A stretch of 64,000 nucleotides of DNA. It comes from Patescibacteria group bacterium (GTDB taxonomy: Bacteria > Patescibacteriota > Patescibacteriia > XYB2-FULL-38-15). Position numbers and translations under genes: made by a program. The notes under the pieces were generated by a model. It ran no database searches, had not been told where the DNA came from, and saw only the letters and a program-made list of their open reading frames with translations. Positions 1 through 64,000 of this stretch are shown here, one piece after another; the first letter of the stretch is position 1, and each line of letters begins with the position of its first letter. The stretch spans positions 3,935 through 67,934 of the forward strand of contig JBGSRW010000010.1 of NCBI GenBank assembly GCA_041737355.1, given 5' to 3'.

Positions 1-1
1 A

Positions 2-256
2 CTCGGAACGCCGAGAATCGAGTATATGAGATATTGGCGGTATCAGAATAATCAGAACGACGAGCTTTTTGTTCCAGCCATAGTTTTCCCGGTAATAGAA
101 AAAACTCCGGCCGACGATTATTCAAACAAAGAAGCGGTCGTCATCCCTCTCGTCAAGGAAATTTTGGACAGCGTTACGGCTGAACAAAATATTGTTCCAA
201 CCCCGATGCCGCTTGATATAGTTGAACCGTCTCCGGCGGAAGAGGTGAAAAAGTAA
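2..256 (+). CDS. C-terminal fragment of unknown protein (gene begins upstream of window)
   Basis: Frame is open from base 2 to the stop at 254-256. A stem-loop plus T-rich tract follows at 280-306. Confidence 0.5.
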   Translation, partial: LGTPRIEYMRYWRYQNNQNDELFVPAIVFPVIEKTPADDYSNKEAVVIPLVKEILDSVTAEQNIVPTPMPLDIVEPSPAEEVKK

Positions 257-279
257 AAATAAAAAAATAAAATAAGCGT

Positions 280-306
280 CTCGCCCTTTGGGCGGGCGCT
301 TTTATA
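280..306 (+). terminator. Rho-independent-like terminator
   Basis: 7-bp GC stem ctcgccc/gggcggg with a ttt loop, followed by a T-rich tract. Confidence 0.45.
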
Positions 307-434
307 TATGATAAAATAGAAGAAGGGAAGTTTTCGGCGGAAAATTTAATCAAAACATAATTTATAATGATAAAATGAAGCCATAAGGAGACAAGTGAGA
401 GTCTCCCGGCTCTTTTACAAGGAGGAAAAAAAAT

Positions 435-968
435 ATGCAAAACAGAAAACTATCCGTTCTTTTCGTTTTCGTCTTCGCGGCTCTTGCCCTCTCCGGATGG
501 AGTTGCGGCAACGGCTACGGCGTCAATAACAACGAACCGGAGACAAGTGGCGGTCCCCAGACCTATCAAAACAGCGAGTGGGGAGTAAGCTTCCAGTATC
601 CGGAAGGTTGGCAATACCGCGAGTACCGGGAAACAATCGAGGGTGCCGAAATTGTCACCTTGGCTTTTTCCGACACCTCGCTTCCCGAAACTTTGCCGCC
701 CGAACCGGTTTTCCCGATAATGGTTTCGCGCGATGTGAGAACAATCAGCGAAGCTGCCGTGGCGCACGCGGACGCCATCTCCATTAGCGACACAACCTTG
801 GGAGGAAGATCAGCTAAAATAGTTACGCGCTATTCTGAAATCTTGGAACAAAATTACAGCATATACCTTATAGCCCTGGGCAGCGGATCAATAAAATTTC
901 TGCCAATGGATACAAGGTATGTCTCCGTTGCTGAAAGCATGATCAACACCCTCACCGAGAGAGAGTAG
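435..968 (+). CDS. Secreted/lipoprotein, hypothetical
   Basis: RBS aaggagg 8 nt upstream of the ATG. N-terminal signal peptide with a Cys shortly after (LSGWSC). Confidence 0.7.
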   Translation: MQNRKLSVLFVFVFAALALSGWSCGNGYGVNNNEPETSGGPQTYQNSEWGVSFQYPEGWQYREYRETIEGAEIVTLAFSDTSLPETLPPEPVFPIMVSRDVRTISEAAVAHADAISISDTTLGGRSAKIVTRYSEILEQNYSIYLIALGSGSIKFLPMDTRYVSVAESMINTLTERE

Positions 969-978
969 GAGATAGGCC

Positions 979-2271
979 GTGAAAAAAATATTGGTGAGCG
1001 CGTTGACTATTGTACTCTTTGCATTAATCCCTCGCCCGGTTTGGGCAGAGGGATTTCTGTACTTGCCGATTACCCGGACGCCGGTTATTACTGCCGGTTT
1101 CTGTGGCTACCGGACTGCCTCAGGCGCCTGTCACGGCGGAATTGACTACGACGTTCGCGATGATGGAGACGGAATTTACGCCGCCGCCGCAGGTGTCGTG
1201 GAAGCGGTAAGTGATGGTTGGTCAAATACGCGGCGAGATAATATTGTCAGCTACGGCAACTCGGTCCGTATCCGCCATCCAAACGGCTATCTGACTATCT
1301 ACGGCCATCTGAAAAGCGGCACTCTGCTTGTCCGGGTCGGCGACTATGTCCGGATCGGGTCGGCGCTCGGAGTCGGCGACAATTCGGGCTGGTCAACCGG
1401 ATCGCATCTTCATTTTGAAGTGCGCGATCCGGGAAACCACAAGGTTGACCCGTATGGAGAGAGCCCGAGTTATCCGAACTGCGGGGCGAATCCGCTTTGG
1501 GTAAATTGTCCGCCGCTTTCGCCCGACGACGTTGACCAGGACCGCGACGGATACAACCTGCTCGTTGACTGCGACGACCTTAACAGGAACATCTATCCCG
1601 GAGCGACGGAACTTTGCAACGGCGCTGACGAAAACTGCGATACGATTCCCGACGACCGCTGGGCGGCCCTTGGTATGGCCTGCGCCGTAACGCCCCTGCC
1701 TGGCTGCGAGCGGAGCGGAATCTACGAATGCAGTTCCGACGAAACAACAATCGTCTGCAACGCCGATCCGACAGTCGGTGCCGAACGGTGCAACGGAATC
1801 GACGACGACTGCGACGGGGAAACCGACGAGGATTGGCGGACCGGACTCGCGGTTGATCTCGGACGGCCCTGCGATGTCGGCGAAGGCGAATGCTTCCGGA
1901 CCGGCGTCTGGGAGTGCGAACCGGGCGGACGGGGAGTCGTCTGCGGCGCGGAATATGTTTACGGTACCGAAGAAATCTGCGACGGGCTTGATAACGACTG
2001 CGACGGCGACACGGACAATTTCTGTCTTTGCCGGACGGCAAGCCCGTACCCGAATTGCCTCTGCCGCGATTGCGACGCTTCCTGCGGTTACGGGAAAGTT
2101 TGCCTGATTGTCGGGTTTAATACCGACGGAAGCGTTATTCATACCTGCGCGTCAAACGGCTGCTACGGCTGTTCCGGTGCCTGCATTAACGATTATTGTC
2201 TTGATTCGCCGATGGATTATTGTATTGATTCAGCCTATTCTTTTTGCGGCAGCCATTGTCCCTCCTGGTAA
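979..2271 (+). CDS. M23 family metallopeptidase with C-terminal Cys/Asp-rich repeats (MopE-like CNGxDDDCDGxxDE)
   Basis: GTG start after a GGAG RBS. Signal peptide. M23/LytM motifs HGGIDY and GHLHFE. Three or more repeats of C-N-G-x-D-(D/E)-(D/N)-C-D-G-x-x-D. Confidence 0.8.
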   Translation: MKKILVSALTIVLFALIPRPVWAEGFLYLPITRTPVITAGFCGYRTASGACHGGIDYDVRDDGDGIYAAAAGVVEAVSDGWSNTRRDNIVSYGNSVRIRHPNGYLTIYGHLKSGTLLVRVGDYVRIGSALGVGDNSGWSTGSHLHFEVRDPGNHKVDPYGESPSYPNCGANPLWVNCPPLSPDDVDQDRDGYNLLVDCDDLNRNIYPGATELCNGADENCDTIPDDRWAALGMACAVTPLPGCERSGIYECSSDETTIVCNADPTVGAERCNGIDDDCDGETDEDWRTGLAVDLGRPCDVGEGECFRTGVWECEPGGRGVVCGAEYVYGTEEICDGLDNDCDGDTDNFCLCRTASPYPNCLCRDCDASCGYGKVCLIVGFNTDGSVIHTCASNGCYGCSGACINDYCLDSPMDYCIDSAYSFCGSHCPSW

Positions 2272-2413
2272 AATCAAAAAAAACGCCAGCTCGCGTTACC
2301 GGGCTGGTTTTATTTTGTCATTTTTATGTTTTTAACGGGGTTGACAAAAACCGATTATAATGATAGTTTATTTATATTATCGACAAGTTGAAAAAGAAGA
2401 AGGGAGGGGGAGA

Positions 2414-2638
2414 ATGAGAACCGAAAAGATCGCCTGTCCGCACTGCCACGGGCTCAAGAATTGCGCCTGTGAAGTTTGCGGATCCGGTCCCAAGGGGACA
2501 AAGAAGCTCGGGACTTGCCGGGTTTGTAATGGTCGGGGCTACGCGGGGATCGAAGTTTTTCCGCCGGAGGCGAAGAGCGATCCCGCGCGCGGCGAAAAGG
2601 ACAGGGGGGAGGCTTTGGAGGGAAGGGAGAAAAGATGA
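2414..2638 (+). CDS. Small DnaJ-CR-type zinc-finger protein (CxxCxGxK, CxCxxCGxG, CxxCxGxG)
   Basis: ATG 2414 behind a GGGAGGGGGAG RBS. Eight Cys arranged as in the DnaJ cysteine-rich domain. GC-rich. Confidence 0.7.
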   Translation: MRTEKIACPHCHGLKNCACEVCGSGPKGTKKLGTCRVCNGRGYAGIEVFPPEAKSDPARGEKDRGEALEGREKR

Positions 2639-2835
2639 GAGTGACAAAAGACGTCGGGGGCGTGGGGTTCTGCAACCATTGCAAGGGACGCAAGACCTGC
2701 AGCTGCGACATCTGCGTCCAGCAGGGCGGAACCTGCGGGCAATGCGGCGGCCTCGGACACTTCGTCAAGGCCAGTCCGCCTCTCCCGCCGGAGTTCAGGG
2801 TCAGGACCGAGACCGCCGGTAAGAACAAGAAATAG
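2635..2835 (+). CDS. Small DnaJ-CR-type zinc-finger protein, paralog 2
   Basis: ATGA start/stop overlap with the upstream gene. RBS gggaaggga. Same Cys pattern (CNHCKGRK, CSCDIC, CGQCGGLG). Confidence 0.7.
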   Translation: MRVTKDVGGVGFCNHCKGRKTCSCDICVQQGGTCGQCGGLGHFVKASPPLPPEFRVRTETAGKNKK

Positions 2836-2884
2836 CCGGCTTCCGCGTCTTCGGGTTCCAAAGGGGAGAGAAAGGACAGGGAAA

Positions 2885-3097
2885 TTGGCGAAGAAATGGA
2901 TTGCCTGCCCGCACTGTCATGGCGGGAAGATCTGCGAGTGCGAAGGATGTCGGAGTGAATCTCCGAAAGGATTTTTGCCCGGTCTTTGCCGCGGCTGTTC
3001 TGGGAGCGGAGGCCACTGGGCGATTGTTCCCGAGGGGAATGACCGGTTCTCGCGCGTCGCGGAAGTCGATGACGACGGAGGCAACAAGGCGAGCTAG
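2885..3097 (+). CDS. Small DnaJ-CR-type zinc-finger protein, paralog 3
   Basis: TTG start with a GGGGAGAGAAAGGA RBS. CPHCHGGK, CECEGC, CRGCSGSG. Confidence 0.6.
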   Translation: MAKKWIACPHCHGGKICECEGCRSESPKGFLPGLCRGCSGSGGHWAIVPEGNDRFSRVAEVDDDGGNKAS

Positions 3098-3119
3098 GCA
3101 GCCGGGCCGGAGGTAAGAA

Positions 3120-3335
3120 ATGAAAGGCAGCTGGGTTCGCTGCAGACATTGTTCCGGTAACAGAAGTTGCGACTGCCATGAGTGCCGTTCGCCCCGCGGC
3201 AAGGGTTTCGAGGCGGGCATCTGCCGGTACTGCGAAGGTCTGGGCGGCGACTGGAAGGGTAACGGTCCGCAAAGTCCGCGGCTCATCGCGCCGCGCCGTC
3301 CGGCCAGACATCTGCCCGATCGTCCGAAAAGGTAG
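3120..3335 (+). CDS. Small DnaJ-CR-type zinc-finger protein, paralog 4
   Basis: RBS ggaggtaag. CRHCSGNR, CDCHEC, CRYCEGLGG. Confidence 0.7.
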   Translation: MKGSWVRCRHCSGNRSCDCHECRSPRGKGFEAGICRYCEGLGGDWKGNGPQSPRLIAPRRPARHLPDRPKR

Positions 3336-3381
3336 GAGGCCGAAAAAAGTAGGAGGGAAGTAAAACAACTTGTCGTGTCGT

Positions 3382-3413
3382 GCGCCTCGGGCAATGCTCG
3401 CGGCGCTTTTTTA
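3382..3413 (+). terminator. Imperfect GC hairpin plus T6 terminator after the zinc-finger array
   Basis: gcgcc...ggcgc stem followed by ttttttatt. Confidence 0.45.
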
Positions 3414-3623
3414 TTAACTGGCCCGAAATTTTGAAGCCGCAGGCGAACAAAATTCCGTTGGCAGTTAATAACTCCGCTCCAATTTTGCTCCAATAAAAAG
3501 TTTTGCAAGAATAATAAAAAAAGTTGTTCATGTTTCGCGAAGCGCGGGCGCGAATAGCGCGTCCCGTTACGGGCGCAGCGCTTCGCCGGGAATCTAATCG
3601 CAAAATTGAGGCCGGGGTTTTTC

Positions 3624-3652
3624 TTGACAATATAAGATTTTTATATTATAAA
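3624..3652 (+). promoter_or_regulatory. Sigma70-like promoter (TTGACA, 17-nt spacer, TATAAA)
   Basis: Consensus -35 hexamer, 17-nt spacer and a near-consensus -10, about 30 nt upstream of the RBS of the 3685 gene. Confidence 0.6.
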
Positions 3653-3684
3653 GAACTGAAACAGCAGGGAAGGGAGTAAGAAAG

Positions 3685-3942
3685 ATGAGGCCGATCCGAA
3701 TTGTCACGCTCGCCCAGCCCAAAGGGGTAAGGTACCGGGAGGACGAAGAAATCAGGAGCATTGTCGGTATTCACGCCGGGTGCGGCGGGGAATTTTGCCT
3801 GGTCTACTTTTCAAGCGGCTGGTCCGAGCTCGTCTGCCGGTGCGGTATCCGCTTCAAGGTTCCGGCAAGGCGGATGACCTACCGCGAGCTCAGGTTCTTC
3901 TTCGAGGGGTCAAAACCGCTGCGGCGAAGGAGGAAGCGATGA
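3685..3942 (+). CDS. Small Cys-containing hypothetical protein (GCGGEF...GW.L.C.CG motif)
   Basis: Strong RBS gggaagggag. Paralogous to the next ORF. Confidence 0.65.
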   Translation: MRPIRIVTLAQPKGVRYREDEEIRSIVGIHAGCGGEFCLVYFSSGWSELVCRCGIRFKVPARRMTYRELRFFFEGSKPLRRRRKR

Positions 3943-4205
3943 AATCGATTCCTCTCACCAATACCGGCGAGATGCTCATTCCCTCCGAAGAATCGGAGTT
4001 GACCGACGACAGCGAACTCCGGGACGGCATGGGTCTCGGGCGGCACGACTGGAAGGGCTGCGCCGGCGGCGAGTTTCAGATCTACGAGGTGATCAGCGGC
4101 TGGACCCTGACCTGCATGGGTTGTGGCATGCAGCGGCAGATTCCGCGCGAGGTCAAAACCGTCGGAGAGCTCCGCGCTTACGCGGAAGAATTTTTCAAGG
4201 AGTGA
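3939..4205 (+). CDS. Small Cys-containing hypothetical protein, paralog of the 3685 gene
   Basis: ATGA overlap with the upstream stop. RBS ggaggaag. Shares a GC(A/G)GGEF...SGW.L.C.GCG...ELR core. The ORF track begins this frame earlier at 3780. Confidence 0.6.
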   Translation: MKSIPLTNTGEMLIPSEESELTDDSELRDGMGLGRHDWKGCAGGEFQIYEVISGWTLTCMGCGMQRQIPREVKTVGELRAYAEEFFKE

Positions 4206-4219
4206 GTCGAGGAGGCCTC

Positions 4220-4251
4220 GAGACTGTCGAAGCGGCAGTCTCTATTTTTTT
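4220..4251 (+). terminator. Rho-independent terminator
   Basis: gagactg...cagtctc stem followed by T7. Confidence 0.7.
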
Positions 4252-4252
4252 A

Positions 4253-4294
4253 CAAAAAATAAAAAAAATAAAACCGCGAAAAGTTTTTCGCGGT
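4253..4294 (-). terminator. Rho-independent terminator for the convergent minus-strand genes
   Basis: Perfect 10-bp stem accgcgaaaa/ttttcgcggt. An A-run on the + strand gives a T-run on the - strand. Confidence 0.7.
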
Positions 4295-4318
4295 CGTGAG
4301 TGATCTCCTTTTCCGGAT

Positions 4319-4645
4319 TCAGCCTTTCTTCTCCGGGAGCCGCTGTCCACAGGCCGGGCAGAATCCCGCCGCCCGCGCTTTTGCGGCCCAGGCCAGCTTC
4401 TCCGCCTCTTCTTCTGCCAGGCTCCCGCCGGGGTGGTGCAGGTTGTCGTTGTTGCAGAACGGGCAGTTAGTCAGGTATTGTCCGTAGCCGACCTCGCCGC
4501 CGTGTTGGGTTTCCCGTTTCTCGAACCCGCAATGTGGACAGATGAAGCGGTAGTCGTCGAAGATCTGCCGAGTGAGGCTCGTGTCTGCCTCGCGATAATA
4601 GCATTCGCCCATCTCGCCGCATTCCGGACACTTTGCCTTTGCCAT
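4319..4645 (-). CDS. Zinc-ribbon protein with four CxxC pairs (CPECG, CPHCG, CPFC, CPACG)
   Basis: Internal Met start with a strong RBS GGAGGAAAGGTAAGATG. The annotated ORF is longer but lacks an RBS. Confidence 0.65.
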   Translation of the reverse strand: MAKAKCPECGEMGECYYREADTSLTRQIFDDYRFICPHCGFEKRETQHGGEVGYGQYLTNCPFCNNDNLHHPGGSLAEEEAEKLAWAAKARAAGFCPACGQRLPEKKG

Positions 4646-4646
4646 C

Positions 4647-4967
4647 TTACCTTTCCTCCTCGCCCTTTCCTTTGGGCGGGAAATATCCCCGGCCGCCGCC
4701 GTTCGGCAGAAGAAAAGAAATCGTCCCGTCATCGGCCGTTTCGACCGGCGTGTTCTTGCCGAGCATGAAAGTCTGGTTCGGAAGATTCTTCCATGGCCCC
4801 CGCTCGGCTTCGAATTGCCGGGCGTAATTGACGAGCAGAAAGTGGACAAGAATTCCTTCGGTCCAGACCCGCTTTACGGTTCCCCGCCAGGCGTATCCGG
4901 TCGTGTCGTGGATTTTCAGAGCCCGGCCGCAGAGTCCTCTCCGGCCGAGAAGTTCTTCGAGTGTCAT
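4647..4967 (-). CDS. Hypothetical protein
   Basis: RBS GAAAGGAGG upstream. Stop lies 1 nt from the start of the downstream gene. Confidence 0.55.
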   Translation of the reverse strand: MTLEELLGRRGLCGRALKIHDTTGYAWRGTVKRVWTEGILVHFLLVNYARQFEAERGPWKNLPNQTFMLGKNTPVETADDGTISFLLPNGGGRGYFPPKGKGEEER

Positions 4968-5052
4968 TCCCGGCCTCCTTTCAAACCTCGGTTAAGTTTA
5001 ACTTTTTAAGTCAATTTGTCAAGGTACCAAGTTTCTGCGATAATATGGGAAG

Positions 5053-5850
5053 ATGGAAAACATCATTGAAGTAAAAAATTTGGTAAAAAAATACAACGGT
5101 CTCGCCGCGGTGGACGGGATTTCTTTTGGCGTGGCGCCCGGAGAAATTTTTGCTTTTTTGGGGCCAAACGGCGCCGGGAAAACCACAACCATCAAGATGC
5201 TCACAACTCTCCTGCATCCGAGTTCCGGCGAAATGCTGATGAACGGTTTTGACCCGATGAAGGAAGAAGACAAGGTCAGGCAATCGTTCGGAATTGTTTT
5301 TCAGGATCCGAGCCTGGACGACGAACTCACGGCTTACGAGAACATGTATTTTCACGCCGTCTTGTATAAAACTCCGAAGGCCGGGCGGGCCGAACGGATA
5401 AAACAGCTTTTGGAATTCGTCGAACTCTTTGACCGAAGAGGCGATCTGGTCAAAAAGTTTTCCGGCGGGATGAAACGGCGTCTGGAAATCGCCCGCGGCC
5501 TGTTGCACCATCCGAAAATTTTGTTTTTGGACGAACCGACGCTTGGCCTCGATCCCCAGACAAGCAACGCCATCTGGCAGTACGTAAAAAATATGCGGGA
5601 GACGGAGGGGACAACCGTTTTTTTCACGACCCATTACATGGCCGAAGCCGAACGGGTCGCCGACCGCGTTGCGATTATTGATCATGGAAAAATCGTCGCC
5701 CAAGGAACCGTTCCCGAACTTTTGGCTTCCACCAAAACCGATAATCTGGAAGACGCTTTTCTTTCGCTCACAGGAAAAAAGTTAAGGGACAGCGAAGCGA
5801 CAGGAGCCGATAATTTGCGGGAAGGCCGGGCCATGTGGCACCGGAGATAA
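5053..5850 (+). CDS. ABC transporter ATP-binding protein
   Basis: Walker A GPNGAGKTT, ABC signature LSGGMKRR, Walker B ILFLDEPT. Confidence 0.9.
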   Translation: MENIIEVKNLVKKYNGLAAVDGISFGVAPGEIFAFLGPNGAGKTTTIKMLTTLLHPSSGEMLMNGFDPMKEEDKVRQSFGIVFQDPSLDDELTAYENMYFHAVLYKTPKAGRAERIKQLLEFVELFDRRGDLVKKFSGGMKRRLEIARGLLHHPKILFLDEPTLGLDPQTSNAIWQYVKNMRETEGTTVFFTTHYMAEAERVADRVAIIDHGKIVAQGTVPELLASTKTDNLEDAFLSLTGKKLRDSEATGADNLREGRAMWHRR

Positions 5851-5857
5851 AAATTTT

Positions 5858-6604
5858 ATGTCGACTATCTATATATTGTGGTTAAGACAACTTAAAAGAT
5901 ATTTGCGTTCGCGCTCAAGAATTATCGGGTCGCTCGGCCAGCCGCTTTTGTTTTTGGTGGCGCTCGGTTTCGGTTTCGGTCCGATTTACGAACGGGCCGG
6001 AGCGGGAAATTATCTGCAGTTTTTGGTTCCGGGAGTCGTCGCCATGAGCGTTCTTTTTACGGCGATGTTTTCGGGAATCGAAGTTATCTGGGACCGCCAG
6101 TTCGGATTTTTGAAAGAAACTCTGGTCGCCCCGGTTTCGCGCCTCCGGATTATGATCGGCCGGACCTTGGGCGGAGCAACGGTCGCGACTCTTCAGGGAG
6201 TGATCGTTTTTTTTCTTTCGTTTTTTGTCGGTTTCCGTCCGGCCTCATGGGCCTACGTTCCCCTGGCGTTTCTTTTTATGTTTTTGCTCGCGGCAATCTT
6301 TACCGCTCTCGGCACGGCTATCGCCTCAAAGATGTCGGACATGCACGGTTTCCAGCTCATCATGAATTTTCTGATCATGCCGATTTTTTTCCTTTCCGGG
6401 GCGCTTTTTCCTTTGGATGGCCTGCCTAAAATTATTGCTTCGGTCACATCGGCCAACCCGCTTTCCTACGGAGTCGATGCCCTGCGGGGGACGCTCAGCC
6501 TGCAATCCCATTTCGGTATCGGGACGGACGCGATTGTTCTTTCCGCCGCCGCAGTCGTTCTTTTAACCCTGGGCGGATATTTGTTTTCAAAAATTGAAGT
6601 GTAA
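5858..6604 (+). CDS. ABC-2 type transporter permease
   Basis: Six predicted TM helices. Directly follows the ATPase gene. Confidence 0.8.
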   Translation: MSTIYILWLRQLKRYLRSRSRIIGSLGQPLLFLVALGFGFGPIYERAGAGNYLQFLVPGVVAMSVLFTAMFSGIEVIWDRQFGFLKETLVAPVSRLRIMIGRTLGGATVATLQGVIVFFLSFFVGFRPASWAYVPLAFLFMFLLAAIFTALGTAIASKMSDMHGFQLIMNFLIMPIFFLSGALFPLDGLPKIIASVTSANPLSYGVDALRGTLSLQSHFGIGTDAIVLSAAAVVLLTLGGYLFSKIEV

Positions 6605-6614
6605 AATAAAAGTT

Positions 6615-7634
6615 ATGAAAAAAATATTCTTAATTTTTGCCGCAATTTTTTTTATAATTTTTTCGTGTATCGGTTTTCTGCCGCGGGTCTCCTTTGCCGC
6701 GGAAACGAGGCCGATTTTTTTTCCGACCGATCCGTCCGTAACTTTTACCGACAGTTTTGGCGATGCCCGTTACGGCCATTCGCACGAGGGGATTGATCTC
6801 ATGGGCCAAAAAATGATGCCGCTCTACTCGGCAATCGACGGGCAAGTCAGCTACATCGTTGATCCCGAAGCCGATTACGGCTATTCGGTTGTTTTGCGGG
6901 ACAGCGACGGCTACTCCTATCATTATTTGCATGTTAACAACGATACGCCGGGGACCGACGACGGTTTGGGCGGGACGGCCAATGCCTACGCCCCGGGGAT
7001 TGTCCACGGCGCAACGGTTAGCAAGGGCCAGCTTATCGGCTGGATGGGGGACAGCGGCAATGCCGAAAATGCCGGGCCTCATTTGCATTTTGAAATCCGC
7101 CTGCCCGACGGTACGGCGATCGATCCATACTTAAGTCTTGTGGCCGCCCGCTATCCCGGCAGTTACAGCCTTGCCGAGGCTCTTGCCGCAAGTCCCGACA
7201 TTAATGCCGACAAAAGTCTTTTAACCGGCCCCTCGCCGGCGCCCTGCGTTTCCGGCTCGAGACTGAAGACTTCGACCTCGACCGCGGTTTATTACTGCGG
7301 AGCCGACGGCCGGCGCTATCTTTTCCCGAACAACAAAACATATTTTACCTGGTATGCAAACTTTACCGGAGTTCTTACCATTACCTCCGCCCAACTTTCG
7401 GCGATTCCTTTCGGAGGCAACGTCACTTTTCGTCCGGGCGTGAAAATGGTAAAAATGCAGACCGATCCGAAAGTTTACGCCGTGGGGCAGGGCGGAGTTC
7501 TGCGCTGGGTAAAGTCCGATGAGACCGCTGTCGCCCTTTACGGAGCCGACTGGGCCAAGAAAATTGACGATGTTCCCGAAGCCTTTTTTACCAATTATGT
7601 CATCGGCGAGCCGGTTCTTTCGGTTCGTTTATAA
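6615..7634 (+). CDS. M23 family metallopeptidase (second paralog)
   Basis: Signal/TM N-terminus. HSHEGIDL and GPHLHFE motifs. ATG 6615 preferred over the TTG at 6594. Confidence 0.8.
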   Translation: MKKIFLIFAAIFFIIFSCIGFLPRVSFAAETRPIFFPTDPSVTFTDSFGDARYGHSHEGIDLMGQKMMPLYSAIDGQVSYIVDPEADYGYSVVLRDSDGYSYHYLHVNNDTPGTDDGLGGTANAYAPGIVHGATVSKGQLIGWMGDSGNAENAGPHLHFEIRLPDGTAIDPYLSLVAARYPGSYSLAEALAASPDINADKSLLTGPSPAPCVSGSRLKTSTSTAVYYCGADGRRYLFPNNKTYFTWYANFTGVLTITSAQLSAIPFGGNVTFRPGVKMVKMQTDPKVYAVGQGGVLRWVKSDETAVALYGADWAKKIDDVPEAFFTNYVIGEPVLSVRL

Positions 7635-7649
7635 ATCAAAAATTAGCCC

Positions 7650-7678
7650 TTGACACTTTCCCGTTTTTCCGCTATAAT
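7650..7678 (+). promoter_or_regulatory. Consensus sigma70 promoter (TTGACA, 17 nt, TATAAT)
   Basis: Perfect hexamers with 17-nt spacing. Confidence 0.65.
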
Positions 7679-7754
7679 AAAAGCACAATTGAAGAATCGT
7701 TTTTCGTGAGAGACTCTTCCTTTGGCAAGAGTTTTTTGTTCAAAAACCAACATT

Positions 7755-7976
7755 ATGGACATGGAAATTACAAAATATACATTTATCAGCGACTGGCGCG
7801 ACGCGGCCAAGGCCCAGGGGTACTTTGTCCCTTTTCAGCTCTGCAACGGGCTCGCGATCACCATGAAAAAACACAGCCTTAGCTTTGTCGAGGCTTTTGA
7901 ATACCTGACAAAACGCAATAAGATATTTTTGGACAATCTCGAGTTTTCCTACGACGGAAGCGGAGACGAGTTATAA
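7755..7976 (+). CDS. Hypothetical small protein
   Basis: ORF downstream of the promoter. The 5' leader contains a hairpin plus T-run. Confidence 0.5.
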   Translation: MDMEITKYTFISDWRDAAKAQGYFVPFQLCNGLAITMKKHSLSFVEAFEYLTKRNKIFLDNLEFSYDGSGDEL

Positions 7977-7991
7977 TTTTTAAAGAAGTTT

Positions 7992-8027
7992 GGCGCGGGG
8001 TATAATCCCCGCGCCTTTTTGTTTTTG
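7992..8027 (+). terminator. Rho-independent terminator (palindrome gcgcggggTATAATccccgcgc plus T-run)
   Basis: 8-bp perfect GC stem with T5 and T5. Confidence 0.8.
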
Positions 8028-8137
8028 CTTTTAAATTAACGCCAAATATGCTAAAATTAGGCTGTAATCAATAAATACGCGGCAATGGTCGTAACCGCGT
8101 TTAGCCTAAAAACGGATAATTATTAAATTAAAAATAT

Positions 8138-8497
8138 ATGGATTCATCATACAGCTCGCGCTCTACCAAGCCGTTATACCGCAGCACCCAGATTGTCTGG
8201 TATATCGTCGGCCTCCTTGAAGTGCTTTTGGCGTTCAGGTTCGTTTTAAAACTTCTTGCCGCCAATCCCGCGGCCGGTTTTACCAGCTTTATTTACGCTG
8301 TCAGTTATATTTTTGCCGCGCCGTTCCTTGCCGTTTTCCGCGTCACAAAAGTTGAAGGAAGTATTTTCGAATGGACGACCCTTTTGGCCATGGCCGTTTA
8401 CGCGCTCGTTGCCTGGGGCGTTGTCAGGCTTTTGTTCATGAGCAAGACGGTCTCCACTCCGGAAGCCGCGGAAAAATTGAACGAAGAAAACAAGTAA
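8138..8497 (+). CDS. YggT-like small membrane protein
   Basis: Two or three TM helices. Resembles the YggT/Ycf19 fold. Confidence 0.5.
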   Translation: MDSSYSSRSTKPLYRSTQIVWYIVGLLEVLLAFRFVLKLLAANPAAGFTSFIYAVSYIFAAPFLAVFRVTKVEGSIFEWTTLLAMAVYALVAWGVVRLLFMSKTVSTPEAAEKLNEENK

Positions 8498-8525
8498 TTT
8501 TTTCAAAAGTTAAAAGACAAAATTT

Positions 8526-8774
8526 ATGGGAATTATTCTTTGGATTATTTTCGGGGGACTGGTCGGCTGGGTCGCCTCCATGATTATGAAGACCAATGCG
8601 CAGCAGGGCATTATCCTGAATGTCATCGTCGGCATTGTCGGCGCGGTATTGGGCGGCTGGATCATGAGCTTATTCGGTAAAAGCGGGGTGGGTACTTTTA
8701 ATTTGTACAGTTTCCTCGTGGCGCTGCTCGGAGCAATTGTCCTTGTCGCGATTGTGAAGGCCTTGAGGCGTTAA
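8526..8774 (+). CDS. GlsB/YeaQ/YmgE family stress-response membrane protein
   Basis: Gly-rich TM repeats GGLVGW...GIVGAVLGGWI. Confidence 0.7.
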   Translation: MGIILWIIFGGLVGWVASMIMKTNAQQGIILNVIVGIVGAVLGGWIMSLFGKSGVGTFNLYSFLVALLGAIVLVAIVKALRR

Positions 8775-8794
8775 AGATATAGAATAAATTAGAG

Positions 8795-8824
8795 GGCGCG
8801 GGGTATAATCCCCGCGCTTTTTGG
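8795..8824 (+). terminator. Rho-independent terminator, identical palindrome to the one at 7992
   Basis: ggcgcggggtataatccccgcgc followed by tttttgg. Confidence 0.8.
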
Positions 8825-8890
8825 TAAAAAAAAGGAGAGGGGCGCGGGGCGCTCCCTCTCGGGGGTTTGATGTTGTCCGGATGGGGCGGG

Positions 8891-9214
8891 CTAGTAGCGG
8901 ACGGTGCACTTCCGGCAGTCAGGAAGGACGGCCTTGGACATCGTGTCCATGATCGCCTCGACCTGGTGCCGGCGTGCCTCTTTGCGCGCCTGGAAGGCGT
9001 TCACGAGCTGGACCTTGAGGCCGGTCTGCTCCTCGTCCGGCACGTCCTGGAGTACGAGCATCGCGTCGAGGTGTCCGGCGCAGAAGGCGAGATCGACCGG
9101 CATCGGGCCGAGCGTGGCGACTTCCTTGCCGGACTTGCGGAGAATGACGTTGCATTCGCAGCCGCAGCCGCAGAAAAGAACCTCGATCGTGTAGGTCAAA
9201 AGTTCGATTCCCAT
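8891..9214 (-). CDS. Cys-rich hypothetical protein (CGCGCEC ... C...C..C)
   Basis: Internal Met with a GGAGGAG RBS. GC-rich. The upstream part of the annotated ORF has no RBS. Confidence 0.55.
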   Translation of the reverse strand: MGIELLTYTIEVLFCGCGCECNVILRKSGKEVATLGPMPVDLAFCAGHLDAMLVLQDVPDEEQTGLKVQLVNAFQARKEARRHQVEAIMDTMSKAVLPDCRKCTVRY

Positions 9215-9326
9215 CTTTTTTCTCCTCCTTCTTTTTCCGCCGGGGCTTTTCGCCCGGGCGGCTAATCCTAATTTCAGGATACCCCTTAATATATCATTTT
9301 TTCGGTCAATTGTCAACCCCCGCGCT

Positions 9327-9355
9327 TTGACTTTAAGCCAGGTTTTTGGGATAAT
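9327..9355 (+). promoter_or_regulatory. Sigma70-like promoter (TTGACT, 17 nt, GATAAT) for the defense-island operon
   Basis: Hexamers with 17-nt spacing, 36 nt upstream of the 9391 ATG. Confidence 0.55.
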
Positions 9356-9390
9356 TGAGGAAAGAATTCTATTAATTTATTTCATAAAAT

Positions 9391-12300
9391 ATGAATGGTC
9401 AATTCGTAAAAGAATATATAGTTACGGTTTCCGAAAAATACAAAACCGGCCAAGCCAAAGAGCACGCTTACCGTCCGGCGCTAGAAAAGTTGTTTCAAGA
9501 TATTACTGGTCTTGAGGTAATTAATGATCCAAAACAGAGCGAATATGGTGCGCCGGATTTTGTTTTTATAAAAGATAAACTCGCTTTGGCTTATGCGGAA
9601 GCTAAAGATGTCAAAGTGTCTCTTGACGAAATTGAAAAAAGCGAACAGGTCGTCAGATATTTTGGTTACTCGAACTTGATTTTAACCAATTATCTTGAAT
9701 TCAGATTTTTTCGCAATGGAGAAAAATATGGTGAACCAATAAAAATTGCCGAAATTATAGATAACAAAATAATACCGGCCGAAAGCAGCACTCATTTGCA
9801 GGATGAAATTGCGGAATTTATCGCTCAAGCTAAAGAACCGATAAAATCAGGCGCTTTGTTGGCAAAAGTTATGGCTGGAAAAGCCCGTCGTATTCGTGAT
9901 AATATCAGTGTTTTTTTGGCAAAGGATGGCCCCGAAAATCAAAGTTTGATGGATATTTACAATGTTATAAGAAAAATGCTTCTCCCGGATTTGGATTATG
10001 AGCGATTTGCGGATATGTATGCGCAAACCGTTGTTTATGGTTTGTTTGTCGCTCGATATCATGATGAATCACCAGGGACATTTTCCCGACAGGAGGCGCG
10101 CGATTTGATGCCGGCGTCAAATCCGTTTTTACGTGAATTTTTTAACCACATCGCCGGTCCATCATACGATCCGCGCATAGAATTTATTGTGAAGGAACTT
10201 TGTGAAGAATTCGGGCATGCCGATGTGTCAGCCATTGTCCATAATTATTATAAAACTGAAAAAGATAATAATCGCGATCCGATAATTCATTTCTATGAAG
10301 ATTTTTTGAAGGAGTATGATCCTAAATCGCGCATGAAATTAGGTGTTTTCTATACGCCATTGCCGGTTGCCCGTTTCATTGTACGTTCAGTAGATGAAAT
10401 TTTAAAAAAAGATTTTAAGTTAGCCGGGCTGTCTGATTCTTCTGAAATCGAAATAAAAAAACAAATCCAAAATAATAAAGTTAAAGCGACCGAACGTGTC
10501 CATAAGGTGCAAATTTTGGATCCCGCGACCGGGACAGGAACATTTCTCAATGAAGTTATTTCACTTGTCCATGAATCATTCGTCGGGCAAGAAGGCAGAT
10601 GGCCAAGCTATGTTCGAGAAGATTTTTTACCGCGCTTGCATGGTTTTGAATTGATGATGGCCTCTTATGTTATTGCGCATTTAAAACTTTCGTCGTCTTT
10701 CAAGGAAACAGGCGTGGATTTGGATGGTACATGGTTAGGCGTCTATCTCACAAATTCTTTGGAAAAAGCAAAAAAAGAAGACGATACTCTATTTGCCGGA
10801 TTGGGATTTGATAAGGCAATTACAGCTGAATCAAAGGCTGCTGGAAAGATAAAGACGGAGTTGCCAATTATGGTAGTGCTAGGGAACCCGCCTTATAGCG
10901 GAGTTTCGTCGAATGAAACGGAATATGCCAATAGCCTCGTGGAAAAATACAAAGTTGAACCAGGCGGAAAGCAAAAATTGCAAGAACGTAAACACTGGCT
11001 GAATGACGATTATGTAAAATTTATCGCCTTGGCCGAGAACATGGTTGAAAAAAACGGCGAAGGCATCGTGGGTTACATTACAAACCATGGCTATCTTGAC
11101 AATCAGACCTTCCGCGGCATGCGCTGGCATCTCATGGATACTTTTGATTCGATATATGTGTTCGATCTCCATGGAAATGCGAAGAAGCACGAAGTTTCGC
11201 CGGACGGCAGCAAGGATGAAAATGTATTTGATATCCAGCAAGGCGTGGCGATTATAATTGCCGTTAAGACAGGAGTGAAAAAGGCCGGAAACTTGGCAAA
11301 AGTGTATCGGGCTGATCTGTGGGGAAAGAGAGAGCATAAATTTGAACGGCTTAACGAACTTTCGATTGAAAACACAAAATGGCTATCGCTCAAACCTCGA
11401 ACGCCCTATTTATTTTTTGCGCCGGAAGGCTCGATGAAACTTGAGACTGAATATCAAATCGGATTTAGTATAAACGAACTTTTTGTTGAAAATAGCACCG
11501 GTATTGTAACTATGGGGGACGGTTTTATTATTGGCGAAGATAAAGAATCGCTTGAAAACAGAGTCGTGAATTTTTTACGCGATGATGATTCAGAAAATAT
11601 ACTGAAAGAAAACTTTAACCTAGGTAAAAATTACGCAAAGTGGATTATCGGCAACAAAAAAGATATCGTAGTTGATCATGATAAAATTACTACATTTTCT
11701 TATCGTCCGTTTGATGATAGATATACCTATTTTGATAACAAGCTTGTCTGGCGGCCGCGTACAAAGATTATGCGAAATTTTGTTAAAAAAAATAACATAG
11801 GGTTGATTGCAACAAGGCTTAATCGTCAGTTAAGTAGCGGTTATTTTTTCTTAACAAGTAAAATTGTAGATTTTCACATATTGGATAGCGCTGGAGATTC
11901 AACATCTGCTTTTCCACTTTATCTTTATTTTGAAGATGGCACAAAAAGTTCTAATCTTAAAAAAGAAATGGTATCAGAAATTGAAAAAATCGTCGGGGAT
12001 GTTGTACCCGAAAATATTTTCGATTATATCTATGCGGTTTTGCATTCGCCGAGTTATCGAGAAAAATACAAAGAGTTTTTGAAAATAGATTTTCCGCGCG
12101 TGCCATATCCGAAAAATGAGAAACAATTTTTCGCGTTAGCCAAGTTGGGCGAGGAGTTGCGGCATTTGCACTTGCTGGAAAGTCCAAAAGTTGAAAAATT
12201 TATCACTACTTATCCCGAGGCGGGAGAGAATTTGGTGGAGAAAGTCGTCTACAAAGACGGCAAAGTTTACATCAACGCTTCGCAATATTTTGGCGGCGTG

Positions 12301-12477
12301 CCGGAAGTCGCGTGGGATTTTTACATCGGCGGTTATCAGCCGGCGCAGAAATGGCTGAAAGATCGCAAAGGCCGCAAGCTCACGAATGCCGATATTGAAC
12401 ATTATCAGAAAATCATCGTGGCACTCGTTGAGACGGATAGAATAATGAAGGAAATCGACAAAAATATATCCATCTAA
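9391..12477 (+). CDS. Type IIG/IIL restriction-modification enzyme (MmeI-like): N-terminal PD-ExK nuclease fused to a gamma-class N6-adenine DNA methyltransferase and a target-recognition domain
   Basis: PD...EAK motif (APDFVFIK...AEAKD) near the N-terminus. Methyltransferase motif I ILDPATGTGTFL. Motif IV VVLGNPPYSG. 1028 aa. Low GC. Confidence 0.8.
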   Translation: MNGQFVKEYIVTVSEKYKTGQAKEHAYRPALEKLFQDITGLEVINDPKQSEYGAPDFVFIKDKLALAYAEAKDVKVSLDEIEKSEQVVRYFGYSNLILTNYLEFRFFRNGEKYGEPIKIAEIIDNKIIPAESSTHLQDEIAEFIAQAKEPIKSGALLAKVMAGKARRIRDNISVFLAKDGPENQSLMDIYNVIRKMLLPDLDYERFADMYAQTVVYGLFVARYHDESPGTFSRQEARDLMPASNPFLREFFNHIAGPSYDPRIEFIVKELCEEFGHADVSAIVHNYYKTEKDNNRDPIIHFYEDFLKEYDPKSRMKLGVFYTPLPVARFIVRSVDEILKKDFKLAGLSDSSEIEIKKQIQNNKVKATERVHKVQILDPATGTGTFLNEVISLVHESFVGQEGRWPSYVREDFLPRLHGFELMMASYVIAHLKLSSSFKETGVDLDGTWLGVYLTNSLEKAKKEDDTLFAGLGFDKAITAESKAAGKIKTELPIMVVLGNPPYSGVSSNETEYANSLVEKYKVEPGGKQKLQERKHWLNDDYVKFIALAENMVEKNGEGIVGYITNHGYLDNQTFRGMRWHLMDTFDSIYVFDLHGNAKKHEVSPDGSKDENVFDIQQGVAIIIAVKTGVKKAGNLAKVYRADLWGKREHKFERLNELSIENTKWLSLKPRTPYLFFAPEGSMKLETEYQIGFSINELFVENSTGIVTMGDGFIIGEDKESLENRVVNFLRDDDSENILKENFNLGKNYAKWIIGNKKDIVVDHDKITTFSYRPFDDRYTYFDNKLVWRPRTKIMRNFVKKNNIGLIATRLNRQLSSGYFFLTSKIVDFHILDSAGDSTSAFPLYLYFEDGTKSSNLKKEMVSEIEKIVGDVVPENIFDYIYAVLHSPSYREKYKEFLKIDFPRVPYPKNEKQFFALAKLGEELRHLHLLESPKVEKFITTYPEAGENLVEKVVYKDGKVYINASQYFGGVPEVAWDFYIGGYQPAQKWLKDRKGRKLTNADIEHYQKIIVALVETDRIMKEIDKNISI

Positions 12478-12478
12478 T

Positions 12479-12895
12479 ATGTACGAAGAAAATGGCAACG
12501 TAATAAATATAAAAGCAGCTAGGTTGAGCGCTGATCCCAGGATAGTCGGATTATTTACAAAGGATAAAAGATTGATAGAAAAAGTTATTTATTGTGTTTT
12601 CTATCCAAAAAAAGAGTTGCATGTTTATCGGGAGAGTTCGGAAGAAAAAGGTGAATATAGTTGCGAGATTTATGATTTTGAAGATGTGGTTCCAAAATTT
12701 AGGGAAAAATTAGGTGAAAAATTTGTCAGAGAAGATGGTGTCGAGAGCCTAGAACAAAATCAGCTCATCAAAAAATTTTTTATTGCGGGCATTAAATTAT
12801 TCAGTTATGAAAATATTACAGAAGAGGATAGAAAAATAATTGAGGAAATTTTTATTTCCGCAAAAAGAAAAGTTGATGAGAGAATTAAAGGGTAA
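12479..12895 (+). CDS. Hypothetical protein (138 aa) in the defense operon
   Basis: Starts 2 nt after the stop of the type IIG enzyme gene. No recognizable motif. Confidence 0.5.
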   Translation: MYEENGNVINIKAARLSADPRIVGLFTKDKRLIEKVIYCVFYPKKELHVYRESSEEKGEYSCEIYDFEDVVPKFREKLGEKFVREDGVESLEQNQLIKKFFIAGIKLFSYENITEEDRKIIEEIFISAKRKVDERIKG

Positions 12896-12919
12896 TTTAA
12901 TTTTTTTTGAAATAAATTA

Positions 12920-14338
12920 ATGGAAATAGACTTTGGCACAATTGCTGATAAAATATCGTACGACAAATACGAAGATATTGACAGCAAGATAAGAGATGAT
13001 TTGGGTTTGGACCAGGCCATGGACTTTATATCCAACAAGATTGCTCCCCAGGTTAATACGAGATTATTAAACGTCGCCTACCTGCCCTATCTTTTGTCCG
13101 GAGTTGATTTCGCCTCTAACCAGGTTAAAATTTATCAGCAAAATAATAAAATAAAGGATCGCGCTCAATTGAGAAGGCGATTTTTATTTTGGCTTGACTT
13201 GTTCGAGTTCTGCTTGGCCTGGACTTTCAAAGAAAATAATGAAAAATCTTTTATTGGAATGCAAAAAAATCAATTTGAAAAAAATATTTTTTTAGAATTT
13301 TTAAATAACCTGGCTAATACTGATCTAAAAAAAGATCTATCCTTTCGGGGTAAATTTTTAACTAGCCGGCTTTCTTACGCTTTTGACAGGCATAAATATA
13401 CTATGCAAATGTTGGGTTTAGTTGAGCCGATGCAGGGTACGCATAGCGTTTATCAGGTCAGTAATGTTGATTGTTTGAAAGATTCTCCACTTTATAAAAC
13501 CATGAGATACCTTAATTACGAGTTATCTCCCAACGAGGTCGTAAAAAGTTTTTATAAAGCGTATTTTGAAAAAAATAAAAAAAATATAACCTTAAAAAAT
13601 AAAAAATTTGGCCGAAAACTCTGGGACGATATTTTATTTGACGAAGTGACACTTAAACAATTTTTGCCAGAATATTTGCCGGCCATAGCCATGAGAGATA
13701 TTAGTTACGATAAGATTATCGCCAATACAATTGAACTCAAGAAAAAAATAGAAACCAGCAAGGGAGAAATTTTTTCTCGAGAGCTTATTTCCAGGGATGA
13801 GTATAAAAAGCTTTTGGGAAAGATTGACTTTTCAGCCAAAAAACTTGATCCGAATGTAGATTTATTTTTAGCTCTGCTCAGGATTCTCAATTATTTTTAT
13901 TATACGCCCAGGCAGATGCTGAATGAAATCAACAGGATGATAAAAAACGATAATTACGCGACCCTGGATAAAGTTAAAAATAGGCTGATAAAAACATATG
14001 AATGGCAGGAGAAAAGCCGGGATTTTAACGATGGGAAAATGACAAAATTTCTCGGGAAAATAGCTGAGATAGATGATACTTTTGGAAGTGTCTTAGATTT
14101 CTTGAAAAGTTTTTATAAAAAAGAAAACCAGCATGATCCGTTAAATTTGATAAAGGTTTTAGGAGAAAGAGTTTCGCGGGTTAAGGGATTAGGTGGACAA
14201 GTTTATTCAGTGTCCAATAACCAGATATCTATTAATGACCAGGAATATAGGGAAAAATTTAAAATTGCTACCACGATTGAGCCTTATTATTCGCGCTTAG
14301 GCATTTTAAAAATGATTTATCGGCAATGCCATGAATAA
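12920..14338 (+). CDS. Hypothetical protein (472 aa) in the defense operon
   Basis: Long ORF with island-typical low GC. No recognizable motif. Overlaps the next gene by 8 nt. Confidence 0.6.
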   Translation: MEIDFGTIADKISYDKYEDIDSKIRDDLGLDQAMDFISNKIAPQVNTRLLNVAYLPYLLSGVDFASNQVKIYQQNNKIKDRAQLRRRFLFWLDLFEFCLAWTFKENNEKSFIGMQKNQFEKNIFLEFLNNLANTDLKKDLSFRGKFLTSRLSYAFDRHKYTMQMLGLVEPMQGTHSVYQVSNVDCLKDSPLYKTMRYLNYELSPNEVVKSFYKAYFEKNKKNITLKNKKFGRKLWDDILFDEVTLKQFLPEYLPAIAMRDISYDKIIANTIELKKKIETSKGEIFSRELISRDEYKKLLGKIDFSAKKLDPNVDLFLALLRILNYFYYTPRQMLNEINRMIKNDNYATLDKVKNRLIKTYEWQEKSRDFNDGKMTKFLGKIAEIDDTFGSVLDFLKSFYKKENQHDPLNLIKVLGERVSRVKGLGGQVYSVSNNQISINDQEYREKFKIATTIEPYYSRLGILKMIYRQCHE

Positions 14339-16100
14339 TTTTTCTAAAAGCAGCAAGGTTAAAGACATTTTTAAAAAGCCCAAAGGCTTTGAGCTGAAAG
14401 AGGCAATTGTCTTTACCTATTCCCTGGAAAGCAGTTTTTTGTATGATGCCTTTTTGCCTTTTTTATGCAATAACAATACCGGCGAATGGATCAGGGATAG
14501 GTCTAACCATCTGAAAGTTTTTATAAACTCCAGCAGCCTGTCGGGCGAATTGCCTTTAAATTTATTAGGCAATATAAATCAGATTAAGACAGCTGAAAAT
14601 TCTTCTTTCCATCCTAAAATTTATTTTTTTAAATATCGAAAAGATAAAAAAGTTTTTTGTCAGATGGTTCTCGGCTCTTTCAACCTGACGGCAGACGGCT
14701 TTAATCAGAATAATGAATTCTACGCCTCGTTGTCAGGCGGGAAGAAGAACAAGTCAGGGCAGAAGCAAAAGCAGAGCTTGATAAAGTTTGTCGAGTTAGC
14801 TTTAAACGCTGCACTGGCGCTCGCTCCCAGCGAACGGAGAGAAAATCTGGCAAGAATAAAATCAATCATTGAATTTTTGGATTGGCCTGATGGGGTAGAA
14901 TTTTATTTTACCGCACCTAAATATTCAGGAAAGGAGATGGGTTTTTCGGGAAATAAATGTATTATGGTTTCTCCCTTTTGGGACGCCGCTGCCATCAACC
15001 GTTTGTCGAAGAATGCCAAACAAGTGTCATTATATTATAATTATCTATCCGAGGCCGACGCAGCGCCTTTTGAGCCGAAAAAAATAGAAGGATCAAATAA
15101 ATTTTCCTGTTTCCAGCTGAACGAAAAAAAATTAGACAAAAAGAAGCTGCACGGGAAATTATATTATTTTGGTGACGAAAAGTTCGGAAATATTTATCTT
15201 GGTTCCGCAAATTGCACGAGCAGGGCGGTTATCAGGGGGAAAAATTATGAAGCCGGCCTAGTTTTTAAGGCTAATTATCAACATTTGAAAAACTGGCTAG
15301 ACGATAAATTTAAAAAAGTTGAATTTCCCCAAAATTATTATCAAGATAAGCTAGCTGAAGACAAAAATAAAAAAGATTATGACAATGTTTATAATATGCT
15401 GGAGGCCGGGTTTTTTGTCCAAAACTCAAAAATGGCTGTAGTTATTAAAATCGAAAAACCCGAGATGTTAAAAAAATATAAGCTTACTTGTCATGACCGG
15501 CCCATTGATGATTCGCCCTTCCAAATCCCAATAGGGGAGACAAAAAATTTACCAGGCTCAATTGAAGTATTGATAAGTGAAACTTCCTACCAGTTACCAA
15601 TATCAGGTACGTATGAGCAAGAGCGGGGACCAATTAAATATCTGGATTATGAGGGCTGGTATAACTTCAAAAAAAATTACATTTCCTTGAAGTGTAATTC
15701 GCCGGAGGATCTGTTGGATTTGTATCTGGATAATATTGCCATTGATGATTTTTTTGAATTTGGCGGAGAGATGATGTTTAACAGCAATTGGCGCGAAAGA
15801 AAATTTCCTTACAAAAAATTAATGGAGCTACTTTATGGCAGCCCTGTTTTGGCAAAAATTAATTTATCTAGCAGATGCCTCAATTTTATTGAAGGCTTAG
15901 CAGCCCGGGACGATTTTGGCGAAAGAAAGAGAGGAGTTTTTTTTGCTGATTTTGAAAATTATGACAATGAAAAAGAATACCGCGATGCCTTTTTTGTTTA
16001 CTGGAAAAAATATCTGAACGAGAATAAAAAATCCCTTGACCGTGAATCGCGGATAAAAGTAAAAAAGCTGCTTGTAAAAATAGAGGCCTTGAGAAAATAA
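14331..16100 (+). CDS. Phospholipase D-family nuclease with two HKD-like motifs
   Basis: HPKIYFF...LGSFNLT and HGKLYYFGDE...LGSANCT, each HxK...GSxN, separated by about 180 aa. About 290-aa C-terminal extension. Confidence 0.7.
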   Translation: MNNFSKSSKVKDIFKKPKGFELKEAIVFTYSLESSFLYDAFLPFLCNNNTGEWIRDRSNHLKVFINSSSLSGELPLNLLGNINQIKTAENSSFHPKIYFFKYRKDKKVFCQMVLGSFNLTADGFNQNNEFYASLSGGKKNKSGQKQKQSLIKFVELALNAALALAPSERRENLARIKSIIEFLDWPDGVEFYFTAPKYSGKEMGFSGNKCIMVSPFWDAAAINRLSKNAKQVSLYYNYLSEADAAPFEPKKIEGSNKFSCFQLNEKKLDKKKLHGKLYYFGDEKFGNIYLGSANCTSRAVIRGKNYEAGLVFKANYQHLKNWLDDKFKKVEFPQNYYQDKLAEDKNKKDYDNVYNMLEAGFFVQNSKMAVVIKIEKPEMLKKYKLTCHDRPIDDSPFQIPIGETKNLPGSIEVLISETSYQLPISGTYEQERGPIKYLDYEGWYNFKKNYISLKCNSPEDLLDLYLDNIAIDDFFEFGGEMMFNSNWRERKFPYKKLMELLYGSPVLAKINLSSRCLNFIEGLAARDDFGERKRGVFFADFENYDNEKEYRDAFFVYWKKYLNENKKSLDRESRIKVKKLLVKIEALRK

Positions 16101-16109
16101 TTTTTTTAA

Positions 16110-18635
16110 ATGGAGCTATTTTCTTTCCAAAAAAAGACAGCTAAGAGGGCGATGGATCTTATGTTTGCTAAGTCTAATCCGACTGATGCGGTTTTTATAA
16201 TTGATGAAGTTGGTCTGGGAAAAACTAAAGAGGCGCTGGAAATCCTCAGAAGAAGCAGGGAGAAACTAAGGGGCAAGTTTAAAGCAATCATCATTACCCC
16301 CTCAAAAAGGCTGATTAGCCAATGGAAAAAGGAAAGCCGGGAATTTAATTCCGAAAAACAAATTTTTAACATTGAGCCAAGCGAGGCGACAAGAAAATTA
16401 TATGAAAGCGGAAAAATAACCCTTATCAACGCCGCCTTGAACTACGACCAAAAAATCAATCTAGCATTTTCCAGCGGCAATGAATTGAAAAATTTCAGGT
16501 CAACTAATTATCTGGAGCGCGAGTATATAATGTCTTTTTTTTCAAAAAGAAAAAGGGGCAAAAAATTTTTCAGGAAGCTGGGCGTTTCTCAAAATCAAAT
16601 TCCGGATGTTTACAATAAATCATTCCGAAAAATAAGCCGTAAAGACATTTCTTTGAGTGAGGCAATAAAAAGCATTAAAGATCAAACAAGTATTTCAGAG
16701 TTTAAGAAAAGATGGTTGGAAAATATAGGGGAAAGGCATAAATTTACTTCCATTGTAGTTGATGAATTCCATAATTATGTTAATTTAGCGGCTAAAAAAA
16801 ATTTAGATAAAATTTCTGGTGAGGAAAAAGAGGTCGATTATGATATCCAAATCTGGGACGAATTTTTCAGGTTGCAGGCGGATGACGGAGCTAGGAAGGT
16901 TAAAAAAATTTACTTATCAGCTACGCCGTTCAAGCCAATCAGATTGAACATCGGTCCTGAAAATCAAAATGACCCGATTTCTTATATCTTGAATGGGCTG
17001 AGTAATTCTTTCACCTATGGAGACCAGGAAAAGCTTGGCAAAAAGATTTTGAATTATAATGAGAATGTTTTAGAGATAAGAAAAAAAATAGCTTATCTAG
17101 CGAATAATCTAGGCAAGAAGGATATTAACGGAAAAGATATAGCAGAAGTTTTAAAAGATAGGGAGTTAATTGAGCTTAAGAGTAAAATAACAATAACTAA
17201 GCGGGAGATTGAAAAAATATTGAGCCGCTATTTATTGAGAAACGAAAGGAAACAAAAGAAATTTACAAGGATAACGATTGCTAAAACAATTAAAATTTCT
17301 AAAGAATTTGATAGATATATAAATCTTTTTGAAGCAATGTATCGAAGTAGATCAGTAGATCAAAGGTATGACGGCCTGCAAACCTATTTTACTTCCGGCG
17401 ATTTTTTTGACCGTTCGTATAAGCGTGAACATTATAAGGCGCTGGAAAATCTAAAGAAGAAAAGTAAATATCTTAAAAAATCTGATTTTAGAAATTATTT
17501 AAAAACGCACCCTAAATTAGAAGAGCTTAAAAAAATAATAAGAGAAGATTTGAAATGGTTCAAGTCTAAAGGCAACCCTCCTTGTTGGTTAGACGTTTAT
17601 AATCCCGAGGGGTATTCTAAGGCGCTTGTTTTTTGCGGCTATAGAGGTACACAGAATTATTTGGAAAAAGAAACAAAAAAGGAATATGAACATAAAGTTA
17701 AAAAAATATTTAAACCCTCAAATGTTTTGAAGAATACAATTGAAAAAATGTTTAAAAATATTACCGGCTATGATGGTATCGAGGAAAAACAGAGGGATAT
17801 CGTAGAAAATTTCTACGGATATCTGCCTTCGTATATTAAGAGATGGGGTTTAAGAAAAAGCGAGAGAGTTACAGCCAGGCAATTAAAGCGGTATATCAAA
17901 AAAAATAAATTGGAAGAAGTATTAAAATATTATTTTGAACGTGTTTGCGATAAAAAGCAGGAAAAATTTTTCGAAAACATTAAGGCCATTACAGAATGGA
18001 CACTGATGCAAAGCAGGCACGGCGTAATTGCCAAGTACGGAGAAATGTCAGGCGGCAAAGGAAAAAGAAGCGGGGTTGAGCGCATAGAGGATCTGCGGAC
18101 TGCCTTTAACTCCCCATTTTATCCCTACATTATGATTTCTACTAATGCTGGTTCGGAGGGGATTAGTCTGCATTCTTATTGCCGCAATGTTATCCATTAC
18201 GAACAGGATTGGATGCCAGCAACAATTGAACAAAGAAGTGGCAGGGTAGATAGGATAAATTCACTGGCGGCAAGGTTAAGAATAGAAGAGATTAAAGATA
18301 AAAATGATTTGGAAAAATTAAAGCATAGTCCCCACGCCGATCATTTACTAGAGCCAGGCAAGCCACAAGTTGAAGTTTGCGATCATTACATGCATAATAA
18401 AGATGTAAAAATAAATATATACCGGCTGGTTATGGAAGCAACCATAGACGAATATATGTATAATAGGGAGAGGGAACGTGCATTATGGGTTGATTTGTTT
18501 GTTGGCGGAGAAGATGTTAACAAAATGTTGGATTCAAGCGTCGGTTTGAATTTCAATATTTCTGATGAGAGCGTTAAATTGGAGTTAGATAAATTGATAG
18601 AGGAAATAAAAATAAAAGTAGGAGAAATAAAATAA
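16110..18635 (+). CDS. SNF2-family (SF2) helicase-like ATPase
   Basis: Motif I IIDEVGLGKT, motif II VVDEFHNY, motif III LSATPF, motif V STNAGSEGISL, motif VI DWMPATIEQRSGRVDRI (SNF2-like DWNP...Q..R..R). Confidence 0.75.
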   Translation: MELFSFQKKTAKRAMDLMFAKSNPTDAVFIIDEVGLGKTKEALEILRRSREKLRGKFKAIIITPSKRLISQWKKESREFNSEKQIFNIEPSEATRKLYESGKITLINAALNYDQKINLAFSSGNELKNFRSTNYLEREYIMSFFSKRKRGKKFFRKLGVSQNQIPDVYNKSFRKISRKDISLSEAIKSIKDQTSISEFKKRWLENIGERHKFTSIVVDEFHNYVNLAAKKNLDKISGEEKEVDYDIQIWDEFFRLQADDGARKVKKIYLSATPFKPIRLNIGPENQNDPISYILNGLSNSFTYGDQEKLGKKILNYNENVLEIRKKIAYLANNLGKKDINGKDIAEVLKDRELIELKSKITITKREIEKILSRYLLRNERKQKKFTRITIAKTIKISKEFDRYINLFEAMYRSRSVDQRYDGLQTYFTSGDFFDRSYKREHYKALENLKKKSKYLKKSDFRNYLKTHPKLEELKKIIREDLKWFKSKGNPPCWLDVYNPEGYSKALVFCGYRGTQNYLEKETKKEYEHKVKKIFKPSNVLKNTIEKMFKNITGYDGIEEKQRDIVENFYGYLPSYIKRWGLRKSERVTARQLKRYIKKNKLEEVLKYYFERVCDKKQEKFFENIKAITEWTLMQSRHGVIAKYGEMSGGKGKRSGVERIEDLRTAFNSPFYPYIMISTNAGSEGISLHSYCRNVIHYEQDWMPATIEQRSGRVDRINSLAARLRIEEIKDKNDLEKLKHSPHADHLLEPGKPQVEVCDHYMHNKDVKINIYRLVMEATIDEYMYNRERERALWVDLFVGGEDVNKMLDSSVGLNFNISDESVKLELDKLIEEIKIKVGEIK

Positions 18636-18642
18636 TTTATAT

Positions 18643-19173
18643 TTGATAAATATTTTAAACGATCGGATTTTTAGTATGGATGTTAATAAAGAAAGAAAAG
18701 TTTGCCGGGATTATTTGGTGGCGCGTAAGAAATTTTTAAAATTTGCTAATAAAAGTGAATTATTGCGGGGCAATGATAATATTATTGGCAGCCGAATTGG
18801 GGAATTTATTGCCTGGGAATTTTTGGATAAACAAAAAAGGAAGCCGAAGATGAATGAGCGAGCTAATGTTGAAGGTCATGATATGGTTTGTAAGGATGGC
18901 AAAAAAATTTCCGTTAAACTAATTAGTCCGGAGAACAAAACGGGAAGAACGACAAGGTTGGGTAAAAATTGGGATGAATTTTTATTAATTATTCTCGGCG
19001 ATAATTATAAAGTAGCTAAAATTGGTCATATCACCCGAAGCCAATTTAATAAAGATAAAAAAATAAGGAGTGCTAACCCGTATACAACTCGATCGATGTT
19101 AGGGGAAAAGGGTTTGTTTGTAAGATCTAGGGGGCGTGTTTATAAAAAGGAAGAAGTTAGTTGGTTAATATAG
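18643..19173 (+). CDS. Hypothetical protein (176 aa), last gene of the defense operon
   Basis: TTG start at 18643 with an alternative ATG at 18676. Basic protein. Weak D...VK pattern. Confidence 0.45.
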   Translation: MINILNDRIFSMDVNKERKVCRDYLVARKKFLKFANKSELLRGNDNIIGSRIGEFIAWEFLDKQKRKPKMNERANVEGHDMVCKDGKKISVKLISPENKTGRTTRLGKNWDEFLLIILGDNYKVAKIGHITRSQFNKDKKIRSANPYTTRSMLGEKGLFVRSRGRVYKKEEVSWLI

Positions 19174-19206
19174 CTGGGAGAAGAGAAAATAAAATTGAAA
19201 TAAATT

Positions 19207-19545
19207 ATGGATCCAGCGGTTCGGACAATGGTAAACAAAATGCTTATTGGTTTTTGGCCGATTTTTGTTTGTCTGATAGGAATTTTAGCTATTTTGTTAA
19301 TAGATATATATGTATACCGGTTGGCGAAACCGTGGATAGCCAAGAAAGATAAGATGTTGGTTAGTTTGCTTTTTAGATTTTTGGGAGTGATTGGGTTTTT
19401 TATGGTGCTCGGATTATTGATTTCTTCCCTTGCGGATGCGTGGCAATCATTTTATTGGTATGGAGCGGGATTAGTTGCGGTAATTTTGGGATTTGCATTG
19501 GTGGCGATAGTTTTGAAATATAAATTTTTGAGAAATAAAAAATAA
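19207..19545 (+). CDS. Small membrane protein
   Basis: Three predicted TM helices. Confidence 0.5.
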   Translation: MDPAVRTMVNKMLIGFWPIFVCLIGILAILLIDIYVYRLAKPWIAKKDKMLVSLLFRFLGVIGFFMVLGLLISSLADAWQSFYWYGAGLVAVILGFALVAIVLKYKFLRNKK

Positions 19546-19565
19546 ATATTTTAAGCGAAAAATTT

Positions 19566-19913
19566 GTGGATAAGAAAATTGCCGGATATATTGAGAAACA
19601 AAAATCTCCCCAAAAGGAAATTTTAGAGGAAGTAAGGAAAATAATCTTGAAAACGCTTCCCGGCTGCGGCGAGGAGGCAAAATGGGGAGTTATTGCCTTT
19701 GCCGGCGGAAAATTTTATATTGCCGCCCTCCGGGATTCGGTCAATATCGGTTTTGCCATCGGCGGTTTGGATAAAAAAGAAATCGGCCTTTTTTCTGGCG
19801 GCGGAAAAACCATGAGGCACATTAAGATCCGGACAAAAAAAGAAATTGACGAGAAAAAGTTAAGGAAACTCTTAAAACTCGTTTATAAAAAGGCCAAATG
19901 CCAGCCTTGTTAA
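19566..19913 (+). CDS. DUF1801 (YdhG-like) domain protein
   Basis: GTG start. Pattern typical of DUF1801 (GYIEKQKSPQKEILEEVRKIIL...GVIAF...FYIAA). Confidence 0.55.
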   Translation: MDKKIAGYIEKQKSPQKEILEEVRKIILKTLPGCGEEAKWGVIAFAGGKFYIAALRDSVNIGFAIGGLDKKEIGLFSGGGKTMRHIKIRTKKEIDEKKLRKLLKLVYKKAKCQPC

Positions 19914-19929
19914 ATTTTAAAATAATTTT

Positions 19930-20151
19930 ATGGACGAACAATTTTTAGTTCAAAACGCGTGGGTTATCGGGCTGGCCGTACTCTGGACCCTGCCCTGGAA
20001 AGGAATGGCCCTGTGGAAAGCCGCCAGAAACAGCGATAAATGGTGGTTCATCGCCCTCATGCTGATTAACACCTTGGGCTTGCTGGAAATTCTCTATATT
20101 TTCATTTTCAGCAAAAAGAAAAGCGAACCGACGCAACCGCAAAACGTGTAG
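19930..20151 (+). CDS. Small membrane protein
   Basis: Two TM helices. Confidence 0.5.
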   Translation: MDEQFLVQNAWVIGLAVLWTLPWKGMALWKAARNSDKWWFIALMLINTLGLLEILYIFIFSKKKSEPTQPQNV

Positions 20152-20185
20152 CGTGAAGCGTAATAAATTTGATAAACCGTAAACT

Positions 20186-20476
20186 ATGTTTGAAAATTTT
20201 GCCTGGTCAACGAGGGAATCGGTTTTGTCCGTTTTTTGGGCGGTTTATGTGAGCTGCCTTTTGGCCAATATTTATTATTTCTGGAAAAACGAGACCTGGA
20301 AGATCCCGGGGGCGATGCTCCGGCTGGGCAGGCCGCTTGTTCTCTACGGTTTGCTTGCCGTCATGCTCGTTACGGCGCCGGCCGAGATGGAAAAATTTTA
20401 CGGCTACATGATGCTCATCTTTTTTCTTTTTGTCCTCCCGATTATTGACGTAATCAGGCTCGTGATAAAAAAATAG
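20186..20476 (+). CDS. Small membrane protein
   Basis: Three TM helices. Confidence 0.5.
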   Translation: MFENFAWSTRESVLSVFWAVYVSCLLANIYYFWKNETWKIPGAMLRLGRPLVLYGLLAVMLVTAPAEMEKFYGYMMLIFFLFVLPIIDVIRLVIKK

Positions 20477-20477
20477 A

Positions 20478-20557
20478 CCCGTCGACAAGTATTACACGCT
20501 TTGCCCTCGTTCCCGCGCTCGGGCGCGGAGAACTCGGGACACATTATAAAAATATAA
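20478..20557 (+). repeat. Conserved intergenic element, copy A (CGACAAGTATTA...CGTTCCCGCG...CGCGGAGAACTCGGGACACATTATAAAAA)
   Basis: About 80 nt sharing blocks with 28862-29004. Ends directly at a start codon. Confidence 0.6.
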
Positions 20558-20800
20558 ATGTATTACTTATACATCCTCGAATGTTCCGATAAAACTTTGT
20601 ACACCGGCATTACGACCGATCCGGCCCGGAGAACCGCGGAGCACAATTCGTCAAAGCTTGGCGCGAGGTATACCCGGACCCGCCGGCCGGTAAAACTCGT
20701 TTATTCAAAAAAATTTAAGAATCGTTCGGCAGCCGCCAAAGAAGAAAGCCGGATTAAGAAACTATCAAGGGATGAGAAATTGGAATTGGTAAACGCATGA
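20558..20800 (+). CDS. GIY-YIG nuclease family protein
   Basis: YLYILECSDKTLYTGITTDPARRTAEHN, a canonical GIY-YIG motif. Confidence 0.8.
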   Translation: MYYLYILECSDKTLYTGITTDPARRTAEHNSSKLGARYTRTRRPVKLVYSKKFKNRSAAAKEESRIKKLSRDEKLELVNA

Positions 20801-21456
20801 TTAAAATAGATAAAATTATCCGTTCCCGGAGAAAAACCCTTGCCCTTATCGTCTCTCCTGATGCGGTGCTCACGGTCCGCGCCCCGCACTGGATTTCCCT
20901 GGACTATATTAAAAGTTTTGTCTTTGAAAAAAGATTTTGGATCAATAAAAAACAGCGGCAGATTTTAGCCCGGGGTGTGGTGAAGAAAAAAGAATTTGTA
21001 GAGGGCGAAGAATTTTTTTACCTTGGAGAAAAATACAAATTAAGAGTCCGGGATTGCGGGGAGATTGAATTGACTGACGATTTATATTTTCCCGCAAAAT
21101 ATCTCCGTGTTGCCCGGGCAATGATGGCTTCCTGGTATAAAAGAAAGACGCGGGAGATAATATTGGAGCGGGCCGGCTTTTACAGCAAAATGACCGGCTG
21201 GAAATTCAAATCGATTTCCGTTAACGGAGCCGAGAGGCGCTGGGGCTCCTGCGGAGCAAACGGGTCAATCAATTTCAGCTATCGGCTCGCGATGGCTCCG
21301 CCCGGGATAATCGATTATGTGGTTGCCCACGAGCTCGCCCATATTCCGGAGAAAAATCACTCGGCAAGATTCTGGGCCAAGGTTGGAATGGTTTTGCCCG
21401 ATTACAAGATAAGGCGGAAGTGGCTCAGGGATAATGAAAGAAATTTAAAAATTTAA
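20797..21456 (+). CDS. YgjP-like metallopeptidase (DUF45/M48-related, HEXXH)
   Basis: WGSC...YVVAHELAHIPEKNHSARFW. Confidence 0.75.
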   Translation: MIKIDKIIRSRRKTLALIVSPDAVLTVRAPHWISLDYIKSFVFEKRFWINKKQRQILARGVVKKKEFVEGEEFFYLGEKYKLRVRDCGEIELTDDLYFPAKYLRVARAMMASWYKRKTREIILERAGFYSKMTGWKFKSISVNGAERRWGSCGANGSINFSYRLAMAPPGIIDYVVAHELAHIPEKNHSARFWAKVGMVLPDYKIRRKWLRDNERNLKI

Positions 21457-21474
21457 TAAATAAAACTTAAACCT

Positions 21475-22329
21475 ATGAACAAAAAACTGATTGTAATTTT
21501 GGCGGCGGTCGCGGTTGTCGCGGCAGCGGCTGTTTGCATCTATTATTTTGGAAATTTTTGGCGGGAAGTTGTTTATGACAACGCCAATCAAAACGCCAAC
21601 CAAAACACCAACGAGCCGTTGATTGGCGGGCAAAAAGACGCGCATGGATGTTTAGTCGCCGCCGGTTATTCCTGGTGCGAACCAAAACAAAAATGTTTGA
21701 GAGTCTGGGAAGAAAGATGTTACGAGGCGGAAGAAGCGGCGCTGGCCCAGATTTTTGCTTCCGAACACGAAGAGACAATCGCCCGGACTCATGTCAGGAT
21801 TAACGTGCTGCAAAATAATTTTGCCGCCGGCGGTATTTCTTTCGGTGAAGTCGCCGGCGAGGGAGGGGCATTTTTGGCCCGTCTGGCCGACGGCGCCTGG
21901 GCAGTCGATTATGAGGGCAACGGTTCAATTGATTGTCCGAAAGTAAGAGACCTTGGTTATCCGGAAGAAGTTCTCGTGGGGTTTTGCGATGTTATCTGCG
22001 CGGCCGACGCCAAGCTTTGTTCCGACGGCAGTTATGTCGGCAGGGTTGCGCCCAATTGCGAGTTCGCGCTCTGTCCCGGAGAAAATAAGCCGACGTTTTC
22101 GGAGGCCGAAGCCCGGGCGATCGCCGAGGCATCCTGCATCAAAGGCGGGGAAGCCCTGGGGTCCGGCATTTACAATGAAAATACAAAAACCTGGTGGTTT
22201 GATGCCAACTTGAACGCGACGCGCGAAGGCTGCAATCCGGCCTGCGTGGTTGACGAAGTGACGAAAACCGCCGAAATAAACTGGCGCTGCACCGGGCTCA
22301 TTGTGCCGGAAAAAGAAAGCGGAGAGTAA
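21475..22329 (+). CDS. Secreted/membrane-anchored hypothetical protein
   Basis: N-terminal TM/signal. Contains a C.DGSYVGR..P.CEFALCP motif. Confidence 0.6.
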   Translation: MNKKLIVILAAVAVVAAAAVCIYYFGNFWREVVYDNANQNANQNTNEPLIGGQKDAHGCLVAAGYSWCEPKQKCLRVWEERCYEAEEAALAQIFASEHEETIARTHVRINVLQNNFAAGGISFGEVAGEGGAFLARLADGAWAVDYEGNGSIDCPKVRDLGYPEEVLVGFCDVICAADAKLCSDGSYVGRVAPNCEFALCPGENKPTFSEAEARAIAEASCIKGGEALGSGIYNENTKTWWFDANLNATREGCNPACVVDEVTKTAEINWRCTGLIVPEKESGE

Positions 22330-22334
22330 AAACC

Positions 22335-22589
22335 ATGAAAGATAAAAACAATCTTGAGATAATTCCCGGCGTGGGTAAAAGCATTGCCGAGGATTTGCGA
22401 AATATCGGCATCCAAACGGTCGCGGACCTGAAAGGCAAGGATCCGGAAAAATTGTTTGAAACGTCCAATCGCCATGAAGGCAAAAGACAGGACAGGTGCT
22501 TGCTGTATGTTTTCCGCGAAGCGGTCTATTTTGCCGAACATAAAAATCCCGATCCGGAAAAACTTAAATGGTGGAACTGGAAAGATTAA
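22335..22589 (+). CDS. Helix-hairpin-helix domain protein (Cdd1/pathogenicity-locus-like)
   Basis: IPGVGKSIAEDLRNIGIQTVADL. Confidence 0.6.
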   Translation: MKDKNNLEIIPGVGKSIAEDLRNIGIQTVADLKGKDPEKLFETSNRHEGKRQDRCLLYVFREAVYFAEHKNPDPEKLKWWNWKD

Positions 22590-22616
22590 AAATTTATTCC
22601 TAAAATAAAAAAACTT

Positions 22617-23411
22617 ATGAACAAAAAAATTATTTTAGCCGTCGCGGCGATTTCGTATGCCGCCATGGTCGCGGTAAATTACCTGGCCGGAGTCGGGAAA
22701 ATAAACAATGTCGGGACAGGGGCGGTTTCCGACGCTTACCGGAATCTTTTTACTCCGGCCGGCTACGCTTTCTCGATATGGGGGCTGATTTACCTGCTGC
22801 TTGGCGCTTACACCGTTTACCAGTTTGTCGCCGTCCGTAAAAACAAGGAGAAAGAAAATCTTTTTGCCGACCTTGGTAAATATTTTATTGCCACCTCGAT
22901 TCTAAACATTGCCTGGATTTTCGCCTGGCATAATTTCCAAATTGTTCTTACGGTTATCCTGATGCTCGGTCTGCTTTATTGCCTGGTCCGGATCGCCGAC
23001 CGGCTGCGCCTGGAAAATTTTTCAGCTAAAGAAAAAATATTGGTAAAACTTCCTTTCAGTATTTATTTTGGCTGGATCAGCGTGGCGACCATTGCCAATG
23101 TCACCATCTTGCTTGTGAGCCTCGGGTGGGACCGCTTTGGTTTGTCCGAACAATTCTGGACGATTGTTATACTTTTGGTCGGAGCGGCGATTGGCATCAT
23201 CAGGACGCTTTACGACAGGAATCCTTTTTACGGCCTGGTTTTTATCTGGGCTTATGCCGCGATTCTTTCAAAACATGTTTCGGCCAACGGATTTAACGGT
23301 CTTTACCAGGCAATTGTTTGGACGCTTTCCGGCTGTCTGGTTTTATTTTTTGCCGCGGAAATCATGGTTCTCTTGCGGAAAAATTTAAAACGCCCGGATC
23401 ATAGCGCGTAA
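22617..23411 (+). CDS. Multi-pass membrane protein, Trp-rich (possibly TspO-related)
   Basis: Five or six TM helices. The TspO assignment is uncertain. Confidence 0.5.
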   Translation: MNKKIILAVAAISYAAMVAVNYLAGVGKINNVGTGAVSDAYRNLFTPAGYAFSIWGLIYLLLGAYTVYQFVAVRKNKEKENLFADLGKYFIATSILNIAWIFAWHNFQIVLTVILMLGLLYCLVRIADRLRLENFSAKEKILVKLPFSIYFGWISVATIANVTILLVSLGWDRFGLSEQFWTIVILLVGAAIGIIRTLYDRNPFYGLVFIWAYAAILSKHVSANGFNGLYQAIVWTLSGCLVLFFAAEIMVLLRKNLKRPDHSA

Positions 23412-23431
23412 AATAATATTTATAAAATAAT

Positions 23432-24058
23432 ATGATCAAAAATCAAAAAGGAGTGGGAGTGATTGGGATTGTGATCCTTGCGGTTTTAATCGCGGCCGCG
23501 GCAAGCATTGTCATTTTAGCCAAAGTAAATCCGGAAAAGTTTCAGTCCGTCTCGGACAAGCTCGCAAGCATTGTTACTTCCAAGCCGCCGATCGGAAATT
23601 TGACCCCGGCCCGCGATTTGCGGGGAACCTGGATTTCTTCTTTGTCGGGCAAGGGGATGCAGTTGTCCGGACAATTTACGACAGAGAATGCCGTGACCGA
23701 TGTTTGGGAAGACGGCGACATAGAAATTAAGATCGAGAACGTGGAAAACAATATTGCCTCCGGCACGATCCGCTATTTTAATGCCTGCGGCTGGGGCACT
23801 TCGACCGTTACTATCCCCGGCCAAGGCAAGAGAGTTATTTCCGTTCCCAAAACCTGCGCGGCCGATACGGGACATCAGCCAATCGAGATAAGAGTGAGTT
23901 CGAGCGCCCTGGATTTTGGAACGGTTAAGGCGGGCGGCGTTACCGCGACCATGCAGGGCAGTTTTACTACCGATCTGATGCACGGCACCATGACCATGAC
24001 TTATCCTCCTTATGGAGCGGTAAAAGGGCTGTTCACTCTCATGCGGCAGAGAGAGTAG
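23432..24058 (+). CDS. Secreted hypothetical protein with N-terminal TM anchor
   Basis: Hydrophobic N-terminus. Confidence 0.5.
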   Translation: MIKNQKGVGVIGIVILAVLIAAAASIVILAKVNPEKFQSVSDKLASIVTSKPPIGNLTPARDLRGTWISSLSGKGMQLSGQFTTENAVTDVWEDGDIEIKIENVENNIASGTIRYFNACGWGTSTVTIPGQGKRVISVPKTCAADTGHQPIEIRVSSSALDFGTVKAGGVTATMQGSFTTDLMHGTMTMTYPPYGAVKGLFTLMRQRE

Positions 24059-24099
24059 AATGCAGCTTGTAAGTTATAATTTATATTTTTAATAAACCT

Positions 24100-24555
24100 A
24101 TGAACAAACAATTTCTAAAAGACGCGCTGTTTTGGGGGTTTATTCTTTGGCTTATCGGCTACGGATTGGGAATGGTGCTTTTTTCTCTCGTGCCGGCCTC
24201 TTATATCGGCTGGATTATCATGCCGATCGGCACGGCCCTCACCATTTGGGTGGTTCTGAAAAAAGTAAAAGGCCCGACCCTGCAATATTACCTGTCTCTG
24301 GCGGTTGTTTGGACGGCGATCGCCGTTGTCTTTGATTACTTTTTTTTGGTCAGGGCTTTCAGGCCGGCTGACGGCTATTACAAATTCGACGTCTATCTCT
24401 ATTACACCCTGACTTTCCTTATTCCGCTCGCTGTCGGCTGGATTAAAAACAGAGCGCCGGAAAAACCGGGGCAAATTTTGGAGGTTAAAAAGACCGAAGA
24501 TTTGGAAACCGTTCCTACGCCGGCCGGCGAGGAGAAAGAGCAAAAACATGAATAA
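24100..24555 (+). CDS. Membrane protein
   Basis: Four TM helices. Confidence 0.5.
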   Translation: MNKQFLKDALFWGFILWLIGYGLGMVLFSLVPASYIGWIIMPIGTALTIWVVLKKVKGPTLQYYLSLAVVWTAIAVVFDYFFLVRAFRPADGYYKFDVYLYYTLTFLIPLAVGWIKNRAPEKPGQILEVKKTEDLETVPTPAGEEKEQKHE

Positions 24556-24787
24556 TTTTTCCAGGCTGAAAAGGCCAAGATACCCCATGCCCGGCTTCCT
24601 CAGGAAGGCGCTTGCCGATAAAAAATTGGCGGAAGCGTACCGGGAGCGTCCGGCCTATCAGCAGAACGATTATATCGGATGGATTACCCGCGCCAAACAG
24701 GAAGCGACAAAACGAAAAAGGCTGGATCAGATGATTGACGAGCTTCGCGGCGGAAAACTTTACATGAAAATGAAGTGGAAAAATTAA
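24548..24787 (+). CDS. YdeI/OmpD-associated family protein
   Basis: DYIGWITRAKQEATKRKRLDQMIDEL. Confidence 0.6.
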   Translation: MNNFSRLKRPRYPMPGFLRKALADKKLAEAYRERPAYQQNDYIGWITRAKQEATKRKRLDQMIDELRGGKLYMKMKWKN

Positions 24788-24809
24788 AAATTTATAAATT
24801 ACGCCGAAT

Positions 24810-25556
24810 ATGGAAGGGAAAAAAGTCAAAAAAATTGTTAAGAAATTTTACGGCAAGATTGCCGCGGGGAAAAGCTGCGGCTGCAGCTGCGGAGGCGGCG
24901 GGAAAGCGGAAAACGAGCGGATCGCCAAAAGCATCGGGTACTCGGCAAAAGAAATAAAAGCCGTTCCCGGGGCCAATCTCGGGCTTGGCTGCGGCAATCC
25001 GGTAGCCATGGGGAAAATAAAAGAAGGCGATACTGTTTTGGATCTGGGTTCCGGAGCCGGGTTTGATTCTTTTTTGGCCGGAAGAAGAGTGGGCAAATCT
25101 GGAAAAGTTATCGGGGTTGATATGACCCCCGAGATGATCGGAAAAGCCCGGGCCAATGCGGAAAAATACGGTTATAAAAATATTGAATTCAGATTGGGTG
25201 ATATTGAAAAATTGCCGGTCGACGATTGTTCAATTGATGTGATAATCAGCAATTGCGTCATCAATCTCGCCCCGGACAAGGCAAAAGTTTTTGCCGAAGG
25301 ATACAGAGTTCTCCGGCCGGGCGGCAGAATGTATGTTTCGGATATTGTTCTCCTTAAAAAACTTTCTCCGGCGCAAAAAGCCGACGAGAATCTGGTTGCC
25401 GGGTGTGTCGGCGGAGCGTTGTTGAAGAAAGATTACTTGAAAATTATCCGGGAGGCGGGTTTTAAAGTAAAAATTTTGTCGGAAGACAGGGAAATCAGCA
25501 AAAGGCAGTATGAGGGGGCGGCCCTCGAGAGCCTTAAGGTCGAGGCCATAAAGTAA
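24810..25556 (+). CDS. arsM: Arsenite methyltransferase-like class I SAM-dependent methyltransferase
   Basis: N-terminal Cys cluster. VLDLGSGAG motif. Typical ArsM pattern. Confidence 0.75.
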
Positions 25557-25576
25557 GGATTAAAATCGCGAAGTAC

Positions 25577-25605
25577 TTGACAAAAGTTTATTTTAGAGGC
25601 ATAAT
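25577..25605 (+). promoter_or_regulatory. Sigma70-like promoter (TTGACA, 17 nt, CATAAT) upstream of csp, with a long 5' UTR
   Basis: Hexamers and spacing. Leader of about 80 nt, typical of cold-shock genes. Confidence 0.5.
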
Positions 25606-25689
25606 TATATCGCAAAATAGCATGCGCGAAAAGTAGTCGATTTTCCAAACATACTTAAATTTGCGTCTTATTTTTAACTTCGAATAGAA

Positions 25690-25887
25690 ATGAACGGTAC
25701 AATCAAGAAAAAAACCGACAAGGGTTTCGGCTTCATCGCCGTCGAAGGCCAGGCAAAAGACCTGTTCTTCCACAGCAAATCTCTGGTCGGCGTCACTTTT
25801 GACGAACTGCAGGAAGGCGACAACGTTACCTTTGAGATGGGAGATTCCCCCAAAGGCCCGAACGCCCTCAATGTGCAGCGCGCCTAA
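25690..25887 (+). CDS. csp: Cold-shock protein (CspA family)
   Basis: KGFGFI RNP1 motif. 65 aa. Confidence 0.9.
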   Translation: MNGTIKKKTDKGFGFIAVEGQAKDLFFHSKSLVGVTFDELQEGDNVTFEMGDSPKGPNALNVQRA

Positions 25888-26034
25888 GCGCGAAAGAAAA
25901 ACTCGTCCCTCACGGGGCGGTTTTTTTTATCCCGGGGATTTGATAAAAGGGTAAAAGAGGGTTAAAATAATATAAATAGCGCCGGACGCTTAAGGTCGAC
26001 GGCCGGATTATAAAATAATTTTTTTACACAAAAT

Positions 26035-26661
26035 ATGCGCAAAAAATATATAGTTTTAGGAATTCTTTTTGTCGCGGTTTCGGCTTCTTTTTACGCTTTT
26101 GCCACAAAACCAAAAATAGTCCAGGATATGGGGAAAAAGGTAATCGAGGCGGTTTCTCCGACAACTTACGAGCCGATGTTCGCTCCGGCGCCGGCCGCGG
26201 CGGCGGGGGTTGAGACAATGGAAATCTACGCGAGAATCGGGGATATTAGAGGCGAAGGTAATGATCGCGAACACAAGGATTGGACCGAAGTTCAGTCTTT
26301 TAATTGGGAGGTCATAAAAAGCGGCAGCACTGTTAAAGAGGGAGAAGTCGTTTTGAAAATGAGAACCAACAAGTCTTCGCCAAAATTTTACGAGGCCATG
26401 CTCATCGGAAAGCATCATCCCGAAGCACAGATTGCCTTTAAAAGAACGAGTCAGTCCCAGGATTTTTTGAAGTGGACTCTGAAGGACGTGGTTATAACTT
26501 CTTACAGCACATTAAACGACCGGAGCGGAGAATCGGTTGACGAGGTGCGTTTGAAGATTTACCAAAGCGCCACGGAAGAATACACTCCGTTCAAGCCGGA
26601 CGGCAGCCCTGACGCGAAAGTAAAAGCCGGTTGGGATTTCAGTAAAGATACGGCCATATAA
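26035..26661 (+). CDS. hcp: Hcp family protein (T6SS tube protein homolog) with N-terminal signal/TM segment
   Basis: IGDIRGEGNDREHKDWTEVQSFNWEV, SSPKFYEAMLIGKHHPEAQIAF and FLKWTLKDVVITSYS align with the Hcp1 consensus. Confidence 0.8.
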   Translation: MRKKYIVLGILFVAVSASFYAFATKPKIVQDMGKKVIEAVSPTTYEPMFAPAPAAAAGVETMEIYARIGDIRGEGNDREHKDWTEVQSFNWEVIKSGSTVKEGEVVLKMRTNKSSPKFYEAMLIGKHHPEAQIAFKRTSQSQDFLKWTLKDVVITSYSTLNDRSGESVDEVRLKIYQSATEEYTPFKPDGSPDAKVKAGWDFSKDTAI

Positions 26662-26679
26662 AAAAGTTCAGAGGATAAA

Positions 26680-26708
26680 AAGCCCGCTTTTTGGCGGGCT
26701 TTTTTGTT
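26680..26708 (+). terminator. Rho-independent terminator
   Basis: gcccgc...gcgggc stem followed by T6. Confidence 0.8.
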
Positions 26709-26788
26709 TCTTTCATTATCCGCTCTTTGGTGCTAAAATAGAAAAAAGCGGCGCAGGGCGGAGGTTATAATTTTTTTAAGCTATTTTC

Positions 26789-28264
26789 ATGCTTACCAAA
26801 TCCGATTTTTTAAAGTTCGTGCAGTGTCCCAAGTTTTTATGGCTCGGGAAATTCAGAAAAGACCTGATGGCCCAAGTCGACGAGGCAACCCAGCGGCGTT
26901 TTGACGAAGGGGCCGAAGTTGAGGAATACGCCTACAAATTGTTCCCGGGCGGCGTTTCGGCAAGGGGCAAAAATATCAAGGACGATATCGACAATACCAA
27001 GAAAATTTTGGCGGCCGGCGAGGAAATTATTTTCCAGCCGACTTTTTCAAATTACGACGCCAATCTTTACTGCCGGTCCGACATTTTGAAATTTGATAAG
27101 GCAAGGGGCGAGTGGGATATTTTTGAAGTCAAATCGGCGACCGAAGCCAAGGAAATAAACTACTACGACCTGGCTTTCCAGAAAATTTGCCTTGAGCAGG
27201 AAGGAAAAAAAGTCGGAAAGCTGAATCTTGTTTACGTGAACCGCGATTATGTCCGGCATGGCGAGATCGAACCGGAAAAATTTCTGATCGTGGAAGAGCT
27301 TACCGGCGAGATTTTAAAAATCGGAGAAAAGACGAGAAAGAAAATTCTCGAGGCACAGTATGTTTTGGGAACCAAGGACGAACCGAAAGTCAAAATTCTG
27401 AAGCAGTGCTACGCGCCGTACGAATGCAGTTTTATAGATTATTGCTGGAAGGATATAAAAGAAGGATCTATCTACGACGTCTACGGCGGGCTTTCGGCCA
27501 AGCAGCTTGAAGCTCTGCTCGATCTTGGAATTATGAATCTGGCCGACCTTCCCGAAGGATATGTCAAAAAAGAAAATTATTTGCGCCATCTTGAGGCGGT
27601 CCGGACCGGCGAACAGAAAATTGACAAGGAAAAAATCGCCGGGGAATTGGCCAAACTGAAATACCCGCTGTATTTTTTGGATTATGAGACCTACTCCCAG
27701 GTTGTTCCGCCATTCGACGGCTATCGTCCCTACGAGCAGATGGCTTTCCAATATTCGCTTGATATTGAAGACGCTCCCGGCGAAAAAATGCGCCACGTCG
27801 ATTTTCTCGCCCGCGATCCGGGCGATCCGGAAGTAAAGCTCGCCGAATCTTTAAGCAAGGCAATCGGGCCGGAAGGCACGGTTATTTCCTGGTTCAAGAC
27901 TTTCGAGTCCGGGCGGAACGCGGAAATGGGCGCCCGCTATCCGGAGTACAAGAAATTTTTTGAAAGCGTGAACAAGAGGATGTTCGATCTTATGGATATT
28001 TTCAAAAACGGATATTTCGTCGACAAAGGGTTTATGGCAAGCGCCTCGCTTAAAAAAGTTATGCCGATTATTGTGCCCGATCTTTCCTACAAGGATCTCG
28101 CTATCCAGGAAGGCGAGACAGCCTCAAATTCCTGGCCGAAACTGTTCGACAAGAAACTAAGCAAAGGAGAGCGGGAGAAAATTTATAAAGACATGATTGC
28201 CTATTGCCGTCTCGATACTCTGGCCATGGTCCGGATTTTGGAAAAAATGCGAAGTATTGTGTAG
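26789..28264 (+). CDS. DUF2779-type RecB/Cas4-like PD-(D/E)xK nuclease with C-terminal Cys cluster
   Basis: N-terminal KSDFLKFVQCPKFLWL. EVK motif. CYAPYECSFIDYC cluster. Confidence 0.65.
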   Translation: MLTKSDFLKFVQCPKFLWLGKFRKDLMAQVDEATQRRFDEGAEVEEYAYKLFPGGVSARGKNIKDDIDNTKKILAAGEEIIFQPTFSNYDANLYCRSDILKFDKARGEWDIFEVKSATEAKEINYYDLAFQKICLEQEGKKVGKLNLVYVNRDYVRHGEIEPEKFLIVEELTGEILKIGEKTRKKILEAQYVLGTKDEPKVKILKQCYAPYECSFIDYCWKDIKEGSIYDVYGGLSAKQLEALLDLGIMNLADLPEGYVKKENYLRHLEAVRTGEQKIDKEKIAGELAKLKYPLYFLDYETYSQVVPPFDGYRPYEQMAFQYSLDIEDAPGEKMRHVDFLARDPGDPEVKLAESLSKAIGPEGTVISWFKTFESGRNAEMGARYPEYKKFFESVNKRMFDLMDIFKNGYFVDKGFMASASLKKVMPIIVPDLSYKDLAIQEGETASNSWPKLFDKKLSKGEREKIYKDMIAYCRLDTLAMVRILEKMRSIV

Positions 28265-28306
28265 CGTATAATATAATTATTAAATAAAAAAATTAATTTA
28301 AAACCT

Positions 28307-28855
28307 ATGAACAAAAAACTTTTTGCGGTTCTGGCGGTAGTCGCCCTCATTGTCACGCTTGGGGCCGGCTGCGGCGGAAAAAAAGAGCAGGAGAACCAAA
28401 ATCAAGGCAACCCTTCTGAAAATAATTCGGCGGGCGGGAATGAGGACGGGGGAATCTTTTCTTCAATCCGCGACGCCTTTGACCGTTCGGTATCGCTGCG
28501 CTGCGAGTACGTTGACGAAGACGGCGCGACTTCGATAAATTACATCAAAAACAAAATGATCCGGACCGAGGCGGCCGAGACAAAAGAGGGAGTGGCAAAA
28601 GTTTATGGGCTCTTCCGCGACGACAAAGCTTATATTTGGGACGACAAATCGGGCAACGGAATGATCTTAAGTCTTGACAAGATGCAGAATGATCCAGCCG
28701 ACATGGACGGGACGGAAGTGAGGAGCGCGGAAGATATTATCAAGGTGCTTGAAGAGAAAAAGGATAAATGCCGGGCCGAATCGGTTCCCGATTCATATTT
28801 TGAAGTGCCAGGTAACATTAAATTCCAGACCTGGGATATTCCGACTCAGCAATAA
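28307..28855 (+). CDS. Lipoprotein, hypothetical (MNKKLFAVLAVVA family)
   Basis: Lipobox LGAGCG. Confidence 0.7.
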   Translation: MNKKLFAVLAVVALIVTLGAGCGGKKEQENQNQGNPSENNSAGGNEDGGIFSSIRDAFDRSVSLRCEYVDEDGATSINYIKNKMIRTEAAETKEGVAKVYGLFRDDKAYIWDDKSGNGMILSLDKMQNDPADMDGTEVRSAEDIIKVLEEKKDKCRAESVPDSYFEVPGNIKFQTWDIPTQQ

Positions 28856-28861
28856 AAAATT

Positions 28862-29004
28862 AGACCCGTCCCCGAGCAGCGCGCTCGGGGAATCCGGGCG
28901 GGTATATAATGCAAAGCGTCGGCTCCGCCGACAAGTATTAATCCCTAAGCCTTCGTTCCCGCGTTTTTCGCGCGGAGAACTCAGGACACATTATAAAAAA
29001 ATCT
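28862..29004 (+). repeat. Conserved intergenic element, copy B (with a 55-nt insertion carrying an 8-bp palindrome)
   Basis: Shares AGACCCGTC, GACAAGTATTA, CGTTCCCGCG and CGCGGAGAACTCAGGACACATTATAAAAA with 20478-20557. Confidence 0.6.
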
Positions 29005-29559
29005 ATGAATAAAAAACTTTTCGCGGTTTTGGGGGCGGTTGCGTTTGTGGCTTTGCTTGGAGCAAGCTGCGGCGGCGGAGGACCGACAACGGGCGGACCG
29101 GGCGGCACGACGGGCGGCGGCGCTTCCGATATAGAAAAAGTTTGCAGCTATTTCCCCAAAGAGCTGATTGAAGAGGCGATCGGCAAACCGATTGTCAAAA
29201 CAGAAGTGCCCTTTGTAGATGAAAAAAGTTGTTTCTACTACACTCTGTACACCGAAACTTTTGATCATACCCCGTATGGCGACAAGCCGGGCGGAACGCC
29301 GGTCGTCGCGGTTTATGATGATGAAGATTTTGCCAAGGATAGAATATCCAACGAGAAATCGGGCAGCAAATACGCGAAAGACGAGACAATCGGTATGGAC
29401 AATTTTGTCGTACGCAATCACGCCGGAAAAATTTGGCAGGTGGTTTTGGTTTTAGGCGGGGACAAATATATCAGAATGCATTTTGTCCATGACGCGATAA
29501 CCGGCGAAGAACTGGTGAAAATCGGAGCAAAGTTTGCGGAGAGAATTAAAGGACAATAA
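29005..29559 (+). CDS. Lipoprotein, hypothetical (paralog of the 32824 gene)
   Basis: Lipobox LGASCGGGGPTTGGPGG. N-terminal DNA nearly identical to the 32824 gene. Confidence 0.7.
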   Translation: MNKKLFAVLGAVAFVALLGASCGGGGPTTGGPGGTTGGGASDIEKVCSYFPKELIEEAIGKPIVKTEVPFVDEKSCFYYTLYTETFDHTPYGDKPGGTPVVAVYDDEDFAKDRISNEKSGSKYAKDETIGMDNFVVRNHAGKIWQVVLVLGGDKYIRMHFVHDAITGEELVKIGAKFAERIKGQ

Positions 29560-29571
29560 AAATTTAAAAGT

Positions 29572-30222
29572 ATGAACAAAAAATTTTTCGCAGCGTTCGC
29601 CGCGCTGGCTATGGTTGCAACGGTCGGCGCCGGATGTTTGGCCGGAGAGCAAAACGGTAACACGAATGCCAATACCAATGTCACGCCGGAACCGGAGCCG
29701 GTTGCCTGCACCCAGGAGGCAAAAATTTGTCCGGACGGTTCTTCCGTCGGACGGAGCGGGCCGGATTGCGAATTTGCGCCTTGCCCGGAAGGCGGCGACT
29801 ATCCCCTGAAAACATTTACCGACGAGACGCAAGGCATCGAGTTTCAATATCCGGAAACCTTGACGGCAAAATATATTAAAGCCCAGGAATGGCCGCCAAA
29901 AGTTACGGTGACAGCGGGTGAATTTTCTTGTCTTGAAACTTCGCCGACCGACAGTATTTCAACGAGGGTGGCGCAAAGGTTGGTGGACGACCGCGTCTAC
30001 TGCGTTACGGCCGCAAGCGAAGGCGCGGCCGGCAGCGTTTACACAACTTACGGTTATACAACTCTGAAAGAGGGGAAACTTATTTCTGTAAGTTTTATTT
30101 TACGTTATCCGCAGTGCCTGAACTATGACGATCCGCAAAAGAGCGAGTGCCAAGCGGAGCGGGAAACTTTTGATCTGGACGGCATAATTGACCGTATCGC
30201 GGCGAGCGTGAAGTTCAAGTAA
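29572..30222 (+). CDS. Lipoprotein, hypothetical
   Basis: Lipobox VGAGCLAG. CPDGSSVGRSGPDCEFAPCP motif. Confidence 0.7.
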   Translation: MNKKFFAAFAALAMVATVGAGCLAGEQNGNTNANTNVTPEPEPVACTQEAKICPDGSSVGRSGPDCEFAPCPEGGDYPLKTFTDETQGIEFQYPETLTAKYIKAQEWPPKVTVTAGEFSCLETSPTDSISTRVAQRLVDDRVYCVTAASEGAAGSVYTTYGYTTLKEGKLISVSFILRYPQCLNYDDPQKSECQAERETFDLDGIIDRIAASVKFK

Positions 30223-30262
30223 ATTGCCGCTCTGATTTTAGAGAAAAATTTTTAAAGCAACC

Positions 30263-30709
30263 TTGATGCTCGAAAAACTGGATAAATATTTCAAGCGGCC
30301 GGTCGGGTTGATTGCTATCTGTTTTGTTAAAGCTGTCTGGGGAATAAGTCAGATGATTTTGGGTTTAGGAGCGATAATTTTGACCTGGATTTTCCGCCGG
30401 TTGGCCGAGGGAGAGCTGGTGCAAAAATTATTTTCCTATTTCGATCCGCGCGGAATATTGGAAACCTCAGTTACTTTCGGTTGGATAGTATTTCTTCTCG
30501 GCGCCGTGGATCTTGCTATCGCTCTCGGCGTTTGGTTCGGTTCATGGGCGGTCAGAAATGTCGGCTTGGTTTTTTTCTCGGGACTGTCAGTCTGGAGCTT
30601 GTATCACCTGAGCCTGGATTTTTCATTTTTCAAGATAGTGGTTTTACTGTTTGATTTTTTTACCCTTTTCTATTTCTGGCAAATTCTGCCGAAAAGCTTG
30701 AAAAAATAA
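30263..30709 (+). CDS. Membrane protein
   Basis: Four TM helices. Confidence 0.5.
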   Translation: MMLEKLDKYFKRPVGLIAICFVKAVWGISQMILGLGAIILTWIFRRLAEGELVQKLFSYFDPRGILETSVTFGWIVFLLGAVDLAIALGVWFGSWAVRNVGLVFFSGLSVWSLYHLSLDFSFFKIVVLLFDFFTLFYFWQILPKSLKK

Positions 30710-30720
30710 TTTTAAAATCT

Positions 30721-31092
30721 ATGACCCTGGACAAATTAACTCCGGAAGAAGAGAGAGTCATGGTTGGCAAGGGAACCGAGCCGCCGGGAACCGGGGAATA
30801 TCTGGAAAATTTTAACGAGGGAATTTATGTCTGCCGCCGCTGCGGCGCGCCGCTTTACGAATCCAAAAGTAAATTCCGTTCGGAGTGCGGCTGGCCGAGT
30901 TTTGACGAAGAGATTGAAGGGGCGATAAAACGAATTACCGATCCGGACGGAGCGCGAACGGAAATTGTCTGTCAAAATTGTGGAGCCCATCTCGGCCATG
31001 TTTTCATCGGAGAAAAGCTTACTTCTAAGGACACGAGGCATTGTGTAAATTCGATATCTTTAAAATTTATCTCCCGAAAAGATGGACATTGA
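30721..31092 (+). CDS. msrB: Peptide-methionine (R)-S-oxide reductase
   Basis: CxxC...CGWPSF...CxxCGAHLGHVF. Confidence 0.9.
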   Translation: MTLDKLTPEEERVMVGKGTEPPGTGEYLENFNEGIYVCRRCGAPLYESKSKFRSECGWPSFDEEIEGAIKRITDPDGARTEIVCQNCGAHLGHVFIGEKLTSKDTRHCVNSISLKFISRKDGH

Positions 31093-31639
31093 TAAAAAAG
31101 AAACCGCGGTTTTCGGCGGAGGATGTTTTTGGTCGATCGAGGCAGCTTTTGGGGAGATCCGTGGCGTTCTCTCAGTCGCCGCCGGATTTGCTGGTGGAAG
31201 AAAGAAAAATCCAACCTATGAGGAGGTTTCTACCGGGCAGACCGGCTACGCCGAAGTTGTAAAAATTGAATTTGATCCGGAGATTATTTCTTATATCGGT
31301 CTTCTTACAATTTATTTTGATCTCCACGATCCAACGAGTTTGAATAGGCAAGGTAACGATATTGGGGAACAATACCGTTCGGTAATTTTTTGGACAACCG
31401 AAAAACAGAAAGCCGAGGCGGAAAAAATGATTATTGATTTGGGTATGAGCGGCCGTTATAGTCGTCCGATCGTCACGGCAGTTGAACCGCTAACCGAATT
31501 TTGGACCGCTCCGGAATATCATCAGCGCTATTTTGAAAAAAATCAGGCCAAGCCATACTGCCTCGCGGTGATTTCTCCTAAAATGAAAAAATTTAGAGAG
31601 AAATACAAGAGATATTTAAAAGATAGTCTTGATTTATAA
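31082..31639 (+). CDS. msrA: Peptide-methionine (S)-S-oxide reductase
   Basis: GGGCFWSIE active site. Overlaps msrB by 11 nt. Confidence 0.9.
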   Translation: MDIDKKETAVFGGGCFWSIEAAFGEIRGVLSVAAGFAGGRKKNPTYEEVSTGQTGYAEVVKIEFDPEIISYIGLLTIYFDLHDPTSLNRQGNDIGEQYRSVIFWTTEKQKAEAEKMIIDLGMSGRYSRPIVTAVEPLTEFWTAPEYHQRYFEKNQAKPYCLAVISPKMKKFREKYKRYLKDSLDL

Positions 31640-31660
31640 ATTATAATTTTTAAAAAACCT

Positions 31661-32803
31661 ATGAACAAAAAAATCTTTGGAGGGGTGGCGATTTTTGCCA
31701 TAGCAATGCTTTTGGCCGGGCCGGTTTTGGCGGCGGAATTCAAGGGAGGGGAAAGCGTTTCTTTCCGCCAGGGAGAAACAGTGGCCGACAATCTTTACGC
31801 GGCCGGGGGAAACCTTACCGCCGAGGGCAGTGTCGAGGGCGATTTTCTGGCGGTCGGCGGGACGATTCTTTTTACCGGCCGGGTAACAAATGACGCGGCA
31901 ATTGCCGGGGGAACCTTGAGCCTGCTCGGGGAAGTCGGCGGCGATCTGCGGGCGGCCGGCGGAAATATTTCGCTCGGCGGACCGGTCGGCGGCGAACTGA
32001 TTGTCGCTGGTGGACAAATTTCAGCGAGTTCGCGCTGCCTCGTTGAGAAGTCGGCAACGTTTGCCGGAGGAACGGTTTCTTTCGACGGCGAAACCAAAGG
32101 GAAACTGGAAATCAGAGGCGGCGAAGTAGTCGTTAATGGAAAAGTCGGTGGCGAACTTTTTGTCCAGGCCGATAAATTAACCATCGGAAAAGACGCGGTC
32201 ATCTCCGGGAATCTTAATTACGAATCGCCCGACGAGGCGCTTATTGAACAGGGTTCACAAATTTCCGGAGAAATAAATTTTAAAAAAACGGAACGGGGTG
32301 GCGGTAGCGAAGGAAGGGATTTTGCCTGGGGCGCGATGGTCGGGGGATGGTTTGTCAGGTTGCTGATAATGCTTGTACTCGGCTTGCTTCTTTTCTTTGT
32401 CTTTAAAAGAGGGACAGCGGAACTCGTTAAAAGGAATCTCGCGGAATTCGGCTGGCAGCTCTTGCGCGGTCTTGTCATTATGATTGTCGTGCCGATTGCC
32501 TCGGTCATTGCCGCGGTGACAATTATCGGACTGCCCATAGCCGGAGTCTTTATGCTTCTTTACGCTATGTTCTGGATTCTCGCCGGGGCGATAGCCGGAA
32601 TGACGGTTGGCAGTCTGGCCTGCAAGATGATTTGGAAAAAGGAGATTGAGCTTGACTGGAAAATCGTTGCCGGAGGAATTACCGCTTACTGCCTTATCAC
32701 CGCCATTCCTTATCTCGGGTGGATCTTCGCGGCGGTTTTCTGCCTTACGGCTTTTGGCGGTTGGTGGAATTTCCTTTACGAGCGGGCGATGAAAGAAAGA
32801 TAA
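31661..32803 (+). CDS. Bactofilin-like repeat protein with signal peptide and C-terminal four-TM domain
   Basis: Repeats GxVxGDLxAAGGNISLxGPVGGEL. C-terminal hydrophobic block. Confidence 0.6.
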   Translation: MNKKIFGGVAIFAIAMLLAGPVLAAEFKGGESVSFRQGETVADNLYAAGGNLTAEGSVEGDFLAVGGTILFTGRVTNDAAIAGGTLSLLGEVGGDLRAAGGNISLGGPVGGELIVAGGQISASSRCLVEKSATFAGGTVSFDGETKGKLEIRGGEVVVNGKVGGELFVQADKLTIGKDAVISGNLNYESPDEALIEQGSQISGEINFKKTERGGGSEGRDFAWGAMVGGWFVRLLIMLVLGLLLFFVFKRGTAELVKRNLAEFGWQLLRGLVIMIVVPIASVIAAVTIIGLPIAGVFMLLYAMFWILAGAIAGMTVGSLACKMIWKKEIELDWKIVAGGITAYCLITAIPYLGWIFAAVFCLTAFGGWWNFLYERAMKER

Positions 32804-32823
32804 AAAAATAATTACTTTAACCT

Positions 32824-33747
32824 ATGATTAACAAAAAACTTTTCGCGGTTTTGGGTGCGGCAGCGTTCGTGGCTTTGCTCGGGGCAAGCTGCGGAGGCGG
32901 CGGGCCGACAACGGGCGGTCCGGGCGGCGGAGGCGGTAACGGAGGCGGAGTGAATACCGTCATTACCGACATGTGCAGCCAGTTTTCTCCGGAGTGGATA
33001 AAAGAAGCGACAGGGAAAACCGTTGCTAAAACCGAAACGAGAAACAATGGAGCTTACTGCCACTACTACACCGAATACTCCGAGGATTTTTATAAATTGC
33101 CGGAGGGGAAAGTCGCTCCGGGCGGTCCGTGGTTTGCAATGAATTATGAAACAACCCTGCCCGTGGAAAATCAGAAGAAAGGTCATGAATTTCTTGACCA
33201 TAAAATCGAAACAAACCCGAAGATTGGCATGGAGCATTTTATCGCCGTTCAGGAAGACGGTTTGATCAACGAGATATATCTCGTGCTTGGAGAATCAAGT
33301 TTTGTAAGCATCAGCAGAAGTTCCGGTAAGGTTTTTAGCGAGGAAGGAATAATCGATTTTGCCGCCAAGGTCGCCGAGGTTCTGAAGAAAGGCGTGCCAA
33401 AACCAAAACAGGCGGAAAACCAAGCCGGGAGAGCCAGGGAATTTTTTCAGTATCTCTCCGATAAAAAAATCGATCAGGCTCTGGCCATGATGGACGCTGA
33501 CGCAGGGACTAAAGATGGTTGGCGGACCAATTTCAATACCATAAAATCTCTTGGCGTGAAGAGCGTGAATCCGGTATTCGAGGAGGAATGGACTTCTACC
33601 CGCCAAAGTTTCAAGTTTGACTTGGAAGTAAGCGTTACCTCGGAAGGCGAGGGTTACGGCTGGAATCAGGGGCAAAATTCAAGATGGGTTTCCCTGAAAA
33701 AAAACGGAGATATCTGGCAGATCCACGAATTGGCGAACAATCCGTAA
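32824..33747 (+). CDS. Lipoprotein, hypothetical (paralog of the 29005 gene)
   Basis: Lipobox LGASCGGGGPTTGGPGGGGG. Confidence 0.7.
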   Translation: MINKKLFAVLGAAAFVALLGASCGGGGPTTGGPGGGGGNGGGVNTVITDMCSQFSPEWIKEATGKTVAKTETRNNGAYCHYYTEYSEDFYKLPEGKVAPGGPWFAMNYETTLPVENQKKGHEFLDHKIETNPKIGMEHFIAVQEDGLINEIYLVLGESSFVSISRSSGKVFSEEGIIDFAAKVAEVLKKGVPKPKQAENQAGRAREFFQYLSDKKIDQALAMMDADAGTKDGWRTNFNTIKSLGVKSVNPVFEEEWTSTRQSFKFDLEVSVTSEGEGYGWNQGQNSRWVSLKKNGDIWQIHELANNP

Positions 33748-33765
33748 ATATTGCGAGTCCGATTT

Positions 33766-33795
33766 AAAACCCGCCTCTTCGGGCGGGTTTTTTAT
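33766..33795 (+). terminator. Rho-independent terminator
   Basis: cccgcc...ggcggg stem followed by T6. Confidence 0.8.
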
Positions 33796-33844
33796 TTAAT
33801 CTTTTTGTGCTATAATTGAGTAAATTATTATTAAGGATAAAAAT

Positions 33845-34150
33845 ATGGAAATACAAAAAATGCAGGATTTCATGAATCCGACCGAGCTTGAGAAAAAGCA
33901 TACCCCGGTAATCGAGCGGCTGGGAAACGGAGAAGTTTTGGTCAGGGTCGGCCTCGTGCCCCATCCGATGGAGGAGGCGCACCGCGTCATGTGGGTTGAG
34001 CTGTACCGGAATAAAAAACTTGTGAAACGGGAGGAATTGAAACCGGCCATGCCGGCCGAAGCGGTTTTCGAAGTGCCGGATCTGAAACCGGAAGATATTC
34101 TGGTCGCCCGCGAAGAATGCAATATCCACGGGCTTTGGGAGAGCGTTTAG
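33845..34150 (+). CDS. sor: Superoxide reductase (neelaredoxin/desulfoferrodoxin iron-binding domain)
   Basis: EKKHTPVIE...HPMEEAHRVMWVEL...CNIHGLWES ligand pattern. Confidence 0.75.
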   Translation: MEIQKMQDFMNPTELEKKHTPVIERLGNGEVLVRVGLVPHPMEEAHRVMWVELYRNKKLVKREELKPAMPAEAVFEVPDLKPEDILVAREECNIHGLWESV

Positions 34151-34176
34151 AATTTTTAATTAACTAACCATAAAAT

Positions 34177-34383
34177 ATGGTTGTGCCGATTTTATTCGGT
34201 AAGCCGATTCATCTTTGGTTCGGCCTTGTTCTCGCCCTTCTTCTCGCGGTCCAGATGACCGGGGGATTTATGATGGTAAAAAGAGGAAAAATGGAATATT
34301 TGAAATACCATAAATGGAACGCGGTCGTTCTCGGTCTTTTCGCTCTGGCCCATCTTTATTACGCCGTACGGCTTTATTTTTAA
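34177..34383 (+). CDS. Small membrane protein
   Basis: Two TM helices. Confidence 0.5.
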   Translation: MVVPILFGKPIHLWFGLVLALLLAVQMTGGFMMVKRGKMEYLKYHKWNAVVLGLFALAHLYYAVRLYF

Positions 34384-34396
34384 GTTTTTTTGGATT

Positions 34397-34810
34397 ATGA
34401 AAAAAAGTTCGATTTTATTTTTTCTTTCTGCGGTTTTGATGCTGGCCGGCGCCGGTTGCGTTTCCGGACCGAAGACCTATTCCAACGAATCTGACGCGGC
34501 TCCGGTTATCAATATCAGCGGGGCAGAAATCCCGGTTGCCGATATCCAATATAATCAGGTCACAAGTTCCGCGGAAGTGGAAATCAAAAATTTTACCTTC
34601 AGCCCAGCGAGCATGACCATCAAAAAGGGCGGTAAGGTAACCTGGACCAACCGCGATTCGGCAAAACACGACGTGAAAGGCGACTTCTGGCAGAGCGAGC
34701 TTTTAGGTAAAGACGAAAGTTTCAGTAAAATTTTTGACACGGCCGGGACTTTTGATTATCATTGCGCGCCACATCCCAATATGACCGGAAAAATAATTGT
34801 GATTGAATAA
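34397..34810 (+). CDS. Cupredoxin-domain lipoprotein (plastocyanin/amicyanin-like type-1 copper site)
   Basis: Lipobox AGAGC. H...C..HP.M.G ligands (KHDV...YHCAPHPNMTG). Confidence 0.7.
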   Translation: MKKSSILFFLSAVLMLAGAGCVSGPKTYSNESDAAPVINISGAEIPVADIQYNQVTSSAEVEIKNFTFSPASMTIKKGGKVTWTNRDSAKHDVKGDFWQSELLGKDESFSKIFDTAGTFDYHCAPHPNMTGKIIVIE

Positions 34811-34814
34811 TTTT

Positions 34815-35597
34815 ATGAAAATGTGGGTTTGTAACAATTGCGGCTACCTTCACGCCGGGAATAATCCTCCCAAGAATTGTCCGCGTTGCGGTTCCGAATC
34901 GGCGGAGTTCGATCTTACCCCGGTTAAACCTTCGTCGGAACGGGCCCGCGCCCTGAAGCCGGCGGACTTTTTGATTATCAACGGTTCGAAACACCGGTCG
35001 CACAATACCCGTCTTTTTACGGAAATGACAGCCGAAGTTTTCCGTGAGCAAAAAAAATCGCATCTGGTCATCAATTTATGCGAGTATAGAGTAGATCCCT
35101 GCTGGCATTGCTATTCCGTGAAAGAGGATCTTTGCCAGGAGCCCTGCCGGAACGGGGACGACGACATGAAATATTTTTATCCCTTGCTAAAAAAATGTAA
35201 GGGGGTTATTATTGTCTCGCCAATCAATTGGAACAACATGTCGGCGATCCTGAAGCATTTTTTGGACCGCCTGACCGCGATTCAAAACATGTTTCTGGTC
35301 AAAGGCGAGACGCCGATGCTCGGAAAAATTTACGGCATCGTTATCAACGGCCACGAAGACGGAGCTTATAAGACAGCCGCCGATATCTCGGTCTATGCGG
35401 AAAATCTTGGCATGGTTTTAGCGCCTTTCGGGATTACCTACACGACGCACGGCCGTAATTTTAAGACGGAAGAAGACCATTCTTATTTTGAAACCGACAA
35501 AAAAACCAGGAATTATGTCCGGGCGGTGGCCAACAACGTGATTAAATTTTCTTCAATAAAATTCGATTATAAAAAAATTATTCCCGCGGCGGAATAA
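34815..35597 (+). CDS. Iron-sulfur flavoprotein / NADPH-dependent FMN reductase family with N-terminal rubredoxin-like zinc ribbon
   Basis: WVCNNCGY...CPRCG. Flavodoxin-like core with a compact Cys cluster. Confidence 0.6.
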   Translation: MKMWVCNNCGYLHAGNNPPKNCPRCGSESAEFDLTPVKPSSERARALKPADFLIINGSKHRSHNTRLFTEMTAEVFREQKKSHLVINLCEYRVDPCWHCYSVKEDLCQEPCRNGDDDMKYFYPLLKKCKGVIIVSPINWNNMSAILKHFLDRLTAIQNMFLVKGETPMLGKIYGIVINGHEDGAYKTAADISVYAENLGMVLAPFGITYTTHGRNFKTEEDHSYFETDKKTRNYVRAVANNVIKFSSIKFDYKKIIPAAE

Positions 35598-35623
35598 CGG
35601 CTAATAATTAATTTTTCAAAATT

Positions 35624-35845
35624 ATGTCCGTGGAAAATTCACAAGAGAATTTTTCCAAATGCGGCTGCGAACCATGCCCGAGCTACAACGCCTGTATGAG
35701 GGGCGGGACGGAAAAATTGTACTGTGCCAAGGAAAAAAGTCATTGCGAAGTGCCGATGAAGGGATGCACTTGCATGAACTGCACCGTTCATAAGGAAAAC
35801 AATCTTAATTCCGGTTATTATTGCGTTAAAGGCTCAGCCAACTAA
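35624..35845 (+). CDS. Cys-rich small protein (10 Cys)
   Basis: CGCEPCPSYNACMRG...CEVPMKGCTCMNC. Confidence 0.5.
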   Translation: MSVENSQENFSKCGCEPCPSYNACMRGGTEKLYCAKEKSHCEVPMKGCTCMNCTVHKENNLNSGYYCVKGSAN

Positions 35846-35875
35846 TTATTAATAACTAAGTATTAATAAAAAACT

Positions 35876-36034
35876 ATGGCAGTAAAAAATGTCGGCGAAA
35901 AATATCGCTGTAATGTATGCGGCAACGAAATAACCGTCTCCGAAGTCGGGGGCGGTACCTTGGTTTGCTGCGAAGAAGAAATGGAAAATATCGACGGAGA
36001 AACGGCGGAAGAGGAAAACGAGGAAGAAGTTTAA
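35876..36034 (+). CDS. dsr: Desulforedoxin-like small protein (52 aa), not in the ORF track
   Basis: [27 protein letters not shown] matches desulforedoxin ([27 protein letters not shown]). Acidic tail. Confidence 0.65.
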   Translation: [52 protein letters not shown]

Positions 36035-36052
36035 TCGCTAAGCTTTAAAAAT

Positions 36053-36613
36053 ATGTCCAGAACCCAAGAAAATTTGAGGCGGGCGTTTGCCGGCGAATCA
36101 ATGGCCCGCAATAAATACACTTTTTTTGCCCTGAAAGCGAGAAAAGAGGGCTACGAGGGAATCGCCAGAATTTTTGAAGAGACGGCGGCCAATGAAATGG
36201 AGCACGCCGAGCGCCTGATGAGTTTTATGAAAGGCGAACCGCCGGTAACTCTCGAGGGTTACAGCGTGCCGGAGCTTTCCGGAACAGCGGAAAATCTGGT
36301 GGCCGCGGCTGCTGGCGAGCATTACGAATGGACCGATATGTATCCGTCTTTTGAAAAGATCGCCCGCGAAGAAGGGGAAAACGAAATCGCCGACGTCTTC
36401 CGTGAAATCGGAGAAGTCGAAGAACAACACGAGAAACGGTATCAGATATTGCTTGCCAAAGTCAAAGAAAAAAAAGTTTTCAAAAGCGAAGAACCGATTC
36501 GCTGGAAATGTCTGAACTGCGGTTATATCCACGAAGGAACCGAACCGCCGGCCAAGTGTCCGGCTTGCGGCGAACCGCGCGCTTTCTACGAACCTTGGTG
36601 CCAGAATTATTAG
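36053..36613 (+). CDS. rbr: Rubrerythrin
   Basis: Ferritin-like diiron domain with E...EMEH motifs. C-terminal rubredoxin CxxC...CxxC. Confidence 0.9.
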
Positions 36614-36662
36614 GGCTTGAAATTTTTAAAGGGATAAGTTAATATTTTCTTATCCCTTACGT

Positions 36663-36739
36663 GGGCGGCTAGCTCAGTTGGTTAGAGCGTTACATTGACA
36701 TTGTAAAGGTCACAGGTTCGACTCCTGTGCCGCCCACCA
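36663..36739 (+). tRNA. tRNA-Val (GAC)
   Basis: Cloverleaf with 7-bp acceptor gggcggc/gccgccc. Anticodon loop ttGACat. CCA encoded. Confidence 0.85.
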
Positions 36740-36758
36740 TGAAAATTAGGCAATTTTT

Positions 36759-36784
36759 AAACCGCCGGAAGGCGGTTTTTTTAT
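36759..36784 (+). terminator. Rho-independent terminator after the tRNA
   Basis: ccgcc ggaa ggcgg followed by T7. Confidence 0.8.
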
Positions 36785-36897
36785 TTACATTTTTTGGGGT
36801 TTGTGATAATTTTCCTTCTGGTTGCCTGAATTCGGGCAATAGGGGAAAAGGCCGCCCGGGCGAAAGCTTTGGCGGACCCAAGGAGGAGAGAAGACAG

Positions 36898-38247
36898 ATG
36901 GGAAAGCATGTGATTGTGGTTGGCGTACAGTGGGGCGACGAGTCAAAGGGAAGGGTGGTTGATTTTCTCACCCTCTTCTACGACGCGGTCATCCGTTTCC
37001 AGGGCGGCAACAACGCCGGCCACACGGTGGTAGACGACGAAGGCCGGACGTTCAAGATGCGGCAGGTTCCCTCGGGAGTTGTCCGCGGAGTTTTGGCCGT
37101 ACTCGGGAACGGGATGGTTCCCAATCCTTTTGCCCTAGTTGACGAGATCGAAGAACTGCGGAAGGCGGGGCTCGCGATTTCTCCCGAAAATCTGATCATT
37201 GCCGAGAGCGCTCCGCTGAATCTTCCGATCCACTCCGAACTCGACCGGATCCGGGAGGAGATGAGCGGCAAGAACAAGATCGGAACTACCGGCCGGGGAA
37301 TCGGTCCGGCCTATGAGGACAAGATCGCCCGCCGGGCGATCCGCGTCGCGGATCTGGCCGATCCCGCCTATCTCAAAGATCGCCTCGCGGCGCTTTTCAC
37401 TCATCACAACGCCCTCCGGCGCGGACTGGGCGCACCGGAAGCCAGCTTCAGGGAGACCTTCGTCCAGCTCCGGGAAATCGCCCCGAAGATTCTGCTTTAT
37501 GCGGCGCCGGTCTGGCGGGTTCTCTACGGAATGGACCAGAAAGGCAAGCGGTTCATCTTCGAGGGGACCCAGGGAGCGATGCTTTCGGTCGAGCACGGTA
37601 CCTATCCCTACGTGACTTCGTCCGACACTTCCGCCGGTCAGGCCTCGGTCGGCTCGGGTTTCCCGGCCGGCAAGGGGAGTTTCGTTCTCGGAGTGGCAAA
37701 GGCTTACACGACGCGGGTCGGCGGCGGGCCTTTCCCGACCGAACTTTTGGACGAGACCGGCAGCCGGATGCGCGAGTGCGGCAGCGAGTTCGGGACGAAT
37801 ACCGGCCGGCCGCGGCGTTGCGGCTGGTTTGATGCCGTGGCGGTCCGCCAGGCGGTGCGCCTCTCGGGCGTCGACGGCCTCGTCATCTCCAAACTCGACG
37901 TTTTGGACGGATTCCGTGAACTCAAAATTTGCGTCGACTACCGAGACGGCGGAAAAAGCTACGACTATCTCCCGGCTTCGCCGGCCATTCAGGCCACCTG
38001 CGAGCCGGTCTACGAATCCCTGCCAGGGTGGGAAGATCCCTGCAAGGGAGCGACGTCCGCTGATCGTCTGCCTGCGGCGGCGATCAACTATCTCCGCCGG
38101 ATTGAGAAGTTCGTCGGCGTTCCGGTAATCCTCGCCTCTGCAAGTCCGGTGCGGGGAGAAATGGTCGTGGTGACCGACCACGAGATTCTGCACGGCCGGG
38201 TAGCCGGCTGCACGAGTCGTTTTGGCCATCCGTTGGCCGGCATCTAG
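36898..38247 (+). CDS. purA: Adenylosuccinate synthetase
   Basis: QWGDESKGRVVD P-loop. Length about 450 aa. RBS aaggaggag. GC-rich. Confidence 0.9.
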   Translation: MGKHVIVVGVQWGDESKGRVVDFLTLFYDAVIRFQGGNNAGHTVVDDEGRTFKMRQVPSGVVRGVLAVLGNGMVPNPFALVDEIEELRKAGLAISPENLIIAESAPLNLPIHSELDRIREEMSGKNKIGTTGRGIGPAYEDKIARRAIRVADLADPAYLKDRLAALFTHHNALRRGLGAPEASFRETFVQLREIAPKILLYAAPVWRVLYGMDQKGKRFIFEGTQGAMLSVEHGTYPYVTSSDTSAGQASVGSGFPAGKGSFVLGVAKAYTTRVGGGPFPTELLDETGSRMRECGSEFGTNTGRPRRCGWFDAVAVRQAVRLSGVDGLVISKLDVLDGFRELKICVDYRDGGKSYDYLPASPAIQATCEPVYESLPGWEDPCKGATSADRLPAAAINYLRRIEKFVGVPVILASASPVRGEMVVVTDHEILHGRVAGCTSRFGHPLAGI

Positions 38248-38342
38248 AAAAGAAGGAGAAGAGAGTACTCGCCAAGGTCGTCAGCAGGACCAAGGCGAGT
38301 TTTTTTAAACAAAAAAACGGGCCGTCCAAGCCCGTTTCATTT

Positions 38343-39500
38343 TTATCTCTTGAGGAGCAAATTCATTTTTATTTCTTCAATAATTTCTTTTTCCGCTTCG
38401 GCGAGTTTGACCCCGGTAAGGCAGAATTGCCGCATGTCTTTGCCGCCCTCCGCCTCGCGGGAAATGAGCCGGCCGGCCTCGGCGCCCTTCAAAGTTTTTA
38501 TAAGGCAGCAGATTTTTGTTTCCGAAGAATTAGTGTAGGGAATTTCGTAAAAGAGAACAACGATTTCCGCTTCCGGCGAATTGGCGATCAGCTCGTCAAT
38601 AACCTCGGTCAGTTCTTCCACTTCGGCGCCCGAGGTAATAAAATCGTCGCGGGTCAGAAGAGACCAGACAATTTTTGTCGAGGGATCGTTTTTCAAACGC
38701 ATCAGCGCCCGTCCCCAGAGTTTCAATGTTCCGATGGTTTTGGTCTGATAGAGATTTTTTATAATTTCTTCGCGCCTGGCGCCGCGGGCGACAAGCTGGC
38801 TCGCGATGCCGAGCGTCCGCGGGGTGACGGCGAGCGATTTGAAGCTTCTGGTTTTAGAGATCATCCCCGCCAAAAGCAGAGTCGCCACTTCCTCGTCGAT
38901 AAGATTGGGATTCATTTTTTCCAAAAAGTTAAAAAGAATTTCCGCGGTGGAAGTCGCGTTCATTTCGACGAGATTGATCTGGCCGAATTGTTCGTTGGCC
39001 GGACTGTGGTCTATATTTATCATCGGGGTATTGAAAAAGAATTCGGTATTTTTATGGTAAAGCCCGCCGAGCGATTCCAGATCCGGAGTATCGAGAACAA
39101 TCACGAGATCGTATTTATAGTTGGAAAGAGCGGTGGTAATTTCTTTTTGGTCGATGTTACGGTGTTCCGGGGCGACAAAAATATTGAGTTTTGTCCCATT
39201 CATTTCGTAGTGCAATCCGCCGATTTGGTTCCCGGAAACATCGACGCTGATAATCAAGTTTCTGAGGTTGGAAATGTCCGGTTTGATATTTTCTATCCGC
39301 GGAAGAAAAGTGAAAGTTTTTGGAGCGACAAAATCGTCACAGACGATATCAACGACCGGTTTGTTCATTTTTTTTAAAATATTATGCAATGCTAAACTGG
39401 AAGCAACGGCATCGCCGCTCCAGTTTTTCCGAAAAGCGACCAATGGCCGGCTGCTTTTTTCGATTGTTTCGAAGATTTGCTGGGTTAAATTAAGCGCCAC
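38343..39500 (-). CDS. DHH family phosphoesterase (NrnA-like)
   Basis: N-terminal SGDAVASSLAL pattern. IDHS (DHH-like) motif. Confidence 0.7.
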   Translation of the reverse strand: MALNLTQQIFETIEKSSRPLVAFRKNWSGDAVASSLALHNILKKMNKPVVDIVCDDFVAPKTFTFLPRIENIKPDISNLRNLIISVDVSGNQIGGLHYEMNGTKLNIFVAPEHRNIDQKEITTALSNYKYDLVIVLDTPDLESLGGLYHKNTEFFFNTPMINIDHSPANEQFGQINLVEMNATSTAEILFNFLEKMNPNLIDEEVATLLLAGMISKTRSFKSLAVTPRTLGIASQLVARGARREEIIKNLYQTKTIGTLKLWGRALMRLKNDPSTKIVWSLLTRDDFITSGAEVEELTEVIDELIANSPEAEIVVLFYEIPYTNSSETKICCLIKTLKGAEAGRLISREAEGGKDMRQFCLTGVKLAEAEKEIIEEIKMNLLLKR

Positions 39501-39641
39501 AAGTTCCTTTAAACGGGATAAAATTAATAGTTAGTTTTTCAGTATAGTCTAAGCTAACAGGGGTGTCAATTGTCTTCAAAGTTGTTAATTCGGGGGGTTT
39601 CTGATAAAATTAGGGAATTATTAAGACAAAATAAGCGATTT

Positions 39642-42269
39642 ATGCCCGAATTGCCCAAGGCCTACAATCCCAAGGAAGTCGAAGACAAAATATATCAGAA
39701 ATGGGAGAAATCAGGGTATTTTAATCCGGATAAGCTGCCCCGTCAAGGGCGGGATGTTTTTTCTATTGTTATGCCTCCGCCGAACGTAACCGGGACTCTG
39801 CACCTCGGCCATGCGGTCATGCTCGCGCTGGAAGATATTCTAATACGTTATCACCGGATGAAAGGCGACAAAACACTCTGGCTTCCCGGTACAGATCATG
39901 CGGCCATCGCCACCCAGACCAAGGTGGAAAAACTTTTGAAGGAAAAAGAAGGAAAGTCGCGCCACGACCTGGGTAGGGAAAAATTTCTTGCTGAGGTTGA
40001 GAAATTTGTTTCCGAAACGAAGGGTGTCATAAAAAATCAGATAAGAAAAATGGGTTCAAGCTGCGATTGGTCGCGCGAGGCCTATACCCTGGATGAGCCG
40101 AGGTCGTTTGCGGTGCGGACTGTTTTTAAAATGATGCACGACGACGGTTTGATTTACCGCGGAGAGCGGATAGTTAATTGGTGCCCGCGCTGCGGTTCCA
40201 CTCTGGCCGACGACGAGGTTGAATATAGAACTCAGAAAGCAAAATTTTATACCTTCCGTTATAGCAAAGATTTTCCCTTTGCCATTGCCACGACTCGGCC
40301 GGAAACCAAATTAGGAGATACGGCAGTGGCCGTCAATCCTAAAGACGAGCGGTATAAAAAATATATTGGTAAAACTTTTGAGATTGATTTTGTCGGCGTG
40401 TCTTTGAAATTGAAAATTATCGCCGACCGCGCGATTGATGCGGCTTTCGGAACCGGGGCGCTCGGCGTGACGCCGGCTCATTCCATGGCCGATTGGCAGA
40501 TGGCCGAACGGAATAATTTGCCGGTTGTTAAAGTAGTCGACGAGCAGGGGAAAATCAGACAGGGCTTTGGTGCGTACTCCGGCAAGACCGTAGCGGAGGC
40601 GCGTAATTTGATCGCGGAGAAACTTAAAGAAGACGGACTTATAGAAAAAGAAGAGGAGATTGAAAATAATTTATCGCTTTGCTACCGCTGTGGTACGCCG
40701 ATTGAACCCTTACCCTCGCTCCAGTGGTTCATCGATGTCAATAAGAAATTCAAGATCAAGGGTAATGGAATAAAGGGATATAAAAAAGGCAGCGAGGCGA
40801 CGCTAAAGGAGTTGGCTATTGCCGCGGTAAAAGGGGGCCAGATAAAAATTCTCCCGGACCGTTTCCTGAAAGTTTATTATCATTGGATGGAAAATCTGCG
40901 CGATTGGTGTATCTCCCGCCAGATTTGGTTTGGCCATCGCGTGCCGGTTTGGTATAAGGGCAAGGAAACTTATGTCGGGGCGGGGAGGCCGGAAGGCGAA
41001 GGATGGAAACAGGACGAAGACACGCTTGATACGTGGTTCTCTTCGGGGCTTTGGACTTTCACCACGCTCGGCTGGCCGGAAAAAACTAGTGATTTTAAAA
41101 CTTACCATCCGACCTCAGTTCTTGAAACCGGCTACGATATTTTATTTTTCTGGATTGCCAGGATGATTTTGATGACAACCTACGTTTTGGGAGATATTCC
41201 TTTCAAAAATGTATATCTCCACGGGATGGTCCGCGACGAGAAGGGGAGAAAGATGTCCAAGTCGCTTGGTAACATAATAGACCCCCTGGAAACGGCGGAT
41301 AAATACGGTACTGATGCGGTGCGCCTGTCTTTGGCGCTCGGCACTTCGCCGGGAAGCGATATGAGATTGTACGACGAAAAAATCGCAGGTTTCAGAAATT
41401 TTACCAACAAAATTTGGAATATCGGGCGGTATGTGGTGGAAAAAACCAAAGATAAAAAAACCAAAATAAAGGTGAAAGCGGAGACCGTTGCCGAGAGATG
41501 GATTTTGTCGAGGTTAAACGGCGTGATTGGGGAAGTAACGTCGCATTTGGAAAACTGCGAATTTTCCCAAGCGGGAGAAAAATTAAGAGCTTTCAGCTGG
41601 GATGAGTTCGCCGACTGGTATTTGGAAATAAATAAAATTCAACCGAACAATTCTCTTCTCGCGGCGGCATATTCCGTGCTTCTGAAACTTTGGCATCCTT
41701 TTATGCCTTACGTAACGGAGGAACTTTGGCCTAATTTTGGCGGAGGGCTTCTTCTAGTTGCCGAGTGGCCTAAAGCGGAAAAAAAATTATCCGATAAAAA
41801 AGCGGAAAAAGATTTCGAATTTTTAAGAAGCATTATTACGGCGATCCGCGGCATGCGGGCCGATTACAGGATAGAACCGGCTAAAAAGGTCCGGGTAGTC
41901 GTTTACGCAGGGGCCAAGAAAAAATTTATTGACAGTCAGAGCGAGATTATAAAAAATTTGGCCAGAGTCGAAATATTGGAAGTAGAAAAATCTGGGAAAA
42001 AACCGGACCAATCGGCCGGGATGATAATTTCCGGAGCGGAAATTTATTTGCCGCTTGCCGGAATGATAGATGTCGCCAAAGAAAAGAATCAATTAGAAAA
42101 AGAATTAGGCGAGGCGGAAAAATATCTGGCGGTTATAAAGAATAAATTATCCAACAAGTCTTTTACGGAGCATGCGCCAAAAGAAATTGTCGACGGCGAG
42201 AAAGAAAAGCTGGAAACGCAGAAAGAAAAAGTGGAAAAAATAAAAAATCAATTGAAATCGATTATTTAA
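39642..42269 (+). CDS. valS: Valine--tRNA ligase
   Basis: PPPNVTGTLHLGHA (HIGH) and KMSKSLGN. C-terminal coiled coil. ATG 39642 gives the canonical MPELPKAYNP N-terminus. Confidence 0.9.
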   Translation: MPELPKAYNPKEVEDKIYQKWEKSGYFNPDKLPRQGRDVFSIVMPPPNVTGTLHLGHAVMLALEDILIRYHRMKGDKTLWLPGTDHAAIATQTKVEKLLKEKEGKSRHDLGREKFLAEVEKFVSETKGVIKNQIRKMGSSCDWSREAYTLDEPRSFAVRTVFKMMHDDGLIYRGERIVNWCPRCGSTLADDEVEYRTQKAKFYTFRYSKDFPFAIATTRPETKLGDTAVAVNPKDERYKKYIGKTFEIDFVGVSLKLKIIADRAIDAAFGTGALGVTPAHSMADWQMAERNNLPVVKVVDEQGKIRQGFGAYSGKTVAEARNLIAEKLKEDGLIEKEEEIENNLSLCYRCGTPIEPLPSLQWFIDVNKKFKIKGNGIKGYKKGSEATLKELAIAAVKGGQIKILPDRFLKVYYHWMENLRDWCISRQIWFGHRVPVWYKGKETYVGAGRPEGEGWKQDEDTLDTWFSSGLWTFTTLGWPEKTSDFKTYHPTSVLETGYDILFFWIARMILMTTYVLGDIPFKNVYLHGMVRDEKGRKMSKSLGNIIDPLETADKYGTDAVRLSLALGTSPGSDMRLYDEKIAGFRNFTNKIWNIGRYVVEKTKDKKTKIKVKAETVAERWILSRLNGVIGEVTSHLENCEFSQAGEKLRAFSWDEFADWYLEINKIQPNNSLLAAAYSVLLKLWHPFMPYVTEELWPNFGGGLLLVAEWPKAEKKLSDKKAEKDFEFLRSIITAIRGMRADYRIEPAKKVRVVVYAGAKKKFIDSQSEIIKNLARVEILEVEKSGKKPDQSAGMIISGAEIYLPLAGMIDVAKEKNQLEKELGEAEKYLAVIKNKLSNKSFTEHAPKEIVDGEKEKLETQKEKVEKIKNQLKSII

Positions 42270-42274
42270 AATTT

Positions 42275-43495
42275 ATGAAACTAAGCACCGACGCCAAAAA
42301 AATTGAAGAAGTTTTAATCCGTTCGATCGATACAATTTATCCCGACCGGAAGACCTTTGAGGAAATGCTAAAATCGGGAAAACAGCTTAGAATTTACATG
42401 GGTATCGATCCGACGGCGACTTATGTTCATCTGGGGCACGCGACCAATTACATTATTTTGAAACGACTGCACGACCTTGGCCATAAGATTATTGTTCTTA
42501 TCGGCGACTTCACTGCTATGATCGGCGACCCGAGCGACAAGGGCGCGGCTAGAAAAAGGCTGACGCGGGTCGACGTGGAAAAAAATCTCAAAACTTTCAA
42601 AAAACAGATCGGTAAGATTTTGGATTTTTCCGACAAGAAAAATCCCATTGAGTTAAAATTCAATTCCGACTGGCTGGCAAAACTTAACTTTGAGCAGCTT
42701 GTCGACTTGGCCTCCAATTTTACCGTGCAGCGGATGCTTGAGCGGGATATTTTTGAAAAAAGAATAAGGGAAAACAAGCCTCTTTATGTCCATGAATTTT
42801 TTTATCCCCTGATGCAAGGCTACGATTCGGTAGCTCTGGAAGCCGACGCGGAAATCGGCGGAACCGACCAGACTTTTAATATGCTGGCCGGTCGGCAGCT
42901 TGTAGCCGCCTACCAAAAACGGGAAAAAATTGTCGTGACGACAACCTTGCTCGAAAATCCGGTAACCGGCGAAAAACTTATGAGTAAGAGCTTGGGCACG
43001 GGTATCGGACTGGACGAAGAGCCGGACGAGATGTATGGGAAAACCATGGCCTTGCCAGACGAAGCAATTATCCAGGTCTTTGTTGACTGCACTTATTTGC
43101 CGATGGAAGAAATAAAAGAGATGGAAGAACAACTCAAGAAGGGAACCAATCCGCGGGATCTTAAGATGCGCTTGGCCCGCGAAATTGTAAACATGTATCA
43201 CTCGGCCGCGGAAGCTAAAAAGGCGGAAGAAAATTTTATAAAAGTTTTTCAAAAAAAAGAAAAACCAGAAGAGATAGCCGAGGTAAAAATAAAAAAACCC
43301 AAAATAAACATTTTGGATCTGCTCGTGGAAACAAGGCTGGCAGCCAGCAAAGGCGAGGCTCGCCGGTTGTTGGAGCAGGGCGGCGTTAAGATTGACGACG
43401 AAATAATCAAAGACATCAAAACGGAAGTCACGGTTTCAAGAGACGGCGTTTTGATTCAAAAAGGAAAAAGATTTTTTGTGAAAGTCAGGAGTTAA
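42275..43495 (+). CDS. tyrS: Tyrosine--tRNA ligase
   Basis: GIDPTA..HLGH, KMSKS-like motif, C-terminal S4 domain. Confidence 0.85.
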   Translation: MKLSTDAKKIEEVLIRSIDTIYPDRKTFEEMLKSGKQLRIYMGIDPTATYVHLGHATNYIILKRLHDLGHKIIVLIGDFTAMIGDPSDKGAARKRLTRVDVEKNLKTFKKQIGKILDFSDKKNPIELKFNSDWLAKLNFEQLVDLASNFTVQRMLERDIFEKRIRENKPLYVHEFFYPLMQGYDSVALEADAEIGGTDQTFNMLAGRQLVAAYQKREKIVVTTTLLENPVTGEKLMSKSLGTGIGLDEEPDEMYGKTMALPDEAIIQVFVDCTYLPMEEIKEMEEQLKKGTNPRDLKMRLAREIVNMYHSAAEAKKAEENFIKVFQKKEKPEEIAEVKIKKPKINILDLLVETRLAASKGEARRLLEQGGVKIDDEIIKDIKTEVTVSRDGVLIQKGKRFFVKVRS

Positions 43496-43497
43496 TT

Positions 43498-45195
43498 ATG
43501 CTGTCAAAAATTAAAAAAGAACTTGCTTCGTTGGTTAATAAAAATTTTCCGTCGGCGGAAGTCGCGGAGACAGATTTTGTTTTCCCTCCGAATCCGGAGT
43601 TCGGAGATTTATCCCTGCCCTGCTTTAATCTCGCGAAGCAAATGAAAAAATCTCCGGCGGAAGTTGCCAAGGAGATTGGAGAAAAAATAACCCTCCGGGG
43701 CATGGTGGAAAAAGTTTCGGCCGCCGGCCCGTATCTTAATTTTTTTCTTGCCAAAGAAAAATTCAATTCTTTGACGCTGGACAAAATTTTGAAAGAGAAA
43801 GAAAAGTACGGGAACGGAAAATCCGGAAAAGGCAAAAGAGTTATGGTGGAATTTTCCAATGCCAACACCCATAAGGAATATCATGTCGGGCATCTTCGCA
43901 ATCTTTGCTATGGCGACGCCGTCTCCCGGCTTCTCGGCGCTTCCGGATGGAAGGCGATACCCGTCTCGTATATTAATGATTTCGGGATACACGTGGCGAA
44001 AACCCTCTGGGCTTACGAAAAATTTTATAAGAAGGAAAAAATTCCCGCCAACAAAGGATATTTTCTTGGCCAAATTTACGCCCGCTCGACCGGGGAAATA
44101 GAAAAAGATCCCAAGGCCAAGGAGGAAGTCGGCGCCATCATGGAAAAAATCGAAAGCCGCCGCGGTCCGGAGTACAGGCTTTGGGAAAAAACCAGAAAAT
44201 GGAGTATCGAGCAGTTCGGGAAAATATATAAACAGCTTGATATAAAATTTGATAAAATTTTTTATGAGAGCGAAGTTATCGACGACGGAAGAAAAATGGT
44301 CGAAGAACTTCGCCAAAGTAATTTTTTGGTCAAAAGCCAAGGAGCGCTGATTGCCGATTTGGAAAAATACGGCCTTGGCGTTTTGCTTTTTTTGCGTTCG
44401 GACGGAACAGCTCTTTATCCAGTTGCCGATATTCCTTTGGCAATAAAAAAAGTCAAGAAATACAAACTGGATAAGTCAATTTATATAGTTGATGTCCGCC
44501 AAAGCTTATATTTCAAACAGCTGTTCAAAATTCTGGAACTGCTCGGCTACAAACAGGAGATGGCTCATCTCGGTTACGAGTTCGTTAAACTCCCCTCGGG
44601 CATGATGTCTTCCCGGACGGGAAATGTTGTTACTTATGAAAATCTGTGGGCGGAAGCCCTGGGGAGGGCGGTCCGGGAAACGGGAAAAAGACACGCCGAT
44701 TGGAGTAAAAAACAAATTGAGGAGGTGGCTAAAAAAATAGTTGTCGGAGCGATGAAATTTGAAATGGTTAAGGTGGGAAAGGAGCAGACAATTACTTTTG
44801 ATATTGACCGGGCCCTAAGCTTTGAAGGTTTCACCGCGGCTTATTTACAGTATACGCACGCGAGGATTTGTTCTATTTTAAAAAAGGTCGGAACCGGAAA
44901 AATAGACTCCGCCCATCTTGACAAATTGAAAGAAAAATGGGAATATAATCTGTCCTTCGCTCTGGCAAAATTTCCCGAAACGTTGGAAAAATCCGCTGCG
45001 GCATATAATCCGGCGGTTTTGGCCGATTATCTTTACGAATTGGCAAAAGTTTTCAGTGATTTTTACCGAGATGTCCGGGTGCTTGGGGCCGATCGGGAAA
45101 CGGTTGGGGCGAGACTTGCCCTTATTAATGCGGTAAAAATAGTTTTAGCGAAAGGGCTGAAAATTCTTGGTATAGTCGCTCCGGATAAAATGTGA
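43498..45195 (+). CDS. argS: Arginine--tRNA ligase
   Basis: HVGHLRN class I motif. DALR-type C-terminus. Confidence 0.9.
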   Translation: MLSKIKKELASLVNKNFPSAEVAETDFVFPPNPEFGDLSLPCFNLAKQMKKSPAEVAKEIGEKITLRGMVEKVSAAGPYLNFFLAKEKFNSLTLDKILKEKEKYGNGKSGKGKRVMVEFSNANTHKEYHVGHLRNLCYGDAVSRLLGASGWKAIPVSYINDFGIHVAKTLWAYEKFYKKEKIPANKGYFLGQIYARSTGEIEKDPKAKEEVGAIMEKIESRRGPEYRLWEKTRKWSIEQFGKIYKQLDIKFDKIFYESEVIDDGRKMVEELRQSNFLVKSQGALIADLEKYGLGVLLFLRSDGTALYPVADIPLAIKKVKKYKLDKSIYIVDVRQSLYFKQLFKILELLGYKQEMAHLGYEFVKLPSGMMSSRTGNVVTYENLWAEALGRAVRETGKRHADWSKKQIEEVAKKIVVGAMKFEMVKVGKEQTITFDIDRALSFEGFTAAYLQYTHARICSILKKVGTGKIDSAHLDKLKEKWEYNLSFALAKFPETLEKSAAAYNPAVLADYLYELAKVFSDFYRDVRVLGADRETVGARLALINAVKIVLAKGLKILGIVAPDKM

Positions 45196-45304
45196 TATAA
45201 GCAATAGGGGGCGCACTGAAGTGCAATAAAATAAATTTATTTCACCTCAGTGTGCCTTTTGGTTGGCGCACGGTAAGAAAAATAGGGGAGAAACGGAGGA
45301 GGAG

Positions 45305-46408
45305 ATGAAAGATTCTGGCGTCGAGTTGATGCCGCATGTGCACGGGCTGCCTGCGGAGCGGTGCGTGGTTTTTCTTTCGCAGCTTCGCGAGGAACCGCAC
45401 AACACCGAGATCCAGCAGGCCCAGATAAGCGACGAGATGCGCTGGGAGATGGACGAGTTCGGTTCGTTCAAGTGGTCCGAGACCACGGTGATGGGCGGGG
45501 TGAAATTCATCATCCGTCTCATCAACCGCGATCCCTTCGCCTTCATCAAGAACCGCGCCGAATCGGTCGCCGATATTTTGGCGGCCATGGAGCGGGCCAA
45601 GACGGCGGACGGCGCGACCGACATCGGCCTCGGTTCGCTCGTCGCTTCGGTCGCCCACGGCGGTCGGGACCTGCTTACCCGCGCCGAAGAACTGAATCTG
45701 CGGCTTGATCACGGCGACGACATGTCGACCGGTCTCGCGGCCACCGCCGCCTGGCATCTTCAGGATTTCGGCCTGGACCTTGCCGCCGGAACGGTCGGGG
45801 TGATCGGAGCGGTCGGCATCATGGGAGCCGGTTTCATCAAGCTCCTGGCGGAGGATGTCAGAAAGTTCCTTTTCATCGTCACGGCGGTTGACGACCGCGT
45901 CAAGAAGCTCGAGTCCGAGCTCCTGCTCGAAGCCAGGCGCGAAAAGCGGAAGCTCGAGATCGTGGTCGACACGAAGTTCCACGCTCTGGCCGAGCACAAG
46001 TGCCGGCTGGTCTACGTGGCCCATTCGTCGCCCAACGCGCCGCTCAAGGCTGAACACCTCGCGCCGCGGACGATTATCCTCGATGCTTGCATTCCGCCGG
46101 CCGTGGCTTTCCGCGATGGACGGCACCTCGTTCTGCCGGTCGGCTGCGGCGTCCTGCCCAAGTCGGCGGCGCCCAGCGGCGTCGGTATCCGGCTCGGGCT
46201 TGGCGAAACCAAGGACGGCCCGGTCACCTACGGGTGCATGATCGGCTGCATGATCGCTGCACGGCGGGAGGAAATCTATCACAGGATTTTCCCCGTCGAT
46301 CCCGGGTACGCCAAGCTGCTTCTCAATGAGGGGGGTGCCATCGGCGTAACCCACCAACCTTTCCCGGTCAAGGAGGAAAAGATCAGGGAATTTATCCGGA
46401 AACAGTAG
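45305..46408 (+). CDS. NAD(P)-binding Rossmann-fold dehydrogenase-like protein
   Basis: GTVGVIGAVGIMGAG motif. RBS GGAGGAGATG. GC-rich. The antisense 432-aa ORF is judged spurious. Confidence 0.6.
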   Translation: MKDSGVELMPHVHGLPAERCVVFLSQLREEPHNTEIQQAQISDEMRWEMDEFGSFKWSETTVMGGVKFIIRLINRDPFAFIKNRAESVADILAAMERAKTADGATDIGLGSLVASVAHGGRDLLTRAEELNLRLDHGDDMSTGLAATAAWHLQDFGLDLAAGTVGVIGAVGIMGAGFIKLLAEDVRKFLFIVTAVDDRVKKLESELLLEARREKRKLEIVVDTKFHALAEHKCRLVYVAHSSPNAPLKAEHLAPRTIILDACIPPAVAFRDGRHLVLPVGCGVLPKSAAPSGVGIRLGLGETKDGPVTYGCMIGCMIAARREEIYHRIFPVDPGYAKLLLNEGGAIGVTHQPFPVKEEKIREFIRKQ

Positions 46409-46500
46409 AAACAACCAAGTTAGATTTCGGGGGCAAACGCAACGTTTGCCCCTTCTTTTTTTTCTTGGTATAATTAGGTAATAAAATTTTAGGAGGAAAT

Positions 46501-48093
46501 ATGTTAAACCTCGGGACAATTTTGCCCCTCGTTTGCGCAATTTTCGTTACTATTTTAGGATGGTTTGTCTTCGTCGATAATCCGCGTTCCAGGTTGAATC
46601 AGCTTTTTTTTGCTTTCTGTTGGGCTATGGTTTTCTGGCTCTTGGGGACATTTATGATGTTCTTTAACAGTTATGATACCGTCGCGGCTATCTGGTGGGA
46701 CCGTTTCGTTTATCTTGGTGTTTCCATGATGCCTGCCCTGATGCACCATTTCAGTTTGGTCTTTACTGGCAACAAGGGGCAGAAAAAACTTTTGGTCTTT
46801 ACCTACATCGGTTCAATTTTCTTTCTGTTAATCAGCCGGACGCCGTATTTTATTGACGGCTTGTACCAATACAGTTGGGGGGTTCACAGTAAGGCGCAGA
46901 TTTTTCACCATATTTTTCTGGTCTTCTTCTATTGGGGCGTGCAGATATTCGTAATCAATATTTGGCGGGCTTACCGCAAGAGCGCTGATCCGGAATTTAA
47001 AAAGCAGGCGGCTTATGTCGTTTTGGCCTTCAGTATTGTTATGTTCGTCGGAGGCACCGCCTATCTCACGGCTTACGGGATTGACATACGCTATCCTTTT
47101 TCCTATATTTCCGGTCTCGCCTTTCCTTTTCTTTTGGCTTACGCCGTCACCAAGCACCATCTTCTCGGCGCCAAAGTTATCCGCACGGAAATCATTGCCG
47201 GGTTTGTACTTTTCTTCCTGGTTACCGAAATTTTTATGTCCCGTTCAATGGCGGAAATAGTTGTCCGGGCCTTTCTAGCTTTCATTGTTGCCGCCTTGGC
47301 GTTACTTTTGATCCGTTCCGTCACCGAAGAAGTCCGCCAGAGAGAAGAGATGCAAAAGATGGCCGCTGAACTGCAGAAAGCCAACCAGACCCTGGAGATG
47401 CTGAACCAGGCGAAAAGTGAATTCATTTCCATCGCCTCCCATCAGCTTCGGACGCCTCTTTCAATCAATAAAGGTTATTTATCCATGATTTTGGCGGGAG
47501 ACTACGGGAAGGTTGACAAGGATAAAAAGAAAATTTTGGATAAGGTTTATTCCAGCAACGAAAGACTGATTACTCTGGTCAACGATCTACTTAATATTTC
47601 AAGAATAGAAAGCGGCCGGCTGGAATACCGTTTTGAACCGGTAAATGTTGCCGAACTTACCCGCGATCTGGTTGAGGGTTTCCAGATGAAGGCAAAAGAC
47701 AAGGGCCTTGTTCTCGGAGCGAAATATCCGTCCGCTTTGCCGAAAATAAACGCCGATCTGGCAAAATTGAAGGAAGTTATTTCAAACCTTCTCGATAATG
47801 CCATAAAGTACACGGAGAAGGGGAGCATTATGGTAAATTTAAAAAATAAAGACGGAAAACTTTATTGTAGCGTAAAAGACACCGGGCTCGGTATTGCCCA
47901 GGCGGAGCAGGAAAAGCTTTTCCAAAAATTTACCCGAGGGCAGAGCTCCTACGCCGCAACCGGGGGGTTGGGAATAGGTCTCTATATCTGCAAGAAATTT
48001 ATCGAAGGACACAGGGGGGAAATTTGGGTGAAAAGTCCCGGGTCGGGCAAGGGAAGCGAATTTGGGTTTTCCCTGCCAGTTGCCCTAAAATAG
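46501..48093 (+). CDS. Sensor histidine kinase (multi-TM sensor, HisKA, HATPase_c)
   Basis: Six TM helices. H-box SHQLRTPL. N, G1 and G2 boxes. Confidence 0.85.
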   Translation: MLNLGTILPLVCAIFVTILGWFVFVDNPRSRLNQLFFAFCWAMVFWLLGTFMMFFNSYDTVAAIWWDRFVYLGVSMMPALMHHFSLVFTGNKGQKKLLVFTYIGSIFFLLISRTPYFIDGLYQYSWGVHSKAQIFHHIFLVFFYWGVQIFVINIWRAYRKSADPEFKKQAAYVVLAFSIVMFVGGTAYLTAYGIDIRYPFSYISGLAFPFLLAYAVTKHHLLGAKVIRTEIIAGFVLFFLVTEIFMSRSMAEIVVRAFLAFIVAALALLLIRSVTEEVRQREEMQKMAAELQKANQTLEMLNQAKSEFISIASHQLRTPLSINKGYLSMILAGDYGKVDKDKKKILDKVYSSNERLITLVNDLLNISRIESGRLEYRFEPVNVAELTRDLVEGFQMKAKDKGLVLGAKYPSALPKINADLAKLKEVISNLLDNAIKYTEKGSIMVNLKNKDGKLYCSVKDTGLGIAQAEQEKLFQKFTRGQSSYAATGGLGIGLYICKKFIEGHRGEIWVKSPGSGKGSEFGFSLPVALK

Positions 48094-48169
48094 TCCGTTC
48101 GGGTCGGGTTGACCTTGGGTTGTAAAATGTTAAACTAAAATAATAATTTTTTAAAGTAAGACTGGATTT

Positions 48170-48592
48170 ATGTTCAAGGACCTTTATAACAACAAAGAGA
48201 CGGAAGTGGAAACCGTTATCGGCCCGTCGGTTAAAGTTGAAGGCGATTTCGCGAGTAAGGGCAATGTCACAGTTGAGGGCGCGGTTTATGGGACCATAAA
48301 AACCGACAGGGATTTAAAAGTGGGAAGTGCCGCGAAAATTTCGGCCAACGTTTTTGCCGCGAATGCTTTTATTTCGGGGGAAGTTAAGGGAAATGTGAAA
48401 GTTAATGATAAACTTGAACTCGCAGATACGTCGAAAATTTTAGGCGACGTCGAGGCAAAAACTCTGATTATCGCGGCCGGCGCCATTTTGAATGGAAAAT
48501 GTTCAATGTGTCAGGAAACGGCGCAACTGCCTCTTTCGACGGATGCGAGCCAGAACGGCATAAATTTCAAAAAAAATAATAACAAAAAATAA
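48170..48592 (+). CDS. Bactofilin family protein
   Basis: Beta-helical repeats VKVEGDFASKGNVTVEGAVYGTI. Confidence 0.75.
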   Translation: MFKDLYNNKETEVETVIGPSVKVEGDFASKGNVTVEGAVYGTIKTDRDLKVGSAAKISANVFAANAFISGEVKGNVKVNDKLELADTSKILGDVEAKTLIIAAGAILNGKCSMCQETAQLPLSTDASQNGINFKKNNNKK

Positions 48593-48628
48593 GGATGGCC
48601 CCGAAGGAGCCGAACGGCAAAGCTGCTT

Positions 48629-49399
48629 ATGTACCAATATTTTTACGATTTTTTTCTTTCCGAAGAAAAGTATGGTAAAATTTTAGCTCTGGTGGAAAGC
48701 CGTCTTGCCGACCTCGGAATGCAAGGGAGAACAGAGCGGCTGAATCTTTTCAAGGACCCCGGAGAGTCTATGGCCGAAGGGGTAAAAAGGGGAGTAAAAA
48801 CGGTAGTGGCAGTTGGAAATGAAGCAACGCTCGCCCAGGTTATTAACGGGGTGAAGGATGCTGATCTCACTGTGGGCTTTATTCCTGTCGGTCCGCAAAA
48901 TGAAATTGCCAAAATTCTGGGAATAGCCGAGGGGACAGCGGGATGCGATTGTTTAGCCAACCGCCTGACGCAAAAAATAGATCTCGGGGAAATCAACGGG
49001 CAATATTTTTTGTCTCATGTCAGAACTTTGACCGAGGGGGTCTTCATAAGGTGCGGAAGCGATTACTGCGTACGGCCTGTTGCCAATCACCGCGTGGAAA
49101 TTTATAATCTTCCGGGGCTGGGGACAAAAGCCGATCCTCGGGACGGATATCTTGAAGCCAGAGTCAGACCGGCGGGAGGCAATTCGGCAAGGGCGACGGG
49201 GCGAAACAGTTCATTTTTTGGAGGAAATAAGCAGGGAGAAAGCAAGGAAACCTTTTTTCCGATAAAAAAAATATTTTTAGAGAGCGGAGGGGGCGGGCAG
49301 ATAGCCGTCGACGGAATAAAAACAATTAATACGCCGGCTGAGGTGAGGGTAATACCTCAAAAATTAAAAATTATTGTCGGGAAGAATAGATTTTTTTAA
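48629..49399 (+). CDS. DAGK_cat/YegS-like lipid kinase family protein (degenerate GGDGT)
   Basis: VVAVGNEATLAQVINGV resembles GGDGT...NG. Confidence 0.5.
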   Translation: MYQYFYDFFLSEEKYGKILALVESRLADLGMQGRTERLNLFKDPGESMAEGVKRGVKTVVAVGNEATLAQVINGVKDADLTVGFIPVGPQNEIAKILGIAEGTAGCDCLANRLTQKIDLGEINGQYFLSHVRTLTEGVFIRCGSDYCVRPVANHRVEIYNLPGLGTKADPRDGYLEARVRPAGGNSARATGRNSSFFGGNKQGESKETFFPIKKIFLESGGGGQIAVDGIKTINTPAEVRVIPQKLKIIVGKNRFF

Positions 49400-49419
49400 A
49401 AATAAATTAAAGAAAAATA

Positions 49420-49607
49420 TGAAACCAAAAATAGATCGAGATCTTTGTATCGGCTGCGGGGCCTGCCAGTCGCTTTGCCCGGAAGTTTTTAAACTGGACG
49501 ACGGAAAATCGACGGTTATCGAGGGAGTCGATTATAAGGCGAACAAAGAAGGAATAGAAAAGGCGATCGAGAATTGTCCGGTTCAGGCTATCAGCTGGGC
49601 TGATTAA
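49420..49607 (+). CDS. fdx: 4Fe-4S ferredoxin
   Basis: CIGCGACQSLCP...CP. Confidence 0.8.
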
Positions 49608-49669
49608 GCTCGGAATGTATTTGGCAAAACCCGGAGGATATGCTAAAAAGAAGCCATTAAGGTTTATTT

Positions 49670-49753
49670 GCCCGGGTGGCGAAATTGGTAGACGCACTAC
49701 CTTGAGGTGGTAGCGCTCGCAAGGGCATGGAGGTTCGAGTCCTCTCCCGGGCA
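49670..49753 (+). tRNA. tRNA-Leu (GAG)
   Basis: Long variable arm. Anticodon loop ttGAGgt. Acceptor gcccggg/cccgggc. Confidence 0.85.
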
Positions 49754-49757
49754 TTTG

Positions 49758-49829
49758 GGACGCTTAGCTCAGCGGAAGAGCACTTCCTTTACACGGAAGG
49801 GGTCGTAGGTTCAAATCCTACAGCGTCCA
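49758..49829 (+). tRNA. tRNA-Val (TAC)
   Basis: Acceptor ggacgct/agcgtcc. Anticodon loop ttTACac. Confidence 0.8.
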
Positions 49830-49844
49830 TGATTAATATTTATT

Positions 49845-50096
49845 ATGATTACAAGAATCATCGTTGGGGTTGTGGGAATTTTCGTAGGGTCAGTTATGGT
49901 TATGAGATCGGAGTGGTTTTTGTCTTTTTTTGGCCGGATAGATTGGGCGGAAATTCATCTTGGTTCCGAGGGCGGAACAAGGGTTTTCTACAAACTTCTC
50001 GGCATGGTTACGATACTTGTTTCCCTGATGATTATGACCGGAATGATAGAAGGTTTGCTCATGGCCATTTTCGGGCCGCTGTTCAAAGAAAGATAA
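49845..50096 (+). CDS. Small membrane protein
   Basis: Two TM helices. Confidence 0.5.
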   Translation: MITRIIVGVVGIFVGSVMVMRSEWFLSFFGRIDWAEIHLGSEGGTRVFYKLLGMVTILVSLMIMTGMIEGLLMAIFGPLFKER

Positions 50097-50128
50097 AATT
50101 ATTTTTCAATAATTAATTTTGCAGACGT

Positions 50129-50704
50129 ATGCCTAACGAAAAAAATAGCGGTTTTTTAAAAATTTCGGGCGGCAACATCCTGCTCGATCCTTATTTTATT
50201 TTGGAGCAGGCGGGTCTTGGGGCGGAAATGAGAGTGGCGGATTTGGGGTGCGGCGCGGCCGGCCACTTCGTCATTCCGGCTGGTAAAATTGTCGGTGGCA
50301 AAGGGATCGTTTACGCTGTAGATCTTTTAAAATCGGTTCTTGAAGCGGTAAAAAGTCGGGCAAAAATGGAGAATGTTCTTAACATAGAAACCGTTTGGTC
50401 GAATTTAGAAATTTTTGGGGCCACTAAAATTTCTCCGGCTAGCCTTGACATGGCTCTGCTTGTAAATACCCTTTTTCAGATCAAAAAAAGAGACGAAGTT
50501 TTTCGCGAGGCAGTCCGGCTGGTAAAGCCGGGCGGAAAAGTTGTTGCGGTAGAGTGGGGGCGGGGAGAAGCCCCGCTTGGCCCGCCGCCAGAAGCTCGCC
50601 TGGAAAAGGAAGCTGTTCGCGATTTAGCGATGAAAAACGGCCTTAAGGAAGTCAGGGAATTCAAGGCAGGACCGTACCACTACGGGTTGATATTTATTAA
50701 ATAA
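50129..50704 (+). CDS. Class I SAM-dependent methyltransferase
   Basis: VADLGCGAAG motif I. VYAVDL. Confidence 0.75.
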   Translation: MPNEKNSGFLKISGGNILLDPYFILEQAGLGAEMRVADLGCGAAGHFVIPAGKIVGGKGIVYAVDLLKSVLEAVKSRAKMENVLNIETVWSNLEIFGATKISPASLDMALLVNTLFQIKKRDEVFREAVRLVKPGGKVVAVEWGRGEAPLGPPPEARLEKEAVRDLAMKNGLKEVREFKAGPYHYGLIFIK

Positions 50705-50730
50705 AATAAAAGAAAAGAAAAATAAAAAAT

Positions 50731-51138
50731 ATGATACACTTTTCTAGATTATTGGATTGGAGGTTTTGGTTTACTTTAAGGCCGAGTTCCCTGGGAGAAA
50801 AAACAGTCCTAATCGTTGCGGTCTGTCTTTTGGTTCTTCTGGCGGGAGCGATTTTTTTCCGTGTTTTGGCTAAAGCCAAAAAACAAAATCCGCCTTTTGT
50901 AAAAATTTGTAAGAAATTGTACAAGATGCTTTCCACGATGGTATTGGTCGGTTTTGTTCTCCTTTTTTTAAGCTATGAGCAAATCTATCTGCTGGGCTCT
51001 CATTTTTGGTTTTTGCTTTGGTTTTTGGGATTTTTGACCTGGCTCGGATTTATAATTTACCATTTTTTTGCCAAGATGCCGAAAGAAAAAGAAGAGCTTG
51101 AACAGAAGAAAAGATTCGAAAAATATTTACCCCGTTAG
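50731..51138 (+). CDS. Membrane protein
   Basis: Four TM helices. Confidence 0.5.
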   Translation: MIHFSRLLDWRFWFTLRPSSLGEKTVLIVAVCLLVLLAGAIFFRVLAKAKKQNPPFVKICKKLYKMLSTMVLVGFVLLFLSYEQIYLLGSHFWFLLWFLGFLTWLGFIIYHFFAKMPKEKEELEQKKRFEKYLPR

Positions 51139-51139
51139 G

Positions 51140-51508
51140 ATGTTGGCAGAAAGGCAAAAAGTAGGAAACTTTGGGGAAAAGTTGGCCTGTGAACATTTGA
51201 GAGAAAAGGGGTACGAAATTTTGGACCAAAATTATCGGACAAGAGGAGGAGAGATAGACATTGTCGCCAAAGAAGGGGATGTTTTGGTTTTTGTGGAAGT
51301 AAAAACCAGAACAAACAGGGCCTTCGGTTTCCCGGAAGAAGCGATCGATGCGCGCAAGCAAAGAAAATTAGTTTTGACCGCCGAGCATTACTTGGCGGTT
51401 CATCGTTTGTACGAGAAAAATTACCGGATTGATTCTATCGGCATAGAGCTCGATCGGGAAGGCAGAATTTTAGAACTTCGCCATGAGAATGACATTGTGG
51501 GATGGTAG
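51140..51508 (+). CDS. yraN: YraN family endonuclease (UPF0102)
   Basis: GEKLACEHLREKGYEILDQNYRTRGGEIDIVA...VFVEVKTR. Confidence 0.8.
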   Translation: MLAERQKVGNFGEKLACEHLREKGYEILDQNYRTRGGEIDIVAKEGDVLVFVEVKTRTNRAFGFPEEAIDARKQRKLVLTAEHYLAVHRLYEKNYRIDSIGIELDREGRILELRHENDIVGW

Positions 51509-51598
51509 CGCTTGCCAAATTAATAAACAGATGATATCATAACGAATGTAACTAGTTCTTTCCGGACTAGTTAATTTTATAAGAATTAAAGCTTAACT

Positions 51599-52894
51599 AT
51601 GGCTTCACCAATATACCAGGCGATCAAACAAATTTGCGATGAAAAAAATATCCAGCCGGAATCCGTGATTGAAACAATCGAGGCGGCGCTTGCAGCGGCA
51701 TACCGCAAGGATTTTGGTACCAAAAATCAGAATATTAAAGTTGAGTTCAATCCCGAGACCGGCGATTTCAGGGTTTTTGATATCAAAACCGTGGTAGACG
51801 ACGAGCTGGCCGCCAAATACGAAGAGGAAAGAAAAGAGAGGGAAAAACGGGCCAAGGAAGGCGTTATGGAGGAAAGAAAAGAGAGGGAAGAAAGAACGGA
51901 AAAAGAAGGTCCGGTATCGGGAGAGGAAGAGCTAAAATTTAATCCGAAATTGAATATTGGTCTTACGGAAGCCAAGACTATTAAAAAAGACGCGGTTTTG
52001 GAAGAGGTTATTAAAACCGAGCTGGAAGTCCCGGGATCTTTCGGGAGGATGGCGGCTCAGACGGCCAAACAAGTTATTATTCAGAAGCTCAGGGAGGCGG
52101 AACGCGATACGATGTACAATGAGTTTAAGGGTAAGGAAGGAGAGATTATCCAGGGGATTATCCAGCGGTGGGAAGGGAAATTGGTATTGGTTGATTTGGG
52201 TCATGTGACCGCCCTCCTGCCGATTGAGGAACAGATAGAAAAAGAAAAATATAATCCCGGGTCGCGGATGAAATTTTATCTCAAGGAAGTTACCATGACG
52301 ACAAAAGGTCCCCAGGTTATCGTTTCCCGGGCCCATCCGGAAATTTTGCGTAAGCTTTTTACCTTTGAAATTCCCGAGGTGGCTAACGGTGTTGTCAGCA
52401 TCAAGGCAATTGCCAGAGAAGCCGGCTCCCGGTCAAAAATAGCTGTTTCCACTTCCGATGCCAATATTGACCCGATCGGTTCCTGCATCGGTCAAAGGGG
52501 CACCCGCATCCAGACAATTATCAACGAACTCGGAGGAGAAAAAATAGATATTATAGAATGGAGCGACGATATGCAAAAATTAATTACCAACGCCCTGTCG
52601 CCATCCAAAATTTCGAGTATCGAAACCAACGAGACGGAAAAGGCCGCTGTTGTTAAGGTTAAGGCCGACCAGCTTTCCCTGGCCATCGGGCGAGGCGGTC
52701 AAAACGTCCGTCTTGCCGCGAAGCTGACTGGTTGGAAAATAAATATCCAGGGAGAGGAAGGCGAAGAGGCGCCGGCCGAGAACGCGGAAGAAAAAAAGGA
52801 AGACGAAAAAAAAGAGGCTGTCCAGGAGGGCGTAGCGGAAAAAAAAGAACCGGAGAAAGCCGATAAACCAGCTGAGGAAGGAGGAGAAAAATAA
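51599..52894 (+). CDS. nusA: Transcription termination/antitermination factor NusA (with acidic C-terminal tail)
   Basis: N-terminal domain, S1 and two KH domains. Confidence 0.85.
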   Translation: MASPIYQAIKQICDEKNIQPESVIETIEAALAAAYRKDFGTKNQNIKVEFNPETGDFRVFDIKTVVDDELAAKYEEERKEREKRAKEGVMEERKEREERTEKEGPVSGEEELKFNPKLNIGLTEAKTIKKDAVLEEVIKTELEVPGSFGRMAAQTAKQVIIQKLREAERDTMYNEFKGKEGEIIQGIIQRWEGKLVLVDLGHVTALLPIEEQIEKEKYNPGSRMKFYLKEVTMTTKGPQVIVSRAHPEILRKLFTFEIPEVANGVVSIKAIAREAGSRSKIAVSTSDANIDPIGSCIGQRGTRIQTIINELGGEKIDIIEWSDDMQKLITNALSPSKISSIETNETEKAAVVKVKADQLSLAIGRGGQNVRLAAKLTGWKINIQGEEGEEAPAENAEEKKEDEKKEAVQEGVAEKKEPEKADKPAEEGGEK

Positions 52895-53637
52895 TGATGG
52901 GATTTTTTAACGCGATTTTATACCAGCCGCTGTTCAATTTATTGGTCTGGCTTTACAACATAATACCAGGCCATGACATAGGTTTGGCAATTCTTCTTCT
53001 TACAGTTTTGATAAAACTGGTTTTATATCCCTTTTCCCTTCAGGCCCTGAAAGCCCAAAAGGCTTTGTCTGAACTTCAGCCGAAAATAGAGGAGCTGAAA
53101 GTCAAATATAAAGACAACAAAGAAGAGATGAGCCGGGAAATGATGAATTTGTATAAGGAAAATAAAGTTAACCCCCTCTCTTCCTGTTTGCCGGTTTTAA
53201 TTCAATTGCCGTTCCTGATTGCCGTTTACCAAGTTTTTATAAAAGGTTTAAGCTCACAGGGTTTGGAAAATTTATATTCTTTCGTCGCCAACCCCGGACA
53301 CATCAACGCTGTTTCCTTGGGTTTTCTGGATTTATCAAAACCAAACTTGATCCTCGCCGTACTTGCCGGCGCCGCGCAATTTTGGCAGGCAAAAATGATG
53401 CCGCGGCCGTCGGTTCCCTCGAAAGAACCGGGTGCCAAAGACGAAGGCATGGCTTCAATGATGAACAAGCAGATGCTTTATTTTATGCCCGCCATTACTA
53501 TTTTAATCGGAGCAAGCTTACCGGGCGGGCTGACATTCTACTGGTTTTTAACGACTCTTCTGACTGTCGGGCAGCAATATTTATATTTTAAAAAAACAAA
53601 AAGTAAGGAAGTTTCCGGTGCGATTAATAAGTTTTAA
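52894..53637 (+). CDS. yidC: Membrane protein insertase YidC (short form)
   Basis: Conserved YidC/Oxa1 core. 1-nt overlap with nusA. Confidence 0.85.
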   Translation: MMGFFNAILYQPLFNLLVWLYNIIPGHDIGLAILLLTVLIKLVLYPFSLQALKAQKALSELQPKIEELKVKYKDNKEEMSREMMNLYKENKVNPLSSCLPVLIQLPFLIAVYQVFIKGLSSQGLENLYSFVANPGHINAVSLGFLDLSKPNLILAVLAGAAQFWQAKMMPRPSVPSKEPGAKDEGMASMMNKQMLYFMPAITILIGASLPGGLTFYWFLTTLLTVGQQYLYFKKTKSKEVSGAINKF

Positions 53638-53640
53638 AAA

Positions 53641-53973
53641 ATGTTTATTGACGGAGAAAATTTTACAGGGCTTCCCGTTATAACCAAAGGCGGTCTGCTC
53701 CTCGGGAAGATTAAGAGTTTCGAGGTCGATGCAGAAAATCAAACGATAGAAAGATATGTCGTGAAGAGCCGTAGTTTGGTTGGAAAGCTGCTCGGGGAAC
53801 CGCTCGGCAGATTGATAATCGGCAGAAATCAGGTAATTTCGATTGATCAAGATAAAATGGTTGTTGAGGACGGCGCGGTCAAAGAAAAGGAAGCGGTAAG
53901 GTTGCTCCGAGGGGCCGGGAAAGACGTGCCCGCCCTGTCGAGCAGGCTAAGCCTAAAAACAGATGGCGAATAA
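53641..53973 (+). CDS. PRC-barrel domain protein
   Basis: LPVITKGGLLLGKIKSFEVD pattern. Confidence 0.55.
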   Translation: MFIDGENFTGLPVITKGGLLLGKIKSFEVDAENQTIERYVVKSRSLVGKLLGEPLGRLIIGRNQVISIDQDKMVVEDGAVKEKEAVRLLRGAGKDVPALSSRLSLKTDGE

Positions 53974-54871
53974 TTTGGAAAAATCAATTCTGTCGACCAT
54001 TGCCTACTTTGATATTTTTGATTATCCCCTCACGGATTTGGAAATCTGGAAATGGCTTTATCGGACGGAAAATTGGGATAAGCAGAATGTTTTTTCGGAA
54101 ATTATAAAGATTTTGGAAAACAGCGAATATTTAAAATCCCTCATTGAATCAAAGCGGGGATTTTATTTTTTAAAAGGCAGGGAGTCGATTCTTGAAATTC
54201 GCCAGAAAAGATATAATTTAGCCGAAGAAAAATTTAAGAAAGCAATCAGAATCAGCCGTTTTTTTAGGTTTCTTCCCGGCGTTAGAATGATCGCCGTTTG
54301 CAACAGTTTGGCCTGGAGCAACGCGAGTGAAGAAAGCGATATAGATTTTTTTATTGTCACTAGAAAAAATAAAATTTGGATAACTCGTTTTTGGGCAGCC
54401 GGCTTTCTCAAATTATTGGGGCTTCGGCCCAGCGGGCAACGCACGAAAGATAAAATTTGCCTGAGTTTCTTCGCCGACGAAGACAGCCTGGATTTTGAAA
54501 AAATTTCCCTTGGCAAACCAGATATCTATTTGATTTATTGGATCTCTCAGATTGCTCCTATTTACGATGCAGGCGGAATTTACCAGAAATTTTTATCAGC
54601 AAATTCGTGGATAAAAAAATATTTGCCGAATGATTTTGCCGCGGAGATTGTTTTTCGGAGAAAAATAAAGGCCGCGGTGTTACCTTTGTTTTTTTTCGGG
54701 TGGGGAAATAAATTTTCCCGCTGGTTGCAGATTAAATTTTTGCCGAAGCAGATAAGGGACGCCGCCAACAAGGATTCCTGCGTGATCGTTTCTGATTCGA
54801 TTCTTAAATTTCATGTCAACGATCGCCGGACGAAGTACCGGGAAATTTGGGAAAATAAATTGAAAGAATAG
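53963..54871 (+). CDS. Hypothetical protein
   Basis: ORF with no recognized motif. Confidence 0.5.
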   Translation: MANNLEKSILSTIAYFDIFDYPLTDLEIWKWLYRTENWDKQNVFSEIIKILENSEYLKSLIESKRGFYFLKGRESILEIRQKRYNLAEEKFKKAIRISRFFRFLPGVRMIAVCNSLAWSNASEESDIDFFIVTRKNKIWITRFWAAGFLKLLGLRPSGQRTKDKICLSFFADEDSLDFEKISLGKPDIYLIYWISQIAPIYDAGGIYQKFLSANSWIKKYLPNDFAAEIVFRRKIKAAVLPLFFFGWGNKFSRWLQIKFLPKQIRDAANKDSCVIVSDSILKFHVNDRRTKYREIWENKLKE

Positions 54872-54873
54872 TT

Positions 54874-56181
54874 ATGAAGATTTTGGAAAAAATCATCGGA
54901 TATGGCTTATATCTGTTTATATTTCTTTTGCCTTGGCAGACGAGGCTGATAATAGGGGAGGGAAACTTGAACGGATATTGGGAGTACGGAACAAGGGGCA
55001 TCTATGCTACGGAAATTTTATTATGGGCTATTTTTTTGCTGACGGCGGTATGGCTCGTAGCCGGAAAACTCGGCAGTACCGGGGCGGTTATAAAAAATAA
55101 AAAATTTAAATTTATTTATGCGGCGCTTGGTCTTTTTCTTGGCTGGGCGTTGGCTTCTGTCTTTTGGGCGGACTCGGTAAGTTTGGCTCTTTATGTATGG
55201 CATTGGTTTGCCGAAGGCGCAGTACTTTTTTTAATTTTTAGAGTGATAAAAATTGATTCGAAAAAGGTAATTTGGGCTTTTATTGTTTCGGCCCTGATCC
55301 AGGCCGGTCTCGGGCTATGGCAATTTTTTTCCCAGTCGGTTTTTTCTTCCAAGTGGCTCGGTATGGCCGCGCACGATCCGATTGAGCCGGGAACTTACGT
55401 TGTTGAAACAGCCCTTCGTCGTTGGCTCAGAGCCTATGGTTCCCTGTCGCACCCGAATATGCTGGCAGGTTTTTTGGCTGCGGCGATGTTTCTCGTAATT
55501 TGGCTTTACCAAAGAACAAGCTATGGCTTAAAAAAAATTTTTCTGCCCGGGATATTTTGCGTATTGAGTCTTGGACTTTTTGCGACTTTTTCCAAGAGCG
55601 TAATTGGGAGCCTCACGGCCGTCTTATTTTTGCAGTGGGTTATTATTGCAGCGCGTCGGGATCATCGGGAGACAAAGACCGATTTTTTAAAATTCACTTT
55701 GATTTTTTTGATCTTGGCTGCGGTCTTTAGCACAATTTTTTGGGAACCGGTCCAGACTAGACTCATTGGCGCCGAGAGGTTGGAAAAAAAATCAACAACC
55801 GAACGTCTTAACTATTTTAATGAATCATGGCAGTTGATTAAAAATCATCCGGCGCTGGGTGTTGGTCTGGGAAATTATACTCTTGCGGCACATAATGAAA
55901 TTAACCCAGGCCTGGCAGCCTGGGATTATCAGCCGGTTCATAATATTTACCTCTTAGTTTTGGCGGAGCTTGGGCCTATCGGCCTTTTTTGCGGGTTGTT
56001 ATTGATCATCTTTTTGATAAGAGATTTGCCATCCGCTTTTTTTCTTTTGCCAATTATTCTCTTGACCGTCGGTTTTTTTGACCATTATTTTCTGACACTT
56101 TATTTTGGGATAATATTTTTCTGGCTGAGCTTCGGCCTGGGCGGAAAAATATCGCTTGACAGACCGCTTGACGGGGCTTAA
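54874..56181 (+). CDS. O-antigen ligase-like (Wzy_C) membrane protein
   Basis: Ten or more TM helices with a central loop. Typical of CPR. Confidence 0.6.
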   Translation: MKILEKIIGYGLYLFIFLLPWQTRLIIGEGNLNGYWEYGTRGIYATEILLWAIFLLTAVWLVAGKLGSTGAVIKNKKFKFIYAALGLFLGWALASVFWADSVSLALYVWHWFAEGAVLFLIFRVIKIDSKKVIWAFIVSALIQAGLGLWQFFSQSVFSSKWLGMAAHDPIEPGTYVVETALRRWLRAYGSLSHPNMLAGFLAAAMFLVIWLYQRTSYGLKKIFLPGIFCVLSLGLFATFSKSVIGSLTAVLFLQWVIIAARRDHRETKTDFLKFTLIFLILAAVFSTIFWEPVQTRLIGAERLEKKSTTERLNYFNESWQLIKNHPALGVGLGNYTLAAHNEINPGLAAWDYQPVHNIYLLVLAELGPIGLFCGLLLIIFLIRDLPSAFFLLPIILLTVGFFDHYFLTLYFGIIFFWLSFGLGGKISLDRPLDGA

Positions 56182-56265
56182 AATATACCATAAGATGTTG
56201 AGATAAAACAGACAAATCAGTCTGCTTTTTGACTCTATAAAGTTAATTAATAAAATTGTAAAAAT

Positions 56266-56553
56266 ATGAACATCAAACCATTGGGTGACAGGGTGATCGT
56301 AAGACCAATCGCCGAGGATGCCACCACCAAATCAGGCATTGTTTTGCCGGAAACCGTTGATAAGGAAAAGCCGGAAAAAGGCGAAATTATCGCCGTCGGG
56401 CCGGGCCGTGCGCTTGAAAACGGGTCGGTTGCCGGGATGTCGGTTAAAGTCGGAGACAAGGTCATGTTTAAAAAATATAGCCCGGACGAGATAAAGATCG
56501 ACGAGCAGGAACTTTTAATTATCTCCGAATCGGATATTTTGGCGATTATTTAA
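56266..56553 (+). CDS. groES: Co-chaperonin GroES
   Basis: IKPLGDRVIV...GEIIAVGPG. Confidence 0.95.
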   Translation: MNIKPLGDRVIVRPIAEDATTKSGIVLPETVDKEKPEKGEIIAVGPGRALENGSVAGMSVKVGDKVMFKKYSPDEIKIDEQELLIISESDILAII

Positions 56554-56571
56554 AAAATAAAATACAAATAA

Positions 56572-58206
<1,635 letters not shown>

Positions 58207-58309
58207 AAACAGCGGTTTAAAGATAAAAAGCCGGGGCGATACGCCTCGGCTTTTTGGATATTTTGTGGTATAATTATCTTAATTCCTAACTTACCAAAAT
58301 TTTTTCTAT

Positions 58310-59743
58310 ATGATCAAGCGGACAAAAATAGTCTGTACAATAGGTCCCGTTTCGGAAGAGGAAAGGATTTTGAAAAAAATGATAGCTGGCGGCATGAACG
58401 TGGCCCGGCTTAATTTTTCCCATGGTACGCATGCCTGGCACGGGAAAGTTATAAAAAAAATCAGGAAAGTGTCGGGAAGCTTGGATCAGCCGGTCGGAAT
58501 TATAGCCGATTTGCAGGGGCCGCGGATCAGAGTTGGAGAGCTTCCCGGAACGGGAGTTAAATTAACCCCCAAGGGAAGGGTTACCCTGACAACCAATCCA
58601 AATAACGATAAAAATAAAATACCGGTTACATACGCCAATCTACATAAGGATCTCGCGCCGGGCAGAAGAATACTGATTGACGAGGGCTTGCTTGAACTCA
58701 AAGTTATTTCAATTTCAGGGAAGGATATTTTATGTGAAGTAATAGTCGGCGGACAGCTCACCTCTCATAAAGGTATAAATTTGCCCGATACCTCTGTCAG
58801 TCTGCCTCCGCTTACGGAAAAAGATAAGGAAGATTTGGATTTTGCCGTGCGTGAGGGCGTGGATTGGGTTGCCCTTTCGTTTGTTTCCCGCGCTTCGGAA
58901 ATTTACGATTTGCGTTTTTTAATTCGCAAGCTTGAGCACCGGGGTAAAAAACCAAAACTTACCCCGATCAAAATTATCGCGAAAATAGAAAAGCATGAGG
59001 CAATAAAAAATTTTGATGAAATTCTCGAAGCGGTTGACGGGATTATGATTGCACGGGGTGATTTGGGTATTGAAACTCCGGCCGAAGAAGTCCCTCTGTT
59101 ACAGAAAAAAATTATTGATAAATGTCTGGCGGCGGCAAAGCCTGTAATCGTTGCGACCCAGATGCTTGATTCCATGATCCGAAAACCACGGCCGACAAGA
59201 GCCGAGGTTTCCGACGTTGCGAACGCCGTTATAGATCATACCGATGCAGTCATGCTTTCCGGAGAAACGGCCAGCGGCCTTTATCCGGTCGGGGCAGTGG
59301 AGACGATGACCAAGATAGTCAGAGAAACCGAAAATTCCGTTTACGACGACTTGGTTATTGGAACTATTATGAAAAAAATAAAACCGGTTGATGAGGCCGT
59401 CAGCCGGGTTGCCAATATCTTGGCCAGAACGGTTGAGGCCAAGGCAATTTTGGCTGCGTCCCTTTCGGGATATTCCGGGAGGATAGTATGCCGTTATCGA
59501 CCGGAACTTCCTATTCTTGTTACAACCGATAGTGAACGGGTCCAGCGTCAGCTGACTCTTTCTTGGGGAGTTGTGCCTTTTATCCTACCCCCCTGCCACT
59601 CGGTCGAAGAATTGGTGGAAAGGTCTCTTGGCTATATAAAAAAGAAAAAACTTGTTAAGACCGGAGAAAAAATTATTATTATTGCCGGCGAGCCGGTCGG
59701 CAGTTCGGGGAATATTAATTTGGTAGAAATAAAAGAGGTATAA
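58310..59743 (+). CDS. pyk: Pyruvate kinase
   Basis: KIVCTIGP...MNVARLNFSHG. Confidence 0.9.
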   Translation: MIKRTKIVCTIGPVSEEERILKKMIAGGMNVARLNFSHGTHAWHGKVIKKIRKVSGSLDQPVGIIADLQGPRIRVGELPGTGVKLTPKGRVTLTTNPNNDKNKIPVTYANLHKDLAPGRRILIDEGLLELKVISISGKDILCEVIVGGQLTSHKGINLPDTSVSLPPLTEKDKEDLDFAVREGVDWVALSFVSRASEIYDLRFLIRKLEHRGKKPKLTPIKIIAKIEKHEAIKNFDEILEAVDGIMIARGDLGIETPAEEVPLLQKKIIDKCLAAAKPVIVATQMLDSMIRKPRPTRAEVSDVANAVIDHTDAVMLSGETASGLYPVGAVETMTKIVRETENSVYDDLVIGTIMKKIKPVDEAVSRVANILARTVEAKAILAASLSGYSGRIVCRYRPELPILVTTDSERVQRQLTLSWGVVPFILPPCHSVEELVERSLGYIKKKKLVKTGEKIIIIAGEPVGSSGNINLVEIKEV

Positions 59744-59747
59744 CGAT

Positions 59748-62147
59748 ATGGAAAAAAATAAAAGAATGATAGTTAAGTTTGATGAGCTGGGGATCGGAGA
59801 CGTCGCTCTTGTCGGGGGTAAAAATGCTTCGCTCGGGGAGATGTATCGTAATTTAAAGAAAAAAAACATCAGCGTCCCGAACGGATTTGCGGTAACCTCT
59901 TACGCCTTCCGTCAATTTTTGAAATTTAATAATTTAGAAAAAGAAATCAACGATTTGTTGAAAAATGTCGATCCAGCCAACATCCGCGATCTCGAAACGA
60001 TCGGAAAAACTATCAGAAATTCCATAATCAAAGCCAAATTACCGCCCCATCTTGCCAAAGAAATCTTGGAAGCCTATAGAAAACTCTCGAGGGAAGGCGG
60101 GCCGGATATGGCCGTGCGTTCTTCGGCGACCGCCGAGGATCTCCCGGTTGCTTCTTTCGCCGGACAACTCGAAAGTTTTTTGAACGTCCGGGGCGGTAAT
60201 CTTCTCGAAACGATTAAAAAATGCTTTTCTTCGCTTTATACGAACCGCGCCTTGGCTTATTCTTTTGACCAGGGTTTTGATCACGCGAAGATAAGCGTTT
60301 CGGTCGGAGTTCAGAGAATGGTCCGTTCGGACCGCGCTTCGGCAGGAGTTATGTTCACTCTCGACACCGAAACAGGTTTTCGCGACGTTGTCTCGATAAG
60401 CGGATCTTGGGGTTTGGGCGAAAATGTGGTTAAGGGGAGAGTTGTTCCCGACCAGTTTTATGTTTTTAAACCTACTCTCGAGAGGGGATTTCGTCCCCTG
60501 GTCGGCAAGGAGCTTGGTACCAAAAAGTTAAGACTCGTTTACGCGCCGAACAAGGCTTCCACCGTAAATTTGAATACCAAAAGATCCGAACAGCTGCAAT
60601 ACTCTCTTAGCGACGCGGAAATTATGCAACTTGCCCGCTGGGCCGTTCTGATAGAAAAGCATTACAAAAAACCAATGGATATAGAATGGGCCAAGGACGG
60701 CAACAATAAAAAATTATATATTGTTCAGGCGAGGCCGGAAACGATTCATGCCGAAAAAAACGGAAAAATTTTGGAAGAATATATTCTGGAAAGAAAAGGA
60801 GAGGTTGTCCTCTCGGGAACGGCAATCGGAACAAAAGTCGGAAAAGGCTGGGTGAGGATTTTGGAGAGCATCCACGAAATAGATCATTTTCAGGAAGGTG
60901 AAGTTCTGGTAGCCAAAATGACCGATCCTGATTGGGTTCCGATTATGAAAAAAGCCAGCGCCATTATTACCGAATCCGGTGGCAGAACATGTCACGCGGC
61001 GATTGTCTCGAGAGAGCTTGGTATACCGTGCGTAGTCGGAGTTGTCCATGCCAGGGAAGTTTTGAAAAACGGTCAGGGTGTTACCGTAAGCTGTGCCGAG
61101 GGCGAAGAGGGAAGGGTTTATCGGGGTCTCCTGCCGGTAAAAATAAAAAAAACTAATTTGGCGAAAATAAAAAGGCCGCGGACTAAAATTATGATGAATG
61201 TCGGAGAGCCGTCTCAGGCGTTTGAGTCTGCCTGTATTCCGAACGACGGTGTCGGCTTGGCCCGGGAAGAATTTATTATTTCAAATTATATTAAAATTCA
61301 TCCGCTTGCTCTGCTCGGATCAAGAAAGCTTAACGTAAAAACAAAAAATAAGATTAAGGCTCTGACTTTCGGTTATAGTGACAAAGCGAAATTTTTTGTT
61401 GATAAACTCGCCGAGGGGGTGGGGAGAATCGCCGCCGCTTTTTATCCGAAACCGGTGATTGTCCGTTTTTCAGATTTTAAATCTAATGAGTACGCCGGGC
61501 TAGTCGGCGGAGAAGGTTTTGAGCCGAAAGAAGCCAATCCAATGCTTGGCTGGCGCGGAGCCTCACGCTATTATGATAAAAAATATGAGCCGGCTTTTCT
61601 CCTTGAGCTTGAAGCTTTGAAGAAAGTTCGACGCGAGTTCGGGCTTGATAATTTTATTGTTATGGTTCCATTTTGCCGGACTGTCGCCGAGGGAGAAAAA
61701 GTTACCCGCATGGTAAAAACAAGCGGGTTGGCCAAGGCTGCCGGAATCGGGAGGGGATCTTTAAGACCGCTTAAAATTTACATGATGGTTGAAATTCCTT
61801 CCAATGTTATTATGGCCGAAGAGTTTTCTAAAATTTTTGATGGGTTTAGTATCGGATCCAATGATTTAACCCAGTTAATTCTGGGGGTTGACCGCGATTC
61901 GGGGCTTGTCAGCCATCTTTTTGACGAAAGGAATGAAGCGGTTAAAAAACCTATTTGTGAAATAATCAAGGTAGCGAAGAAAAATAATAAAAAAGTCGGG
62001 ATCTGCGGCCAGGCGCCGTCCGACTTTCCCGATTTTGCCGAATTTTTAGTAAAATGCGGAATCGACAGTATTTCTCTGAATCCAGATTCGGTTCTCAAAA
62101 CAACCCTGAGAGTCTTGGAGGCGGAAAAGAAGAGAGCGAGAAGATAA
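59748..62147 (+). CDS. ppsA: Phosphoenolpyruvate synthase (pyruvate, water dikinase)
   Basis: ATP-grasp N-terminus. GGRTCHAAIVSRELGIPCVVG phospho-His domain. C-terminal PEP-utilizing domain. Confidence 0.9.
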   Translation: MEKNKRMIVKFDELGIGDVALVGGKNASLGEMYRNLKKKNISVPNGFAVTSYAFRQFLKFNNLEKEINDLLKNVDPANIRDLETIGKTIRNSIIKAKLPPHLAKEILEAYRKLSREGGPDMAVRSSATAEDLPVASFAGQLESFLNVRGGNLLETIKKCFSSLYTNRALAYSFDQGFDHAKISVSVGVQRMVRSDRASAGVMFTLDTETGFRDVVSISGSWGLGENVVKGRVVPDQFYVFKPTLERGFRPLVGKELGTKKLRLVYAPNKASTVNLNTKRSEQLQYSLSDAEIMQLARWAVLIEKHYKKPMDIEWAKDGNNKKLYIVQARPETIHAEKNGKILEEYILERKGEVVLSGTAIGTKVGKGWVRILESIHEIDHFQEGEVLVAKMTDPDWVPIMKKASAIITESGGRTCHAAIVSRELGIPCVVGVVHAREVLKNGQGVTVSCAEGEEGRVYRGLLPVKIKKTNLAKIKRPRTKIMMNVGEPSQAFESACIPNDGVGLAREEFIISNYIKIHPLALLGSRKLNVKTKNKIKALTFGYSDKAKFFVDKLAEGVGRIAAAFYPKPVIVRFSDFKSNEYAGLVGGEGFEPKEANPMLGWRGASRYYDKKYEPAFLLELEALKKVRREFGLDNFIVMVPFCRTVAEGEKVTRMVKTSGLAKAAGIGRGSLRPLKIYMMVEIPSNVIMAEEFSKIFDGFSIGSNDLTQLILGVDRDSGLVSHLFDERNEAVKKPICEIIKVAKKNNKKVGICGQAPSDFPDFAEFLVKCGIDSISLNPDSVLKTTLRVLEAEKKRARR

Positions 62148-62165
62148 AATTAAGGCTTGACAAAA

Positions 62166-62204
62166 ACCGCTGTTTTGTTTAGGATAAACAGTGGTTTTTT
62201 TGTT
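62166..62204 (+). terminator. Rho-independent terminator of ppsA
   Basis: accgctgtt...aacagtggt stem followed by T7. Confidence 0.7.
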
Positions 62205-62270
62205 TGGCTCATTCCGAGGGGATGAAGCCAAGCGCGGCCGAAGGAAGGCCGGGGAAGGAGCAGAGAGAGG

Positions 62271-62480
62271 ATGACGAGGCCGAGGTGGAAGGTGGTCGTA
62301 CGGGACGAGAACGGGAAGATCACGGAGGAGCAGATCGTCTGGCGGCAGCAGCGAGCCTTCAGGCTCATCGAGAGGGCCGTGAACCGCGGCTGCCGGGCCG
62401 ACGTGAAGCCGCTGCTTCCGGATTTCCAGGATCGGAACCGTTACGTCAACCGCCACCCGCGCGGTCGGCGCGCCGCCTAA
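62271..62480 (+). CDS. Possible small basic protein (69 aa) in a GC-rich island
   Basis: RBS-like aggagcagagagagg upstream. About 65% GC. Unverified. Confidence 0.3.
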   Translation: MTRPRWKVVVRDENGKITEEQIVWRQQRAFRLIERAVNRGCRADVKPLLPDFQDRNRYVNRHPRGRRAA

Positions 62481-62677
62481 AGAGAGGCGGAAAAATCGGA
62501 GGCAAGTTATAAAGGCCGATAAGGCCGAAATGCCCTGATAACAGGAGCATGGCAGTTTAGCTGCCTGACCCCGCGCGATGGAGATTAAAACACTCCGGAG
62601 CCGGGGTCGTTTTTTATCCCGTTGGCGATTGACAGCTTTATTTTTCTCTGATAAAATAGAACAAGAATTTCAAATAT

Positions 62678-62756
62678 GGGTCCGTGGTGTAGCCCGGTCC
62701 AACACGTCTCCCTGTCACGGAGAAGATCGAGGGTTCAAATCCCTTCGGACCCGCCA
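62678..62756 (+). tRNA. tRNA-Asp (GTC)
   Basis: Acceptor gggtccg/cggaccc. Anticodon loop ctGTCac. CCA encoded. Confidence 0.8.
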
Positions 62757-62769
62757 TTAAATTTTTCCT

Positions 62770-64000
62770 ATGGGAAAAAACAATAAACAGGAAAGAGAAA
62801 ATTATTTGCAAATCGCTGACGATGAGTTAGCGGAGAGAAAGGCGCGTCGTGATAAGAAAATTTCTTTGAAAGAGAAAAAAGAAAAAACCGGCGGTTGGCG
62901 GGAAGGGTTGGAAGATGCCGGAAAAGAATTCAGAGAACAGGCAAAAAAAGAAAGAAGGGCGCGGGTTGCCGCGCTTTATTCAGATCTGCGTATAGCCTAC
63001 GATACGGGTAGTTTGTCCGGCCCAACGATAAAAGATTATTTGAAAGATTTTCCTTCAGGAGCTGAATATCAGGCTTTTGAAGAAATATCCGAATTAGTCC
63101 ATCAGGGCAAAATTGATAAAGAAGTCCAAAAACTTCGAACTAAAATAAAAACTTCGGTTAAAAGTCTGCGGCACGAGAAAGTTTCTTCAAGAGAAAGGGC
63201 AGCGCAGGAAAGGAAGAAAATGCTTGAGGAAGCGGTACGGGACAGAGTCGGGCGAGCCGGGCCGCCGAAGAATCCGGAGACCGGGGAATCTTTTTTCTCT
63301 GCGGAAGAATGGCGCGAGGCCCTGCTCCGGGAATACGTTGCCGGACGTCTGAACGAAGAAGATTTACAGCATTTTTTCATATATTACTCGGCCGATAAAA
63401 AGGAGGCTTATGAGAAATTAGCCGAGGAAGAAGGAATTAATTTGAGGGAGTCGGGAGAAAAATTTGATTGGGATGAAATAGGCGATAGGATTTTGATGAG
63501 CGCCGGTTTCCGCAAAGAATTTATAAAGGATATTCCGACCGAAGAAGGTAAAACTATTTTTGAGGAGATGCTTAATGAACAGATCGACGCCTTTAAACAA
63601 ATTTTGCGAGATACGATAAGCCGCGAAGAGCGCGAGAAAAAAATCGCCGAGCTTTCCGGCGATGAGGAAAAGGCAGACAAAGAATTGGTTGCCGAGGCAG
63701 CCAAGAAATTTTTAGCCGTGCGGGAGTTATTTACCCACGGCGTTTTACGTTATGATGGAAAAAGCGGGAAAATGATTTTGAAACAGGAGTCGGATCTAGA
63801 CGGTGAATGCGCTGCCGCTCTTTTCGATAAGGCCGGTATAAATAAGAAAATAACGGAATATCTAAAGCCGGGAGAATATAGAAAAGGTCAGACAACGGTT
63901 GATTCGGGAAATGCGGATGGGTTGCTTCAAGAATGGGTCGAGGCCGTTGATCCGGAAACCGACGAAAAAAAAATGGAGATCACGACGGTAATTGACCATC
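62770..64000 (+). CDS. Hypothetical Lys/Glu-rich protein, partial (continues past the window). Not in the ORF track.
   Basis: Uninterrupted frame of at least 410 codons from ATG 62770 to the window edge. Confidence 0.65.
   Translation, partial: MGKNNKQERENYLQIADDELAERKARRDKKISLKEKKEKTGGWREGLEDAGKEFREQAKKERRARVAALYSDLRIAYDTGSLSGPTIKDYLKDFPSGAEYQAFEEISELVHQGKIDKEVQKLRTKIKTSVKSLRHEKVSSRERAAQERKKMLEEAVRDRVGRAGPPKNPETGESFFSAEEWREALLREYVAGRLNEEDLQHFFIYYSADKKEAYEKLAEEEGINLRESGEKFDWDEIGDRILMSAGFRKEFIKDIPTEEGKTIFEEMLNEQIDAFKQILRDTISREEREKKIAELSGDEEKADKELVAEAAKKFLAVRELFTHGVLRYDGKSGKMILKQESDLDGECAAALFDKAGINKKITEYLKPGEYRKGQTTVDSGNADGLLQEWVEAVDPETDEKKMEITTVIDH

Follow-up and report, generated by a model that had tools for sequence, protein, structure and literature searches.

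The cysteine-rich (CR) zinc-finger domain of DnaJ is defined by four CxxCxGxG repeats that make two Zn(Cys)4 centres with two zinc ions. Stand-alone DnaJ-like relatives of this domain, of the BSD2/ZnJ2 type, have been described (PMC5818400). The zinc-ribbon fold is defined by two CxxC-type knuckles on beta-hairpins surrounding one metal. The C(P)XCG zinc-finger micro-proteins, for which regulatory or adaptor roles have been proposed, are an operational class set by motif, not a homologous family, and in Haloferax some of the comparable micro-proteins carry no metal (PMC11241148).

Here, we analyzed a 64,000-nt stretch of DNA from a Patescibacteria group bacterium (the window), with a focus on a GC-rich segment at 2360-4967 that carries eight small genes, g1-g8. 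The reading we favor, to which we give about an even chance, is that these genes form three constitutive sigma-70-type operons of small zinc-finger adaptor or regulator families, in a lineage-specific neighborhood anchored on g8 and with an inherited GC content.

Eight small genes in three operons

The genes and their transcription signals are the following.

2285-2308, plus strand: intrinsic terminator of the M23 gene (-16.9 kcal/mol, z = -3.5), left edge of the segment
2341-2369, plus strand: g1-g4 promoter; TTGACA at 2341-2346, 17-nt spacer, TGn-extended -10 box TAGTTT at 2364-2369
2414-2638, plus strand: g1, predicted CR-type small zinc protein, 74 aa (family alignment; dN/dS 0.14-0.18)
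2635-2835, plus strand: g2, predicted CR-type small zinc protein, 66 aa (dN/dS 0.26-0.28; homologue P0010)
2885-3097, plus strand: g3, predicted CR-type small zinc protein, 70 aa, TTG start (dN/dS 0.27-0.33)
3120-3335, plus strand: g4, predicted CR-type small zinc protein, 71 aa (dN/dS 0.07)
3382-3412, plus strand: g1-g4 terminator, hairpin and T-run (-17.7 kcal/mol, then UUUUUU)
3412-3623, no strand: intergenic insert, 212 nt, strain-specific, with a GC-rich palindrome at 3537-3586
3624-3652, plus strand: g5-g6 promoter; TTGACA, 17-nt spacer, TATAAA
3685-3942, plus strand: g5, predicted GCGGEF-family H/C3 zinc-ribbon protein, 85 aa (alignments; dN/dS 0.20)
3939-4205, plus strand: g6, predicted GCGGEF-family H/C3 zinc-ribbon protein, 88 aa (dN/dS 0.14-0.32)
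4220-4252, plus strand: g5-g6 terminator, 10-bp stem (z = -4.2)
4272-4295, minus strand: g8-g7 terminator, 10-bp stem (z = -3.7)
4319-4645, minus strand: g7, 108 aa, four CxxC knuckles, predicted to make two zinc ribbons (dN/dS 0.27)
4647-4967, minus strand: g8, beta-rich protein, 106 aa (dN/dS 0.22-0.26)
4995-5022, minus strand: g8-g7 promoter; TTGACA, 16-nt spacer, TAAACT

All eight small ORFs are real, conserved genes, since dN/dS is 0.07-0.33 across the set, differences are concentrated at third codon positions, and the homologues are free of stops. A preliminary description had proposed eight Cys-containing genes of 70-110 aa and had named a lack of coding conservation as grounds for abandoning them; the number stands, the product sizes are 66-108 aa, and the conservation is there. 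It had also taken the many long antisense ORFs for artifacts of GC bias. We agree: the antisense frames, including spurious ones of 304 aa and 235 aa, have no third-position excess.

Each of the eight ORFs has a ribosome-binding site, with AGGAGG sites present. ATGA start/stop overlaps join the two GCGGEF paralogs (g5/g6, 3939-3942), as first noticed, and also g1 and g2 (2635-2638). The genes are arranged as three operons, g1-g4, g5-g6, and the convergent g8-g7. Their promoters are sigma-70-type, with perfect TTGACA -35 boxes at positions conserved across loci, and four intrinsic terminators lie in the segment and at its left edge. The g1-g4 promoter layout is kept upstream of CR genes in L004, L005, L086, L089, and L098 (L numbers denote the comparison contigs, nearly all short metagenome fragments from few lineages), and the g1-g4 terminator is kept in L004 and L005. 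The consensus promoter reported at 3624 occupies the same position in five loci, the window together with L001, L004, L088, and L096. The g8-g7 promoter, back to back with the promoter of an ABC transporter, is kept in L003, L004, L088, and L096.

The bidirectional terminator pair announced at 4220-4294 is present, at 4220-4252 (+) and 4295-4272 (-). Terminators were also said to bound the segment on both sides, which is correct for the left edge (2285-2308); the right edge, at 4968-5052, is a divergent promoter region. The 212-nt insert between the first two operons is swapped for 10 nt in L004. It has no second copy in the window or the fetched loci, and it folds no better than shuffled sequences.

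Ligand patterns and folds of the protein families

Alignment confirms g1-g4 as CR-type paralogues. They share the motif C-x-H-C-x-G-x3-C-x-C-x2-C...C-x2-C-x-G-x-G, whose seven Cys and one His fall within about 35 residues, and C8, H10, C11, C17, C19, C22, C35, and C38 are invariant in the family alignment. Aligning g3 with g4 and with the homologue from L001 supports its TTG start. In all four proteins, a conserved N-terminal part is followed by a hypervariable C-terminal part, with a variable tail of 20-30 aa, and signal peptides are absent. The eight candidate ligands would allow two metal sites, the number in DnaJ, and each protein is probably a two-metal module with a 7 Cys/1 His ligand set and a variable tail.

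By sequence, the resemblance to DnaJ is local only. Membership of PF00684 (DnaJ_CXXCXGXG) is set by the Pfam gathering threshold of 32.7 bits; g1 falls below it at 14.5 bits (E = 0.045), and g2-g4 have no match at E <= 1. The CR profile aligns by hhalign with the E. coli DnaJ Cys-rich domain at 66% probability over 27 columns, covering DnaJ motifs 1-2, and hmmsearch of the profile against 1EXK gives E = 0.19. With scores below the gathering threshold and fewer than four repeats, we rejected g1-g4 as members of the DnaJ CR domain. An anti-TRAP-like identity (B. subtilis RtpA) was likewise rejected, as hhalign gave a probability of 8.6% against the anti-TRAP sequence and there was no Pfam match.

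The paralogy of g5 and g6, first described from a GCGGEF...GW.L.C.CG pattern, is borne out by alignment. Their family is unnamed, with 54 cluster representatives of ~88 aa that are predicted to be H/C3 zinc ribbons; among 36 members, H36, C59, and C62 are invariant and C41 is near-invariant. The Shine-Dalgarno sequence of g6 doubles as coding sequence for the basic tail of g5. An AF2 model of g6 predicts a beta-sheet plus helix (pLDDT 95.2), and its partial fold matches are to zinc-ribbon domains only. The full fold has no neighbor in PDB or BFVD because the N-terminal strand and the C-terminal helix lack counterparts.

The convergent pair, described earlier as a zinc ribbon with a partner, is confirmed as coding on the minus strand. 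g7 has nine Cys in total and the knuckles CPECG, CPHCG, CPFCN, and CPACG; its matches to zinc ribbons in Pfam and NCBIfam are all sub-threshold, and homologues occur in L004, L088, L089, L093, and L098. g8 is the most conserved member of the set, with homologues of 58-92% identity in 15 contigs, and its AF2 model is of moderate confidence (pLDDT 69).

Searches of Pfam, NCBIfam, PHROGs, PADLOC, and PDB gave no above-threshold match for g1-g8, and none to an enzyme, toxin, defence, or phage family; in PADLOC-DB v2, neither g1-g8 nor a further family, famE, has a match at E <= 0.01. The genes are therefore unexplained by standard annotation, as the preliminary description had said. The g1-g8 families were previously unnamed and are confined to a narrow group of ultra-small Patescibacteria/CPR bacteria. 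The ligand patterns of g1-g7 suggest that these proteins bind metal.

Composition, neighborhood, and strain variation

The segment has 57.2% GC against 46.0% for the window, and its genes have 58-63% GC with a GC3 of 0.66-0.82 against a background of 0.51 +/- 0.09; in composition, the segment thus deviates from its host genome as genomic islands do. Recalculation thus leaves the anomaly standing and the GC far from uniform, and it lowers the 60-65% originally given for the segment, a level approached only by the genes. The 2.6 kb starting at 2401 are the GC maximum of the 64 kb, and only 0.2% of 2.6-kb intervals reach 57%. The GC-rich zone truly starts at 979, with an M23 peptidase gene of 57% GC, 1.4 kb upstream of the segment, so 2360 is not a compositional boundary. 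Further GC-rich genes lie at 8897-9214 (-), 36727-38247, and 45242-46540.

The earlier picture of a discrete 2.6-kb cassette in a uniform genome does not hold. Besides the upstream start, mobility genes, tRNA, and flanking repeats are all missing; at least five other contigs have these families in GC-rich form, interspersed with normal-GC genes; and the recurring unit is a g8-anchored neighborhood that reaches beyond 2360-4967. In five contigs, the genes of this system have 54-61% GC (GC3 0.58-0.77) and other genes 37-46% (GC3 0.39-0.51). Stand-alone GCGGEF members likewise lie above their neighbors in GC. The locus is not a one-off island, as the same families are GC-rich in every genome carrying them. 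Polarised substitutions (W->S 23-25 versus S->W 39) show no sign of ongoing GC gain, and these counts are compatible with slow decay of a GC-rich gene set acquired anciently. The best explanation is that these gene families pass on their high GC by inheritance, and that it does not stem from a recent insertion into this genome.

The genes around the segment are the following.

2-244, plus strand: 3' end of an anti-sigma-like gene for a ~530-aa single-pass membrane protein (tblastn 48-65% identity)
979-2271, plus strand: secreted M23 peptidase that carries three Cys-rich repeats of the MopE type (PF01551, 2.5e-21; PF11617, 8.8e-17)
5053-6604: ATPase and permease of an ABC-2 type transporter adjoining the segment
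8897-9214, minus strand: famE, a fifth unnamed family, 105-106 aa (GC3 0.76-0.86)

g8 is found opposite CR or GCGGEF genes in some ten further Patescibacteria-type contigs, usually with an ECF sigma/anti-sigma pair alongside. The order of g8, then g7 or a small membrane protein, facing CR/GCGGEF genes, recurs in L003, L004, L086-L093, L095, L096, and L098. The ~530-aa protein has one TM helix (residues 75-100) and tblastn relatives at L086 4242-5831 and L089 960-2588; in relatives, an ECF sigma factor gene, recognized with Pfam and NCBIfam, precedes the gene for this protein, and the two lie alongside in L086, L089, L092, L093, L095, L097, and L098. The ECF sigma gene of our locus lies outside the window, and its partner gene ends at 244. 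This arrangement suggests a link between the small-protein set and the ECF sigma module, one of adjacency only because the promoters look sigma-70-like, not ECF-like. famE accompanies the g8-anchored neighborhood and is GC-rich likewise; it is 77% identical to L088 3210-3530 and has paralogues in L086, L089, and L098. The best explanation is that the neighborhood, including famE, is lineage-specific to a Patescibacteria subclade.

Strains differ by mosaic replacement. The window and L004 are 92-99% identical at 1371-3411 and 4821-4970 and 70-88% identical at 3621-4820, with a divergence peak over g5-g6-g7 (amino-acid identity of 56% for g6 and 73% for g7; flanks 95-99%), and strains that are nearly identical have exchanged the g5-g7 segment. 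g5 is missing from L004 and g4-g6 from L005, L001 and L088 have three GCGGEF copies each, and a small membrane protein takes the position of g7 in L001, L003, L088, and L096. Only sub-modules vary (g4, g5, and g7 versus the membrane protein). In relatives, these families appear in a different order and alternate with genes of native composition.

Alternative explanations and comparison with described systems

It is unlikely that the 2.6-kb block, or 979-4967, arrived recently from a GC-rich bacterium, plasmid, or phage and has yet to ameliorate. The GC and GC3 contrasts fit such an origin, and at third positions C is enriched relative to T and G relative to A, which foreign composition predicts and translational selection does not. 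The slight excess of S->W over W->S is what amelioration predicts. The locus also resembles genomic islands in its presence and absence among strains and in the clearly foreign, low-GC defence island 4 kb away. It differs from them in having no mobility machinery or insertion-site hallmarks: integrase, transposase, and flanking direct or inverted repeats are absent, there are no mobility genes within 1-9300, and the closest tRNA lies at 36663. No contiguous insert is missing from relatives with the same flanks; instead, the composition shift tracks gene families across genomes. These families are GC-rich even in contigs where g8 identity is down to 60-66%, with native genes of normal GC between them. 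Moreover, homologues are absent from phage and viral collections and from all but a few Patescibacteria-type contigs, and the flanking M23 peptidase and a lipoprotein-like ORF are syntenic with L086.

The divergence peak within near-identical flanks could also mark an antagonism, immunity, or defence module. Balancing selection would then keep g6/g7, together with g8, polymorphic as a lock and its key, for example as a small toxin paired with an immunity protein, or as an anti-phage sensor. Partner swaps of g7 for the membrane protein, variable copy number, translationally coupled gene pairs, and restriction/defence genes adjoining in the window and in L088 point the same way. We nevertheless consider this quite unlikely, as PADLOC, toxin, nuclease, ATPase, and protease domains are absent from all members, and distant GCGGEF members stand alone beside the housekeeping genes rplU and dnaG. 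For g6/g7, dN/dS of 0.27-0.32 and dS of 0.7-1.0 indicate old alleles under purifying rather than rapid positive selection.

A metal-handling set, metallothionein- or metallochaperone-like, that buffers zinc or copper or delivers it to secreted M23 metallopeptidases is improbable. The density of Cys in g1-g4 and g7 is suggestive, the block lies between two M23 zinc peptidases, of which one has the MopE-type, putatively metal-binding repeats, and strong promoters and ribosome-binding sites suggest abundance. However, invariant ligands in regular CxxCxGxG geometry typify structural zinc knuckles, not metallothionein clusters, and the peptidases are exported whereas the small proteins have no signal peptides. 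The CR genes of L089 and L098 are not beside an M23 gene, and nearby there is no metal-responsive regulator or transporter of Znu/Zur type, the adjacent transporter being of ABC-2 type.

That transporter and the M23 genes on both sides would suit a RiPP or bacteriocin locus, with g1-g4 as tandem precursors, exported alongside M23 lysins. Tandem Cys-rich paralogues of 66-74 aa with conserved N-termini and hypervariable C-termini look the part, but this reading is highly improbable: neither a radical SAM, LanB/C/M, YcaO, or peptidase-C39 protein, as modifying enzyme or leader peptidase, nor a leader-cleavage motif is found beside them in the window region, related loci have no such enzymes either and keep CR genes without the ABC transporter, and in the conserved part Cys and His are arranged as in a folded zinc module.

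Chance open frames in GC-rich, stop-poor sequence, which does yield the long antisense ORFs here, are already refuted by dN/dS with third-position excess, by retention of frame, length, and ligand residues in homologues of the eight sense ORFs at 56-99% identity, by a ribosome-binding site per ORF within operons with promoters and terminators, and by the 54 GCGGEF clusters.

We return to the three-operon, zinc-finger adaptor reading. The constitutively promoted operons would produce small cytoplasmic proteins of four unannotated families together with the beta-rich partner g8, g5/g6 being predicted H/C3 zinc ribbons with an added N-terminal strand and C-terminal helix and g7 a putative double zinc ribbon. 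Most likely, these are intracellular, non-enzymatic adaptors or regulators that would bind other proteins or nucleic acids, like zinc-finger micro-proteins. Their neighborhood usually adjoins the ECF sigma/membrane anti-sigma-like pair and cell-envelope genes, and strain differences would arise through homologous replacement and whole-gene gain and loss, centred on the convergent g5-g6/g7 junction.

Compared with the DnaJ CR domain, g1-g4 similarly end in a canonical CxxCxGxG knuckle and have further CxxC-type knuckles. They differ in carrying one full CxxCxGxG (e.g. CRVCNGRG) instead of four, alongside CxHCxG and CxCxxC; the invariant His and the CxCxxC cluster are absent from DnaJ. They also have no J domain, bear a variable tail each, and are encoded in a tandem array.

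As in classical zinc ribbons, two putative knuckles of g5/g6, G-x-H-x2-7-C and C-x2-C, would sit on beta-hairpins. Their best, non-significant matches are to ribosomal protein eS27 (E = 0.27), 1K81 and ATCase chain B, a class comprising eS27, the eIF2-beta zinc ribbon, and the zinc domain of the ATCase regulatory chain. The N-terminal M-x-P-I-x-L-T-x2-G-E strand and the C-terminal T-Y-G-x-L-R helix set g5/g6 apart from this class.

The Haloferax micro-proteins are archaeal and have no detectable sequence relationship to the window proteins, whose genes are clustered in operons in a conserved neighborhood of distinct composition; the ligands of g5/g6 are one His and three Cys. Exact CPxCG motifs are unevenly shared: g2 and g4-g6 have no such motif, g1 and g3 have only the inexact form CPHCHG, and g7, at 108 aa, bears three (CPECG, CPHCG, and CPACG) in addition to CPFCN. 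The two sets are alike in being very small, with little beyond one or two pairs of zinc-knuckle motifs and no enzymatic domain, and in occurring as many paralogous genes per genome.

Gene content and expression signals of the segment

The preliminary description had read the segment 2360-4967 as a cassette of eight small Cys-containing genes. All eight ORFs are present, with the following refined coordinates.

Small genes of the segment
2414-2638, plus strand: g1, 74 aa
2635-2835, plus strand: g2, 66 aa; its start overlaps the g1 stop (ATGA)
2885-3097, plus strand: g3, 70 aa; TTG start
3120-3335, plus strand: g4, 71 aa
3685-3942, plus strand: g5, 85 aa
3939-4205, plus strand: g6, 88 aa; its start overlaps the g5 stop (ATGA)
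4319-4645, minus strand: g7, 108 aa
4647-4967, minus strand: g8, 106 aa

Database searches returned few close homologues, all from short metagenome contigs (L001-L005). In codon-aligned comparison with homologues, g1-g8 showed dN/dS values of 0.07-0.33 and a clear surplus of differences at third positions, and none of the homologues contained a stop codon. Because of this coding conservation, g1-g8 are real genes, and the alternative that these ORFs are chance artefacts is refuted by the same three observations. The long antisense ORFs, for example that at 2454-3368 (304 aa), had been called artefacts and are so: substitutions are not enriched at their third positions, and they are open in relatives too because the sequence is stop-poor.

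Promoters and terminators
2341-2346 and 2364-2369, plus strand: promoter of g1-g4 (-35 TTGACA and TGn-extended -10)
3624-3652, plus strand: promoter of g5-g6 (TTGACA-17-TATAAA)
5022-4995, minus strand: promoter of g8-g7 (TTGACA-16-TAAACT)
2285-2308, plus strand: terminator hairpin and T-run, end of the M23 peptidase gene
3382-3412, plus strand: terminator hairpin and T-run
4220-4252, plus strand: terminator hairpin and T-run
4295-4272, minus strand: terminator hairpin and T-run

The -35 box of each promoter is a perfect TTGACA whose position is conserved in related loci, and a ribosome-binding site of the AGGAGG type precedes every one of the eight genes. Both the internal consensus promoter proposed at 3624 and the bidirectional terminator pair proposed at 4220-4294 are borne out. 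The claim that terminators bound the segment holds on the left, at the end of the M23 gene, but not on the right, where the edge is a divergent promoter region common to an ABC-2 transporter operon (5053-6604). ECF-type promoters were rejected, as all operons carry sigma-70-like TTGACA promoters. An Rfam search of 2200-9450 found no known RNA families.

The C-terminal tails RRRRKR of g5 (3922-3942) and EGREKR of g1 (2620-2638) are encoded by the Shine-Dalgarno sequence of the next gene, CGAAGGAGGAAGCGATGA. Because of this overlap, part of the sequence of these basic or charged tails is set by translational coupling and not by the function of the protein.

The neighbourhood of g8 and its variation

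Across related metagenome contigs and fetched loci (L numbers), g8 is the best anchor, with homologues 58-92% identical on 15 contigs. A g7 homologue lies downstream of it in L004, L088, L089, L093 and L098, and a gene for a small two- to three-helix membrane protein in L003, L088 and L096; on the remaining g8 contigs there is no such follower. The same membrane-protein gene lies downstream of GCGGEF-type genes (the g5/g6 type) in L001, which has no g8 in its sequenced part. g8 is always convergent, either with CR-type genes (the g1-g4 type; L086, L087, L089-L093, L095 and L098) or instead with GCGGEF genes (the window, L003, L004, L088 and L096).

In L086, L089, L092, L093, L095, L097 and L098, g8 is divergent from an ECF sigma factor gene, which is followed by a gene for a protein of about 530 aa with one TM helix, the architecture of an anti-sigma factor. 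The C-terminus of the same protein is encoded at 2-244(+) of the window, and the sigma gene can probably be placed immediately ahead of the window start. These neighbourhoods also contain one or two genes of a fifth small family, famE (window copy 8897-9214, minus strand).

None of these families has a member elsewhere in the window, and tblastn and HMM searches of 1.3 Mb of other CPR/DPANN-type loci found them absent. Those 80 loci were fetched via the window ABC ATPase, which was rejected as a synteny guide: the gene is too promiscuous, and its 80 loci lack the cassette genes. Its best match, at 77% identity, is from a Candidatus Falkowbacteria MAG, and most of its match list consists of CPR-type MAGs; judged by these matches, the host is Patescibacteria-like. 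In the libraries and literature searched, neither the neighbourhood nor its persistent GC enrichment has an earlier description.

The block varies between strains. The window and L004 are 92-99% identical at 1371-3411 and 4821-4970 and only 70-88% identical at 3621-4820, and L004 lacks g5, the g5 promoter-proximal region and a 212-nt insert (3412-3623). Protein identity to L004 is 99% for g1, 98% for g2, 99% for g4, 92% for g8, 73% for g7 and 56% for g6. In L005, terminators directly follow g3 and g4-g6 are missing, while L001, L002 and L088 carry three tandem GCGGEF genes. The divergent g6 and g7 alleles show dS of 0.7-1.0 with dN/dS of about 0.3; they are old alleles swapped by homologous recombination rather than products of rapid positive selection. 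The 212-nt insert that the near-identical strain L004 lacks is intergenic and contains a GC-rich palindrome (3537-3586); neither the window nor the fetched loci hold a second copy, and it folds no better than shuffled sequence.

The promoter and 5' leader of famE (9215-9365, minus strand) are 91-93% identical to L088 3058-3208, while the proteins are only 77% identical; the same region is 77% identical to L098 across 104 nt. The leader forms two hairpins (z = -2.4), has no Rfam match and could be a conserved regulatory leader. Beyond it, 9391-19173 is a low-GC island (31-40% GC) that also encodes several proteins lacking a family match.

Family-matched genes of the low-GC island
9391-12477: Type ISP-like methylase/specificity protein
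14331-16100: PLD-family nuclease-like protein
16110-18635: ResIII/Helicase_C helicase

This looks like a horizontally acquired restriction/defence island with a DISARM-like parts list. In L088, HsdM and a reverse transcriptase likewise adjoin famE genes: a 497-aa reverse transcriptase gene (RVT_1; 26-1522, minus strand; 29% GC) lies beside a Type I HsdM methylase and directly beside the GC-rich famE, g8 and GCGGEF genes; candidate types for it are a defence-associated reverse transcriptase, a retron or a group II intron.

Base composition of the families

The window averages 46.0% GC and is patchy, ranging from 31% to 63%. Sliding windows showed that GC is not uniform: the maximum of the 64 kb is the 2.6-kb window from 2401, and 0.2% of windows of that size reach at least 57%. 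The raised GC noted in the preliminary description therefore stands, but its figure of 60-65% does not, as the segment has 57.2% GC overall, with 58-63% in the genes and 35-46% in the spacers between them. GC3 of g1-g8 is 0.66-0.82, compared with 0.51 +/- 0.09 for 65 other window ORFs. Nor is 2360 a compositional break, as had been proposed. It is only a gene boundary, because the rise starts at about 1000, within the preceding M23 peptidase gene (979-2271, 57% GC).

GC/GC3 of system genes (members of the small gene families above) and of other genes
Window: system genes 0.61/0.74; other genes 0.46/0.51
L086: system genes 0.54/0.58; other genes 0.43/0.41
L088: system genes 0.60/0.77; other genes 0.37/0.39
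L089: system genes 0.56/0.64; other genes 0.42/0.39
L098: system genes 0.57/0.68; other genes 0.42/0.43

The two groups differ on all five contigs (Mann-Whitney p 1e-6 to 5e-3), and native composition is seen in the ECF sigma and 530-aa genes located between system genes. Stand-alone distant GCGGEF genes adjoining rplU (L094) and dnaG (L099) have GC of 0.43 and 0.50, against 0.36 and 0.41 for their respective neighbours. The GC anomaly is a family trait. Families 10-20 GC points above their host in several diverged genomes, with native-composition genes between them, form an unusual pattern, one poorly explained by a recent island, which is how such breaks are customarily interpreted. It is thus unlikely that an island was inserted here in a simple, recent event: the GC trait is family-wide across contigs, the block has no mobility genes, tRNA or flanking repeats, and no viral homologues were found by tblastn against 50,697 phage records or by IMG/VR pattern scans. 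No DNA repeats flank the block or join paralogues, and conversion among paralogues was rejected because they share none.

The GC shift affects both pyrimidine- and purine-ending synonymous pairs (C over T and G over A). A C-over-T preference is the expectation under translational selection, which was rejected as the sole cause of the high GC3; in the window's cold-shock gene, C over T is the one preference present. Amino-acid usage (Gly 12.7%, Arg 8.9% and Cys 6.8%) adds to the effect at codon positions 1 and 2. One candidate for the cause of the enrichment is GC-biased conversion linked to recombination (Lassalle et al. 2015, PMC4450053), because the locus is demonstrably recombining. Ongoing GC-biased fixation was rejected, as polarised substitutions number 23-25 W->S versus 39 S->W; they indicate no current GC gain and weakly suggest decay. 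The locus is a useful case on which to test ideas of GC selection, biased gene conversion or gene flow within a lineage.

Other GC outliers lie elsewhere in the window. The adenylosuccinate synthetase gene (36663-38247 region; 61% GC, GC3 0.71) is directly 3' of tRNA-Val (36663-36739); because the ORF as listed overlaps the tRNA at its start, translation probably begins about 180 nt further downstream. The gene may have been acquired horizontally in a separate event. The region 45242-46540 (60% GC) has long ORFs on both strands, of 432 aa on the minus strand (GC1 0.75, no Pfam match) and 381 aa on the plus strand. A 102-aa ORF with no Pfam match (62204-62512; 64% GC, GC1 0.79) lies a short way upstream of tRNA-Asp (62678-62756).

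Protein families and their possible role

The CR-type proteins g1-g4 are 27-47% identical to each other and share the invariant pattern C-x-H-C-x-G-x3-C-x-C-x2-C-x(6-12)-G-x-C-x2-C-x-G-x-G, followed by 20-30 variable residues. Their candidate ligands, seven Cys and one His, suffice for two predicted metal sites. For the GCGGEF type, 1.84 billion representatives were searched exhaustively with HMMER, which gave 54 clusters, nearly all full-length (84-124 aa); 7 of the 54 are longer, through tandem duplications, N-terminal fusions or as unrelated repeat proteins, and no known domains were found fused to its members. H36, C59 and C62 are invariant and C41 near-invariant among 36 aligned members, within the signature M-x-P-I-x-L-T-x2-G-E ... 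G-x-H-x(2-7)-C-x-G ... C-x2-C-x-L-R-x2-I-P ... T-Y-G-x-L-R. AlphaFold2 models g6 as five strands and a C-terminal helix (pLDDT 95.2). g7 has four CxxC knuckles (CPECG, CPHCG, CPFCN and CPACG), and g8 has a beta-rich model (pLDDT 69) with no fold match. A catalytic Cys/His in g8 was rejected, as C13 and H42 are not retained in the g8 paralogue of L088. No match to g1-g8 or famE in Pfam, NCBIfam, PHROGs or PADLOC exceeded the threshold, and kinship between the families was rejected on hhalign probabilities of about 1% or lower.

In the best-supported reading, the locus comprises strongly promoted operons in a lineage-specific neighbourhood, encoding putatively non-enzymatic micro-proteins, predicted to be structurally zinc-stabilised, and a beta-rich partner. 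The neighbourhood is tied by position to the ECF sigma/anti-sigma pair and to envelope genes; those nearby encode M23 peptidases, LytR-family and lipoprotein-like proteins. The M23 peptidase at 979-2271 (34 Cys) combines three Cys-rich MopE-type repeats, described as "putative metal-binding", with a C-terminal tail that is also rich in Cys, an architecture unusual among secreted lytic peptidases; a second M23 gene lies at 6594-7634.

We considered three other functions. The divergence peak and the swapping of partners would suit a polymorphic antagonism or defence module, but no effector domains were found. Metal buffering by Cys-rich proteins sits poorly with a ligand geometry that appears structural, and a RiPP locus with the lack of a maturase and of a transporter conserved alongside the CR genes.

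A bolder proposal, which we regard as improbable, is that the g8-anchored set (CR, GCGGEF, g7 or the membrane protein, and famE) forms an undescribed, strain-variable intracellular system of Patescibacteria, made up almost wholly of zinc-knuckle micro-proteins and functionally coupled to the envelope signalling of the neighbouring ECF sigma/anti-sigma pair, with its GC held by selection at the DNA or RNA level rather than by ancestry. Its members might then be modulators that can replace one another, or make up a self/non-self module. If ECF sigma modulation or strain recognition were true, episymbiotic bacteria would have a new layer of regulation based on micro-proteins. In the small genomes of Patescibacteria/CPR, a large fraction of genes has yet to be assigned a function. 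Here, eight anonymous ORFs become five definable families, each with a ligand signature and one with a high-confidence structural model, and the set with its recurrent neighbourhood provides concrete targets.

Comparison with known proteins gives local or partial likenesses. PDB sequence searches with single sequences and profiles returned sub-significant matches at best, to DnaJ 1EXK for the CR type (E = 0.19, hmmsearch) and to eS27 for the GCGGEF type (E = 0.27). The likeness of g1-g4 to the DnaJ Cys-rich domain is local only: g1 alone scores against the Pfam model (14.5 bits, cut-off 32.7), and the CR profile aligns over 27 columns at 66% probability (hhalign). g1-g4 do not resemble anti-TRAP. 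Foldseek found no significant neighbour of g6 in PDB or BFVD, only partial zinc-ribbon core matches to the ATCase regulatory chain and eIF2-beta, and the zinc-ribbon matches of g7 are all sub-threshold. Zinc-finger micro-proteins (PMC6562870, PMC11241148) and DnaJ-like zinc-finger proteins (PMC5818400) serve as the analogy for function: like them, the proteins of this locus most likely work through binding to other proteins or to nucleic acids. None of the families has a name, and their building blocks are of familiar kinds, zinc ribbons and DnaJ-like knuckles.

Follow-up and report, generated by a model that had tools for sequence, protein, structure and literature searches.

The window, that is, the whole 64,000-nucleotide stretch of DNA that was analysed, carries a horizontally acquired bacterial chromosomal defence island of foreign composition. 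The island probably consists of two functionally separable modules, a Type IIG restriction-modification enzyme encoded by gene 1 and a divergent Azaca-like set encoded by genes 3-5, accompanied by orphan genes and most likely served by one promoter. The three-gene module appears to be a strongly diverged and very rare form of a known system, Azaca, which consists of ZacA, ZacB and ZacC (Millman et al. 2022, as cited in PMC10952713). The features of the region are as follows.

9327-9355, + strand: sigma-70-like promoter, TTGACT-17-GATAAT with TG extension, a consensus match only
9391-12477, + strand: gene 1, 1028 aa, predicted single-chain Type IIG/IIL restriction-modification enzyme
12479-12895, + strand: gene 2, 138 aa, orphan
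12920-14338, + strand: gene 3, 472 aa, ZacA-position protein
14331-16100, + strand: gene 4, 589 aa, predicted ZacB-like PLD-family nuclease
16110-18635, + strand: gene 5, 841 aa, predicted ZacC-like SF2 (SNF2-related) ATPase/helicase
18643-19173, + strand: gene 6, orphan of 176 aa, or of 165 aa if the ATG at 18676 is the start
19207-19545, + strand: gene 7, 112 aa, hydrophobic, probably a membrane protein within the low-GC island
19566-19913, + strand: gene 8, 115 aa, DUF1801/DUF5655 protein at the distal island edge

All six ORFs of the cluster are present where a preliminary description of this DNA had placed them, tightly packed on the + strand. Genes 1 and 2 are 1 nt apart and genes 2 and 3 are 24 nt apart; genes 3 and 4 overlap by 8 nt; and the gaps before genes 5 and 6 measure 9 and 7 nt, respectively. 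The promoter described ahead of the cluster is likewise found at 9327-9355 as a consensus match: it precedes gene 1, agrees with the consensus at 10 of 12 positions, includes the TG element, and is the only strong + strand match upstream of the cluster. The intergenic gaps among the six genes contain no terminator-like sites, and the genes are probably co-transcribed from this one promoter. Per-gene GC lies between 0.31 and 0.40, and GC3 is 0.27-0.40 in genes 1-7 against 0.53-0.66 in the flanking genes, in agreement with the horizontal acquisition proposed earlier from the low GC. We note that the 1-nt and 24-nt gaps between genes 1, 2 and 3, the lone promoter and the even GC3 are compatible with a single integrated system as well. 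The low-GC region does not end at 19173, as had been described, but continues for ~400-750 bp, taking in gene 7 fully (GC3 0.37) and gene 8 partly (GC3 0.46). Gene 7 has no family match in Pfam or PADLOC, and gene 8 matches the Pfam families DUF1801 (5.3e-14) and DUF5655 (9.7e-14). The island is not bordered by att-like direct repeats, no tRNA adjoins it, no Rfam elements were found in the island region, and the locus was not found in E. coli.

Gene 1 is a predicted complete, single-polypeptide Type IIG/IIL enzyme belonging to a populous family. The motifs noticed at first reading are all in place: an N-terminal PD-(D/E)xK nuclease motif (PDF-x12-EAK, residues 55-72) and the gamma-class N6-adenine methyltransferase motifs DPATGTGTFL (residues 377-386) and NPPY (residues 499-502). 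Pfam adds a C-terminal Type_ISP_C specificity domain (residues 696-1021, 4e-83) and further matches to N6_Mtase and Eco57I; the search detects no helicase domain. The initial designation of the protein as "MmeI-like" was right about a single-chain restriction-modification enzyme but is loose as a label, with MmeI_Mtase falling under its cut-off against 4e-83 for Type_ISP_C. PADLOC matches REase_MTase_IIG at 5.3e-291. Within the PDB, DrdV (7lo5) is matched at 7e-45, and the LlaGI/LlaBIII chains are matched at ~1e-40 over chain residues 676-1354 and 840-1524, the alignment covering only the methyltransferase and specificity half. Membership in Type ISP was rejected for gene 1, which has no SF2 translocase domain in the same polypeptide.

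The gene 1 product is a singleton at 90% identity clustering, and homologs that cover at least 80% of the query are present in 50 plasmid records, the best of them at 41-44% identity. Full-length identity to enzymes encoded on Borrelia plasmids, which we take to be BBE02/BBQ67, is ~34%. The three plasmid contexts that were inspected (H1, H2 and H6) are mutually unrelated and show neither a PLD nor a helicase gene near the homolog; in these contexts the gene 1 family occurs without dedicated partner genes.

Gene 4 is a predicted ZacB-like two-HKD PLD-family nuclease. Both HxK...GSxN motifs reported for the 589-aa protein are confirmed, the first pairing H94-x-K96 with GSFN at 115-118 and the second H274-x-K276 with GSAN at 291-294, and Pfam matches PLDc_2 and RE_NgoFVII. 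The best PADLOC match is ZacB at 4.1e-30, with the next model (2.9e-5) 25 orders of magnitude behind. Aligned to a 61-sequence ZacB profile with hhalign, residues 9-409 score 99.0% (E 2.3e-18), and the C-terminal ~180 residues have no alignable counterpart. The tblastn search with gene 4 finds ZacB in ~60 canonical loci and has no match in plasmids; the word-index homolog search returns only the query itself.

The product of gene 5 is a predicted ZacC-like SF2 (SNF2-related) ATPase/helicase, and the motifs attributed to it earlier are present as I (GLGKT, 35-39), II (DEFH, 218-221), III (SATP, 270-273), V (TNAGSEG, 678-684) and VI (QRSGRVDR, 708-715). Pfam ResIII, DEAD and Helicase_C lie above cut-off; SNF2-rel_dom reaches 19.3 bits against a cut-off of 24.9 bits, which upholds the helicase assignment and leaves "SNF2" as a loose label. 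PADLOC places ZacC first (3.9e-45), followed by PDC-M27C (5.8e-26), BrxHI (1.9e-19) and DrmD (1.5e-18). The hhalign comparison with a 48-sequence ZacC profile yields 99.9% and E 1.7e-35, aligning residues 3-727 with ZacC 27-1006. The motor is aligned from end to end, inter-lobe region included; the last ~115 residues have no alignable counterpart. A metagenome scan with the helicase alignment recovered canonical-type or generic helicase loci only, and no further member of the variant branch.

Gene 3 is a probable, very divergent homolog of ZacA. It occupies the ZacA position and runs into the PLD gene with an 8-nt overlap, as in 48 canonical loci. The protein has no Pfam match even at E values up to 10, DUF6361 included, and no PADLOC ZacA match. 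This agrees with its earlier characterization as lacking a recognizable domain. The gene 3 family probably shares the N-terminal ~100 residues of ZacA. This family is small: a single relative (P0003, 31% identity) was found among 1.84 billion representatives. Against a 77-sequence ZacA profile the family attains hhalign scores of 43.6-45.6 (E 3.5e-5 to 7e-5), compared with a mean of 16.3 for shuffled controls (sd 2.6, maximum 24.3). The alignment is confined to the N-terminal ~100 residues, where gene 3 has the motif DDLGL (26-30), P43, Y54 and FIG (111-113), and the single-sequence alignments of all three family members to ZacA share one register. Taken alone, gene 3 aligns marginally (score 26.3, E 0.01; top negative control 27.0), and its C-terminal 350 residues have no alignable counterpart. 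An AlphaFold2 model from a two-sequence alignment is unusable (pLDDT 34). The word-index search returned only gene 3 itself, and neither tblastn against plasmids nor a metagenome scan with the family alignment gave a match. When genes 3, 4 and 5 are scored with ZacA, ZacB and ZacC HMMs built here, they reach -0.3, 75.5 and 78.5 bits, respectively, against minima of 301, 535 and 1139 bits among canonical members.

The A-B-C layout of the window recurs in the 48 canonical loci and in two others, L002 and L004. The L002 locus, from a Goldbacteria MAG, encodes an A protein of 432 aa, a PLD protein of 671 aa and a helicase of 794 aa, and has no Type IIG gene. L004 represents an intermediate form between canonical Azaca and the branch found in the window. 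A 2-kb metagenome contig (L001) carries a 492-aa homolog of gene 3 followed by the N-terminus of a PLD protein at 39% identity. In all, the variant branch accounts for two clusters among the 1.84 billion representatives, and three instances are known. Canonical Azaca neighbourhoods contain assorted restriction genes and no conserved methyltransferase. The preliminary description had asked whether the 472-aa protein is found next to PLD and SNF2 genes in other genomes. This is the case, but in a three-gene module that lacks the methyltransferase.

HMM searches, which had been proposed for all six proteins, assign genes 1, 4 and 5 and give no significant model match for the 138-aa, 472-aa and 176-aa proteins. 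The 138-aa product of gene 2 forms a singleton cluster, has no match in Pfam, PADLOC, NCBIfam, PHROGs or PDB, and is not found by tblastn in plasmids or in 168 fetched loci. For gene 6 the ORF is as described, with an ambiguous start: translation from the TTG at 18643 yields 176 aa, and from the ATG at 18676 the 165 aa of the public gene call. Its matches to PADLOC mREase_II (E 0.0066) and Pfam DUF6998 (E 0.031) are both below significance, and the stretch GHD-x11-SVK at residues 78-92 weakly suggests a small PD-(D/E)xK nuclease. The gene 6 protein has no match in PDB, nor by tblastn in plasmids or phages, and the AlphaFold2 model of the 165-aa form is unreliable (pLDDT 40). Relatives of gene 1, the 138-aa protein and the 176-aa protein are absent from all 85 Azaca loci, and in 83 further loci none lies beside ZacB/ZacC. 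Two Endonuc_Holl genes in L002 and an upstream fragment in L001 were considered as relatives of the 138-aa and 176-aa proteins and found unconvincing; a shuffle test of the L001 fragment against the 138-aa protein gave p ~0.01, which is non-significant after six comparisons. Neither orphan has a relative in these searches, and neither is conserved beside the A-B-C module.

The preliminary description set the locus apart from DISARM, BREX and Mokosh, and the searches agree. Pfam detects no DUF1998 in any of the eight ORFs; the only DrmA match in PADLOC is to the generic helicase motif of gene 5, at 3.6e-13 and weaker than ZacC; and the NCBIfam model DISARM_DrmD reaches 77.1 bits where its cut-off is 610 bits. 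For BREX, BREX_6 PglX gives E 0.0066 and 14 bits against a 900-bit cut-off, and PglZ and BrxC are not matched in any ORF by Pfam or PADLOC. Mokosh combines the SF1 RNA-helicase-like MkoA/MkoC with a PLD protein; no ORF has a PADLOC Mokosh match, and the helicase here is SF2 and ZacC-like. Azaca was left out of that earlier comparison, and the statement that the combination matches no described system is not supported: the PLD protein and the helicase best match ZacB and ZacC, and gene order and spacing fit ZacA-ZacB-ZacC.

Genes 3-5 could alternatively form a separate PLD-helicase family that has only ancient catalytic cores in common with Azaca, gene 3 being a non-homologous replacement for ZacA, with some other trigger or target. 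The bit scores lie 7- to 15-fold under any canonical member, gene 3 lacks a DUF6361 match and on its own aligns marginally to ZacA, the helicase is ~250 residues shorter than ZacC (841 against 973-1190 aa), and none of the three proteins can be aligned in its C-terminal region. We nevertheless regard such a family as unlikely. Out of 5027 PADLOC defence models, ZacB and ZacC match best by a wide margin, the helicase alignment extends over the whole motor and inter-lobe region, the order of the three genes and their overlaps are the same as in Azaca, three independent members of the A family align to the same ZacA N-terminal motif, and L004 is intermediate between both forms. More doubtful still is a "split Type ISP" enzyme, in which the motor-less gene 1 product would use the 841-aa SF2 ATPase as a translocase in trans. 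The Type_ISP_C domain, the alignment of LlaGI/LlaBIII over the methyltransferase-specificity half only and the presence of an SF2 ATPase gene in the same operon would all fit, but the ATPase is closest to ZacC and accompanies PLD and A genes rather than a Type IIG gene. The motor-less 1028-aa architecture is, moreover, common, solitary in the inspected contexts and equal in length to DrdV, a solved single-chain enzyme, and the split arrangement is highly improbable.

The proposal that the six genes constitute one undescribed DISARM-like system, with gene 1 providing the self mark and site recognition, genes 3-5 the effector against unmarked DNA, and the 138-aa and 176-aa proteins serving as adaptors, draws on the close packing (gaps of 1-24 nt or overlaps) behind one strong promoter with no intergenic terminators, and on the foreign GC3 that is uniform over genes 1-7. 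Its parts also recall DrmMI, DrmC and DrmD, with weak PADLOC matches to DrmC (1.1e-4) and DrmD (1.5e-18). In a coupled composite of this kind, m6A from gene 1 would protect self DNA from the PLD-helicase effector; alternatively, the restriction-modification enzyme would take unmodified and the ZacABC-like complex modified DNA, again with the two small proteins as adaptors. We judge both versions to be quite improbable. Against the six-gene system, the A-B-C module occurs in L002 without a methyltransferase, gene 1 homologs are solitary in the three plasmid contexts inspected, and the 85 Azaca and 83 further loci lack a relative of gene 1 or of either orphan beside ZacB/ZacC. DrmA and the DUF1998 protein DrmB are absent, DrmD is far under its cut-off, and purified ZacABC cuts T4 DNA in vitro with no methyltransferase component (bioRxiv 10.1101/2025.07.10.664194). 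The unified system put forward at first is not supported. If the coupled reading were true, this would be a new composite system, and its A component a second, previously unrecognised ZacA family.

Under the preferred arrangement of two separable modules, the C-terminal specificity domain of gene 1 would read an asymmetric DNA site, its NPPY methyltransferase would mark host adenines, and its PD-(D/E)xK nuclease would cut incoming unmethylated DNA. For the second module the guide is the Azaca system of Bacillus massilioanorexius (BmAzaca), in which phage DNA cleavage depends on all of ZacA, ZacB and ZacC and on the Walker A motif of ZacC, and T4 DNA is the preferred substrate of the complex; point mutations in conserved ZacA residues have no effect in vitro, though ZacA is required (bioRxiv 10.1101/2025.07.10.664194). 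By analogy, the gene 3 protein could act as a ZacA-like scaffold or sensor in a complex with the products of genes 4 and 5, and the PLD nuclease would degrade phage DNA in an ATPase-dependent, presumably ATP-requiring manner. Its target may be DNA with bulky base modifications that escape classical restriction, as suggested by a relative that is ~20-24% identical. Between them, the modules would in that case act on complementary classes of phage DNA.

On present evidence the pairing of a Type IIG gene with Azaca-like genes is an ordinary defence-island arrangement, and the operon offers a testable case of layered restriction. Azaca is among the least understood nuclease-helicase defence systems, the role of ZacA especially. 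A branch that has only the N-terminal ~100 residues of ZacA, a shorter ZacC motor and replaced C-terminal parts in each of the three proteins marks a candidate minimal Azaca core and is a natural comparison for the parts that set target specificity. Since the DUF6361 and PADLOC ZacA models miss this branch, automated annotation probably under-counts Azaca-like systems.

Compared with known systems, the locus resembles class 1 DISARM in having a PLD nuclease, an SNF2-related ATPase and an adenine methyltransferase; it differs in the absence of DrmA and of a DUF1998 DrmB, in DrmC and DrmD matches that are weak and far under the family cut-offs, and in a methyltransferase that carries a nuclease and a specificity domain in the same chain. 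Gene 1 is like the MmeI-type enzyme DrdV in length (1028 against 1029 aa) and in its order of N-terminal nuclease, gamma N6A methyltransferase with NPPY and C-terminal specificity domain, although the phmmer alignment between them starts only at residue ~300. With the Type ISP enzymes LlaGI and LlaBIII it has a homologous Type_ISP_C specificity domain and methyltransferase in common, but it is without the defining SF2 motor and is shorter than the solved chains (1406-1578 aa). Genes 3-5 stand outside the canonical Azaca range in all three HMM scores and in their unalignable C-terminal regions. Gene 3, at 472 aa against 398-447 aa for ZacA, is missed by DUF6361, PADLOC and our own ZacA HMM; the ~250 residues missing from gene 5 fall between motifs III and IV; and the module shares its operon with a Type IIG gene and two orphans. 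Nevertheless, it has the Azaca order of an unknown protein, a two-HKD PLD nuclease and an SF2 helicase, encoded by overlapping or abutting genes on one strand, with ZacB and ZacC as the best defence-model matches for genes 4 and 5 and, probably, with the D-[DE]-LG...P...T...Y...IG region of the ZacA N-terminus in gene 3.

The locus is a defence island that combines a restriction-modification enzyme of known type, a very rare, new and divergent variant of the Azaca system, and orphan genes. The six + strand ORFs of the preliminary description are found at exactly its coordinates, and the motifs it listed are present in the proteins of gene 1 (PDF-x12-EAK, DPATGTGTFL and NPPY), gene 4 (H94-x-K96...GSFN and H274-x-K276...GSAN) and gene 5 (GLGKT, DEFH, SATP, TNAGSEG and QRSGRVDR). 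Its interpretation is supported in part: the reading as a defence locus is, that as a single undescribed system is not.

Promoter and genes 1-6
9327-9355, + strand, promoter-like site ahead of gene 1
9391-12477, + strand, gene 1, restriction-modification enzyme, 1028 aa
12479-12895, + strand, gene 2, orphan, 138 aa
12920-14338, + strand, gene 3, A-position protein, 472 aa
14331-16100, + strand, gene 4, PLD protein, 589 aa
16110-18635, + strand, gene 5, helicase, 841 aa
18643-19173, + strand, gene 6, orphan, 176 aa

Genes 1 and 2 are 1 nt apart and genes 2 and 3 are 24 nt apart; genes 3 and 4 overlap by 8 nt, and gaps of 9 and 7 nt separate genes 4, 5 and 6. No terminator-like site lies between any of the six genes and, together with the promoter-like site at 9327-9355, this makes their co-transcription plausible. 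Per-gene GC lies at 0.31-0.40, and GC3 at 0.27-0.40 in genes 1-7 and at 0.53-0.66 in the flanking genes; the low-GC island reaches ~19.9 kb, including a 112-aa hydrophobic protein (gene 7) and part of a DUF1801 protein (gene 8). The window is chromosomal; valyl-, tyrosyl- and arginyl-tRNA synthetases, NusA, GroEL and pyruvate kinase are encoded downstream. The island borders carry neither a tRNA nor an att-like repeat, and no integrase was found among the flanking ORFs scanned. When some 15 billion proteins are clustered at 90% identity, each of the eight island proteins (9391-19913) forms a cluster of its own and is found on a single contig.

Shine-Dalgarno sequences are not recognisable in the 25 nt upstream of the start codons (0 of 8 island genes, 9360-19570), and the leaders are A/T-rich (for example, 'aaataaatta ATG'). 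This suggests that the donor or host lineage initiates translation without depending on Shine-Dalgarno sequences. A high-GC ORF (0.58) with no Pfam match abuts the island on the - strand (8891-9316); its own near-consensus promoter, TTGACA-17-TATATT (11/12 matches, 9316-9288), diverges from the island promoter. Just past the island, at 20558-21456, two genes overlap by 4 nt; one encodes a small protein of 80 aa with a GIY-YIG nuclease domain, the other a 219-aa YgjP-like metallopeptidase. YgjP-like proteins are frequent neighbours of restriction systems, and the island of defence genes may therefore be longer. A 491-aa DUF2779 protein (1e-36) is encoded at 26789-28264, about 7 kb downstream of the island.

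Azaca has already been described (Millman et al. 2022, as cited in PMC10952713). It is composed of ZacA (DUF6361), ZacB (PLD nuclease) and ZacC (SF2 helicase). Against 5027 PADLOC defence models, the top match of the gene 4 protein is ZacB (4.1e-30; runner-up, 2.9e-5) and that of the gene 5 helicase is ZacC (3.9e-45), followed by PDC-M27C (5.8e-26), BrxHI (1.9e-19) and DrmD (1.5e-18). For profile-profile comparison, each protein was paired with its counterpart from L002, a locus in a Candidatus Goldbacteria MAG. The PLD pair matches ZacB with 99.0% probability (E 2.3e-18, query residues 9-409), and the helicase pair matches ZacC with 99.9% (E 1.7e-35, query 3-727 against ZacC 27-1006). The span of the helicase alignment indicates that the homology covers the entire motor, beyond the common helicase motifs. 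Judged by sequence, genes 4 and 5 are ZacB- and ZacC-like.

Gene 3, at the A position, has no Pfam match even at E<=10, and none in PADLOC, NCBIfam or PHROGs. Among 1.84 billion representatives searched exhaustively with phmmer, the only matches are gene 3 itself and one relative, P0003 (492 aa, 31% identity, E 5e-54), from a 2-kb metagenome contig. Directly after P0003 on that contig comes a PLD gene, present only as its N-terminal part, whose product is 39% identical to that of gene 4 (E 8e-27). The third, more distant instance of the module is L002, which was reached by helicase search.

Module proteins of L002
432-aa protein, match to the gene 3 N-terminus, E 8e-5
671-aa PLD protein, match to gene 4, E 2e-12
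794-aa helicase, match to gene 5, 28% identity over 96% of the query

Where the window has the Type IIG and 138-aa genes, L002 has two Endonuc_Holl (PF10107) genes in tandem (252-1210), encoding 165 and 154 aa; one has a weak match to LmuB models (1e-4).

The three-member A family aligns locally with the 77-sequence ZacA alignment, residues ~24-119 against ZacA ~44-133, with a score of 43.6-45.6 (E 3.5e-5 to 7e-5, probability 64-72%). By comparison, 100 column-shuffled controls have a mean of 16.3 (sd 2.6, maximum 24.3), and the reversed control scores 17.7. Taken singly, the members all align in the same register (26.3 for gene 3, 40.0 for P0003 and 38.2 for the 432-aa protein; eight negative-control comparisons, 10.8-27.0). 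The A family and ZacA share D-[DE]-LG, then P-x3-T and Y, IG about 60 residues on. The remaining ~350 residues of gene 3 could be aligned to nothing. Gene 3 is thus probably a very diverged ZacA homolog by virtue of its N-terminal domain.

An intermediate Azaca form is present at another locus (L004 4739-11777), with proteins of 443, 642 and 1258 aa, the last an enlarged ZacC. The Pfam DUF6361 model misses its 443-aa A protein, which nonetheless matches our own ZacA HMM (17 bits) and hhalign (86%); its helicase matches the ZacC model at 1e-139. The diversity of Azaca is wider than current models capture.

Gene 1 matches the REBASE-derived PADLOC Type IIG model at 5.3e-291 and contains Type_ISP_C (4e-83), N6_Mtase and Eco57I domains. 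It aligns with DrdV (7lo5, 1029 aa), a solved single-chain Type IIL enzyme, at 7e-45, and matches only the methyltransferase and specificity halves of LlaBIII and LlaGI. Its homologs are named Type ISP by PGAP, but gene 1 lacks a motor domain and thus falls outside that type. By tblastn, 247 plasmid records match. Query coverage is 80% or more in 50 of them, of which the best are 41-44% identical; Borrelia plasmid enzymes match at about 34%. In three inspected plasmid contexts (Acinetobacter, Agrobacterium and Pseudomonas), the neighbours are mutually unrelated and include no PLD or helicase gene. These comparisons identify the predicted product as an ordinary stand-alone restriction-modification enzyme.

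The very tight gene spacing, single promoter, absent internal terminators and uniform GC3 would also fit one integrated system of the Type IIG enzyme and the A-B-C module (genes 3-5). We nevertheless regard such coupling as improbable. The L002 module has no methyltransferase and is preceded by the two Endonuc_Holl genes, and the gene 1 homologs are solitary in the three plasmid contexts. Relatives of gene 1 and of the 138-aa and 176-aa proteins occur within 10 kb of 0 of 85 Azaca-type loci and 0 of 83 further loci. The 108 large neighbours of 48 canonical Azaca loci include no conserved methyltransferase partner; their commonest Pfam families, ResIII (8), SWI2_SNF2 (7), N6_Mtase (3, HsdM type I) and GmrSD (2), are typical of defence islands. 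Furthermore, purified ZacABC cuts T4 DNA in vitro with no methyltransferase component (bioRxiv 10.1101/2025.07.10.664194). The variant itself is known from three instances only, one on a 2-kb contig, too few for co-occurrence statistics on this branch.

The two orphans have no significant match in Pfam, PADLOC, NCBIfam, PHROGs, PDB or plasmids (nor, for the 176-aa protein, in phages), and are unrelated to the small genes flanking the module on the P0003 contig or in L002. A GHD-x11-SVK pattern and two sub-threshold matches, to a methyl-directed Type II REase model (E 0.0066) and DUF6998 (E 0.031), hint that the 176-aa protein could be a small PD-(D/E)xK nuclease. Its AF2 model (pLDDT 40) is too poor for testing that fold. 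Gene 6 has two candidate starts (18643-18678), TTG 18643 for 176 aa and ATG 18676 for 165 aa, the form in the public gene call.

In the proposed mechanism, gene 1 would methylate host sites and cut unmethylated invaders, behaviour that is established for single-chain Type IIG/IIL enzymes. By analogy with the Bacillus massilioanorexius Azaca, the products of genes 3-5 would assemble into an A-B-C complex, with the PLD nuclease driven or licensed by the SF2 ATPase to act on phage DNA. In vitro cleavage by Azaca needs ZacA, ZacB, ZacC and the Walker A motif of ZacC, and the complex favours glucosyl-HMC T4 DNA (bioRxiv 10.1101/2025.07.10.664194). If this one distant relative is a guide, the island might pair an enzyme blocked by modification with a system that prefers hypermodified DNA, giving complementary coverage.

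The canonical set was drawn from species-representative genomes and comprises 80 ZacA loci, the validated B. massilioanorexius locus among them; they supplied 77 ZacA, 61 ZacB and 48 ZacC sequences. At L005 (719-13662), a canonical Azaca locus, a 1066-aa ResIII/DEAD helicase gene lies 6 nt upstream of ZacA; an HTH regulator and a tyrosine integrase follow, so that this locus appears to be part of a mobile island. Canonical loci vary very little in architecture, with ZacA of 398-447 aa, ZacB of 557-629 aa and ZacC of 973-1190 aa, and members score 301-557, 535-780 and 1139-1576 bits on their own A, B and C HMMs. The window proteins reach only -0.3, 75.5 and 78.5 bits, respectively. Automated tools would probably miss Azaca here, because gene 3 goes undetected as ZacA. 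The window helicase is about 250 residues shorter than ZacC, and the C-terminal regions of all three window proteins are unrelated to the canonical ones. On these comparisons, genes 3-5 represent a distant sister branch, outside the Azaca family as now modelled.

Follow-up and report, generated by a model that had tools for sequence, protein, structure and literature searches.

The locus raises the question of whether the Type IIG/IIL-like restriction-modification enzyme encoded at 9391..12477 (forward strand, as are all features below) of the window, i.e. the whole 64,000-nucleotide stretch of DNA that was analysed, acts on its own or together with the PLD nuclease and SNF2 helicase genes that follow it. 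The original prediction described a self-contained single-chain nuclease-methyltransferase with intact motifs. It regarded the position of the gene at the head of a larger operon as atypical, and it offered either functional coupling with the downstream genes or two stacked defence modules as the explanation.

The ORF has an ATG start, encodes 1028 aa at full length without a frameshift and, judged by its Pfam and PADLOC matches, is a genuine gene and no chance ORF. The PADLOC profile REase_MTase_IIG gave 966 bits on the enzyme and 203 bits on the N-terminal 300 aa by themselves. Four parts can be distinguished along the chain. The PD-ExK nuclease domain at the N-terminus (aa 1-130; 9391..9780), assigned by the AF2 model, Foldseek and profile alignment, is followed by a connector that is all-helical in the AF2 model (aa 131-295; 9781..10275), a gamma-class N6-adenine methyltransferase domain (aa 296-640; 10276..11310; Pfam N6_Mtase, Eco57I and MmeI_Mtase) and, at the C-terminus, a domain for target recognition (TRD; aa 696-1021; 11476..12453). 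The last is covered by a full-length match to Pfam Type_ISP_C (PF18135; E 4e-83, positions 1-342 of 342).

Among PDB sequences, the enzyme matched DrdV (7lo5; E 7e-45), LlaBIII and LlaGI. DrdV, a Type IIL enzyme of Deinococcus (PDB 7LO5/7LVV), has 1029 aa and the same order of PD-ExK nuclease, helical connector, N6A methyltransferase and TRD; its methyltransferase and TRD are homologous to ours at this E value, and at E 4e-75 in the profile comparison. The single-chain nuclease-methyltransferase of the original prediction is thus borne out by the domain order and by intact nuclease and methyltransferase motifs in a DrdV-like (Type IIL) architecture. Enzymes of the MmeI family (Type IIL/IIG; PMC2731913, PMC4833311) are likewise single chains in which a TRD is joined to a PD-ExK nuclease and a gamma-class N6A methyltransferase; no second methyltransferase lies nearby, and one-strand methylation is expected. 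Their sequence relation to our enzyme is weak, however: Pfam MmeI_Mtase has a cutoff of 27 bits and reached 19. The TRD of our enzyme belongs to the Type_ISP_C kind. As one-protein restriction-modification enzymes go, ours is unremarkable: its very large family gave about 600 matches in species-representative genomes, many of them from Patescibacteria.

The nuclease motif had been called MmeI-like with the arrangement D-x13-E-x-K. A motif of this type is present, as D56-x13-E70-x-K72 with E24 upstream (codons at 9556-9558, 9598-9600, 9604-9606 and 9460-9462, respectively), within APDFVFIK (residues 54-61) and YAEAKD (residues 68-73). The x13 spacing, on the other hand, is not that of MmeI, which has D70-x9-E80-x-K82 (PMC2731913), nor that of DrdV, whose active-site residues E25/D64/E79/K81 are spaced D64-x14-E79-x-K81 (bioRxiv 10.1101/2021.01.06.425610). 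The AF2 model of the domain has the topology alpha-beta-beta-beta-alpha-beta with a pLDDT of 81. When the modelled N-terminal 300 aa were searched with Foldseek, DrdV was the top PDB fold match (probability 1.0, E 2e-5), in an alignment of about 320 columns that takes in the helical connector. In the profile alignment E24/D56/E70/K72 fall in register with E25/D64/E79/K81 of DrdV; by sequence alone this N-terminal alignment is non-significant, so that the relation rests on the fold match. The two N-terminal domains are only about 15-17% identical, and K94 of DrdV corresponds to an almost invariant Q86 in our enzyme. When the N-terminal 300 aa were compared with PDB sequences by phmmer, only noise came back, and the structure model was needed for the DrdV relation. 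There was also a weak HSDR_N match on the N-terminus.

Conservation was evaluated with 80 relatives from other species, whose nuclease domains are 33-72% identical to that of the enzyme (mean 44%). E24, D56, E70 and K72 are invariant in 81/81 aligned sequences, and the same is true of D377, G381 and F385 in motif I (DPATGTGTF, residues 377-385; 10519-10545) and of NPPY (N499-Y502; 10885-10896). The nuclease catalytic residues and NPPY are also invariant in 120 close homologues. Both methyltransferase motifs are therefore intact as predicted, and invariance at such identity of the nuclease domain points to purifying selection on the catalytic residues.

This bears on a reading in which the enzyme would be a methyltransferase only, or decayed, with a non-functional nuclease (PglX-like or an orphan methylase) and motifs kept by recent descent. 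Inactive native genes are known in the MmeI family (PMC2731913), and the present gene lies in a foreign island where it may be poorly expressed. Its ORF, however, is uninterrupted, the repeat scan found no long simple-sequence tracts suggesting phase variation in the gene, its catalytic residues are all intact across divergent relatives, and its N-terminal domain is predicted with confidence to fold as a DrdV-like PD-ExK nuclease. We consider such decay quite unlikely. In particular, since E24, D56, E70, K72 and NPPY are invariant at a mean identity of 44%, the alignment shows neither a PglX-like nor a nuclease-dead enzyme, the outcome that would have counted against a working nuclease. BREX PglX was also rejected by score, as NCBIfam BREX-6 PglX, with a cutoff of 900 bits, gave 14. 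PADLOC detected none of BrxA/B/C/Z/L in the operon, and the lone Brx match there is a weak one of the SNF2 protein to BrxHI/HII (68 bits). Some homologues are named Type ISP enzymes by NCBI or "predicted helicase" by JGI, which would make the protein an ATP-driven translocating restriction-modification enzyme. These source names agree with the Type_ISP_C domain and with strong similarity to LlaGI and LlaBIII (PDB 5FFJ, 4XQK) over the homologous methyltransferase and recognition domains. Nevertheless, the single chain of LlaGI and LlaBIII also includes an SF2 ATPase motor and an Mrr-like nuclease, and these enzymes cut after collision, whereas residues 1-295 of our enzyme are nuclease and helical connector, and no helicase family in Pfam or the other family profiles matched its residues 1-300. 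With 1028 aa it is 400-550 aa shorter than these two enzymes (1406-1578 aa), whose aligned parts start from residues 676 and 840. A Type ISP enzyme in a single polypeptide is refuted by the missing motor domain, and the Type ISP reading as a whole is extremely improbable.

We now turn to the surroundings of the gene. Its place at the head of a larger operon was correctly seen: the next ORF, g138 (12479..12895; 138 aa), starts 1 nt after the enzyme stop codon, the following junctions are 24, -8, 9, 7, 33 and 20 nt, and no terminator-like site with more than 3 G-C pairs was found between the operon genes on the coding strand. A promoter-like site, TTGACT-17-(TG)GATAAT (9327..9355), is predicted 36 nt upstream of the enzyme ATG by consensus match (10/12 positions, with an extended -10 TG), and the genes would probably be co-transcribed. 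The GC content of the island is 36-42% compared with about 50% in the flanks, where the genes tested beside the operon were an ABC transporter, a peptidase and similar ones. The island ends are marked neither by flanking direct repeats nor by a tRNA or an integrase. The orphan g138 had no match in Pfam, PADLOC, NCBIfam or PHROGs, and a homologue of it was absent from 87 related loci.

The description of the enzyme as self-contained agrees with these data. The other seven genes of the operon gave no match to a methyltransferase or HsdS family (Pfam, PADLOC, NCBIfam), and some family members, close relatives included, are solitary among housekeeping genes. For example, a relative with 70% identity (L001) has housekeeping-type genes on both sides, and no defence-type domain was detected in the genes flanking another (L002). 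The supposedly atypical position, by contrast, did not hold up. In about half of the related loci (38/75) the enzyme stop codon is followed within 60 nt by the start of an ORF of 100 aa or more on the same strand, and these followers are heterogeneous. Across the family the downstream neighbours are mutually unrelated and often defence-associated; they include NYN, Bro-N, OLD/GajA-like, Mrr_cat, PDC-S candidates and a tRNA synthetase. The 3' side of the enzyme gene family acts as a slot in which other defence genes vary from locus to locus.

Here the slot is occupied by three genes that recall Azaca, which consists of ZacA (DUF6361), ZacB (PLD nuclease) and ZacC (SF2 helicase). They are g472 in the ZacA position (12920..14338; 472 aa), a ZacB-like PLD nuclease with two HxK...GSxN halves (14331..16100; 589 aa) and a ZacC-like SNF2/SF2 helicase with GLGKT, DEFH and QRSGR motifs (16110..18635; 841 aa). 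The best PADLOC match of the PLD protein, which also matched Pfam PLDc_2, is ZacB (103 bits, E 4e-30) and that of the SNF2 protein is ZacC (153 bits, E 4e-45); the two genes are adjacent in the Azaca order and their motifs are intact. Gene order and sizes follow Azaca, g472 being similar in size to ZacA (472 aa compared with 417 aa), but the trio is extremely divergent, with a helicase of 841 aa compared with about 1000-1130 aa and the additional orphans g138 and g176. The PLD protein is most closely related to ZacB proteins and to a divergent clade. An exhaustive HMMER search of 1.84 billion representatives gave 51 matches below E 1e-3, the best at 34% identity; the word-indexed homologue search returned only the protein itself, a five-sequence profile reached three distant proteins, and a scan of viral contigs found nothing of the clade.

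A homologous trio, consisting of a 429-aa protein, a PLD nuclease and a helicase, was found in L088/L089 without a methyltransferase, and a canonical Azaca locus (DUF6361-PLD-helicase) likewise has none; the independence of the divergent trio is therefore judged from one independent locus (L088/L089) and canonical Azaca. The helicase is 28% identical to that of L089 over 885 aa and 41% identical to that of the canonical locus over 71 aa. The 429-aa protein, in the same position in L089, is a homologue of g472 (E 2e-11). By itself g472 had no significant match in Pfam, PADLOC, NCBIfam or PHROGs, and none to DUF6361 or PADLOC ZacA by HMMER. When g472 and its L089 homologue were compared with a DUF6361 ZacA by hhalign, matching N-terminal positions were obtained (probability 65%, E 6e-5), and g472 is possibly a remote DUF6361 homologue. 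Most likely g472, the PLD and the SNF2 gene (12920-18635) make up an anti-phage module of their own, Azaca-type but very divergent, that came to lie beside the enzyme gene, and are not partners of the enzyme.

The opposite view is a coupled system in the manner of DISARM/BREX or of a split Type ISP enzyme: the enzyme would recognise the site and set the methyl mark of self, the PLD nuclease and the SNF2 translocase would perform or strengthen the restriction of unmethylated DNA, and g138 or g472 would perhaps serve as adaptors. All the genes lie in one island and in one operon with translational-coupling-like spacing, and such co-residence may mean co-regulation or cooperation. Moreover, Type ISP enzymes, which include a helicase motor, have a TRD and a methyltransferase homologous to ours, and in the L036 locus a 1360-aa SNF2 protein comes at +4 nt after a relative of the enzyme. 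The association is not conserved, however; PLD or g472 occurs near relatives of the enzyme in 0/85 loci. The trio recurs without a methyltransferase, and published Azaca works as ZacABC alone (bioRxiv 10.1101/2025.07.10.664194). The domain content also recalls DISARM class 1 (DrmD SNF2, DrmMI, DrmA, DrmB, DrmC PLD), which has an N6A methyltransferase, a PLD and an SNF2 protein too. DISARM was rejected nevertheless: the DrmD match of the SNF2 protein is weak (77 bits against an NCBIfam cutoff of 610), DUF1998/DrmB is absent, DrmA gave a single weak match (46 bits) on a helicase C-terminal motif, and the DrmC match of the PLD protein is weak and partial (E 1e-4). Unlike PglX or DrmMI-type partners, the enzyme retains invariant nuclease residues of its own. 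A functionally coupled system is therefore unlikely. A variant in which the enzyme and the trio form one methylation-gated system, with the one-strand m6A mark, or the enzyme through g138, telling PLD/SNF2 what to spare or attack, appears very unlikely. If true, it would be a new hybrid of a single-chain restriction-modification enzyme and a nuclease-helicase defence in a Patescibacteria-like genome.

Between the two explanations first offered, stacked modules are favoured over functional coupling because the trio occurs without a methyltransferase and in none of the loci of enzyme relatives. In our judgement the locus quite probably combines an autonomous DrdV-like Type IIL enzyme with an independent, divergent Azaca-type module, both acquired in one low-GC island of about 10.5 kb. 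Under this two-module explanation, the C-terminal recognition domain would read an asymmetric DNA site. By analogy with its family, the enzyme would then methylate one adenine (N6) on one strand as the self mark that protects the host. The N-terminal PD-ExK nuclease would cut unmethylated foreign DNA a short, constant distance away from the site, and would probably do so only once several sites with bound enzyme meet, as in DrdV and MmeI; this activity and cleavage geometry are predicted. The products of g472, PLD and SNF2 would act as a second, independent nuclease-helicase defence. Since Azaca has a published preference for hypermodified T4 DNA, a restriction-modification enzyme against unmodified DNA and an Azaca-like module possibly against modified DNA would make a sensible complementary pairing.

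The enzyme may accordingly be regarded as one more candidate specificity in a very large family of DrdV-related single-chain restriction-modification enzymes, useful mainly as a candidate for a new recognition sequence. It also supports the view that bacteria with small genomes (Patescibacteria-like) depend on restriction-modification systems of compact form. The trio is a near-orphan branch of Azaca-type systems and could widen the known Azaca sequence space.

The remaining genes of the operon follow the helicase. The last tightly packed one, g176 (18643..19173), encodes an orphan basic protein with no significant family match in Pfam, PADLOC, NCBIfam or PHROGs; its matches to PADLOC mREase_II (E 0.0066) and DUF6998 (E 0.03) are weak, and AF2 gave no usable model from its single sequence (pLDDT 37). 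The island has at its 3' end (19207..19913) g112, which is hydrophobic and, by inspection of its sequence, predicted to be a membrane protein, and a DUF1801/DUF5655 protein with a Pfam DUF1801 match of E 5e-14.

The enzyme gene lies at 9391..12477 on the plus strand, starts with ATG and encodes 1028 aa. The original prediction described this ORF with intact nuclease and methyltransferase motifs, and we located these motifs: the nuclease motif D56-x13-E70-x-K72 (APDFVFIK, residues 54-61; YAEAKD, residues 68-73), the methyltransferase motif I DPATGTGTF (residues 377-385) and NPPY (residues 499-502). Neither frameshifts nor long simple repeats were found in the gene, which is clearly real and of full length. 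Among the Pfam models, N6_Mtase and Eco57I matched, MmeI_Mtase was sub-threshold, and the Type_ISP_C recognition domain matched over its full length at residues 696-1021 (E 4e-83). The top PADLOC model was REase_MTase_IIG (966 bits), and residues 1-300 alone scored 203 bits against its N-terminus. The only NCBIfam matches, MAD2 and PglX, were far-sub-threshold.

Conservation of P55, D56, E70 and K72 is 98-100% among the 120 best homologues (56-71% identity). A second alignment was prepared with 80 relatives from species-representative genomes of Patescibacteria, Bacteroidota, Proteobacteria, Spirochaetes and other taxa, which are 45-67% identical to the enzyme. E24, R28, P55, D56, E70, K72, R89, Y90 and NPPY are invariant in 81/81 aligned sequences, while the mean identity of the nuclease domain across this set is 44% (range 33-72%). 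This argues against a PglX-like, nuclease-dead enzyme, the outcome that would have refuted the original prediction, and we rejected that reading.

Residues 300-992 have sequence matches to three proteins of solved structure: the Type IIL enzyme DrdV (7lo5; E 7e-45, or E 4e-75 using the family profile), and LlaBIII and LlaGI, which are Type ISP enzymes. The N-terminal 300 residues gave no significant match to PDB sequences and only a weak one to HSDR_N (E 0.03), so their structure was modelled from a 23-sequence alignment. The model, with a mean pLDDT of 81, has alpha-beta-beta-beta-alpha-beta topology in its core, and the region after the core is all helical. In a Foldseek search of the PDB, its top five matches were DrdV chains, aligned over about 320 columns with probability 1.0 and E-values from 2e-5 to 2e-4, and the next were small restriction-endonuclease domains. 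DrdV has 1029 aa in the order nuclease, helical connector, methyltransferase and TRD; its site is CATGNAC, one strand is methylated, and the cut is 10/8 downstream. Its nuclease active site consists of E25, D64, E79, K81 and K94, and mutation of K81 abolishes catalysis (bioRxiv 10.1101/2021.01.06.425610). A profile alignment, non-significant in score yet in register, places E24/D56/E70/K72 of the enzyme on E25/D64/E79/K81 of DrdV, and K94 is aligned with Q86. The enzyme therefore has the DrdV architecture. The motif had been called MmeI-like; its class is indeed the same, but the spacing is x13 in the enzyme, x14 in DrdV and x9 in MmeI (D70-x9-E80-x-K82; PMC2731913). Some homologues are named "type ISP enzyme" or "predicted helicase" because of the shared TRD and methyltransferase alone; neither name suits the enzyme, which has no helicase domain. 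By analogy with DrdV and MmeI, the enzyme would bind an asymmetric site, methylate N6-adenine on a single strand, and cleave at a fixed distance when licensed by several bound sites. It belongs to an already known kind. The observation is confirmed, and the interpretation attached to it is partly supported.

The enzyme family comprises at least 8000 proteins at E <= 1e-20, and at least 597 stretches carrying it were confirmed in one-genome-per-species contigs. Some relatives lie in housekeeping-type surroundings. For example, one relative of 70% identity (L001) is flanked by tRNA synthetase, ABC transporter and ATP synthase genes, and another of 64% (L002) by SecY, adenylate kinase and RecO, with an unannotated 394-aa ORF overlapping its stop codon. 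The tight downstream genes at other relatives are mutually unrelated (a 1169-aa unknown, a 306-aa unknown, a 394-aa wHTH protein and an NYN protein). The position of the enzyme as first gene of an operon had been considered atypical. It is in fact common in the family, with a same-strand ORF of >= 100 aa starting <= 60 nt past the stop codon in 38/75 loci with enough downstream sequence. The partner is unconserved, as only six pairs were related to each other when all downstream neighbours were compared. Their families include NYN, Bro-N and PDC-S13 (three each), OLD/GajA-like, Mrr_cat, PDC-S05 and PDC-S02 (two each), RhuM, PIF1, SNF2 and tRNA synthetase. This suggests that the 3' side of the family is a variable defence-island slot with recurrent defence-gene cargo. 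Large unknowns of 984-1360 aa were also seen among the tight 3' neighbours in L001-L087.

Behind the enzyme, at 12920-18635, lie three genes, g472, PLD and SNF2, that resemble the Azaca defence system, to which the name Zac refers. The 589-aa PLD protein consists of two halves (H94-x-K96...GSFN and H274-x-K276...GSAN) with ZacB as its top PADLOC match (E 4e-30), and the 841-aa helicase, with motifs GLGKT, DEFH and QRSGR, matched ZacC best (E 4e-45). An indexed homologue search with the PLD returned only itself. Exhaustive HMMER on 1.84 billion representatives gave 51 matches below E 1e-3, the closest at 34% identity (E 1e-13); some of these were true ZacB proteins, scoring 420-536 bits with the ZacB model, and the rest belonged to a small divergent clade (P0122, P0123, P0126 and P0146) aligned over full length. 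Judged from these searches, the window PLD is nearly an orphan. The helicase has the characteristic C-terminal motif in common with canonical-locus ZacC (41% over 71 aa).

A metagenome scan using the divergent clade found L088/L089, which has the window's gene order. Its first protein (429 aa) is a homologue of g472 (E 2e-11), and a PLD of 681 aa and a helicase of 849 aa come next; over 885 aa, that helicase shares 28% identity with the window SNF2 (E 7e-58). As in the window, the trio is low-GC. At L089 169-7980, the trio copy lies in a defence-island-like stretch with a CHAT protease, Bro-N, two DUF4062-HATPase_c_4 proteins and an ADP-ribosylglycohydrolase. No methyltransferase was found in this stretch in L088/L089, nor at the canonical Azaca locus (L092-L094), which consists of genes for a DUF6361 protein (417 aa), a PLD-like protein (614 aa) and a helicase (1132 aa). 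When g472 and its homologue from L089 were combined into a profile of two sequences, it aligned with the DUF6361 protein of the canonical locus (hhalign probability 65%, E 6e-5), and the matched N-terminal positions were equivalent; this is suggestive, not proof, of a relation between g472 and ZacA. The trio holds the ZacA/B/C order, and its sequence is very divergent. When the window genes were compared with all ORFs of 87 loci, 85 of them with enzyme relatives, the PLD, g472, g138 and g176 had no match, and SNF2 had a single one, the SNF2 protein of L036. There (13110-17192, Patescibacteria UBA661), the 1360-aa SNF2-domain protein starts 4 nt downstream of the enzyme relative; it is the sole locus among the 85 where a related helicase adjoins the enzyme.

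The original prediction left a choice between functional coupling and two stacked modules. The enzyme and trio share an operon, as expected if they formed a coupled DISARM-like or split-Type-ISP-like system. Such a system is possible, but it is disfavoured because the association is unconserved, the trio is found independently elsewhere without a methyltransferase, and the enzyme has a conserved nuclease of its own. The best-supported reading is that a single island was acquired horizontally and holds two defence modules that are independent of each other. One would be a self-contained DrdV-like Type IIL R-M enzyme, and the other a very divergent Azaca-like nuclease-helicase trio. This near-orphan module is more unusual than the enzyme, as is the slot for variable cargo that follows genes of the enzyme family.

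The block from 9391 to about 19913 has a GC of 31-42% compared with about 50% in the flanks, and a GC3 of 27-46% compared with about 53-66%. Its edges are sharp, and no flanking repeats, tRNA or integrase were found at its ends. The intergenic gaps are 1, 24, -8, 9, 7, 33 and 20 nt, and the coding strand has no terminator-like site of >3 G-C pairs between one gene and the next. A promoter-like site at 9327-9355 (+, 10/12 match) is back to back with another at 9316-9288 (-, 11/12 match); the pair sits between the enzyme gene and a minus-strand, high-GC, Cys-rich small ORF (8891-9316) with no Pfam match. The chromosomal flanks are ordinary (M23 peptidases, ABC transporter, YgjP-like protein, tRNAs), and many window proteins have counterparts in L007, and further ones have theirs in L013 and L001, all Patescibacteria-type contigs. 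The window therefore probably derives from a Patescibacteria (Paceibacterota-like) genome.

Two orphan genes remain. The 138-aa g138 (12479-12895, +) starts 1 nt past the enzyme stop (TAAtATG); it has no family match, and none of the loci compared holds a homologue. The ORF may be spurious, or it may encode an adaptor or a regulator. The basic 176-aa g176 (18643-19173, +) directly follows the helicase. Its structure prediction gave no usable fold (pLDDT 37), and it resembles DUF6998 (E 0.03) and the PADLOC model of a methyl-directed restriction enzyme (E 0.0066) only weakly. A possible nuclease-like motif, D80...S91-x-K93, was seen by eye.

Just past the island, a small GIY-YIG (UPF0213-like) ORF at 20558-20800 was recognized by eye from its N-terminal sequence. 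L007 (Logan contig DRR490230) belongs to a related genome; many of its proteins share 40-78% identity with those of window 1-35600, in rearranged order. Its enzyme copy (66% identity) is followed, with no Azaca-like island, by NYN, PsbP-like and likewise GIY-YIG genes.
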